From contig BCIN01000008.1 of NCBI GenBank assembly GCA_039545335.1, positions 1,065,528 through 1,121,345 of the forward strand: a DNA stretch of 55,818 nucleotides, written 5' to 3'. The stretch comes from Kondoa subrosea (lineage: Eukaryota). The position numbers and the translations under genes are program-made. Positions within the stretch are counted from its first letter, which is position 1. Each line of letters opens with the position of its first letter. This document shows, piece after piece, positions 1 to 55,818 of this stretch. The notes under the pieces were generated by a model. The model was given only the letters and a program-made list of their open reading frames with translations. It ran no database searches and was not told the origin of the DNA.

Positions 1-44
1 TTCCCTGTGACACCCATGCGAGACACTGCTCATTTTGCCTTCAG

Positions 45-662
45 ATGTCTCTCAAATCGCTACTTATCAAGTAAGACGATCGCTTGAAAGCGGTATACAG
101 GTCTTTGATTCAGCTTTGTGTGCTTCTCAGGTATCGAAAAGTCTCATCCTTAAACACGTTGCATCGAAAGATGGAGTTCCAGTCCATCTAGGAGCTAGCA
201 TTCTGTCTGGAACAGTTGCTACTACCGTGTGCGCACCAGCAGATGTGCTCAAGTCAAGAATCCAGTCGGCTTCTGGTAATCAGGTAAGTTTGTGCCTTCA
301 TACGCAGACTCAAGTTGACTTTCATCAAAGGGGATCATGGATGTGATACGAACATCTCTGAAAGCGGAGGGACCTGGTTTCCTCTTCCGAGGTTGGGTGC
401 CAGCTTGGCTGAGATTGGGGTAAGTTTTGTTTGACTAGCGCCCTCAATACGAAATCTGACATGATTTTATAGACCAAACACTGTCTTGATGTTCGTCTTC
501 ATGGAACAGCTTCAAAAGGGTGTAGAGTCAGTCTTCTCTATCTCTGGCCTGATACTGGTTATGACTAATACCTGTTCCAGTCTTTGGCGCAATCGACAAA
601 TGCAGACTGCTATTGTTCCTGCAAGGGTGGATTCTATTCAGGAGAAGAAGGTGATGGCATAA
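45..662 (+). CDS. Mitochondrial carrier family protein (dicarboxylate carrier DIC1-like), 3' part only; 5' end lies outside the window
   Basis: Spliced exons give ...VSQIATYQ-VSKSLILK...ATTVCAPADVLKSRIQS (Px[DE]xx[KR]xR carrier signature)...FLFRGWVPAWLRLGPNTVLMFVFMEQLQK...; stop TAA at 660-662. Confidence 0.88.
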
Positions 663-1002
663 TAGGGCATTGGATCTGTGGTTGTCATTTTATACACTTT
701 GTACTGCTGTACTTGGGCTTGTCGATAGTTGTGCATAACATGATTTCTATGCACATCGGCCAAAGATTTCACGTTTGTACTGAGCCTCGCCATGACAAGA
801 AACAAATAGCAGGAAGTCAGCTGATCGAAAGAAGTAGGAGGGAATCAATGAATTAGAGAAAAGGAGATAACTAGATTTGGTCAAGAATAGCGCATTGAAG
901 TGTGTCAACCAAGTCAAATAAAATTTCAACAAACTATCATTTCAAGCAAGCAAACATACTGATACAAACACCGCTCTCTTTCCCCTGAATCAGAAGAACA
1001 GC

Positions 1003-2452
1003 TTAATCCAAGAAACCATCAGGTGTAGCCTGTGCATTTGTATTCAGCAATCTTATCACTGGCCCAGGAAGAGAAAGCTTACAGGTCCCCAAACTGCTAG
1101 AGCTTCGTCGGAAGCTGGTAATCTGCCAGAAGGATTCTTGTGGTTGACTTGATCTGAATCGGCGCTGCATTGTTATGTTAGAACAAGCTACCGAGGAGCA
1201 AGAAGCAAAAGCTTACTAGTGTTCAATCATGAATTTGCCCTCAGGTTGGAACCTATCAATCAACTAAATCAGCGCTTTCTTGGAAATCCTTCACGAATAG
1301 TGATTTACCAGTAGTCGAACACTTGGGAACCGAGAATATCTGTAAACTTTGATATTAGAGTAAGCTCAAAGAAGGACAAGATATCGACATACGTCTGCCT
1401 ACACCCCAGCACGGAGTGTAACCCTTGCTTTCAAGCCATTGATGACCAATCTAAACTCGCAACTTTAGCTCCAATAATACTTCAATGGAGGAAAGAAGCT
1501 GACCATTTGAGTGTCATAGTCTTGAACTTCGAAAGAGCAATGATGAACACCAGTACGCTTGCTGTTCTCGGAAAAGAAGAAAGCGTGGTGATCGACGAAA
1601 GTTTCGCCTAGATCGAAATGAAGGAAAGCTGCTACATCTGTGTCATCTGGAGTGTGTAGAATACTAACCACCAAAAGGAGCAACATTAGGCCAGTTCGAC
1701 AAGATCAAAAGGCATAACATACTCTGAAGGAGTGAGGGTGAAGTGAGACATGTAGAAGTCAAGGGTTCTCTTGTAGTTTGATACTAGAAGACCGAAATGA
1801 CCAAGCTTGTGAACTACGGCAGGTTGGGCTTCGAATCTGTATAATCGCCTTCTCAACATAATAATATTGAACGAAGTCAGCACAACACACCTCAAGAACT
1901 CTCCCTTTCTTGGCTTCGCAAGAGGGAAGTTGTTGATGCGAGTAAGACCAGGGTCACGATCTTCTCTTTCTTCAATACCGTGAACGAGATGGAAAGGTAG
2001 ACCATCAGGATCAGTAGCAGAAACCATTTCACCTCCACCTGGACCATCAAGCTTGAATGGACCTTTAGCGTTTGGTAGAGTCTTTGCTGCCTTTTCCAAA
2101 TCTTCTCTTGAACCAGCTAAGAAGACACCACCTTGATATTCTGGTTCATCGGTCTTTGTTGCGACGTAAACGTATTGATCAACACCAGATCCAGCGAACC
2201 ATCGAGTTGTCCCATCGTCTTTGACGACTTCCATACCAAAGTCTTTCCTGTCATAGACATTAGCTACATTGGAATGATTGCCATCCGGAGTTTTACAGGA
2301 ATGTCGTAGTTAGTTCAAGGTCCTTGTGCCCATAACGCATATGCGAGCAGCGCAGCTGTAGACGACAAATAAGAAGTGAGATCAGCGAAAGCTTGAAGTC
2401 GCTCGAAGCGGGTACTGACAATGCGGATTCTGTCATCTTTCTGGATTGCCAT
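1003..2452 (-). CDS. VOC/glyoxalase-fold extradiol ring-cleavage dioxygenase (trihydroxytoluene oxygenase-like)
   Basis: ATG at 2452 (MAIQKDDRIRI); multi-exon; motifs DPDG.PFHLVHG, VHKLGHFG, VDHH..F, GVHHCSFEV, WGVGRHILGSQVFDYW, FMIEHYAD and terminal WGP; His/His/Glu metal triad appears intact; stop TAA at 1003-1005. Confidence 0.9.
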
Positions 2453-2756
2453 TGCTTCTAGCTTCTATGTGAATGAGCTGTAGTAAAGTGCTGGTGTTCA
2501 GTTTACAGGTCACTGAGAAAGCGGATCCCTTTACTCACAATTGGTAATGCGAGGGATTGTTCTTCAACAACGATGTATATGCCTGAGGCTTGATAGCAGA
2601 CAGTGATGAAGTGCAAGGGAGTAGTGGTGCTGCAGGACAAGAGTGTGGAGTCGAGGCTGCCATCCCTCGGTCGGCATTTTCGGTCCTTTTATTCTTCCGA
2701 GCTTTATCGCTGTGAATGTCAACCTTGGCCTCTTTCATCTCTCGCTACTGATAAAA

Positions 2757-4053
2757 ATGACTTGGTCACGCATTCTCCGTTTTGTTGCTGAAGAAGATGG
2801 CCAAACTTACTTGGGTCAACCGGTGGATGCCAAATTGGATGTAGGCAAAGCTTTCGCTGCGGGAGACAAAGTAAAGGTCAATGTCATCAAGAGCGATATC
2901 TTTGATGCAAAGGCAGAGGTCTCATCAGATGAAAAGACTGTCAAAGAGGTTAGCTGGATTCCCGACATTGCGGCTGAGCTTGGCTGACACAAATCTTTGG
3001 ATAGCTTCTATGTCCTCTTACTAGGCAGCAAGTGTCAGTTATACGCTGTCTAGGCCTTAATTACCAGAAACATCAAGTATGGGCTGCCTTTGGATGTGCT
3101 CGCGTGTACTGATACCTCTTCCTTGTTTAGGTAGAATCTGGTTATCCAAGACCAAATGAACCTCTCCTCTTCCTCAAACCTAGAACTTCACTCTGCGGCC
3201 CTGGTCACTTAGTCATGCCTAAAGCAGTAGAAGATCAGCTGGATTTCGAGACTGAGTACGTACTTTTAGAAATCCTTAGGGACTATGCTGATCGGTATAT
3301 ATAGGTTGGCAGTGATAATAGGCAAAGACGCTCGCGATGTGAAAGAAGCAGATGCATTCCAATATGTATTAGGGTGAGTCAATAACCTCTGATTACCTAA
3401 TGTAAAACTGGCTAACATATAAATTTTAGCTACGCAAGTGCAAATGACTTGAGTGCAAGAAAATTCCAGACAGCAGTGAGTTGAATTGGTGGATTCTTTA
3501 GCATCGCAGACTAACAGTCCTTTTCTGCCTAGAACTCTCAAATCTGCTTCGGCAAAGGCTTCGACAATGCTTGCCCAATAGGTAAGCTGCCTTCTATAAC
3601 GTTAGTCTAATCTTTAATCAAGACTATTCAACTTACAGGACCAGTCATTGTCTCTACTCGCGAGATCAAGGATCCTCAAGGTCTGGATTTCGAAGGTCGC
3701 ATGGATGGCAAACCGCAACAAGCGGATAGTACAGAGTAAGCTGTTCGAATAGTAACGCGTTTTGAGATGATTTCTGATCACACCACAATGAATAGCGATA
3801 TGATCTTCAAAGTAGCTGAAACTATCGCGCACTGCTCTCAAGGTACAACTCTCGAACAGGGATCTATCATCTTGATGGGAACACCTAAAGGTATGCTGTA
3901 CTTCCACTAGGTTTATTGCTTAGCTCATTGATCTGGATTGCAGGTGTCGGCTGGTTCCAAAAACCTTTGAACCTCATCAAGGAAGGCAGTAAATTCGAAG
4001 TAGAGTTCTCTCATGGGTTAGGCACACTTGTCAATACCTTCTCCTTTGCATAA
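2757..4053 (+). CDS. Fumarylacetoacetate hydrolase (FAH) family protein
   Basis: MTWSRILRFVAEEDGQTYLGQPVD N-terminus; spliced motifs CLGLNY, PLLFLKPRTS, LDFETELAVIIGK, NDLSARKFQ, GKGFDNACPIGP, MIFKVAETIAHCSQGTTLEQGSIILMGTPKGVG. Confidence 0.92.
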
Positions 4054-4270
4054 TTCATACTGTCGCGTTCTTGCTCGTGATATTACTTGGAGATGCAACG
4101 GACATTTTTTTAACATCCGACGAAACCGCTCGGAAGGTAAATATATTCTTGACTGCCTTGAAGGTGATCACCTATCAACCACTACATACAACTTTGGCTA
4201 GCTTGCTCTCCTTCACTTCCTTTGCGGTCATACTTGTTGGATTATTGAACACCATATCAAGCTCGCAAAC

Positions 4271-6186
4271 ATGTCTGGGCAATTCGACTGCGATGTGATT
4301 GTAGCAGGAGCTGGTTAGCTGGCTTTCTTTGTATACCTGCTTAAGATACAGTGCTTAATGCCTGTCGATCAGGTCCTGTTGGATTATTGACTTCGCTTCG
4401 TTTGGCGAACGAAGGTTAGCTGCACCGTTTACTTGGCCTTACAATGCTGATGAGATTCTTACAGGTCTATCTGTTACTCTGTATGTTTGCTTGACGTCGA
4501 AAAGCAGCTCAGAATCTCATGACTTCGAGAAAGCTTGGAAGCTCTACCAGAAATCGTCGATTCACCTAGAGCAGCTGTCTATCGTGGTCCAGCATTATTA
4601 GAATTGGTAGCAGCTGGAGTGATCAAAGATGTGAAAGAAAGAGGTATCAAGACTACCGATTTGTCTTGGAGAAGAGTCGGAGCTGTTAAAGATAAAGATG
4701 GGAAAGAAATCTTCCCTGCTCATTCTGTGTCAGTTTTCTAGGCTATGCACACAGACAAGTGGTTTGGTTCTGATGTAATGAATATAGCATTACAAAACTT
4801 GACAGCAAAGACTTGTGAGCTTTTTACTTGATTATCCTTCTAGAAGTACTGATCACACACACAGCTATCCTGAAGGCAATGAGAATGAATGCATTACTTT
4901 TGGTCAATATGCTCTGTCTGAAGTCCTGAGGGAACATCTAGCCAAATTACCAAACTTCAAGATGCATTTCTCTACACCTGTTACCGCTATTGAACAAGAT
5001 TCCGAGAGTATCACTGTTAGTTCAAATGACAAGAAGTTCAGAGCGCGATACATGGTTGCCTGTGATGGTGGACGAAGTGCATGTCGGAAGCTGCTTGGCA
5101 CAAAGTTTGAAGGTAAGATGCATGATTTTGCAGAAGACCAGCTCGCTGACTTGCTTGATAGGCTATACATTCCCCTACCCTGTGGTAGCAAACAAGTATG
5201 TCAAGACCTTCTGCGCGATGGTAGCTTCCTGAACCATTTCTTCTTGCGTCCAGTGTGTACTATCCTTTCATGGAGCATGGCTTTGGAAACTGTGAGTGTC
5301 ACGTCTGTGCGAAACAATGAATAATGTCTAATTGGTCACCTGCCAGGTCAATGTATGTTTAAAACTCAATCATTCATCACTGGCCTAATTGCTAATGATT
5401 GCTAAAGACTTCGTGGACGAAGATCACTGGGCGCTCATTGCTAGATTAGACGCTAAAGGCATGTGGCGAGTAAGCTGTAGGTGTCTTTCAGCTCGAGAAG
5501 TAAGACATTCCTGACCGAAAATATAGATGGGGAGAAAGAAGGCATGACTGAAGAGCAATTACACGACCCTAAGCGAGTGCACGAGAAGTTTGAAGCTCTC
5601 TTCCCTGGCCCAAGACCACTCAAGTACGACTGCATCTCTACCCGATCCTATCTGATGCATCAGAGATGTGCGGATAAGTTCAGGGTCGGCCGAGCATTGC
5701 TTGCTGGTGATGCGGCGAGATTGAACAACCCTTTCGGAGGTCTTGGATTGACTGGCGGTATTCTCGATGGCGGGGCTGCTGCTGAAGCGATCATTGCGGT
5801 TCTTCAAGATGGCGAACCCGAAAGCATTCTTGATCGGTACTCAGAGATCAGGAGAGCAATCTTCTTGAATTACAACAACAAGTGGTGCGTCGAAGCTTTA
5901 CACTTGTGGTTTCGGCTCTTACTTTCCGTCTTTTAGGTCGATTGATAATGTCAAAACTCTTATGGAAACAGATCCAGCTACAGCTCAAGATCACCCAATG
6001 TTCAAAGCGCTCAATAATCAAACGTTAGAAGAGGCGAAAGCAGCGTTCTATGATGATCATGTTATTCGACACTCAATGATTCGAGAATATACTCAACCTG
6101 ACAAGAAAGCAATGCGAGAAGAGAAGCAGAAGAAGGCTCTTGAAGGTTTCACTGTCGTCGAATATCCTCTCAAGGTGGTATCATAG
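4271..6186 (+). CDS. FAD-dependent aromatic hydroxylase (group A flavoprotein monooxygenase, MhpA/UbiH-like)
   Basis: DVIVAGAGPVGLLTSLRLA Rossmann motif, SPRA, ACDGGRS (DG motif), FRVGRALLAGDAARLNNPFGGLGLTGG (GD motif), LDRYSEIRR. Confidence 0.92.
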
Positions 6187-6443
6187 GGATCGGGCCTTAC
6201 ATTGTAATTTTCGTGTTGGATTGCATTTCTGTTTTCATACGGTCAACCATGCCTATCTTTGCTCTGGAGATTGAAGCAGAACGATCTTGACCAAACTATC
6301 ACGTCGCTGCACGCTCTCAGAATTGCTTGTGTCCGCTTAAGATCTTTTGCCATCCCGACATGTCCCTCCGCTATGCGAATTGAGCGACCTGTTGTCTTGC
6401 CCTGCTACTGTTTCATCGATAGTGTCATCTGCATATAGCAATC

Positions 6444-8272
6444 ATGCCCACAGAAACTGAAGCTTGGGTTGTCTTCGAAGCTGGAGGCCCGTTTCAACTC
6501 GAGCAAGTCATTCTGGATGATCCATTGGATGATGAAGTGCTTGTGGAGTGAGCGCTCTGCATATGGATACTTGCTTGAGCTGATTCCCTAGCAGAATGGT
6601 AGCATCTGGCGTCTGCGTGAGTTTCGGTTTAAGTTGTATCTACTCATTGCTGATGTTCAAACAGCACACGGATCTGTCGTGCGCTAAAGGTGTACTTCCT
6701 GGTTGTACATATCCTGTGATCTTGGGTTCGGATCCATTCTTTCCGCTTCATGAATTGGAGCTCAAAATGTCGACAACTCCAGGTCATGAAGGCAGTGGAA
6801 AGGTCATCAAATGCGGCTCAAAAGTTACTTCAGTGTGAGAGCTGCTCCTCTCTCTCTCTCTTGACCAAGTCTGAGCAGGGAGACAGATCTCCTGGCGATT
6901 CAGTTCTCTTGAGTTTCGCCTATTGCAACTCCTGCCCTAGCTGCAAAGCGAAAGATGTCGTATCATGCGATACCTGGGTTCAGGCGAGTCACAGCTTTTT
7001 TGGTTTTGGTCTTCCTCTTATATGCAGAACAGCTCAATTTCCTCAAGCATCGGTTAGACGGCTCAAGTGAGGTTGGGACACTGAAAGATGGCAAACGAGT
7101 TCAAGGAAGCTTCTTTGGTCAATCTAGGTCAGTCGTGGCTTGGGAAGACGTGACGAGTAGCTCATTAAAGTACGCAGTTTCGGGAAGCATGCGCTTGTTC
7201 GAGAAACTTCAGTAAGTCAGAAAGACTTTTATAGAAGCTGGCTGATGTTATTGAAGTGTGTCAAAGTGGCTCAAGGGACAGATCTAGAAATGTTAGCTTC
7301 TCTAGGATGTAGTTCGCAAACCGGAGCAGGTAGTCGTCATTGCTTGTAATGTTCGCAATAGCTGACACGCGATTTAGGGAGTGTTCTTAATATAGCTAAG
7401 CCTAAAGAGGAGCAAAGCATCTTGATCGGAGGTTTAGGAGGAGTAGGTAAGCGGTCCTCGACTCGATTGCATCTGATAAGAACTAATATTCATGGGTGCG
7501 ATAGGTTATGCTGCGCTCTTCGCAGCTGCTTCTTTGAACGTGAAGACTATCATTGCGGTGGATCTGATTGATAGCAGGCTTGTGAGCTGTACGCGCTGTG
7601 CACAGAATCATTATTGATTCTTGCTCTAGGCAAAGGCGAAAGAGCATGGTGCTACTCATCTTATCAATGCTAGAGAAGTTGATACAATTGAAGAAGTGAT
7701 GAAGATCACCAACGGAAGAGGCGTAGATTTCGCTATTGAAGCTACTGGAGTTGCAAGAGCCGCGAAAGCCGCATTCTTTAGTCTTGGCAAGAGAGGAAAG
7801 ATGGTCGGTCTTCCGTCCGAGTATGATCTTCCCAATTAATCGATGCTAAAAGGTACAAATTGGTGACAACGCTGCTGGTGAACTCAGTCTGTAAGTAATC
7901 AGTATCTCTGCTTTCTGATCTATTTGTGAATGGGAGATATTAGGCCTCTGGGCGGCTTCCTCTCACACTTGCGGACGATCGTTGGCTGTGCCGAAGGAGA
8001 TTCATATACTCCTGAATTCATACCGAAGCTAGTTCAAATGAACAAGGATGGCAAGGTAGTCTGCTCTTCGATCGCTTCGATATACGCTGATTCGTATGCA
8101 TAGTTCCCTATCGAAGCCATATCGAAGAAATACAGCTGGCGAGATCTTCCTGCAGGTATTACAGATCTTTCCTTTATGAGAGTCACTAGCTGACCTTCTA
8201 CTGACAGCCGAGAATGACATGCACCACGGAACCACAATCAAGCCAATCCTTATCTTCGCCAAAGAGCAGTAG
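6444..8272 (+). CDS. Zn-dependent medium-chain alcohol dehydrogenase (aryl/benzyl-alcohol dehydrogenase-like)
   Basis: GVCHTD, GHEGSG, structural Zn CNSCPSC...C, FFGQS, third ligand LGCSSQTGAG, GLGGVG followed by acidic VD (NAD preference), C-terminal GTTIKPILIF; many short introns. Confidence 0.92.
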
Positions 8273-8537
8273 AAGTCGCTGCGCAGTAGATCTCTATAAA
8301 TTGATACTAAACCGATTTTATGCTCAACCTGTAACCGGATCCTTGTTATTGCATTGTAGTGAATACAACAGTGACAAATTAGTACTGTGTATGCATCCTA
8401 GCCTGCCTCCCATGATAATGCTACTATCTCCAGATGACCGGGAGCCAGGCAATTCCCCGCACATACGAGCCTGGAACAATGCCGAACTCTCTTCAGCTGA
8501 TACAGGCAAGTAACAGACATGCTACTCTGATACAATT

Positions 8538-11525
8538 ATGTCTACGAGTGACGAGACGATCCCTGTGGTCGCCAATGTGGGCAAGAACGGCGAGAAGAAA
8601 CAAGCTGCTTGCCTCGCATGCAGACGAAGCAAGCTCCGCTGTGTCAAGGACACCGAAGACGCCCTTGTCTGCACAAGATGCAAGTCCTTGGCTTTGGAAT
8701 GTGTGATACCAGAATACAGAGGTGAGCCCATCCAGCATCCCTTTCCTGTCCGTGTCTGCTCTGCATGTCCTTGTTGTTCCGATTTTCCATTCGGATGTGC
8801 TTCGTACTGCTGCATCCAAGTCCGCTTGTCGTGATGGTTTGGAAGCATGTCATAGGCTCTCCCGCGAACACGCCCATCGGTCTTTAGGTCGGAAGTTGTT
8901 AAATGCCCTGCACTGGGCTATTTTTCATCATCATAAGCCTATCCTAGCTTATTGTTTGCATGCTAATGTACTTATCGATACAGTTGGTCGTCACAAGGGA
9001 ACGAAGAACAAATATACAGGTCTAGAGAAGTCAGTAAGACATCTAGAGCAAGCGTTGGAAAGCGGAACTTCTGGTTCAGTTTGCGATCCTTCACGACTCA
9101 AGAGCTTGCTACAAGAGGCCAGTCAAAAGCTCAACCTGAAAAGGAAGAGGGAAGATCCTGATCCTGGAGAACATCGGATATTAGAAATGCATCGTCAACC
9201 TTCTTTCTCTACCGATGGTCAGGCAAATCAAACTTACCAAGCAAATCTCTATGCTCAACAAATGAATATGCAAAGTACTTCTAGTAATTCAAATCTCTTT
9301 CAAAGCAATGCCCCTTTACCTTCCCCCGGATTCGCTTCTAATCATTTCTCGCCCACTGGCGATCTCTTTCAGCCAAATCAGTTCCACAGTCAAGCATTCG
9401 CTTCCCTCGTTGGCCAATCTTTCCCCATTCCCGCTCCTGCAGCTCCAAGCCGGTCCCCGATGAACACTTCGCAGAAGTCTTTGCCTGCTGGCAATTCCTC
9501 TTTCGATTTTGCCAACGCGCCCAATCCCCAGCATCGTAAACGCCTGTCTCTCGGCCAAAACGATCCGCTTCAGCCTCAAACGTCGTTCTCACCTTTCGGA
9601 TCTGCTCAAAGCCTCGATGCCTCTTCTCCAGCCGGATCGGCTACAACTATAGAGCAAGTACAGAACGCTGAAAATCCCTTGGGTCTGTTAGCATCGGTGT
9701 CCGAGCGTGTCGACATGCAGCCTTTTAGCTCTTCAGAATTCAGCTCATTACCGTCGGGCCTGCAGAAGGGTCGCTTCTTCGGCTCGAAAGCTTTCCGACT
9801 AGACAACACACCTGAATTGGATCCGATAGCTCTTGGCCTGGTCACATACGATGAAGCTAATCTCCTTGTCAACACTTTTCATTCCTCTTTGTCTCATACT
9901 CGATGGGGACTGACCAGCTCAATTCACACGACCGACTTCATTCGCTCAAGATCGAGTCTTCTTCTTACTGGCGTCATGCTAGGAGCCTCCAAATTTCTAG
10001 ACAACCATGAAGCGATTAACAAACGCTTACAAAGTCATTTGGCATTAGTCATTCGAGCGATATTTGAACAAGGCTACAAATCTATTGAGATCGTACTCGG
10101 TTTTCTTGTATGTATTCCGTGGCAGTCTCCGGGTGATAATGTGACAGGCAAGTCTGCCCTCATCGAGCAAAGCTTCCAGCTAACTCAGGAAATAGAGGAT
10201 CCTACCTCTCACTACATTGCTATGGCAATGAATATCGCCTTAGATTTATCGTTGGATCGCAAGATCTCGGATGAGAAAACACAGAAGCCAAGTTTTGGGC
10301 ATCTGTCTATTCTTTCGCCTCGCAATGCTCTGAATATTGTAGGTTGAATACTCTTGTATCATAGCAACCAGCTAAGTAATCATAGGATGGCTTTCCCGAA
10401 GTACATCCTGACTGTTGGTATGGAAGGCAATTACTCAGAGCAAGAGAAAGAGCTTTTCTATCATTATATGTGCTGGATCGTGGTTTTGCTTTAGCAAGAG
10501 GTCGACCATCGATGGTTCCAATCACTGCTGCTGTGGTTGCTTGCGATAAATGGCATGAAAGTCCTGATGCAGATCCTTCCGATGCTTCGATAGCTGGTGC
10601 GACAGTTCTCAGAAGAGATATGGATCAAGTCATAGAGAAGGTCAAGCTCCTCAGTGATCAGAGTACAGCGGAAAACGAATCAGGTCAACGTATACGCGAA
10701 GAAGTGGATGGCTATTTCAATTCTTGGCATCAGAATTGGGATCAAGCTATCATGAAAGGGCAGAGTGGCTTTCCTCCTTATCTCGACATTCTCATACAAC
10801 ATGTAGGTTAAGATAGCTGCTAGCTTTAAAGGAAATCCGCTAATTTCGCTACCAGACAAAGCTTTCCATATATGGCGCCGTGGTAAATTACATGAATGCC
10901 TCCCTCGAAGTCTCCAGCAACCTCGGCAATTGGGGCTTATCTGCAGCACTCAATGTCATGAGGGCTGCAGTACAAGGCGAAGACAAGCTGAAGTCAATGC
11001 CAAACAACTGGTAAGCTCGTTCTTGTGACCCGATCACAACCTCTTAATTTCAAGTAGTGCTGTCATGGTCTCTTATGCTGTCTGCTTTGTATTGGGGATC
11101 TATGCAAAACCGTCCTCTTTTGGCTCCACCATCGAACCGAAAGTCAGGATTTTGATTGGTCAAGTCATTGATATGCTTGTTCGGATCGGTTCTGTCACAC
11201 CGCATCGGCGTGGGATGTCAGCTGTATATGGCAAATCTCTGAAGGTATGTCATCACGACCTGTCTTGCTTCAGCGCTAACCCGAGACCGAGTAGGAAGCT
11301 GTTGCTCGAGTTCCTTTCATGGGAACACCTTTGCCAGAAAAGCAAACGGCTCTCGATACTCAAGAGAAAGAAATTAATACAGCAACTGGATTGGACATCC
11401 CTATGTTCTCTAATATGACAGATCTTCAATTGTCCACTGAAGTTGGTCTGTCGCATCCCTCCATCGATCTCGAAGCTTTCAACAGCGGCTCAGAATGGAT
11501 GTCTTGGATTACTAGCGCGCCCTAA
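8538..11525 (+). CDS. Zn(II)2Cys6 fungal transcription factor
   Basis: CLACRRSKLRC...CTRC....EC binuclear cluster; ENPLGLLA, LDPIALGLVT, RSRSSLLLT, KSIEIVLGFL and middle homology region YVLDRGFALARGRP. Confidence 0.92.
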
Positions 11526-11923
11526 ACAGGATTTCAACACTTCACTTGTATAGCATGGGCTTAGGGGAGCATTATGTAATGCGTGTGAGATATGTAGATG
11601 TAACATTCGAACTTTTCTTCTTCGACCATTATCGTTCTCGCTCTCCGCTGTGCCTCGGAACTGTAGCTGGAAACAGCATCTCGGATAAAGTTCGAGTTGC
11701 AGCCTTCGCGTCGAATATTGGCATGAATAAATTTGTTTCCTCAAGTGCACTCTATGAGATCCGTATCATGATAACACCTCTCTTCCCTCCCTTTTCTTTC
11801 CCCTTGATCGTGGTGTGCCAAAGTGTCGGCCATTGTTTGGCTGATTTGTTTCACCGGTGCTCAACCTTGGCTTGACCTATCAACTCTTCTGCATACCGCC
11901 AATACTACTAACTGCTCTTCAAT

Positions 11924-14165
11924 ATGAGCTCTCCTTTGTTCGCCGTGGATCTGACTCCCTCATTCTTCCTTGTCACAGTTCCCCTCGCTTCAATCGCTGT
12001 GCGTTTTCGCTTACCCCGCTTTGCATACTTAATTCTCATCGGCAATTCTGACAGGCCTATGCAGCCTATTCCATCTATGTAGCATTCTTTGGAGCTGTGT
12101 CTCATGTTCCTGGACCAATTCTCTGCAAGTTTACCGGTTTGGTGGATGCATATCAAACTTTGGTTGCGGGAAAGAGATCAATGTGGATTCACGAAGTTCA
12201 CGCGCGATACGGTCGGTCAAATGCTGCTGCCGTATTGCTTTGAAACTAATGCAGCGATTTGCTTTAGGTCCCGTGGTTCGCATTTCACCAAATCTCGTCT
12301 CTATCAACGATTCGACCGCTCTCAAATCTGTCTACGGAGGCAAATTCCCCAAGAGTGAACCTCGCTATTTCGGAAAACACATGGATGGAACAGAGGTGAG
12401 CAGCTTTCTTGTTCGGAGATTCGCACAAGCTAAGATCTGCCTTCAGCACATGTTGATTATGAACACGTACGCTCCTGTCGTTACGCAGTGTATTGTTGCA
12501 CAAAGACTTATGTATCACTGCAGACACGAAAAATTCCGAACTCGTCGCAATATCCTGCTTCCTCTGTTCCAGCGCAGCAACTTAGAATCGTTTGAGCCTG
12601 ATCTTCAGATGTACACTCAGATCTTCCTTGAACAAATCGAAAAAGAGCAGAAGGAAGAAGGGAGTGCTGATGTATTCCGCTGGTTCCGTTTGGTGGCTTT
12701 CGATATCATTTGCTCGCTCGCTTATGGTGTAGACATGGGCATGACTAAAGATGGCAAGAAGTATGTACTGCCTTCTTTATGTCGACCTTGGATCTGATTC
12801 ACTGGTCGCAGAAATCGATTGGTTGAGCTTATGGAACAAGTCTACGTCTATTGTTGGTCATCTTCTCGTTCTCGCACTATCCAGTGTTGACTGGTCTTGC
12901 CTTGTAGTCACCCTCAAAGACTTCGTTCGCGGAATCATCCCAATTGCTGAAAGTGGCATATCGTCGAAGCTCAAAGACATCAGCATGGCCGAAAAGAAAT
13001 TCGTTGCTTACGGAGAGAAGTTGTACTCAGAAGGCCTCGAGCAGGGTCGCTATGGTCATGAAGATGGAGGCAAGACCAACTTACTCGACTCTTTGCACAG
13101 AGCCTCTGAAGTTGATAAATCAATCACAAGAAAACACGTCGCAACTGAAGCTGGTGCCATTCTCATCGCTGGATCGTACGTTCACCTGGTCTTCCTTTTA
13201 TATGTGTCTTACCACGAGGATGTAGAGACACCACTTCCACCGCTATGACTTGTGAGCCCTTCGCGCCGGCTTGTATCTGGCGCATTTGAACTGACTTCGG
13301 TAATAGATGCATCTTGGGAACTCGCACGCAACCCGGCATTACAGCATAAGCTCAGAGAAGAACTCAAGACAGTGTCAGATGTCCTCAGCTTCCCAACAGG
13401 CAAAGCTCTCGAGTCCCTTCCCTTGTTCAATGGTTTCCTTAAGGAAGTACTTCGTTTATGGCCAACCCGTATGTTTTCTCCATCTTCTTCCGATTGTGCT
13501 GATTCCTCTTCACAGTCCCTGGTCCTCTGGAACGTCGAGTACCGGAAGGTGGTACAACACTCGCTGGTATCTCACTCCCTCACAACACGGAAGTCACAAT
13601 GTAGGATCCAATCAAGAGTTCGATTTTTAAAGCTAATGCATCGAATCAGGCAAGCTTACGACATTCATCGCGATGCAGCCACCTTCCCTGATCCGCTAGC
13701 ACTCAAGCCAGAGCGATGGTTGAAAGAAACATCTGCAATGAAAGAGAATTTCATTCCGTTAGTCAATTTTTGACGTCGAATATGATTGGAGTGACTGATT
13801 CGTCGTCTATTTAGCTTCTCATACGGACCTAGGAATTGCGTAAGTTTCCATTCACTCATCTACATGAGCTAGGCTCATTTCTCACTCCAGGTTGGCATGA
13901 ATCTCGCCTGGATCGAAATCAGAACTCTCATGGGCGCCATTATCCGCCGATATGACATAACCCTCGACCCAAAGACAACAGAGCAGTCAATGTATCGTGA
14001 GTTTCCATTGGTCTGCATACATTTACCTCTCTTACTAATGTTTGCAGCTGTCGAGCACTTCTTCGTTGTGCCAAAAGCTATGGGTGAGTGCGCCGATTCT
14101 AATGAGGTTCATACTCATCCCCACTTTCAGAATGCCGATTGCGCTTCAGGAAGCTTTCCGAGTGA
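11924..14165 (+). CDS. Cytochrome P450 monooxygenase (resembles benzoate 4-monooxygenase/CYP53-clan type)
   Basis: N-terminal membrane anchor, VPGP, HARYGPVVRISPN, I-helix AGSDTT, ExxR (EVLR), PERW, heme motif FSYGPRNC|VGMNLAW spanning an intron; stop TGA at 14163-14165. Confidence 0.92.
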
Positions 14166-14503
14166 AATTGTGGGATGTCTTGGGATCTATTTGATTATGA
14201 ACGATTGTAACATCATGTGCTTTCTCTCATTATTCATTGCAGAGTGCTCTATACCTGTACTCTTCTGCTGCGTTTGCTTTCTCCTTGGCTAGAACTGTTC
14301 TGCCAAAGGATCCTTCGGAATTCTCAAATCTTGCAGCGATCTTTGTACTTTGGATCCAGCTGTAGCGGTACTCTAAGGTCGTCATCCTCTAACTCTCAGA
14401 AAGGTACACCAGCATGTCGAATACGCAAAGGCTATCTTCCTCTCTAGCTATGGCTCAGCATCGCCTGATTGCCCAAAAGCAATGCGCCAATCGAAAGCCT
14501 CTG

Positions 14504-15852
14504 ATGCCTTCACTGCAGCATCTCCTCGTCTTCCTTTCTCTGTTAGCTGCACCGAAATGGCTCGAGAAGCGTCACAAGATCTCTGCTCTGTCGTATCTTC
14601 CTGTCCTTCTCTACGCGGCGCGATTCATCTATGCAGAAGCTTTACGGCATGTACGACTCCAACGACCTCCGCCTGGTCCTGCTTTGTCTTCGCTCACCGG
14701 TACAATTCAACGAATACGAATGCATTTGGGTTTAGATAGAAATGCTTTGGTCTATCTTCCACGAGATCGAAAGCCAAAACCTGCATTGCTGCTGGCCTTC
14801 CATGGAAGCTTGGAATCTGGAGAGTCAGTTGCTCATATCTCCTCGTAATAAAATCAACAGCTCATCTGCTGTAGTATCTTCCGATGTTCGACGACCGGAT
14901 GCAGATTGGACCAATTAGCGGATGAGCGAGGCTTCATTGTAGCTTATCCAGATGGTACGTTATGCATTGTTCAACTATTATCAGAGGACTGAAAAAAATA
15001 CTCAGGCGTAAAGGGCAATTGGAATGTAGATGGTCAATTACCTTGTTGTGCGAGACTCAATTTTGAATAGGACGGAAGACAAGGAGGAGCGTATCTTGCG
15101 AAAGAGCTCAACATCAACGACGTAAACTTCGTTAAACAGCTGATAACGAGAATCGATGAAGAGATAGGCATCGATAGTGAAAATGTCTTTGTGATTGGCT
15201 TCAGCAAGTTAGTAGCTAGAATGCAGGCTTTTTGAAGCTGTGCTCATGCGATTTTAGTGGTGGTCACTTCTGCCTTCGATTGCTGGCCGAACTCGGTTCA
15301 CCTACTATCAGAGCAGGAGCATCTATAGGCGCCAATCTTGTTCCGGAACAAAGCTCTGTTGTTGACTACTCGATCAGCGATACGAGCTCAGATCCTTTCC
15401 CTGTCGTTCTCCTGAACGGCACCAAGGATCCAATCATACCATATGCAGGAGGTGAAGGAGCCCTTTGGACTGCTCCATTTGGTCTTTATCAATACGGCAA
15501 GCGGGGTGTGCACCTTAGTTGCAAAGCTACTGCTCTGAGATTGGCGAAACGATGGGTTGATCAAGAGGAGATCAAGATCAATCCTTCTAGTACAGAAACA
15601 ATGGAAGTCATAGATCTGTCAAATGGAGATGGGAAACTTCTAGTACGCTCTATTGGGCTTAAAGGAGAAGGTCACGTATGTTTGTGCTTCGGCCGTTTTG
15701 CACACTGAAGCTGATCAAACTCGACACAGCGTGTATCTCACATAGCCCCTTACGACTCTTGTCCTTCGGCATATGGTCCGCGCAAGACAAATCTAGATGC
15801 ATGTGCGGAAATCCTCAAGTTCTTCGATGAGATTGCTCCAGGAAGTTTGTAA
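14504..15852 (+). CDS. Alpha/beta-hydrolase esterase of LpqC / PHB-depolymerase / feruloyl-esterase type
   Basis: PALLLAFHGS, DQLADERGFIVAYPDG, GNWNDGR, NDVNFV, nucleophile elbow IGFSNGG (spliced), LNGTKDPIIPYAGG, GEGH; start could alternatively be ATG 14450 or 14414. Confidence 0.85.
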
Positions 15853-16172
15853 CAAAGTAATTTAATGATTGTAGCTTCATGTGCTTGCTGTTAGTCATTG
15901 TAGGGTGTGCTTTGACTGCATTTCTGCTGTTGCGCTCGCTTCTCGACTGGCTAGAATCGTGTCACTGAATGAAAAGATATGGAATGCATAGTTTATTAAT
16001 GATGACCCAATACTCAAGAGATATACAGTGAAATAGGGTATAATGAGCAATCATGATGAGTTCCGGCGCTTCGGGGCAGAAATCCCAATCTCCTTCTCTA
16101 CTCGTTGCTTTTTGCTGTTAAGTTGCGTGTTTCTCTTTCAGTTCTTTGGTGAGTTCACTCCAAGCACTTCCG

Positions 16173-17168
16173 CTAACTCGTTTCGGCAGCTTCAACGTTT
16201 GCGGGACTTTGGCCTGATGCAGAAAATCAGCCAAAGCTAGACTCACAGGATGATAAGACATGCTCTAGCGATACCTCCAGGTCGGATCTGCTCGAGCGTT
16301 TCTCTCCATGCATCGGTTTCGACTCCTTTTTCTCGCCTTGACAGTCGGGCAGCTAGAAAAGGCTGCATCAGTCGACTTGCTGCGGTATAGCAACCTTACG
16401 TACGCGGGTTATCGGTCATGAGATAATCATAGAGCAGCTTCTGCACCGCAGCAGGCCACTCGGAGAAAGCAGGCTGAAATTCGACCAGATTTTCTTCCTC
16501 TTTCTTTTGGCGACGGAGAAGGTTACGAACGACATAGCGTTGCCACTAATACATATCTTCATCAGCATAGTGAAGAAGAAGATTTGCATAAGTAGATGAC
16601 TTGCTCTCCATAATCGCATTTGACCTGCTCGATCATCAGTTTGGCAAACAATACTAGCCTGTTAGACTCACGTTGACGATCGAGGTGCGTGAGAACTCCG
16701 AAGTTCCAGCTTCGTAAGGTATTCCCTCCACTGCTTTGTTTGTCATGCAGATCGCAAACGAGTCTCCAGCTATTTGCATAGGGTAAGATACAATCCAACA
16801 TTTGGGAAAAGAGCGACATACGAATAGGCATAGCTGTGATCATTCATGAGCATGTGTGATCATATGAAGGCCTTACAATACTCACAGAAGCAGCTCCTCT
16901 TCAAGGAATCGAAATAGGAACACTCGAGTAGTTCATCTCCCTGCGATTCTGCGAAGTATCTTGAATATCTGTGTTAACGTCGACGTCGAGATGATCCTAC
17001 CATCTCGCCAAACTAGTCGAACTCGCTCAACATCCTGCCAGTTATGCAGTAAGACAGTTCCATGACGCAGCAATGACTACAACGCACAGTTGATACACCT
17101 TTGTTTCCGTCTGTTTCAAAAGGAAACGCGTCGAGCAAAGCCTCGAGTTCGGCAAGAGCTGAAGACAT
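16173..17168 (-). CDS. Hypothetical multi-exon protein, no recognisable domain
   Basis: ATG at 17168 (MSSALAELEALLDAFP), minus-strand GT..AG introns, in-frame 3' exons ...EFQPAFSEWPAAVQKLLYDYLMTDNP / ARLSRREKG...; middle exons not resolved. Confidence 0.45.
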
Positions 17169-17434
17169 TCTTGTGTTCCCAGTACGCTTCAATGGAAGAA
17201 AGCTAGAGGCACTTGATGACGAAACAGCTGGAGACGAGAGCGCTCTCTCTCTCTGTGTCTAGTACGATTGTGCCAGACAAACAAGAGACACAGATACGGT
17301 TGAGAGCGACCAGCCAATTGCAGCCAATTGCAGGACAACCTTCCAAATAATTCGAGCACGCCTGTACATGTTCTTTCGAAACCGAATTCATCAACAGCTG
17401 GGCTGCCTCGTGTGGACGCTCAGAGCATTCAAAG

Positions 17435-20400
17435 ATGCAGCAAGAGAGACCTAGACCAGTCTCCATGCATGAAGGGCTGCTGAGAACGACTCAATCGCTC
17501 GGACCAGCACCTTCTCTGCCTGACTTCTCGCAAGATCAGGAGCTTGTCGTTCCAGCAACAAGTCAAGAGACTGTCTCTTACTATGCACTACCGCAGGAGA
17601 GGACAACTGCAGACTCTTTGAATTCTGTTAGTAATGTAATGTGCTTCGAACAGGTGCAAGCTTGTCGACTTACAAGTGTGCTCAGGAATCTCTTGACTCT
17701 CTCAAATCAGCTCAGCATACATTTCTATCAACTCTGAACGATATTGTTCTGAAAGTCGGGCCTGCTCAAACTTTCAGCGCTTCAACCTCCACTTCCATAC
17801 AAACTCAAGTTCTGTACAATCTCAGATCAGCTGTAGCAAACGTAGCACCTGATACAGAAATGGTCTCTCTGGGCATGAGCACAGAGCAATCTACTTCTTC
17901 AGTAGGCGAACTCAATGCGCTGACTGAACGCTTGGCCGGAAGCCTGCAACCTGCGGAAGCCCAACTCATCACAGCATTAGCGGCTCTAGTTAGTTGTCTA
18001 GAAAGACTTCTTGAGCTTTCAAGTTCCGCAAAAGATCTTTCGACTATAACAACGCTAAATTCGCTTGCAATAACACCAAATCCCTCATCTTCTCGGCTTG
18101 ACTCTTCCCAAACCTCATTTGAACAGAAGCAGAACATGTTCATGACCCTTCAGAAGCAAGCTCTGGCTCTTCAAGCTTCAAATCGGCACCGACAGTCCCT
18201 TTCACCTGACGGAATACTGGAAGTACGCGAAGCGGAAATATCTCTCCTCTGGTCTCGTATCGACGAATTGCTTGCAAGAATACATACTCTTTCTCAAAAT
18301 CATCAAACGCCAGAAGCTGGCTTTGAGTTTCGCTATACCAAGTCCAAGGATTACGAACCTTCTATTTCTGAATACTCACTTTCTGATCTCCCTACTTATT
18401 CTGATGAACAAATCAATGGTACAGAATCTCTACTACCGCCATCTTATCCGCAAGAGAAATCACCGAGTCGCAGCAGGAATGAAAAGCTACAATACGATCT
18501 AGAAAGTCTTTCTGATGCGATTGAAAGACTGCATGCTGTTTCGCCTCAGCTTCATAATCAACGAGTAGCACCAATCTCACCTCAAGACAGAGATAAGATT
18601 CGTCAAGGACAATTGACCAAACTTTCTACTGCTATTGAACGATTAAGTAAAGGAAGATTGGAAGATCAGAGAGCTGTTTTACCTATTGTTGAACCGTTGA
18701 GCGAAAGAGCAAAGGAGAAGATGAGGTTGCAAGAATTGGATTCGCTTTGGGATTCAATTGGGAAAGCGAATGGAAGAAGTTTGGTTGATCAGAGAGTTGC
18801 GCTTGGTGCAAAGAAAGATGGGAAATGGGCTGCGAAAGAGGTGTGTGATATGATCATACTATAATGATTAGAATTGACGATGGTTCTCTCGAACAGACAC
18901 ATATCGATTCCGAAGAAATGGCTCGAAGAGAACATATATTGACAGCTGTTGGTGCAGGTCGAATGAAGCAGCAAGATGCACGATTATCCTCTTCAAACAG
19001 TCGCGGTCGTATGCATCGATCCAATTCTATGCCTATGCCATCTGCAAATGAGAGCTGGACTCTCACTCAAGGTACACTTCTCATCTTCTTGCTTTAGAAA
19101 GGTATTGAGCGCTGATCAGCTTCTGTACAGAGCTTCAAATGGGTGGCGCAGACTCAGTCAAACCTTGGCACGATCATCGTGAACATCTGGACGGAGTCGG
19201 AGCCTGAATGTGAAGCAGATTGGAAAGTCGAAAGATTGGTCGAGAATCGGATATCACTCAACTGTGATGGAAGAATCATAGAGATAGCTCTTCCCGTTGC
19301 TATACAACCTCACGAAGAACCGACCATAATTGATCAGTCACAAGGTGTTCAGCTCAAACTCAAGACTATTGCTCGAGATTTATCATCTGAACCTGATCAA
19401 GAACCTTTAGATATACGCTTTCTTCAGTCCAATCCACCTTCTTCTTTCTTATGTGCAAATTGTGATCAGCCATTTGTGAAATATGTCGAATCATTACCTG
19501 TATATGCTGCACTGCCATCCGAACATTGGGCTGAGCTCATCGATGTCGCATGGATTTGTCATCAAGATCAAGAACTAAACCAGAACATCAAAGACCGGAA
19601 CGCTGGCTTTTGGCCTGACGAGCGAGATGTTTTTGTCGCATCGAATTATTTTCTCTTCCCAATGTCAGCAGTGCAGAATGTGTCCGCAAACAGAACTAAA
19701 GAAGTGAGTTTCGTAAAATCTGCGATTGCCTCAATGTCCTCGTCCCGGACTTCAAAGAAACTCTTCGGTCGACTCTTTTCAGTGCCATGAGAAGCTCTTG
19801 CTAGTTTTTCATTACCGCTGTAAACCTTTCACGACTCGATGCGGTGATACAAAAGTCCTATAACGATCCTCAAATGCTTCATTGTTTCTATTCGTAGTGC
19901 TTTGATGCAATCCTCTGACTGATCTCTTCGATTGGAGCTCTTGCTCGTAAGGGACTACATGAGAGGAAACATGCTGACGTAATGTTTCTTTTGTGAACAG
20001 CCAACGCTTTCTTGGAATGCCTACTGGTTTCCAGCTACATGTACCTCCTGTGAATCTGTCCTTGGTGAAATAGCTATCGATACTACTGGTAAAAATTCCG
20101 GCGGCAAAGCTATGCGTGCGCGAAAGTATGCTTTCAAAGCACTGCTTGCAAGCGGGAGGTGAGAAAAGTTGCTGTCCATGTTCAATGGCGCGAGACTTAA
20201 CTTTGTACAGCTCTTACGCTGTACCGCTCGATAACCATGTCGCGAGCGTAATGCTGGATCTTTCTCGGGCTCATGCCATTCATCGTTTCGTTATTGAAGA
20301 TGAGGATGCTTCACCAAGGATCTTCGTAGGTCCTGTGTTTGCAGGTAACTAGGACAGAGCTAACTGACTCGATGCAGGTCTGGCTGTTCAATCCTTCCGT

Positions 20401-20686
20401 AGCAATCACTTCTTCCGCATTCGATGGTTCTACTTCAGCGATGACTGTCTTCTATGCTTCTATAACAAGGTACGTATGTTAAAGGTCACTCGAACGCAGC
20501 GCTGATGCACTTTGCAGCGAAAGTGAGGCAATCTTTACTGATGGCGAGCAATTCGAACGGCTCGATTTTCCGTCAACTATTTGCGACAAGCTACTGGCTA
20601 TTCTAGAAGAATCTTCTACATGGCTACCTCCTTCTCAACGCGTGTTCGGGAAGTATATGAGTGGTTTTTTGCGAAGTATGAAGTAA
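17435..20686 (+). CDS. HECT-like E2-binding protein (HECT_2; IPA1/UBE3D-like) with long N-terminal extension
   Basis: FLCANCDQ, YAALPSEHWAELIDVAWICH, TCTSCESVLG, AHAIHRFVIED, VWLFNP, C-terminal LEESSTWLPPSQRVF. Confidence 0.8.
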
Positions 20687-20899
20687 TAAGCGTCGAACAG
20701 GAATAGGCAGCGCAGATCTGATATGATTGCTGCGGGAGCAATGTGATACTCTAATCCTTCAACTCATCAGCCACTTGCAGCTCTTGTGTTTTCTTGATTT
20801 GCTCTGTTGTTTTGCTCGACCATCATTTGCCGGGTTGACTGCCACCGCTTTGAACGCTTCCTACTTCGAGACTGTACCTACTCGACATTGGATCCACCG

Positions 20900-22337
20900 A
20901 TGCCTATCACCGGAGCGGTTGCTCGTGTTCCTCTTGAGCTTGTTAGACAAATTGTCATTGAGGTTGTGAATTCACTTGACGAGCGAGAGGGCAAGCACTT
21001 CTTGTGCACGTCGCTCTTGTTGGTCAATAGTATGTCTGGCTTTCATTAAGCTATGCTTGAAACTCAGCGTTTCTCTTGTTTTGCAGAAGATTTCTGTGAT
21101 TGCTTGTCCTGTTAAGCTTTGGGCATTGGCTAATGCCATTCTCTGCTTGGTTGTAGATGCAGCAAGTCTATCTGAGCTCTACCATACCATTGATGTGTCT
21201 GAAGGGAGACAAGAGATCTTGCGAGGACTAGAAGCTGTACTTTAGTCAAAAAGGCTATTTGGGATCTTGGTCTGCGTCTCGAATACGATCATGAGGCAGG
21301 AGACTATAAAGGCAATTACACCAATTTTGATCGTGCAGTTCGAGGTGGCCAATTGCGTTGTTGTCGAAGCTTGGATATTCTTCAACTCTTGCCTTGCCTC
21401 AAATCGTTGGAGATCCGAATCGAGTATAAAGGATGGGTCGAACGCGGAGAGACCATCATCTACTCTGACTTTCCAAAAATTGAACACCTCACCTTGCCAA
21501 CATTGGCAAATCTTCGTGGTCTTCCTTTTCTTACTACTCTCAACAACGTCAGCATATGGATGTGGAATTCCGACTTAGAAGAATTGCCAGCTCCTTATTT
21601 CTTTTCATGGCTTCGGGAATTGCCTAATCTCTCCAAGCTTCACCTTCACAATACTCTATTAGAAGAATCTCGTGATCGCCGTAATCCACCTTTGGAACTT
21701 CCAAGTGTGCACACATTGAAGCTGTCAAATTATGCTATTCATTGGCAAGACGAAGATCACCCTTATAGTGAATATGAGCCTCTTGTTCAATTGATTACCG
21801 CGCCTAAGCATCGCATCTCGACGCTCGATATCGATATTCTGGAGGATGAGCTTGTGCCTGGTCTGCAAAACTTGTCTACCCTTATCGTCCGCGTAGGATG
21901 GAAGCCCAACGTATTTTCACAAGCGCTTCCTCAACTTCTGATTTGCAAATACCTGACCCTACAATGGTCCTTTTAGGTATTGGAGATTGCGGCACCAGTC
22001 CGAAAACATGTTCGAGAACTTACTGGAAGCCCTTAGACTGCCAGATTGTCTTCCCCTACTGGACAAGCTGGTGCTGGCTTTTGATAAGCTAGAGTTACCA
22101 GCACAAGTGTTGGATCTTCTGTTGACAGTTCTCGCTTGCCCAATTTCCACTATTTGGTGGTCGAGAACGAACTCCAAAAGGCTGAAATTTGGAGGATCTG
22201 TGGATCGACTACGATACACGTCAAGGGATCTAGTTCTTACAAGAAAGGCAATTTCAATCTTGAATACCATATGGGCGATGGACATCCTTGGTTGCAAAGA
22301 GAAGGAAATTTTCTCTTTCGTCGACGAGAGGAGGTGA
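20900..22337 (+). pseudogene. F-box-like / leucine-rich protein with two apparent frameshifts (pseudogene or sequencing errors)
   Basis: N-terminus RVPLELVRQIV..., then LYHTID; reading frame breaks near 21240 and 21975; LxxLxL repeats (LKSLEI, LSKLHL, VHTLKL, LDKLVL). Confidence 0.55.
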
Positions 22338-22878
22338 GGTCAGACGTACTTATTCAAGTTGAACCTACTGATTGCCTTACGTCAGTGCCTTGTATGAATC
22401 TATGAGCCCTTAGCTCTGCATTTACTCTCTGAATTCTGGTAGAATGCAATTCTCGCTTGCCAAGCTCTTTCATTCAACATCAATCGACTCTTGTCGTGAC
22501 CCTTGATTCATGTTTCGACTGCTAGGGGTCGCAGAGAGGAGAACTGTTAGATGTATGGAGTGGTCAGAATGAGGAACTATCCCGGATCCAGGTCATGTAA
22601 GAGAGCGAAGAGATGTTTATGTAATGAGTCAAGCAATGTTGGAACACGTTTGAAAACCTACTTGATAAAATGGGCTTTGCTATAGGATGTCAAGGTTCCC
22701 CTCTCCTCGAAATTAGACTATGACGCATAACATAAGCACTTTGAAGTTCGTGAAATCCAGTTCGGTGCTTAAACAACCGCTTCGCTGCAACCATCGTTAC
22801 CATAAACAAGATCGATCACCTGACTTTACCTATATCAATCGCTCGCATAATTCTAAAGGCTATCTTTCGTGATTGGAA

Positions 22879-23609
22879 ATGACAGAATCTACTCCATCTG
22901 TACAAACTCTGCCTCCAGAAGCTATAGCATTTGCTCATGCCCAGTTCGATCGAGCGCGCAATGGTACATCCGTTATAGTACTGCTAGTCTTTGAAGCTTA
23001 TGCTTGATCAAAGGCGATGAACTCCTCATGGAATACATCCAGGCTGGTCGTCAGTTTCATTGCTTTGTCACAAGACTAGGCTCACATATATTCAGTGCCT
23101 GTTAATATGACGAATGACGCTGGGAACAGTCTGGTATTACTACGATCTTGGTCAATTCTGCTCTTCTGAGATGTGGTTCAGGTCATGCTCGCTTCATACG
23201 CTGGGCACGCATCACTGGTGAAGAAGCTACTAGAGAAGGGTAAGTGCCATACTCCGATGCTATGAGGCTGCTCAGTCTTCTTGCAGGAGCGGATCCGAAT
23301 CGATTGAATGATCGAGGACAGGTAAATGCTCGGCTGTGAGCATTTGGACTCAATTGAGGCTGGCTTCTAGACACCTCTGGCTGGGGTATGCTTCAAGGGA
23401 TACCTAGACGTAGCAAAAGCGTGAGCCGGCTGTTCAACCTTCTTTGATTCAAATGCTAAATCATCTTGCCAAGACTGGTTGAAGGTGGTGCTGATCCTAA
23501 TCTCGGTACACCAAACGCAATCGATACCGCAAAGATGTTCAAGCATGAAGAAATCATCAAATTGCTTGGCAAGCAAAACAACAATGGTCTACCTGAGGCA
23601 GATAGGTAG
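22879..23609 (+). CDS. Small ankyrin-repeat protein
   Basis: LPPEAIAFAHAQFDRARNG..., PVNMTNDAGN, LLAGADPNRLNDRGQTPLAG, LVEGGADPNLGTPNAIDTAKMF. Confidence 0.85.
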
Positions 23610-23731
23610 TCGGTGACAATATGTGAAGGTGCATTAGAATGATATGAATGTATTATGATTGTATGAAATGAAATGACATGATTATTATGGCAAATTACTA
23701 TGAATGGAAATCTCGATTTGGGGTTTTCAGT

Positions 23732-26268
23732 TCACTCTGCGGGTTTGACTCAGATCAAATCAAGAACGACTAGTAGTACAGAACTTACCTTGGTCCATCT
23801 GATCAAAGTATTCTTCGTCGTCATCGAGTTGATCGATGCAGAGACTCATCGCATCTTCAGTAGCGCTTCGACGCCTACGCTCCTCTTTATTCAGTTTACG
23901 AGGAGCTGGAAGTTGAATTGGCTCTTCAGGCTCAGAAATGTCGTCATCTTCAAGCTCATCTTCTTCCTCAAGTTCTTGTTCCTGATCCTCTCCTTCCTCT
24001 TCGCTATCTGCCAACTCGTCGACCTCCTCGTCGTCTTCGAAATCTGCTTTCTCTCTTGCAGGAGTGACTTCTCTCTCTTGCAGTCTCTTCTGCTTCACTA
24101 AACATTTCCTTGCAAGAGGCATATCGTCGTCATCATCGCTCTGTAGCAGATTAGCTTCCCTTTTGACTTTCAGCTCTCGAATGGGTAACTGTTCGGTAAT
24201 AGATGTTGACATATCGACTAAAGATTGAGCTACAGCTACAAAAGCATGGTCAGACACTACATCCGTTGGAAAGAGACAGACTTACATTGTTGCGCAGCTG
24301 CATCGTTGATGGCTTCATCCAGTTCAGGCATTGAATCATCTTTCATATCCCTGATAGCTTTTTGAACCACTTCTGCTAGGAACAATCGTTCTTCCATCTC
24401 TTCTTGAGATTCAGTGAGTTCCTCATCGATCATAGCTTCAATACTAGAGAGAGTAGATTTCGCTGCTGAGGATTCTTCGATTTCGCTATCGGATACAGCT
24501 GGGACAGGCAACTGGAAAGATTGATCTTCTAGCCTACTGTTATCAGGTATAGAAACAGATCGAGTGAATTCAGGAGCTCGAACCACTGGTAAAGCAGGTT
24601 GAGATCCGATGACTTCGAGGTTGGGCAGCTCAGCAATAGCACTAGATGCTTGCTCAAGATCGTCAGAAACCTGATATTGGATATATTCAGTAGTCTGCAA
24701 TGCTGGAACTTTGACAGCCGCTGATAGGCGCTTCTTGTATTTGGCTTTGACGATGCCGCCAGGAACTGTTGAGGCTGTAACAGGAATGGCCACTAATGGA
24801 ACCACAGCTGTTTCTGTGATTGCAGCCGTCTTTGGTCTTTTCCGCTTTGCATGACCAGGTTTACATGCATCACGGGTCTGATCTTTGGCTAGAGAGGCTT
24901 TCCCTTTGCCTCTCAATTTCAGATGTGACTTTGCCTTCTTCGTCGCTGGAGATACAGCATTGTCCAGAGGTTGAGTAGAAGTCACTGGAGTGATCATGTC
25001 TTCTGCTATCATATCTGATTTGGATATAGTTGGAACAGCGGGCGAAATCGGTATTGTGAATCCAGGTGTTGGAAGCGACTGCTCATTCTTTTCCTCTTCT
25101 TTGCCCTCTTTCTCTTCCTTCTCCTCCTTCTCCCTTTCTGCTATAAGTTTTGCGAGACGCGCATTCGAAACCTTGCCCACTCCGAAGCCAACTTCTGGCA
25201 GTCGTTCCTTTTTTGAAGGAACAGAATCCGATATTGAACATTTTCGTGGTCGACCACGCTTCCTCTTGACAGGAGGTTGCTCATTGCTTGTACAGATTGT
25301 ATTTCTACGTCGTTTGGGCTTCGATGTAGCATCCGTTGCTTGAGTCTTAACTGAAGTAGCTTGAGCAGATTTAGGGTCTTTCTTGGGTTCATCTTTGATC
25401 TTTGGTCGAACAATAAGCATCGAACTTGGTGGTTCTGGCTTCTGCATCGACCTCGATTCTGGCTTCTTTGGCGCTGTTTTGGGAGCTGGTTTGGGAGCAG
25501 AATAGGAGAACTTTGGAGGAGGGAAGTCAATTGATGGATGTCTGAACGGTCCCTCCTGGGACGGTACGATAGCTGCAAAAGAAGAAGAAGAAGCTGTTGG
25601 GTCTACTTTATTTTGTTGTTCCGGTAAAGCAGGAGGAGGAAGAGGTTCAGAAGGAACATCTGAGGATTTCACACCCTGATGTACCGTCTCTTGATTAGAT
25701 TCATTGGAGATAGACGGAAGAGCAGAAGCAAGAGCAGTTCTAGCCAAGTCTTCAGAAGTTGACGCTTGAGTACTGCCTGGCTGAAACATTGCCGTAAGAT
25801 GGTTCATTGAAGTGCCAGGCGAAGCAGCAGTACTCGCGACTGTGGACGAAGGCTGCTCTGGAGGAGTCGTTGTACGAATAGCAATAGTAGGCTCTCTTAG
25901 CTTCTTTGACAAACACTCGATCTCTTGTGCATCTTCTTCTTTCCAAGGTACCAAACGAAAGTTGAGTTTCTGATCCACTCCAAAGAGTACTTCCGCTTGA
26001 TCGACCTCTGCCCAATCATCCTCGGTCGAGCCATGACCAAATAGCACTTGCAGTCTATAACCTTCAGCTGTGTACCGACTCGGGAACCTTTTCCTAATTT
26101 GTTCAATGATATCCTGAGCGTAGTATATACTGAGCTACTAAAGAAGATACCCTTTCACATTGTACTCACCAAAGCTGTCTCTTGCTGTTTGAGCAAATGC
26201 ACAGTCTTTGTAATGCTGGAGCCGTCGTCATAAAGTACAGCGGAGAGCTTTGCGACTGGAGTACTCAT
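23732..26268 (-). CDS. Low-complexity nuclear protein with AT-hook and acidic C-terminus
   Basis: 596-aa and 165-aa ORFs joined by a GT-AG intron near 24236-24285; KRKRGRPRK AT-hook; Pro/Lys/Glu-rich. Confidence 0.7.
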
Positions 26269-26519
26269 ATCTGAGCCTTCTTGAAGCGAAACAAAGGTAC
26301 TGAGTTGTTCCAAGAGAGCAGCTAATTGGGCAGGTCAGAGCAGTTCAGCGCGGTGCTGGAGGTGAACTGGGTATAATAGAGCAAGTCCAGCTAGCTCGAG
26401 GGTATAGAGATGACTGTATGCGTAGAAAAGACCCAAAAGTGTCAAAGCGCGAGAAAGTCGAAGATGAACGAACAAAGGTCGCGTAAGTCATCTAATCAAA
26501 TGGCTCTATTGATGTACTT

Positions 26520-28338
26520 CTACACTGACAGCGTCTGTTCTTCTTGATCCGCCGACTTGATCTGCTCAAACAAATGACCCAGACGCTTCTCGATGACCTG
26601 TTTCGTCAACTCTGGATCACTTCCTTCTACATCAATCACTCTTCTCTCCTTATCCAGCAAGCCACGGAACGCTTCAGGTAAGACATCTCTGTCGAAATTG
26701 AAAGATTTATGCGAAGAGAGGGAAGATTCGACAGCTTCAGCGAACTTAGCAGGATGCGCTGTGGCCAACACTATCTGCACAGTGGTCTCGGAGCTGCGAA
26801 TCATCAGCAATTGTGACTTATAGCTGATATATAGTAGCTCACTTGACTTTCCGTTCTGTTTCTGCTGCTGCTAATCCGACGGCAGTATGCGGATCTGCAA
26901 CATATGACGGGCTGCCTTCAAAGTATTTGCCTAGCGTATTCCGTATCTATTGACGTAATCAGTACGCCGGTAAACAGCTAAGTCAATTGCTCACCTGCTG
27001 ATCTGAAACCCTTTGGGCTGTAAAATCCTTCTTTGCCGCTTCATGAACTTTAGATCCTACATCCACTCTTCCCACCTTCTTCAGATCTTCCATCCAGCCT
27101 TTTAAAGTCTTACCCGCTTGCTCTTCATTCTTAGCTTGTTGGAAAGCATAATACCACAGCAAGCGTTCGAAATTGGAAGAAACAAGAATATCCATTGCAG
27201 GACTCAAAGTAGCTTTCACTCCACCTTGAGCTGTAGCTTGACTTCCATCTGATGAACCTTCAACTTTCTCCGTTTGACCATTCTCAGTTGCATGCGATGA
27301 CGAAGAAGGAGAAGCTGCTTTTTCATACACTCCATTTGACCAGAATCGCTGCAAGATATCATTCTCGTTTGTAGCAATGACTAGTTTCGCCATTGGTAGA
27401 CCAAGTTGTTTGGCAAACCAACCAGCTAAAATATCGCCAAAGTTTCCAGTCGGTACGCAAAATTGTACTTGAATGCCTTTGGAGACGGCTTCTTCTGCTG
27501 AAAGGTTAAGAGTCTTGAGAAGTTGAAAGTAAGAAGAGAAGTAGTAGACTATTTGAGCAAGGATTCTTGCCCAATTGATGGAATTGATAGCTCCAAGATG
27601 GAATCGATTGTTGAAAGGTTGATCAGCGAAAAGGAACTTGACTATATCTTGGCAATCATCGAATGTGCCTTTAATAGCTAAGTTGTACACGTTTTCGTCT
27701 GTTACTGTGGTCATTTGAGCTTCTTGAATTGGTGAAACACGACCTTTTGGGTGTAAGATGAAGATGTTTATGTCTTTCTTCCCTCGAAGACCGTATATGG
27801 CAGCACTGTTGACCGTTTCTGAGCCTCAATCAGCGCATGAAGAACGAATTTACCTTCCAGTATCTCCAGATGTTGCTCCAACAACAGTCAATCGCTCTCT
27901 TGTTTCTCCTTCCTTCTTGTTCTTATTCCGCCTCATCAAGAAGAACTCAAACAAGTTGCCCAAGAATTGTAAAGCGACATCTTTGAATGCGAATGTTGGA
28001 CCATGGAAGAGCTCGAGAATGTATAATTTCCCCTTTTCTACTTCCACAATAGGTGTTACTGGATCTATTGCAAGATTTGACTTGAATGTGCTGGTGTAAG
28101 AGGAGTCTATCAGGCTTTCCAATTCAGAGCGTGAGATTTCGGAATCTGAGATGAAGAGGGACAGGATCTCTGCTGCTAGTTGCTGGAAGGAGTAGTCTTT
28201 CCATCTCTTCTGCCAATCAGATGGTAGCTGAGGCAGAGAAGCAGGTATAAAAAGCCCTCCGTTTGGAGCAAGTCCCGTCAGAACTGTTTCCTCGAAAGAC
28301 AGCTGTTCCGCTCCGCCCCTTGTAGAGAAATATTTCAT
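26520..28338 (-). CDS. THR4: Threonine synthase
   Basis: MKYFSTRGG, GLAPNGGLFIP, ELFHGPTFAFKDVALQ (PLP lysine), GATSGDTG, NSINWARILAQ, VPTGNFGDILAG, LSPAMDILVSSNFERLLW, DPHTAVG, LATAHPAKF. Confidence 0.97.
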
Positions 28339-28877
28339 GACTGTCGCTCGTCTTCAGAACCAAGGTCTTGAGGCTATCGTTGAGAGCGGACAAGCCAAAG
28401 TCGAGTCAATAGAAAATCATAACATGTCTTCTTGGGCCGCCGTCTACTTTCTCATGACATAGCTGTACATGAGCAGTAGTCCTGTGGCTCTCATATCTGC
28501 TCTGCTCCTTCCTCAAATGAATCTCCGACTTCGGGAAGTTTGCATCTGTCTCGTCTACGTCCCGCTCGCCGCTGCACCGAATGGCTGTAGCGTACAGCGA
28601 TACAGGCAAAGTCTGATGACTGCTCGGATGTACAATTGATTAGTTACCAAGCCTCGGTTAAGCTAGATTTCGCACCTTCGCATTGCTTCGTTTCGAAATG
28701 CAAAACTCGTGGCTTGTTTTGATTCGTATACCTGTACTGCTGCTTTCGATCTTGCTTTTGTATGGCTCTATCGTGTGTCGCCAATGGTCTTGAACTCTGT
28801 GCAACAAGCACCTTTGAATCTCTCGATCTGATTGTGCTTATCAAGCACTATACTGCTGCATTCGAGGACATCTGACC

Positions 28878-31392
28878 ATGTCCTACTACCCAGATGACAA
28901 CAGGATGCTAATTACGCGTCCGAAACATGCTACTTCTCGCCAGATCACGCCTCCGCACAAGCTTAAGCCGACTATCGAAAATACAAAATCAGACGCGAAC
29001 AAGAGCCTCCGCAACAAGGTAAGCAGTGATTCAGACGAGGTGAAGACTTTGAATATAACCGGAAGCCTTCAGGTAAGCCGATTTTTGGCTTGGGTCAATT
29101 TCAGCTAATCCCAAAGTGACAGGGAAATCATGACTCTCTATTGGAAAGCTCTCCGGTTCTCGCCAATCCACCTTCTCGGGTATCTTTGTTGTCACTCGTC
29201 ACCGTCAGAGCTGACCACGGGCCTTCTGCAGAAGTCAAGTATTTCAAGGTTGCCTGCAATCTCCTTTTCGAGATCTCGTTCTTCTTCTACAGTAGCCTTG
29301 AAAGGTCCGCCGCAGCCCATCACTGTACCAGCACCTAAACGAATCGCGACACTGTTCAGTGATGAAGATCAAGAACGCAAAAGCTGGGCGAACGAAGTAG
29401 CGACCTCTCCATCAAGACTGGCAAATGAGCAACACAGCAGAATAACATCTTCGACTTTGCGCAGAACAGAATCTTCGCCGGATCTTTACACTTCAGTTTC
29501 GAACCCCCGATCTTCTGATTCAATCCCATATCGGTATTCCCCGTCTCACAAGGCGAATCGCAGGGTATCCGTGTATCAACCTTCAAGAGCAGCTCCTGTG
29601 CCTCCTACAAAGATATCGACGTCGTCGAATCTTCGACTACTTGATCTCGATTCACCTTTGCCGGTCACTCCTGCTTCAGCTCATTCGTCATCTGCCACAA
29701 CAGCATTGACAGCAACTAGTCAAGAATTGACTCCCATCTCCGGTCTGGATCTCTATACTCTTCCTTGTTTCGCTTCACCGGTATCACCTCTCTGTCCTCC
29801 ACCTACGAGAGTAAATTCCTCTATACCAACTCCTCTCACGAGCGCGCCTGATTCTCCTCGCTCGTTACCCTCGTCTGCTATAACTTCAGCTCTGCAACCG
29901 CTCAGCAAACAAACTTCTCACACTTCGCTTCCACTACAGCACATTACAAAGCAGATAGAGTCGAAGACCAGCAGCAATACACTTCATACCCCTTCATTGC
30001 ATAAACCCAGTCGCAGCCTCAATGATCTGCCACCGGCTCTCGACTCATCGTCTTCCTTATCGGACTTCGCTCTACCCTTTCCTTGGAAGGGTACTTTGTT
30101 AGCAGATATGAAAGATAGAGTTGATCCGCTACAGGCGCAAGCCCATATAGTCGAAACGATGAAGAAAGTCAAAGGAAGACCTTCTTTACTTGTTCTGGAT
30201 GGATCGGATAGTTTAACCGAGGAGATATATAAGAGGAAGCAGGAGTTGATGGAATTGCAGAGTGAGTGTTACATCCGTTGCTCCGGCCCTTGGCTCATGA
30301 CTCGACTAGATCGTCATGCTGGTGCAATCCGGCGCAGAGATGCTATGCTCAAGCTTCATTTCTCCCTACCTACGAAAGACATGGCCTGGGCTCAGACTGA
30401 TCTGATGTCAGCTATACAAAAGGTCGATAATTTGGCTGCCGAAATATCGAGACTTCAAGGTAAGCATGAGATACACATAAATCGAAACATGTCTGACTGA
30501 CATGATGCCTAGAAGATATATTTCGAGCTGCAACGCTGGAATCGCAAGATCTCTTGACTGCTTCTTGTCTTTCATTGGCGAAACTCAATGCCAGCTATCT
30601 CAAAGCGAAATCCAAAAGCCGAAAGCTATCTAAAGACGTCAAGTGCATGAAAACAGAGTACTCTAAATCTTCCGATATGACTATACTCGAAACACCTTCT
30701 CCCGCTATCGAAGTGGCTCAATCTCGCTCGCAGTCTGTTCATCCAGATTCCGTCACATCGAACTCCAGCAAGAACACGCCTGATCGGAGGGCAATAAGAT
30801 CGCCAGCAAAGACTGACTTCGTCATTGTATCGCCGATAAAGGCTGAAGCAAGCAGGAAAGATAGTGCATTCGAAACTGACCGAACCTATCAAAGTAAGCT
30901 TCATGCAGATACGAGTACATGAATAAATCTGATCCTATTATAGTTGAATATAATTCACCGGTACTATCGCCTACTTCAGCCGATTCGCAAGTGGATTATC
31001 TGTCAAGCGCTCAAAGTCGGTCGTCACTTGCAGACCCAACATATAAATTTCCCCCTCGCAGCCATTCTCGTCAAGGCAGAAATATCGCAGTACCTACACC
31101 GCCTTCTTCTTTGCCTTCACCAATCCCGGTACATCGAACGAGAAGCGCTTCTGAACCGAGGGTTCAATACTACACTGAAGCTTCGGAAGAAATCGACCCA
31201 TTCTCAAGTCTACATAGCAGTCAGATCTTCAACGTACAAAGGAAACTCTCTTTCGTCAATCTCATTTCACCAGTACAGGAAGACAATCCGGCGAAGAGTG
31301 AACTTGAAAGGTCGTTTTCGGGGAATTCGCTGGAAGAGACGAGTATTGCTAGAATGGCCTTAAGCGATGTAGAACTAATGGAATTGCTCTGA
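28878..31392 (+). CDS. Ser/Pro-rich protein with coiled-coil segment resembling the Uds1 (up-regulated during septation) domain
   Basis: 456-aa, 122-aa and 157-aa ORFs linked by introns; IRRRDAMLKL...AIQKVDNLAAEISRLQ helical segment; domain call is tentative. Confidence 0.6.
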
Positions 31393-31514
31393 AGTCTTCT
31401 TCTTCCCTCTCTCCTTGCTCCCTTCTCTTACATGATCATCGGTTATCACCCGATTTTACCGACGGAGAGGTCATCCCTTTCATTTTTTTCTCTTCGAAGA
31501 GCAAAGCTCTAACA

Positions 31515-33519
31515 ATGGCACCAGTAACAATCTACGGTAACAAGGAATCGCTACGCGTTCGCTTGGCTTTGGTCGTCGCTGAACACGAAGGCATCAAAGT
31601 CGAAAACGTTCATGTTGCACCAAAGAAATCTGAAGGTGTTGACAACCCTGAATACAAGGCCAACTTCCCTTTGACCAAGGTGTGCTGAACGAGGGTATCG
31701 AAACATAGTATCCAGTGATTGAACACAGGCTGCTTCATTTTCAGGTTCCTACTTTGATTGATGGCGACGTCAAAATCTTCGAATTGCTCGCAGTCACTTC
31801 TGTGCGTCCTGAATTGGCTCAACTGTAGTGTTTTCAGTCATACTCATGATCCTTCTTGTGAAATACACAGTATTGTACGTCGAATAGCTGAAATGAACTT
31901 TGAGAAGCATGACTCAATCTGAATTTCCAGTGGCCTCCGTCAACCACTCCGCTTCCGGTCACGGTTCTCTCCTAGAATCAGCAAAGAACGCGTAAGGCAT
32001 CGGATTATTGATCGAGACTCGCTCAATCGCTTACATCTTCTTTCAGCGTTGGACTAGGCAAACTCAGCTTACTCGGTTCCACTGTCGTTGAAAAGGCTCA
32101 AGTCATCCAATGGATGTCGTGTTAGTACACCAGGCTAGACTACAAAGTTGTCGCTCATCCAAATTATCCAGTCTTGAACATGGAAGTTGCGCCAACATTA
32201 GGCCAATGGTATGCCTTAGTGCCTTGCACCTGTAAGATCATGCTCACGATATATGCACAGGTTCCAGCCTCTTCTCGGCATGATTCCTTACAACAAGAAG
32301 CACGTCGAAGATGCCCAGACTGCCCTCAAAGCTCGCTTCCAGATTCTCGAAGATCACCTTTTGCAAAACACTTTCCTAGTGACTGAACGTGTTACTCTTG
32401 CCGACTTCTTCCTTGCTTCCATCGTTCAGCGTGGTAGCGAACTTGTCTTCGACCCATCTTTCCGTTCCTCTTTCCCTAACATCTTCCGCCACTACAACAC
32501 CGTTGCTCGCACTTCAGCTTACAAGACTGTCGGACTCAACGGACAAGATCCCAAGTTCGTTGACTCTGCAATCACCTACACTCCTCCAGCGAAAGCTGAA
32601 AAGCCAAAGGCCGAAAAGGCACCTGCAGCACCGAAAGCTGAGAAGCCAAAGGCAGACAAGAAGAAGAAGGATGATGATGAAGAGGAAGAAGATGACACAC
32701 CAAAAGAAACCAAGCCTAAGCACCCTATTGAAGTTCTTGGTCCAGCGAAGTCTTTCCCTCGTGTGTCTCATCATATAATTGTTTTATTCATTGATCTCAT
32801 CCTTCATATAGTCGATGAATTCAAGAGGCAGTAGTACGTTTGGAATGATGTCTGGCATATGAAATCAATCTGACTCGAATACTCAGTTCCAACTTGGATA
32901 CCCCTGATGCGCTCAAGTGGTTCGACGAACACTACGACTCTCAGGATTACTCTCTATGGCACGCTGTGTACAAGTACCCTGAGGAGCTCACTCAAGGTTT
33001 GTCGACTTTCGATCTACTCGTTTTCGAATACATACCCATGCTCTATGATTTACAGTATTCATGTCCTCTAACTTGATCACTGGTTTCCACTCCCGTCTAG
33101 AAGGCTCTCGCAAGTTCTTGTTCGGGAACGCTGGTGTATACGTATGTTGTTCTTGAAGCTGCAAGTTCCTCTATTGACGATTTGGGCACAGGGAAAGAAA
33201 GACGACAGCGCTATCCAAGGTGTATACTTGGTTCGTGGCTCAGATGGCATGGCCGCTTTCGATGTTGCACCAGATTACGAGGTATGATTCGTCCCGTTGG
33301 CGCATCGTCTTGTGCTGATTTTCGCTTCCACTTAGTCCTACACTTTCAGGCAACTTGACTGGAAGAACCCAGAAGACCGCAAGCTTACTGAAGATGTATG
33401 GAAGTGGGAAGGTGAAATGAACGGCAAACCATTCGCTGATGGAAAGACTGTGCGTTCATTACCGAACGAGCTGCGTTTCATCTCGCTGATGTTTCTTTCT
33501 TTTTCTGTAGTTCAAGTAA
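31515..33519 (+). CDS. TEF4: Translation elongation factor 1B gamma
   Basis: GST-like N-terminus (NFPLTKVPTL, FLVTERVTLAD), Lys/Glu linker, KPKHP, DEFKRQYSNLDT, YKYPEELT, FMSSNLI, FDVAPDYESY, DGKTFK. Confidence 0.95.
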
Positions 33520-34008
33520 TCTAGTTCAGTGTTGGGTTGTGAGGGTTCAGCAGTAGACATGCAATAGATATGCATCAGTAGTGCCTACATTGAGTTCGGC
33601 TGAACATCCCCTTATCGAGAGTTTCAACCCTTCTCTTTCCTCGCCAACCATTAATGTAAACAAAATGCTTGCGTACTTCCACATTGACAGCAGCTCCTAT
33701 ACTTTGCCTATACTTGGCTGAATAAGATCCAAATGAAACACTTCTAGCTCCAAACAATTTAGAATTAAGAATGACATTTCTTGTCTGTGCTCACTTCAAT
33801 CTCCTTTTCTGGCTTGACCTTCATCAGCGGGTGCAAGCTCTCTTGCCTGCTCCTCTTCGATCTCAAAGCGCTGGTCGCTCTCTCTCTCTCTCTCCTTGGC
33901 TATCCCCATCTGACTTCTTTCTTTGTATTCTGAATCTCCCTGGAAACTGGCTTTCCATATACCTCTCGCTGCAGCCTTAGCAACTCAAAAGACTACACTC
34001 TAATCATC

Positions 34009-36952
34009 ATGACAGAAATTCCATATCCTGAAGCACGTACCGCTACTCCTTACAATGAAAGCTATGATCAGTGAGCTCGATGTGTGCTGCCTAGAAGAGT
34101 TCATCTGATGGGTATATGATAGTCGTCGCAATCAATCCAACGCCTCGTCTATGGGTTCTGACCTCTCTTCCACCGATCACTCCTTTGCAAGCAGTTTCTC
34201 CCATTCACCTTCTGGCAATCGATACAGAAGTCGAAGCAATGCTTATCATGCACACTCTCGCAGCAGCTCGGTCTCTTCTTTTGTTCCCAGCTCTCCTGGC
34301 TCCATCACAAACTGCATTCACCCACAACAATTGCATGGAGGTGTTGCTAGAACCCAACGGTCTCGAGCTGCAAGTGTTCACGTTCCTTATCCATCTTTGC
34401 GCCAATCTGCATCCACTGATGAACTTGCCCAACCTTACTATTCTCCTCAAGGAAGTGCTTCCTGGTCCAATTCGTCTCCAGTCTACTCTGCTCCCTCTTC
34501 TGGAAGACCGCAACTGCAAAGACAATACAGCGAAGGTGTCTTGGCAAACTCTTTGGCCAGTATTCGATTAGATAGACCGCATGAACCAACTTTAGCTGCC
34601 GCAGCTGAACAGATTGGGAATTCCAAAACTTCGCAACTTGCAGAAAAGGCTCGCAACGGATTTGTTCAGACTTGGTATGTCCTTGCCTCTGCAGATTATT
34701 CGCTAATCTAAACATGTATGTGTGATAAGGCTCGGAACCAATTACATGATAGCTCAAGAAGGCAATGTCTCTCGGCAAGGTCTGTATGCTTCATACAAGC
34801 TCGTTTGCGACCAGTATAGTGTCAGAGAGATGAATTGTGCTTCTTTTGGCAGTATGTGAAGTGCTGTTTGCTCCTTTCTAATGTGAAGTCTGATTGTTGT
34901 CTGTGAAGAGGCTGTCAAAGCTGTCTTTCCTAGTATCAAGACCCGTAGACTGGGAAATCGTGGCAGTGAGTTATTGCTCTGAGTAGTTGAGCCCGTGCTG
35001 AGGAAATCATTCAGACAGCAAGTATCAGTGTCAGTCTTTTCGGGTTGGCACTCTAATCGTTGTTACTCACATGGTAAACAGACTGTGGCATTAAACCTTC
35101 GACCAACACCGAAGCTGCTATCTTGACGCATACGAGCAGCGCCAGGCATGCCGATTCTTCCCAGCCGTCAAGTTCAGCGGAAGATGACGCTCTGTTGTCA
35201 CCTGATGATCCTGACTATCAGGCTCTTCTTGCATCCGATCTTTTCGCCCCTGCTCAAGCTGCTGTTCATCAACCATTTGTTCCTTTACCTCAGACAGGTC
35301 AATCCAATATTCAATTGCCTTCAGATTTCCCTCAAGTTCAAGAGGCAATGTCATGCGTGCTTACATCCCAAGCTTCAGCTGCGCAAGGGATTTGGATTCG
35401 CTATAGCAATATGTGCGGCGACATTCTTTCTCTGATGCATAGCAGAGCATTCGATCAAGTCAGCGCTTTCATCTTTCCACTGAATGACAGCTGACGGTGT
35501 ACTCTAGTTTGAGCAAATTCTCCATAATTTTTACCTTTCGCCTGATTTTACTCAAGAAGAACGCTCGCTGGTTGAGCAACCGGGTCTCTCTAGTCTGCTG
35601 CTGTATGATTATTGCTCAGTACCCAAAACATTGCTGATTGACAACGTAGCCGATGTGAAGCTACAACCTACAACGAAAGTCTCATGATTTTGAAAGCTAA
35701 TTTGGGAACCCCTTTGACACCGGTCGAATTCAACGGTCTTCGGACCTGTTCAGAAATCCTCGAAGAAGCTTTCATTCGAGTTACTAACGGCTTTTCGCCT
35801 GAATTTGTCAACCCAAAAGTGGAGTTGGTCGCTCGCTTTGCACATCTCCTCAGCAGGTTCTTGGGAGTCAGTCAATGTAAGCTTTGTAAAATGATGCATG
35901 AAGATGGAGCTGACCTTCGAGTAGTGAGTCAAGCGTTACAAGGTGTACTGGCCAATGATGCTACTGTTCAACAATTGCGCCAAGCTTGGGAAAAAATGTA
36001 AGCCTTTACTTACATCCAGTGATATCAAGCTGATACATTTTTTTTAAGCGACTTTGATCATTTGCGCAATCATTGTGCACTGGCTGCCAATTGCGAACAT
36101 GAGATCACCTTACAATTCTTCTCGACGCTGAAGACTCTTCTTGATCAACACAATGCAGTATGTCTATGCCTATTTCCGGATGAGCATGGGTTGATCCTTC
36201 ATGTAGATGACCAATAGATCTTTCATCGAGTGGATCAACACCGTTCAAGCTATCTTCACCACTTCAGATGCCGATGATGTCGATTCTGGAGGTCAAGGTC
36301 GATCTTTAGTCATGCGGATCTCATTTGTCTTGACACAAATTGTTCGAGGCAAGTTTCTCCTGCCTGAAAATTGTCAAATTCATCGTCTAACGATATCTAA
36401 TTAGATCTAACTCTACGTTCTGATCCTGTGCGTTGACGATAAAGTAAAATCGTGCTGTTGCTAACCATGCAATCAGGCGTTTGGCGGCTTTCAAATTATG
36501 GCTCTTTTTGCTCAAGATTACCTTGGCTTTCAGGTCTTGCAAAAGGACGCTCTGCAGACCGCTGCTGTTGGCAAAAGTATCGAGGAAGCCGTTGCAACTT
36601 CGCCATTGGCTACCTTTGCTGGATCTGCTACTTTGCTCAGCCCCCTGAGAGTCGACTCATTCATTTCTGCACCGGATCCATTCATCAGTGACAGTTCTCA
36701 ATACGTTCCTTATGCATCAAACGGCTTTTCTTCCCTCAATACAGCAACCCCAATGGCCACAAGCTGGTCTCACGGACAAGACATGTATACTTATCAGATG
36801 TCACCCAATCCAGCCCTACGCTCGGAATGGAGTAATCAGGTGAGTAGTGTTCGAACAGTAGATACTTCCGGCTCACCTTGTAGTAGCTGTTCCCACATTC
36901 GGCAACTCGTTCAGGTTTCGATTTGCCCGACTTCTCCTCTTCCACCCAGTAG
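34009..36952 (+). CDS. RFX1: RFX-type DNA-binding transcription factor (Rfx1/Sak1-like)
   Basis: FVQTWLRNHY...EGNVSRQGLYASY...[34 protein letters not shown] winged-helix; C-terminal DLTLRSD..FGGFQIMALF. Confidence 0.88.
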
Positions 36953-37107
36953 CTGAATTGTTACAACGAAAAAGACATTTCATTCCTATAGATTTCGCTT
37001 TCTCTGTACAATTGGTTTATCGGTTCTATGTAGTATATAGTATGTACAAGGGAATACCATGTTGGTATACAAGAACAGTGTGCATCGACAAACGAAAATC
37101 ATACACT

Positions 37108-38616
37108 TTAGAACAGCCAGATCGTTTCGATCGCACCGGACAAAGTTACTTCCGCTAGCATACGTTCATATCCATAAAGCTCTATATATCAATGAGTAAG
37201 GGCACAGTGAGGCCTGACAGGAAGCCTACCTGTCTTCCTTCCAACCAGCTGGTCACTTATCGCTTCTGCCGTTCTATCCAATTGAAGCGCATCAAGAGTC
37301 GAAATATTTTCAGGCAAAGATGCCTTGACTGTGGGCGTTTTCTTCCCCGCAGGCTTGTCCGCTACCTCTGTCGATCTGAACATCTGATCTATTGCCTTCT
37401 GCTATCATGCTATTCAGCTTCGGCTTGGTACCAATATCAACATTAAATAGGCTTACATCATCTCCGAATGATACACTGCCACCTGAGGAAAGACTTATGG
37501 TCCACGGACAACGCTCATAGGTACCAAACAGCACTTCTCCGGGTATGTTGGTGTGTAACCTGCATTTCCGTATGAGCCAAAAAAACGTGACTAGTAACTG
37601 TAACCCAACACAATCTTCTCTACGATATGAGTTGTACTATTAATGAGAAAGTCCAAGCCAAGCTCAAAGTGATTGAGAAAGTAGGCATTGTCCGCATCTG
37701 CCTTAGAAAGCCGCGAATTGATGGCGAGCCGATCGTCTTCCTTCCAGTACGTTCTCTGCGGTGGCCCGAGATCGCATAAAAGATCTTCCGCAGTTGTCAT
37801 TCCTACTTTGACTTGTACGGAAGAGGAGCTGAATTGCAGGTCCAAGGTGGTGAAATCGCTGCCTAGCTGCACAGCTTCGGGCTAAGATACGATAAGACAT
37901 GCATAAAGGCTTACTGTGGCTCTCGCTGACATCAACGCTTGTTTATTGAGCGACACTGGCTGAGACATGAAAGCTGTTTCAAAGATATTGGTGAAGGGTT
38001 GAGATTGATGAGTCACGGCAGTAAGGATCATTCTCTTGATATTGCCCACATCTCCTGTCCTATGGTCAGACCCAACTTTAAGGTGAACCGTTGATGAATT
38101 CACCTGATTGAAGGACGAAAGCTACTCCCGGATAACTCGCAATCACTTCGTCAGAATTATGCGGATGTTTCTCAGGCGAACGAGTTGGCCCAAACGCTCG
38201 ATGTAGGCCTCTACTTCCATCCTTTAAAGCCTTGCCTTTGTATTGTACGAGATCAAGCGAATCAGAGAACTCGATGAGACATAAGCGTTGAGTAGAGCCA
38301 TGAAAGAGAAGGCGCAAATTCGGACGATGAATATCTAGAAGCAAAGGTGTGCAGGGTAGGTTCTGTGAAAAGTCATAAGCCAGAAACGGGCATTGCGGCT
38401 CCTGAGGAGACGAACGCTATCCGACCAAGATACAGTAGCTTGCGGGAAGACTTGAGAGGCATCACGCAGACGGTTCAGCACTACATAGATGCTGGAACCT
38501 TCGGAGTACAGGGCATGAGCTTTGGCAGCAGTATTGAACATAGATGACTCGCCCAACTCGAAGGGTCCTAGGCTAGTACCAGCTACCAGATCAAGCTTGA
38601 GAGGTTGAGCTAGCAT
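37108..38616 (-). CDS. UPF0183 family protein (PHAF1/C16orf70-like)
   Basis: LGPFELGSS, LRLLFHGSTQRLCLIE, FGPT, SYPGVAF, TTAEDLLCDLGPP...WKEDDRL, YFLNHFELGLDFL, LHTNIPG, YERCPW. Confidence 0.88.
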
Positions 38617-39019
38617 GCTTGCATATAGATTAGAAAGGCTACGAGGCAAGCTGAGGTGAGACACAGGTGTGTTGTTTTCCGCAGCAGGCGTGTCCAGAAA
38701 CGATGGAGAGTGTATAGCGTCAGACAAGTCAAGCAGGCTCTTGTGACTTTAATGCATTTCAGCACGCTACCTCCAGGACCAGCAGGGTTCAGGGAAGACC
38801 TTCAATTTCTGCAAGTCAATGGATTCGGTCAAAGCCAGTTCCTGTGCGATCTGTTACCTGGAGACTAATGCAGATTGTTGCGTCTCTTCCCCTATCGCGT
38901 CAGTCTACCGACGTCAAGCAGCTGATCTATCATTCTTTCGTCTGACGAATCCCTTTGTTCTCTCTGTTCATAACTCTCGCTAATCTCTTCTCCTTCTTCT
39001 TCTTCTTCCTTCGGCGAAA

Positions 39020-41370
39020 ATGAGAATTTGCTTGAGCGCAGCTATATTGGCTCTACAATGTCTGTTCGCCTTCGCCCAGGGATCTCTTCCTGCTTCTCTT
39101 TCTCCTTCTGCTTCTGCTTCTGCTTCTGCTACAACTGACAACACGGCCACGGCTTCCAACATGCTTAGAGCTGGATACTGGACGAATTGGCGCAGTAAGA
39201 TCATGAGCCATGCTCAGACCCCGTTTGCAGATCTAGGCGAGCGTCTTCATTCGACGAATGTCATCTTCTGATTTTATCTTATAGACCTTGTCTACTACTT
39301 CGTTGCTAGCGTCAAAGCTGATGGTAGCTTAGATCTGTTTGATGTAGCTGATCTCACACAATTTGTCACTGCTGCCAAAGGTACGTCGAAGAATTTCCCT
39401 TTGTTCCGTTCACTGACAATAGTCCACAGCTGCAAATCCCAAGATCTTAGTGTTCTTGTCTGTATTTGGCTGGGGTGGAAGTATTGAAGCCTCCACTGTT
39501 CTTAAGGATGCAGCACTACGCAAGGCTCTAATAACTAATCTGTGAGGCATTCTGCGGTTGTATATGACGCCCTCATTGATGTTTCTTATAGGAATGCCGC
39601 AAAGACAACAAGTACAATCGATGGAATAGAGTGAGACGTTTGAACTTCTCTTTCTTTGTGACTAACGATTGCTTTCAGAGTCGATTGGGAATTTCCTGCT
39701 GGCGATGTAAAAGAAAGAGAGATTGTATGTGATTCTCTTTAATTCATTAGATACAGGGAGCTTACCGTCGCGAACAGCCTGACTGCAACACCGTTGACCC
39801 GTTTGTGACATCCCTTATCAAGACGATAGAAACTGATACATCCTCAGGACCACCGACACCGCTAATTTGCTGCTCTTTCTTCAAGAGTTGAAGACTGGCA
39901 TTCCAGGCATCAAGCTGTCTGCCGCTGTTGAATCCGCTGGGTAGTCTTCTAGGACTCTTCTGCAACGCAGTCATTGACTTGACGTAACACAGGCCATGGA
40001 AAGATGCGAAAGGAGCTAGATTGACGGACGTGAGCGCCTACGCTACTGCTCTAGATTATCTGCTGTTAGTGAAGCAGTTCACGCTTAGTTTAACGCTGAC
40101 AATATATACCGCATAGCATCATGGCCTACGATACTTTCAATGTAAGGCTAATTCGTCTTAAGTGAGAATGATCCAGCTGATTCGATCTGGTTAGGGCTGG
40201 TCACCGGTTTCAGGTCCTGTTCGTGAATTCTGTCGCTTTTTATCTTCGTTTCCTCAGAGAGCGAAGTATAGAATGCTCCTCTATCCATCGGAAGCGATTG
40301 CCCTGCGGAGGTCGCCAATTTCGTCAAGAAACGAGATGTCACGGATTCTGTAAGCCGCAATAAGTCTCGCGATTGCCTTAACCCAGACTGGAATAGATTG
40401 CTACTTGGACTGCAGCTGGCTTTCCAGCTAATAAGATCCTTCTCGGCGTTGCATCGTATGGACGAGGCTTCGCCATGGCTAGTCCGCCAACTAGCGACAA
40501 GGCTCTCTGGCAGCCAGCTAATGGACTGTCGATCGGCGATCAATACACTCAACCCAGTATTTTCTTTCCGCTCTTATTTTCCCGTAGCACTGCTGACCTA
40601 CTTTGAACAGACGGAGAGAAGCAAGCTTTAGACAACTGTCCTTCTTCTCCGAAGGTGGATGTTGGAATCTATCTCTTCCGAACTTTGCAAGAATCCTTTC
40701 TTTCAGACCCAAAGACCGCAAAGCAAGGTTACACTTACAATTGGGACGCTTGTTCATCTACACCTTTTCTCATCAATGCTCAGACCAGTACTGTTATCTC
40801 GTATGACGAGTACGTGATCTTTATGCATTATTGTCAGATCTGATCTCTCTCCCAGCGAACAATCACTATGTTTGAAAATGGCGGAAGTGAAGAGTAAGGG
40901 TCTGGGCGGGGTACGATCATCAATCTTTCTCAGTGCCGTTCTACGGACTAAACCCTTCTTGCGCAGGTTGGTGTGTTTGATCTGTCAGGCATGGATCCAC
41001 AGGGTAAATACATGGCAGTTTTGAAAGGAACAGGCTGTGCGGGTAACGACTCCCCAAACATAGATCTTAAGCGCAAAGGTCAGTACTACTGTCTTGCAAT
41101 GCAGTCGTTGTGGCAGCTCACATTGCTTTCTCAGGCGCAAACGACACAGTAGTCAGCAATCTACCTGGCTCCAAATCTTTATCACCTTCTCGATCGGCTA
41201 GCGCCCAGGAAGATGCTGCTTCCGCTTCAGCTGTTGACTCTTCAGCTAGTAGAGCAATTTCAGGAGGCTCATCAGCACGCCCGTCATCCTCCGGCAGCAT
41301 CAGCGCTGGCACGCGTCTCGCTGGCCCTTGGCTAATTCATGCACTGTTGAATTTTCAGCGTCTAGCCTAG
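39020..41370 (+). CDS. GH18 chitinase-like protein, secreted, Ser/Ala-rich tail (possible GPI anchor)
   Basis: Signal peptide, AGYWTNW, LSVFGWGG, DGIEVDWEFP, IMAYD, WTAAGFPANKILLGVASYG, ISYD, GLGGVGVF; many introns. Confidence 0.88.
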
Positions 41371-41514
41371 ATAGAATTGCACCTGATGTTAGCTTTATGC
41401 TGAATCCGTTAGTATTATGTAATAGGATAGATGTCTCCGAAGTTCAAATGATCATTGTTTTGTTCTGCTCATGTCTTTTGTTGCAAACCGTTGTTGCTGC
41501 GACGCACAAGCAAG

Positions 41515-42972
41515 ATGCCTCCAAAGCACAAACCGAAGCTCGATCTCTCTGCTTTCAAGGTTAGCGAGCAGTAATGTTGCGCTCGGGTTCTGCTCAGCGC
41601 ATCAATTCTAGACGCCTGTAGCTGCACCTGCCCGTCGTACCAGTCCTAGAGAAGTTCTGGACGCCTCTCTGCATTTATCTGCACGAGATCTGGCTTTCTA
41701 CTGCTCCAAGCAGCCTGCGAACACTCGCTCATTTATCTGGGAGTCCGTGTCAGTTGTTTCTCGCTCGGGTGCATAACCATACGCTGAAGTGTTCCTCCAT
41801 CTGAATAGAAGTCTGGAATTGCCTAGTGCGAATCCAGCATGCAAGGGGCTCTCAACCAATCCTACCGCATGCGATTTAGAAACCTTACGATCTGTTAATG
41901 AGACTTCTCAAATGCCTGTTCGCGCAATTAGATTGAAGCTGGATTCAGATGCTGCAGACGAAAGCTTCAATTCTTACTGCGCGTTTGCGACTGAGCAGAA
42001 TTTGGCTGTCGAAGTAAGCTTTTAGCTTCAAGCCTCCATTTCCTCCTTATTCTTTGGCGCAGCTGGATTTGCAAGTGATTCTACGATCTTCTATGCTCTT
42101 GAATGCGGCTGATCTTTTCTCGCACGCACTAGCTATCTAATGACAGCAACATCCTTGACGCTGCGATCTCAGCAATGCAACGAATACCAGATGCTCGCTT
42201 TCTGCTCTGTAAGCATCAGCTGGATTGCTTGTGCTTGATTTCGCTCACCATGCTTGGAAGGTGATGCTGGCCATCCTTCTATCGGCCTCGGGATTGCCTC
42301 TGCCTCAGAAGCGTATGAACTTGTTTTAGCACAGCTGTCCTTCTCGCCGAATCTGTACATCAAGCTTAGCAACGTACTTTCTTTTTGTGAACTCAATATA
42401 GCGAAAGAAGCTTTCGGCGAATGTAGGTTTGCTGAAGCGAAGGTTGCACTGGAAAGCATTGATCAGTCTATAGTTCTCTCAAATCGACAGGAGTCGCAAC
42501 CGGCCACTGGACCTAGCTGCCTGCGCGTAGGTCACGAATGCAAAAGTTTGTCATATGGCTGAGATTAGATGACAGTTGAGAAAGGCGCTACAGAAAGTGC
42601 TTTCGACAATCATTGAAGCGTTTGGTATACATAGGATTGTCTATGGATCGTCTTGGTAAGCTTTCTTGGTCGATGTAACTGCTGCACAATCTTAGTAGTC
42701 TACAGCACAATGGTAGCAAAGGCTCTTAATGTGGATACGCCTGAGCAGATGAACTCATTGCTGTAAGTCAGCTATTGCAACTCTGGCTATATTACTGACA
42801 TCATGTATAGAGAGTTCCACTATGCGTTGTGTAAGAGCGCCTTGCTGGAATTGGGCTTAGATGGCGTACGTAATATCTCCTCACAAATGTCAAATCTCAC
42901 AAGAATTTAATGTAGGAATCTCTTGATATGATCTTTGCCGTCAACACACAGAAGCTTTATAATATAGAATAG
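41515..42972 (+). CDS. Amidohydrolase_2 (L-rhamnono-lactonase-like) fold protein with degenerate active site
   Basis: VLDASLHL, PNLYIKLS, IIEAFGIHRIVYGSS, IFAVNTQKLY match the family layout (IIDxHxH ... FGxxRxxxGSDWP ... IFxxNAxxxY). Confidence 0.6.
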
Positions 42973-43128
42973 TGTCGCAAACGGTTTACAGTCTAATAAT
43001 CGCATTACAGTTTCATATAAGTAGTGGTAGTACAATCTACCATCTATTCAGAATCCTCAAAGTCTAGACCAGCTACAAGGTAACAGCACCGAGCGTTCTA
43101 ACGACCGTTGATTCCATGAGAAGCAGTA

Positions 43129-44698
<1,570 letters not shown>

Positions 44699-44833
44699 TC
44701 ATATTCTTTGTGCAGATATCGTATGTATTACTGACTAGCTATATATGTAGGGCACGGATTATGAATCTTCTTCAAAGGGTATCTACTGAAATTGAGACCA
44801 ATGCTTAGCTTGATCTAGTACATCTCTTCAGCA

Positions 44834-47800
44834 TCAGAATTCATGCCTGGATGCTTCGAATGGTCCAAGCAGAGAGTAGTGATCATGCTGTTTCGACAAA
44901 TACTCAGTGATTGTCGAAAGAGAGATAGACCACACTGACCATTTTTCAGTCTCAGCAATCCTGGCGGCAACTAGATGGCAGGCTTGAGCTTCACAACTCT
45001 TCTCAAGTAGAATACAACCTACGACATCGAGCCTGACAGCCTGTTTTGTATGCACTGCATCACCATTTAAAGATATCTGATCCAGCGTTGTGTTTGCACG
45101 GAAGAAAAGGTAGATTTGTGTCGCCGTATGTCTCCAAGGCTTGCTTCAAGGCAGTAGTGCTCTCAAATTCGGACATTACACCCAGAATTCCGGGATCTAC
45201 AACAGGTCTATCGAGACATCAGATTGATTACATCAGAGACATCACCTGCTTACCGTGTAACAATCTTATCGGTCTCGAGACCCTGTTCTGGTGTAGCAAT
45301 CTGATTCTGCTTCTTCTGGACGATATTGACTCCTTCATCCTCGCTGCCAGAACTGACGAGATGATAGATTGGCTTAGGTTTGACATGCAGGATTGATGAT
45401 TCAGCTTTTATCACAGGAGAGACAGAATTTTTGGTTGCAAGCTCTTCACGGACGTCAGCTTCAGAGTGGCAGGCTGAAGTTTTGTCTAAGGTAGTTGGTA
45501 AAAGCAATTTGCTCCGCTTGGTATCCTTCTTCTGTACTTGATGTGTTTTGAACTCTTTCCGCTTGCGGTTGTCTTGACATGAGTGAGGTACTGGAGTATT
45601 ATGCTCGGACTGCAGATCTGAATTGTTGCTCCGTATTGCGGTTTCCGAAACAAGATTTGGAGTAGGTGTAGATCGATCACGAAGAGGCAATGAAGGGATT
45701 CGGATATCAGGACTGGTGCATATAAGTCTCCCTGAGCCATTTAAAGAACGACCATGGAAGTTGATCGCATAATTTGTAGCATCTCCTCTTGTCTCGAATG
45801 CTGCTCGAACCTTGTCATTTGCGAATACGAGCGATTTGGCCCTGGGTGTATCATAGTATCTCAGCCAAGATCATGCTGAAAGAACATGGAATGCATACGG
45901 TGACTTCCATGGAGTAAAGAAATCTCGAGGCATACCTTGCGGAATATCGGAGATCTCAACCTGCGAGGTTTGAGCAAGTATTACTTTGATAGACGAGCTG
46001 ACATACAACGTATCCAGGACCTGAAGATCTGCTAGAATTGGTCTGTTCCGACGACGAAGCTACCGATAGTGAGTGCTGCGCTTGCTCCATACGGGCAACT
46101 TTCATCTCTAGATCAAAGTCTAGAGATACGCTTGAGATTCGAATATGCTGCCCAGACGATTGGCTTACTGATCTTAGAGAGTTGGAGTAAGCTAACTTTG
46201 ACAGCGTTATCCGATTCTAGGGGGTCGGTCAAGATCTTCCGGGCGAGCTCATTCCTTTGCATGCGAACAACATCAGAAAACAGCCAGATATCAAATTCTG
46301 AGCAGGACAGCTTACCTATAGAAATGTGCTCGGGCGATTTTGTCAACAATCTGAGACGGAGTGATCCCTAAAGCTAAAGCCCAGGTCTTGAGTTGTTTCC
46401 TCGTTGTCTTGGGATACATCATAGGTCGGCCAACAATATTGGGACTTTCAAGGCAGAGTACACTTTGTAGGAGAGAGAGCCTGACTACAGTCTTTTCCCT
46501 TTGCCGAGGATTAAGAACAGGCTCATTATCACCAGCTACGTTTTGAGACAGAATCTTATGCTTTAAAGCCAGCTGCAGTATTTGGTCATCCCTTAAACGC
46601 TTAATCGAGCCAGCAGCAATGAGAGCGGCAGGTGAGGGCGCAAATAGCGACGTTGAAGCCTCGTATAGCTGCTCGAAAGGTTCGAGAAAGGATATCATGT
46701 GATGCGGGTATAACTTCGTTTAGGTCGAAAAGAGGTTCAAGCGTTTTTCTTGAAGACAAGGTCGATCTGTGACTGCTATGTGCTTCATGAATCATGATAA
46801 GAAATCAAGCTATTCGTTAGCTTCCAGGTACTGTATCTATCTGCAAGTGTCCCGTAAACAAACGCGTTGTCTTGCATGACCTCACCCAGCAGCACAAAGC
46901 ATCAAGGTCGCGGTGGATGACTTTATTGTCTACCAGGACTCCTAGTCTTCTTGTTGGGACGGACCTTCGTTTTAGCCCGTTTCTTCTTTCTCTCTTCCTC
47001 GTATTCGATATTTTCATACGTAGCACCGTTCAAGTTTATCTCGCCCTTCTCTTTCCTGACCGCCAAGAATTCAAGATATGGAGGACGGTCTAGACACAAG
47101 CGATCCAAGCGATCCGCTTCCTTTACAACAGATCAGATTGACTATCATCTGAGCTTGTTTGAGCCAGCACTTACTACTCGAACATGACTTCTGAGTCGAT
47201 CCATACCACGCTTCCCATCGTCCAATCTCTCTAGACGTTTAGAGATAGTGCCGTTTATACCACTGTTTTTGGTCTGTCATGTTTAAAGCGCTATAACCAA
47301 AATCACTCACTGCATTTCAAAGATCTGTTTAAACCTTGCAGCTCCAGGAGGCAACGATCTGAAGACATCAATCAATAGGTATTCTCGCAAATGGAAGGGA
47401 GAGCAACAGACTGCATGCATTTCAGAGCTTCTGCTATCACTTTAGCTTCTCGCGCACTTATTCTTATTGGGTCAGCTCTCTGTCTTCCTCTTTGCTTGAC
47501 CTTTGCAGCGTGACTCATTAGAGCTGGCTGAGTAGAGCGAGACGAAGAAGTAGTAGTAGTAGTGAAGAGAACAGGTCGTCGAATCGGGGAGGAGCTGAGA
47601 AATAGATCTGAAAGCGGTTGTGATGATGGAGCAGCGAAAGTTGCTGATTCTGACAAAGGAAGACTAGATGCGAGTACTGTGAGATTGGATTGAGGACTCG
47701 AGCATTCGTATGCCAATGATTTGGCGATGGAATCAGAAGGTAAGACATTAGATGAAGAGTTATAGCCAGGATATTGGTTTAATAGAGAGGCGGAAGGAAT

Positions 47801-48348
47801 GACAGGCTGGGAAAGACATCGCTCTGCGAAGGAAGCTATCTTCTTCAGGGCTTTCCGCGAAGCGGTTCGTAAGGCGAGCTGAGCGCTGACAGGTTCTTGG
47901 ACTGCCTAATGGAAGTCAGTGTATATGTGAGTGTAAATTTTGTAAGGCAGCTCACTATTTCGTCGCCTTTCGCTTTTATGCGTGAGCGAGCGCTTTCGAG
48001 GACCGTTTCAGGCAGACCAGAGCATTCGATTGAAGTCGCTTCCTTTTCATAGTGGTATTTGACAACGACTTGGTCCGCGTTAGCCTGGGCTAGCTTGTGT
48101 AAGAGCTTCACGATCCATAAGTGCGCTAAAAGGTGCGCAAATCTGCTGTTGTTGGCCAAGGCGTGTGTTTCTTCGATTGGGATAAAGAAGTAAGCTGGAT
48201 CTGGTAGGTGAAAGGTGGGCGAAGAAAAGAATGGACTGTAAGCTTGTTCATTCTTCCGATATTGCTCCAGCGCGGCGATGGATGCTTGATTCAGGAGTGG
48301 GAAAATAGTAGAGAGATCGATTGCCGCGCTCTTTGGTTCAGCTGTCAT
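44834..48348 (-). CDS. Large hypothetical multi-exon protein, possible RRM-like segment
   Basis: ATG at 48348 (MTAEPKSAAID), several minus-strand ORFs linked by GT-AG introns; segment VRAAFETRGDATNYAINFHGRSLNG looks RRM-like; 3' end uncertain. Confidence 0.45.
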
Positions 48349-50497
48349 TTGAACTTTGCAGAAGCTTGCGAAGGCGAACAGATTGATTGAGAGGGCGGAA
48401 AGGGAGAAAGCGTGCCATGCCAAATGAGCATTTGGTTTAGCCTGAGCGTGCTGAAGGAGCCATTCTTTTATGCTAAATCGTCCAAAGATGAGGCGTCGAG
48501 TCGCTGAGAGATCGTCAGAGCGCACTGCCGTGTAAATGAAAGCAGGCCCTACTAATCAGATTCTCGTACACGGCCACCGCTTGTTGCATCAATGTCTCGT
48601 CCGGATCAGATACATCCATAGCTTGCGTCACTTGAATGGATTGACGAATCATGTCTCTGTCGGAGCATGAATTCTTCAGCTAGTGAAACCGCTGTTAAGC
48701 CAAACATACGACAGACGCTGTTGCAGCTCAATTCCAGCTGAACAATGGCTCGCAATTTGGCAGTGGATCTCGAACATCGTGCAGAGCAAGGTGAAGAGGC
48801 AATTAGGGAGCAGTAAATCATTTTTCGCACAGAAGGCGCTTCGATAGATTATTCATAGAAGGGCTAAAAGCGCCGTTTCTTTTGACGACCGTGCGATGAT
48901 GCAGATTGAAGAGTCATAAGATAACAAGCGACATAAAGGAGTATTGTTGAGGCAAGACCGGCTCATAAGTCTCTACGTCTGGCAGCTTTGCAATTGAGGA
49001 ATGGAAATGTCGACTTCAATATTGTACGACACAGAAGCTATCTTGCTTCCCACATCTCCAGCGGAGGTGTCACGAAGTGTATCCAGGGACTCGTTATTGG
49101 CGGACATCGGTCAAACTGCTTTTTCTCAAGGATCAGATGGAAGCTTGTCTCGTTAGTCCAATTTCGACTCAATCTCGCTCCGCAACGTATTGCTAAGACT
49201 CTTTCTTTCAAGACTCTACTTCATCTTGCGATGATGACCCAGCCTTTTCGTCTTTCCCGCTTGTATTAAATACAGAGGATGAGGGATGAGCCGCAAAGAG
49301 CTTCTTTCCCTCTCTCTCGTTCGCCCGCCTCAGGCTGTCTCGTCCGTTGCCTTCTTCTCTCTGTCCATTGATTCATCAGGGCTCTGTTTGGATTCTTCTT
49401 CACTCCTTTGAGAAAGCCGGTATAGCAGAGGATCATGGGAAGGCCTCGAACTGACGTCAGACATCATCATCCTTGCCGAGGATACTATGGGAAGTCGCTG
49501 TATTCGGTACTCTCTTCAATCTGTCTATGCCACCTCGCGAAAATAGAGTGAGCAGCTATCTTGTTCGGTCGATTAACGCTCAGTACCGCCTGAAGTGCAG
49601 TGAAGAACCGCAAGTATGATACTCTGATCCAGCAATACTTCTGCTTCGTCAGCTTATCGCTTTATAATCGAAGGAAGAGATGCAACAATGGATTTCGGAC
49701 GGAAATCATTAGACAGGTGAGCAGAATCTGCTCTATTTGCTTGCACTAACATGCTGTAGCACAAGACATCTATCATCGTGTATTGCCTATCTTCTATGAA
49801 TTGATAACCCGCTGTTATGATCTGAGACAGCAGGAAAACAACTAGTGATTTTGTCTTCTGTTGCTAACACGGTTTTTTCTTTGCTGCTCACACAGATACA
49901 TGCGATAAAGTCAGATGAAGAGGCAAAATTATATGGCGAGAGCTTGAAGTGGAAACTAAAGAATGCTACTAGTTCTGGTAGTACCTATCTCCGCGTTCTA
50001 AACAGGTTTGAGTGCGTCGGAATTCATGCATAGCAGCATAGCAACTCCTGCTTTAATCGCGAAACGCTTCCTCATCTCCCGCGAACAGTCCGCGAACCCG
50101 CGATCAAGTCAATGTACCCAAAGCGCGTTTGTAACGAAATGTTGTCTTTTCACCTCTCACTACCACATACAGCACCCGTGTCTCTTCAATCTGCTACTCA
50201 TATCTCGATGTCTTCTAATGCAATCTGTGCAAATACGCGACCCAAGCGCGAGGGTCTGAGCTTTTACGTCGCAATCTGCTTCAGCCTTTTGCTTCCGTCG
50301 AACACCTCAATCACCACCTTCGAGCTCCCTGACAACGCTCAGGTACTGCATCCAGCTTATAGACAACTAGAAAAGAGCTCTTTATTCTCGCAAAGCCTCA
50401 AAATCGAACAGCGTGAGGCTCCTTTTTGTCAAAGCTCTGGACGCTTCTTCGCTGGAACGCAGCCTCTCTCTTCTAGATCTACACTGTCATAGCAGTC

Positions 50498-52411
50498 ATG
50501 CAAGATCCTTCTTACTATCAGGATAACGAGCCAGCAGCTCCGACCCTTCACCGAAAACAACCCAGCACAGTCTCACCTTTAGACACGTTCGCTCAGCCTG
50601 CTCCAGCTTTCGAAGATGTGGATATGTCCTCTTTGGATGGAGGATCAGCAGCTCATTCGCCAGCCTCTTTCCTTGACCCTTCTTCAAGTTTCATGCAAAG
50701 AAGTCATTCAGCCGATCCTCCGAGATCTCAGCAGCAGCCTCAAGCTGGCTACGAGCTCTACCATATGGAGTCCGGCCTGGCCTCTTCTATCCCATCCTTG
50801 TCACCAGTCAATCTTGGACCAGCTGGGAATGGCTCAAACGCTTCCTCGGGGACTCCAGCTTCACCTTATCCGCCTACTCCGCATTCAGCTATGCAGCCGG
50901 CAACCTTCAGCTTCCCTGGCAATGATTCTGCTACAGAATATCAACAGCAATACTCGCCTGAGCAAGGTCTACCATACAATACACGTTCTTCGCGACACAA
51001 ATCTCAACGAAGCCTCAGTGCTGGTCAACTTCCTCGGCCTTCTTTTGCGCCTTCCAGTGCTAATATGCAAAGGCATAACTCATTGGCTATAGCTCCTTTG
51101 CCGATCCAAGATTGCCAACCTGCTCAAATTCCAGTCAAAGGTTAGCATTTCGCAATGCACACGCGGAATGATTGCTAAAGGACATACTACAGGTACTGCA
51201 GTCGGTGCTGGCGCATTTGTGTACAAGCTTTACAAGTCGGTCGATCCGTTTTCGCGTAAAACAAAATGGCTCATACTTGTTGAATAGTATGCTGTTGGAC
51301 ACAGAGTACCAGAATCTGATCGCTTTCACTTCTTCTGGCACCACATTTATCGTCAGCAATGCGACTGAATTCAGCAAGATTGTACTGCCAAAGCATTTCA
51401 AGCACAAGTGAGCTCTCATGTCGCTGCGCTGGCATGTCAATAGATGCTGATAGTCACACGTAGCAACTTCTCAAGCTTTGTTCGTCAACTAAATATGTAG
51501 CTCACCTTTTCCCGTTCAATTGACTATACTGATTTTGATTCAGGTATGGCTTTCACAAGGTCAACAAAACTCCTCGAGGCCAGAAAGGGTCAATCGAATC
51601 TCAATCTTGGGAGTTCTCTCACCCCAAGTTCATACGAGGCGGAGTCGATCTTCTTGATTCTATCAAGCGCAAAGCAACAGACGGAGATAGTAGCTCAACC
51701 AATAACGACCATTCTCGCGTTCTTTCTGCCCCAGGATCTTCTATGCCAAGTACTCCTGCAACTCCATATCCTCGGCCATCAAGAGGATCTGATTCATCTT
51801 TCCATCCTCCGGCTCCTCCTTCACAGCAGAACAGTCGTGAACCGCGGTCAAGGCAATCGAGCCGTCAATCTATACAAGCTCCTCAACCAGCAACTCCTTC
51901 TATCCCGCTACCCGAATATTTGCATCTCTTACATCAACATCAAGCTGATTTAGGCTTACATATCAATCGATTGGAAGAGACTTGTGCTTCGCTATACCAG
52001 ATCACAGTCGAAGGAAACCGCAAGCAAGAGATGCTTGTGCAAATTGTTGGACAATTGTTCGATGCTCTGCAGCAAACGGATGTCAAGCGTAAGTGACATC
52101 AAAATCGTTGACTGTCAATCTTTACTTATCGAATACCCTCAGTGCCGTTTGAATTTCCCATGCATCTCTTCCAGGCAGCTGCGGTTCCAGCTGGGTACCC
52201 AATGTTTGATCCTATGGCTGGTCCCGACTATCACCAACAGCATGAAATGATGCAACAACAACACCTTCATCAGCAACAGCAGCAGCAACAACACCAGCAA
52301 GATCACAGATCATCGTACTCTGCTTCACCCAACCCAATGTCACAGCAAGATCATCCATTAGCTGGTCTCGGCGTGCACATGGATGGTATGCCAAATGGTT
52401 CTGGTCTCTGA
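50498..52411 (+). CDS. HSF-type DNA-binding transcription factor with polyQ tail
   Basis: [47 protein letters not shown]; coiled coil LGLHINRLEE; no receiver domain seen. Confidence 0.92.
52250..52300 (+). repeat. CAA/CAG polyglutamine-coding tract
   Basis: caacaacaccttcatcagcaacagcagcagcaacaacaccagcaa. Confidence 0.8.
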
Positions 52412-52570
52412 ATGTGTGTGACTTGATTAGTGCAATAATAATGGCTCTGGCAGCTGGATGTGGCGGGTCGTACTTAGTTAGGGATCATATATATACAAGC
52501 TAGAGTTCCGGTGGTTCTAATTGAATATCGCGCAATACTAATGCAATAATATACATGGCTATTTATCTTC

Positions 52571-55818: not shown

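Follow-up and report, generated by a model that had tools for sequence, protein, structure and literature searches.

The first 15,852 positions of the window, by which we mean the whole stretch of 55,818 nucleotides of Kondoa subrosea DNA analyzed here, contain eight tightly packed genes, among them a VOC-type dioxygenase gene and a FAH-family hydrolase gene that form a conserved module, often joined by genes for a flavin monooxygenase and for a fungal transcription factor. We propose that the cluster serves fungal phenolic catabolism via extradiol cleavage of a 1,2,4-trihydroxybenzene and subsequent acylpyruvate hydrolysis, a reading for which we see roughly even chances and in which we infer what class of substrate is degraded, which products arise and that the genes are co-regulated. 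The original prediction of a fungal cluster for aromatic catabolism via extradiol (meta) cleavage is therewith supported in part.

Gene Content and Organization of the Cluster

Domains were assigned using Pfam on 108 stop-to-stop open reading frames (ORFs) of at least 60 aa (1–17.7 kb) and on 20 chosen exon frames. Together with exon reading, this analysis confirmed the predicted run of eight adjacent genes with small gaps. The closest named homologs point to a fungus of the Pucciniomycotina as the probable source. The VOC gene (1003–2452, minus strand) and the FAH gene (2757–4053, plus strand) are located head to head, and their ATGs are separated by a divergent intergenic region of 304 nt (2453–2756). 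From the FAH gene onwards, six cluster genes follow each other head to tail on the same strand, and the gaps between them are 217–398 nt. Counted from the VOC gene through the last gene, a hydrolase, the gaps are 304, 217, 257, 265, 398 and 248 nt. At the left end the window start cuts a mitochondrial carrier gene (1–662, plus strand), of which the 3′ part with the last repeat and the C-terminus is present (Mito_carr match at 11–343(+), E 2.3e-6, and additional C-terminal carrier exons that could be read). Because this gene crosses the window start, the left boundary of the cluster is out of view. The carrier gene ends at position 662 at the latest, about 340 nt from the 3′ end of the VOC gene, and its membership in the cluster is uncertain. 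On the right side (17.3–55.8 kb), Pfam analysis of 99 ORFs with a minimum length of 85 aa identified unrelated genes, as had been predicted, namely HECT_2, threonine synthase, GST, RFX, PHAF1, PRMT and HSF. This flank is housekeeping, and an additional catabolic or core biosynthetic domain was not found in it using Pfam.

Downstream of the core enzymes, a gene at 6444–8272 (plus strand), of which both termini were read, contains an ADH_zinc_N domain (7630–7836(+), E 1.8e-12) and an ADH_N match (6584–6835) that lies with 23.0 bits just under the cut-off of 23.5. A PDB search with one exon of this gene gave no match; by its domains the protein is classified as a Zn-dependent medium-chain alcohol dehydrogenase (ADH), and the substrate label "aryl-alcohol" is putative. 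The next gene (8538–11525, plus strand) encodes a large Zn2Cys6 transcription factor with a Zn_clus match (8514–8831(+), E 1.4e-6) followed by a 546-aa open exon, whereas Fungal_trans was not found in this gene in the ORFs and chosen exon frames searched using Pfam; this factor is likely the pathway regulator. It is followed by a cytochrome P450 gene (11924–14165, plus strand) with p450 matches on two exons (12033–12794 and 13249–13770(+)), the heme motif FSYGPRNCV at 13816–13842, and 3′ exons and stop codon that could be read.

The last gene (14414–15852, plus strand) had been predicted to encode an esterase and appears to be a divergent member of the alpha/beta-hydrolase fold with a hydrophobic N-terminal segment. 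Its own exons did not match any Pfam or NCBIfam model, and just 30 relatives at E ≤ 1e-3 were found among 1.84 billion representatives. As 16 of the 18 relatives tested belong to Abhydrolase_2, Esterase_PHB, DLH or similar families, an esterase is plausible and indirectly supported. An atlas search pointed weakly to Esterase_PHB (score 0.88), and candidates for the catalytic triad (GFS/NGG, TKD and GEGH) were read by eye. We assign likely lineage-specific funnelling roles to the P450, the ADH and the alpha/beta-hydrolase, and the carrier might connect the pathway to a use of its products in mitochondria. The sole basis of both assignments is adjacency, and the same applies to the ester release, the oxidation by P450 and then ADH, and the mitochondrial import that had been suggested earlier.

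Predicted Functions of the Core Enzymes

The VOC gene encodes about 320 aa in about eight exons, which were recognized by a Pfam Glyoxalase/VOC match at 1689–2309(−) and mapped via the homologs P0001, P0003 and P0006; an intron at about 1837–1890 is in frame and stop-free. In a rough splice model of 334 aa, which still keeps at least one intron, 282 of 322 residues match P0001 and the motifs HKLGHFG, VHHCSFEV, GRH, DYW and IEHY are all kept. The family alignment revealed that His163, His233 and His265 (P0001 numbering) are invariant and Glu285 nearly so, and the metal triad belongs to the C-terminal domain, which is also its place in enzymes of the catechol type. The family profile matches BphC, C23O and HPCD in a PDB sequence search, and its LGHF and vHHxsfEv motifs align with the same motifs in BphC. 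A structure model was built for P0001, which is 89% identical to the VOC protein of the window and stands in for it; the predicted fold (pLDDT 86) of this homolog is that of an extradiol enzyme, with TM scores of 0.67–0.77 against C23O, HPCD, BphC and AphC. These features identify a type I extradiol dioxygenase of two domains whose His/His/Glu site is intact, in line with what had been predicted. The family numbers 2901 proteins or more at a cut-off of E ≤ 1e-10, and source names such as "trihydroxytoluene oxygenase" are attached to 7 of 120 members among the matches listed, several of them fungal; we regard these as name transfers and use them as a lead only. In their available text, a comparative study and an A. 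niger review, both from 2025, consider extradiol dioxygenases of the VOC type in fungi to be uncharacterised or rare, and a characterised fungal VOC-type pathway was not found in the published literature.

The neighboring gene was assigned to the FAH family (PF01557) by FAA_hydrolase matches on two exons (3740–3907(+), E 2.7e-11; 3131–3301(+), E 0.0017, below cut-off). The nearest NCBIfam models, 2,4-didehydro-3-deoxy-L-rhamnonate hydrolase and HpaG, both score far below cut-off, and for the VOC-linked FAH relatives the nearest models are of the 2,4-diketo-acid hydrolase and HpaG types. A rough splice model aligns over its C-terminal half with a bacterial VOC-linked FAH protein, including the motifs DFETE and NDLSAR. 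FAH-family enzymes hydrolyse acylpyruvates (PMC3196145), and we propose that the protein may act as an acylpyruvate or beta-diketone hydrolase.

The third core gene (4271–6186, plus strand) encodes a group A flavoprotein monooxygenase (FMO) with FAD_binding_3 on two exons (4803–5321 and 5481–5933(+)) and an N-terminal GAGPVG motif that straddles the first intron. Exon 5481–5933 matches PnpA (6ain, 4.8e-27) and HspB (2.6e-18) in the PDB. P0161, a full-length Atractiella homolog with 63% identity to this exon, matches PnpA with 5.4e-73 and HspB with 6.5e-53, and the next one with 2.8e-14, which places the FMO by homology in the para/ipso-hydroxylating PnpA/HspB subfamily. PnpA converts para-substituted phenols to benzoquinones, according to the available text of the source (PMC4879640). 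An enzyme of the PnpA type yields a para-diol or quinone, and a vicinal diol needs a suitably placed hydroxyl already on the substrate.

Conservation of the VOC and FAH Genes in Other Genomes

Co-localisation in other genomes had been suggested as a check, and the search recovered VOC together with FAH, often with an FMO and a fungal transcription factor, both in fungal-like contigs and in bacterial operons. Among fungal-like metagenome loci, which were separated from bacterial-like ones by eye with at least L001 misassigned according to the tree, 10 of the 19 whose flank extends over 2 kb or more contain FAH within 5 kb of VOC and 9 contain no FAH; with any flank, the number is 13 of 32. A head-to-head orientation of both genes is also present in L002, L006, L011, L013, L028 and L044. 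Eight long fungal-like loci, selected on a FAH gene already seen, were scanned using Pfam on ORFs of at least 150 aa, which revealed FAH in six loci (tblastn added the other two), FAD_binding_3 in six and Fungal_trans in four. In the same scan, ADH and carrier homologs were not found in any of the eight, a P450 occurred in two and an esterase of a different family in one. These varying funnelling genes at the same place suggest a variable periphery. The monooxygenase beside VOC also varies, as that of L030 is not of the PnpA type and that of L012 is of the phenol-hydroxylase type.

In bacteria, 6 annotated plasmid loci of 43 matches were examined, and FAH adjoins VOC in five of the six; an MhpA-like monooxygenase is nearby, likewise in five. 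The bacterial operon order is FAH, VOC, malonic semialdehyde reductase, aromatic acid MFS and CoA-acylating methylmalonate-semialdehyde dehydrogenase. A Streptomyces locus is arranged as VOC, FAH, FMO, acetoacetate-CoA ligase and malonic semialdehyde reductase, and genes for a P450 and a Zn-ADH are located upstream of this series. In a VOC tree of 41 rows, the fungal clade (SH-aLRT 99) is nested within a clade (SH-aLRT 97) that contains 11 of 12 FAH-linked bacterial VOCs versus 4 of 13 unlinked ones.

Proposed Pathway and Alternative Explanations

In the pathway that we propose, the PnpA/HspB-type FMO would introduce a hydroxyl into a phenol in para position to one already present, perhaps with loss of a substituent, to give a 1,2,4-trihydroxybenzene-type ring, e.g., hydroxyquinol or a trihydroxytoluene. 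The VOC dioxygenase would cleave this triol beside the vicinal diol, presumably to an acylpyruvate (2,4,6-trioxo acid) in the form of a 2,4-dihydroxy-6-oxo-dienoate, and the FAH enzyme would hydrolyse this 2,4-diketo acid to pyruvate and a 3-oxoacid (malonate semialdehyde or acetoacetate). Using Pfam, neither a dehydrogenase nor a reductase for malonate semialdehyde or methylmalonate semialdehyde was found in the window, nor was an acetoacetate-activating enzyme.

Close parallels are found in bacteria. In the Dnt pathway, DntB is the monooxygenase, DntD the trihydroxytoluene oxygenase, DntG an isomerase/hydrolase of the FAH family and DntE the methylmalonate-semialdehyde dehydrogenase. As described in the available text, the four enzymes turn trihydroxytoluene into pyruvate and propionyl-CoA via methylmalonate semialdehyde (PMC10602510). 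The cluster resembles this lower pathway of 2,4-dinitrotoluene degradation in Burkholderia, in which a flavin monooxygenase supplies an extradiol dioxygenase with a 1,2,4-trihydroxy ring and hydrolysis of the cleaved ring gives pyruvate and a 3-oxoacid semialdehyde, and the bacterial relatives of the VOC gene stand in FAH-VOC-MMSDH operons; the likeness is one of pathway logic and gene content and not of direct sequence comparison with DntD or DntG. Unlike Dnt, the cluster is eukaryotic and intron-rich, contains its own Zn2Cys6 regulator and other peripheral genes, is without a semialdehyde dehydrogenase, and its substrate is presumably natural instead of nitroaromatic. Chapman and Ribbons reportedly described in 1976 an orcinol/resorcinol pathway of Pseudomonas putida with orcinol hydroxylase, 2,3,5-trihydroxytoluene 1,2-oxygenase and trioxoheptanoate and acetylpyruvate hydrolases. 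This pathway, which in contrast to the cluster is known biochemically and in a bacterium, would follow the same chemistry, in which a hydroxylase forms a triol, extradiol cleavage turns the triol into a 2,4,6-trioxo acid and a beta-diketone hydrolysis follows, and both the acetoacetate-CoA ligase and the malonic semialdehyde reductase of Streptomyces fit the methyl and non-methyl products expected from its logic. Judged by titles and the beginnings of abstracts, no paper on the genes of the orcinol pathway or on a fungal version was found in the literature searched.

The combination of hydroxylase, VOC and FAH had been read as the logic of bacterial meta-cleavage, which holds for the narrower bacterial route from a 1,2,4-trihydroxy ring to an acylpyruvate and fails for the classical catechol route, as aldehyde dehydrogenase, tautomerase, hydratase and aldolase were not found in the window using Pfam. 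In this unlikely scenario the FMO would produce catechol or an alkylcatechol, VOC would generate 2-hydroxymuconate semialdehyde, and FAH would be a decarboxylase or hydratase like XylI/XylJ. The similarity of the VOC fold and profile to catechol 2,3-dioxygenases, AphC (alkylcatechol) and BphC would fit, as would the source name "metapyrocatechase 2" of some family members, but the FMO is of the para-hydroxylating PnpA/HspB type versus the ortho-hydroxylating phenol hydroxylase, FAH and its VOC-linked relatives are nearest to the 2,4-diketo-acid hydrolase and HpaG models, and the bacterial relatives adjoin 3-oxoacid enzymes and not a xyl/dmp lower pathway. Furthermore, the hydrolase at 14414–15852 could not be placed among the meta-cleavage-product hydrolases and goes with Abhydrolase_2, Esterase_PHB and DLH, an assignment by the families of its relatives and not by comparison with BphD/XylF.

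We give a similarly small chance to a hydroquinone route, in which the PnpA-like FMO yields a (substituted) hydroquinone that VOC cleaves directly, before FAH hydrolyses the resulting hydroxymuconic semialdehyde in its keto form. The products of PnpA and HspB are of the para-diol type, P450 and ADH fit the side-chain oxidation of an alkylphenol and could supply a para-substituted phenol, and hydroquinone-cleaving extradiol enzymes exist in bacteria (PMC3222310, available text). However, the metal triad of VOC is C-terminal and catechol-type, and no hydroquinone dioxygenase was found among 12 PDB sequence matches (E ≤ 0.01) or among the Foldseek matches listed up to rank 50. Apart from an FMO of the PnpA subfamily, the window differs from the para-nitrophenol pathway (PnpA, PnpB, PnpCD, PnpE, PnpF), as Pfam detected no benzoquinone reductase, two-subunit hydroquinone dioxygenase, semialdehyde dehydrogenase or maleylacetate reductase, and its ring-cleaver and hydrolase are from other families. 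The 3-oxoacid enzymes in the bacterial operons fit a triol cleavage product better than a hydroquinone one.

It is even less probable that VOC-FAH(-FMO) alone is the functional unit and that the other genes (carrier, ADH, P450 and hydrolase, possibly also the transcription factor) are unrelated neighbors in a gene-dense region. The conservation in other loci is indeed limited to VOC, FAH, FMO and a transcription factor, genes are packed as densely in the right flank as in the cluster, and a 7-mer in 4 of 6 promoters is not significant. Against this stand seven genes in a row from families of phenolic metabolism, six of them head to tail, the P450 and Zn-ADH beside VOC-FAH-FMO in Streptomyces, and the variable periphery suggested by other fungal loci. 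Tailoring of a secondary metabolite, with FMO and dioxygenase reshaping a polyketide-derived phenol and the core synthase located beyond the unseen left edge or elsewhere, is improbable to the same extent, since in spite of FMO homologs named terC (terrein cluster, about 43% identity to the exon) and a typical tailoring set of P450, ADH, esterase-like hydrolase and Zn2Cys6 factor, PKS, NRPS and terpene synthase domains are absent from the 55.8 kb (Pfam), the bacterial VOC-FAH operons with transporters and 3-oxoacid enzymes are a catabolic setting, and a VOC family this widespread makes primary catabolism likelier than a single natural product.

Relation to Fungal Aromatic Pathways

Extradiol cleavage of a triol, as we propose it, can be compared with two pathways in Aspergillus. 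The gallate cluster for 1,2,3,5-tetrahydroxybenzene, presented by Martins et al. (2023) as a new central pathway alongside five textbook ones, is likewise a small conserved fungal set of a monooxygenase, a ring-cleaver and a FAH-like gene, whereas its ring-cleaver is a DUF3500 protein and a short protein without known domains is required as well (PMC10832562, available text). In the window, this role falls to a VOC extradiol dioxygenase of type I. The conversion of vanillate via methoxyhydroquinone in A. niger (VhyA, MhdA, OmeA) also combines a flavin monooxygenase, a hydroquinone-type intermediate and a non-intradiol dioxygenase, and there too an esterase gene adjoins the dioxygenase gene; MhdA, however, is a homolog of homogentisate dioxygenase and not a VOC protein, and in the available text a FAH-family enzyme is not involved (PMC8336404). 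The ring-opening route proposed here is familiar from bacteria and not worked out in fungi, and the cluster resembles a self-regulated kit for degrading a phenolic compound.

Gene organization of the cluster

The DNA of the window is eukaryotic, rich in introns and has a GC content of about 0.46. The eight adjacent genes of the original prediction were confirmed. A Pfam scan of the first 17.7 kb, which covered 108 ORFs of 60 aa or more read from stop to stop and 20 chosen exon frames, found seven of the eight families named there. Gene spans were obtained by frame reading and by locating starts and stops, and introns by homology and GT-AG reading. On the left side, a mitochondrial carrier gene on the plus strand (Mito_carr at 11-343) begins before position 1 and ends at 662 at the latest, so that the cluster may extend beyond the left end of the window. 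It is followed by the gene of a putative extradiol dioxygenase on the minus strand (VOC, 1003-2452, Glyoxalase/VOC at 1689-2309) and by six genes that lie head to tail on the plus strand. These encode a PF01557 hydrolase (FAH, 2757-4053, FAA_hydrolase at 3740-3907 and weaker at 3131-3301), a group A flavin monooxygenase (FMO, 4271-6186, FAD_binding_3 at 4803-5321 and 5481-5933), an alcohol dehydrogenase (ADH, 6444-8272, ADH_N at 6584-6835 and ADH_zinc_N at 7630-7836), a Zn2Cys6 factor (8538-11525, Zn_clus at 8514-8831), a P450 (11924-14165, p450 at 12033-12794 and 13249-13770) and an alpha/beta-hydrolase-like protein (14414-15852), which was assigned by the families of its relatives. The VOC and FAH genes are arranged head to head with 304 nt between them, and the further gaps up to the eighth gene are 217, 257, 265, 398 and 248 nt, which agrees with the predicted spacing of 200-400 nt (measured 217-398 nt).

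The genes to the right had been regarded as unrelated, and this holds: the Pfam scan on this side, with 99 ORFs from 85 aa upwards, revealed housekeeping-type domains (HECT_2, threonine synthase, GST, RFX, PHAF1, PRMT and HSF genes) and neither a catabolic enzyme nor a core synthase. Three long open frames on this side are without a Pfam match (17635-18861, 409 aa; 24260-26134, 625 aa; 29109-30497, 463 aa). In four of the six cluster promoters the 7-mer CTCGGAA is present on either strand (positions 2695, 4129, 11654 and 14156), and seven of its ten copies in the window lie within the first 14.2 kb; 6.8 copies would be expected window-wide. Once the number of 7-mers tried is taken into account, the pattern lacks significance: by our estimate some 7-mer occurs in four of six promoters about 0.2 times by chance, and 15 of 100 shuffles reach ten copies.

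The VOC protein as a predicted type I extradiol dioxygenase

With the largest VOC exon as query, 24 relatives were found among 137 candidates, the best being the homolog P0001 and the best named one originating from a Cyphobasidiales MAG. The gene consists of about eight exons according to tblastn with three homologs, and a splice model guided by homology (334 aa, with at least one intron retained) equals P0001 at 282 of 322 residues. The intron at 1837-1890 (minus strand) spans 54 nt, keeps the frame and contains no stop, so that a naive ORF reading gains 18 spurious residues; with these, homologs appeared to be 73% instead of 89% identical.

Across an alignment of 22 sequences of the family (A1), no variation was seen at His163, His233, His248, His265 and Tyr274 and hardly any at Glu285. 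His163, His233 and Glu285 make up the 2-His-1-carboxylate site of the C-terminal domain, and all these residues are also present in the window splice model, which carries HKLGHFG, VHHCSFEV, GRH, DYW and IEHY. We take these three residues to be the metal-ligand positions of BphC, and His248, His265 (GRH) and Tyr274 (DYW) presumably correspond to the second-sphere catalytic residues of BphC/XylE. The A1 profile matched 12 PDB sequences at E<=0.01, among them 3b59 (9.6e-17), BphC (1han, 2.1e-10), catechol 2,3-dioxygenases and homoprotocatechuate 2,3-dioxygenase, and in the profile alignment its LGHF and HHxxxEV motifs coincide with those of BphC. An AlphaFold model of P0001, calculated with A1 for this homolog and not for the window protein (pLDDT 86, pTM 0.87), shows the two tandem VOC domains of paired beta-alpha-beta-beta-beta modules that define type I enzymes. 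Foldseek returned 3b59 as best match (E 2.3e-22) and TM values of 0.67-0.77 to 1mpy, 1f1r, 3lm4, 7q2a and 1han. Judged by sequence and predicted fold, the family passes every test that we applied for a type I extradiol dioxygenase, and the predicted activity is ring cleavage beside a vicinal diol that depends on Fe(II) or Mn(II).

Of 8000 candidates that were scored, at least 2901 belong to the family at E<=1e-10, and proteins of named species of Aspergillus, Penicillium, Fusarium and Trichoderma are part of it. Practically all of the 120 members listed are fungal. Seven of these 120 are called 'trihydroxytoluene oxygenase' by their sources, and 'metapyrocatechase 2' and 'related to 2,3-dihydroxybiphenyl 1,2-dioxygenase' also occur.

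The FAH hydrolase and the flavin monooxygenase

The FAH exon at 3740-3907 matches FAA_hydrolase with E 2.7e-11 and 44 bits (cut-off 23.9), and the homology-guided splice model of this gene is poor across the N-terminal half. Among NCBIfam entries, 2,4-didehydro-3-deoxy-L-rhamnonate hydrolase and HpaG come nearest to the exons as well as to VOC-linked relatives, with all scores far below the cut-offs. A placement of the protein in the 2,4-diketo-acid hydrolase branch, as opposed to that of the decarboxylases and hydratases, is tentative.

The FMO has the FAD_binding_3 fold and an N-terminal GxGxxG motif. Searching the PDB with the exon at 5481-5933 yielded PnpA (6ain, 4.8e-27) and HspB (7da9, HspB by its PDB molecule name, 2.6e-18), followed by matches of about 1e-8 or weaker. 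The closest named full-length homolog, P0161 from Atractiella rhizophila, is 63% identical to this exon and gave the same ranking with PnpA at 5.4e-73 over nearly the full length (residues 54-427), HspB at 6.5e-53 and the next match at 2.8e-14. By sequence comparison, the window FMO therefore falls into the PnpA/HspB subfamily of group A flavoprotein monooxygenases. HspB exchanges a para side chain for a hydroxyl group. PnpA converts para-substituted phenols to benzoquinones (PMC4879640). Some FMO homologs are named terC by their sources.

Peripheral genes

The eighth gene had been predicted to encode an esterase. Its own exons have no Pfam or NCBIfam match, and what stands of this claim is the fold: alpha/beta-hydrolase families (Abhydrolase_2, Esterase_PHB, DLH, Hydrolase_4) were found on 16 of the 18 relatives scanned, and the protein atlas gave a weak lead (score 0.88) to a cluster in which 25% of the members carry Esterase_PHB. 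In a translation read by eye, GFS/NGG spanning an intron, followed by TKD and GEGH, represents a candidate Ser-Asp-His triad. The protein is probably a lineage-restricted alpha/beta-hydrolase. The gene is unusually isolated in sequence space, as HMMER detected just 30 relatives at E<=1e-3 and three at E<=1e-10 among 1.84 billion representatives, and its hydrophobic N-terminus could be a signal anchor. PDB searches with the short exons of this gene and of the ADH gave nothing useful.

In the Zn2Cys6 factor (8538-11525), the putative regulator of the cluster, Zn_clus is present, and no Fungal_trans middle domain was detected in the exons scanned. Long stretches of low complexity, rich in Ser, Pro and Gln, are a further feature of this protein. 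The P450, ADH, hydrolase and carrier would act around the VOC-FAH-FMO core, and it is conceivable that the carrier serves the mitochondrial use of pathway products.

Linkage of VOC and FAH genes in fungal-like loci

Scanning of metagenome contigs with A1 resulted in 585 confirmed relatives, from which 80 loci were kept. Sorting by eye, with ORF density, split matches and GC content as guides, gave 32 fungal-like and 48 bacterial-like loci; at least one locus (L001) was misassigned in this sorting according to the later tree. By tblastn with FAH queries, an FAH gene was detected near the VOC gene in 13 of the 32 fungal-like loci. Where at least 2 kb of flank was available, it lay within 5 kb of VOC in 10 of 19 fungal-like loci, the other nine showing no FAH, and in 7 of 37 bacterial-like loci. 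The head-to-head arrangement of the window was found in six fungal-like loci.

Eight long fungal-like loci were analyzed with Pfam (119 of 151 ORFs of at least 150 aa). Since they had been picked for an FAH already seen, their FAH count (six by Pfam, the remaining two by tblastn) is no independent evidence. FAD_binding_3 was present in six of the eight, Fungal_trans in four and P450 in two, and homologs of the ADH and the carrier were absent among the ORFs of this size, which leave out short exons. The monooxygenases next to VOC belong to mixed subfamilies: the one in L030 is without a PnpA match, and the one in L012 has a phenol-hydroxylase C-terminal domain.

The other neighbors differ from locus to locus. 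L030 carries a carboxylesterase (COesterase), an Amidohydro_2 gene of the decarboxylase type and an MFS transporter. The complete row at 1467-15268 reads Amidohydro_2, MFS/TRI12, COesterase, DUF1993, VOC, FAH and FAD_binding_3 monooxygenase. Here another upper pathway is docked on the VOC-FAH core, and one may speculate that it would fit de-esterification and decarboxylation of a resorcylic acid ester. FMO/BVMO-like genes are found in L013 and L044, the latter also with an RPE65-type oxygenase. In L004 (2698-5709), genes for a family III CoA-transferase and a 3-hydroxyacyl-CoA dehydrogenase adjoin FAH-VOC; their products could process a 3-oxoacid or 3-hydroxyacid.

This census by Pfam and tblastn defines the conserved unit as VOC and FAH. 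A group A flavin monooxygenase usually accompanies the pair, a fungal regulator often does so, and the periphery is variable. Conservation hence backs the VOC-FAH-monooxygenase(-regulator) core of the predicted eight-gene cluster, and the other genes are without such support.

Bacterial relatives and phylogeny of the VOC family

NCBIfam analysis of 29 ORFs around five bacterial VOC genes revealed, behind a regulator of the TetR or GntR type, an operon with FAH (about 285 aa), VOC and malonic semialdehyde reductase (PRK05365, above cut-off), which also contains an aromatic-acid/H+ MFS transporter and a CoA-acylating methylmalonate-semialdehyde dehydrogenase (TIGR01722, above cut-off). Enzymes for (methyl)malonate semialdehyde or other 3-oxoacids are linked in the bacterial loci L038, L047, L055 and L041 and in the Streptomyces locus L085. 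Out of 43 plasmid records with a VOC relative, six were examined: five have an annotated FAH beside VOC and five an MhpA-like flavin monooxygenase nearby, and plasmids of Rhodococcus, Prescottella and Streptomyces share the order TetR, then VOC-FAH-monooxygenase. The VOC relatives are labelled just 'VOC family protein' in the plasmid annotation, which offers no link by name to dntD. The VOC-FAH pair thus recurs in fungal-like loci, bacterial operons and plasmids, in line with the expected co-localization of homologs.

L085 (plasmid NZ_CP108633.1, 1-12386) contains a P450 and a zinc-binding dehydrogenase upstream as well as two TetR regulators, and continues with VOC, FAH, MhpA-like monooxygenase, acetoacetate-CoA ligase and malonic semialdehyde reductase. 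This list of families is nearly that of the window cluster. The similarity between the two ADHs is generic only, and the P450s do not match at E<=1e-3.

In a quick IQ-TREE analysis of 41 VOC rows, all 16 fungal rows and L001 form one clade (SH-aLRT 99), with a Polymorphobacter plasmid gene (L083) as nearest row. The enclosing clade (SH-aLRT 97) comprises 11 of the 12 FAH-linked bacterial VOCs and 4 of the 13 unlinked ones. As the fungal VOCs are nested among FAH-linked bacterial VOCs, a transfer of function from the FAH-linked operons is somewhat justified. The tree is unrooted, with a midpoint root for drawing only, and would agree with the fungal module having come from bacteria long ago.

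A proposed pathway and its alternatives

Fungal aromatic catabolism is usually told via a handful of central pathways in which the ring is cleaved by intradiol or cupin-type enzymes. A cross-kingdom study of 2025 names solely homogentisate-type enzymes as characterised fungal extradiol enzymes for lignin-related compounds and states that the uncharacterised fungal VOC-type enzymes 'warrant further investigation' (PMC12420386). A 2025 A. niger review describes extradiol dioxygenases as rarer in fungi and has no VOC type in its list. A characterised fungal VOC pathway was not found in the literature searched, a scope outside which lie subscription journals and the supplements of PMC12420386 (VOC tree, Supplementary Fig. 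34). A paper on phenol in Scedosporium contains no VOC gene, in a white-rot review the word 'extradiol' occurs solely within a reference title, and none of the papers found to combine 'trihydroxytoluene' with Aspergillus is functional. Two known fungal systems were rejected as counterparts: the vanillate/methoxyhydroquinone genes of A. niger rely on MhdA, a homogentisate-dioxygenase-type enzyme (PMC8336404), and in the Aspergillus gallate/1,2,3,5-tetrahydroxybenzene cluster the ring-cleaving enzyme is a DUF3500 protein (PMC10832562).

A single dioxygenase and a single FAH would reach central metabolism only if ring fission directly yields an acylpyruvate. We favor 1,2,4-trihydroxybenzene-type substrates because, as a matter of chemistry, their extradiol cleavage should give this product directly. 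PnpA-type para-hydroxylation of a resorcinol-type or ortho-hydroxylated phenol would provide the triol, VOC would cleave hydroxyquinol to 2,4,6-trioxohexanoate, and FAH would split the latter into pyruvate and malonate semialdehyde. Trihydroxytoluene would give the methyl homolog and finally pyruvate and acetoacetate or methylmalonate semialdehyde. FAH-family hydrolases act on 2,4- or 3,5-diketo acids, as stated in the FAHD1 acylpyruvase paper (PMC3196145). It is precisely for the predicted products that the bacterial operons carry extra enzymes. We regard this explanation as the best one and give it about an even chance.

The orcinol pathway of Pseudomonas putida is one precedent for such a route. 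The other, documented one is the lower dinitrotoluene pathway (DntB, DntD, DntG, DntE), which ends in pyruvate and propionyl-CoA (PMC10602510). By gene content, the window resembles a Dnt-type module in the linkage of an extradiol dioxygenase gene with an FAH gene. The one pointer to a sequence kinship with DntD and DntG themselves is the source-given names on 7 of the 120 family members listed. Unlike Dnt, it lacks a linked (methyl)malonate-semialdehyde dehydrogenase or other 3-oxoacid enzyme, and the absence of Pfam matches to a semialdehyde dehydrogenase or reductase or an acetoacetate-activating enzyme in the window counts against triol cleavage, as do the nine of 19 fungal-like loci with adequate flanks that lack FAH.

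Among the alternatives, a hydroquinone route is less likely but conceivable, as PnpA-type chemistry alone yields a para-diol. Catechol meta cleavage of the xyl/dmp type, the mechanism of the original prediction, has the gene content against it: the 55.8 kb of the window are without Aldedh, tautomerase, hydratase-aldolase and acetaldehyde dehydrogenase domains (Pfam), and the sole alpha/beta-hydrolase is divergent and, going by the families of its relatives, Abhydrolase_2/Esterase_PHB-like. Secondary metabolism would be without a core enzyme, as no PKS, NRPS or terpene synthase is among the 207 ORFs scanned with Pfam across the window. What we retain of the original interpretation is a catabolic cluster around extradiol cleavage that, by the literature searched, is undescribed in fungi, and in place of the catechol mechanism we propose triol cleavage and acylpyruvate hydrolysis.

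Implications

It is possible, if somewhat on the doubtful side, that VOC and FAH together with a flavin monooxygenase and a Zn2Cys6/fungal-type regulator constitute an unrecognised, widely distributed central fungal aromatic pathway. It would proceed by meta cleavage of hydroxyquinol or trihydroxytoluene to pyruvate and malonate semialdehyde or acetoacetate, run parallel to the textbook hydroxyquinol ortho pathway, share ancestry with the bacterial FAH-VOC-FMO operons, and serve as docking point for variable funnelling genes. The latter would be P450, ADH and alpha/beta-hydrolase here, and decarboxylase and carboxylesterase, BVMO-like enzymes or RPE65-type oxygenase elsewhere. Resorcinol- or orcinol-type phenols, for example released from depsides, are possible feedstocks.

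The VOC gap in fungi is now a testable proposal that names an enzyme trio and predicts both the class of substrate and the products, and family members occur in genera with easy genetics such as Aspergillus, Penicillium, Fusarium and Trichoderma. If true, this would be a new fungal ring-cleavage route that ends not in beta-ketoadipate but in pyruvate and an oxoacid of three or four carbons, and it would bear on lignin and phenolic turnover as well as on the engineering of aromatic funnelling.
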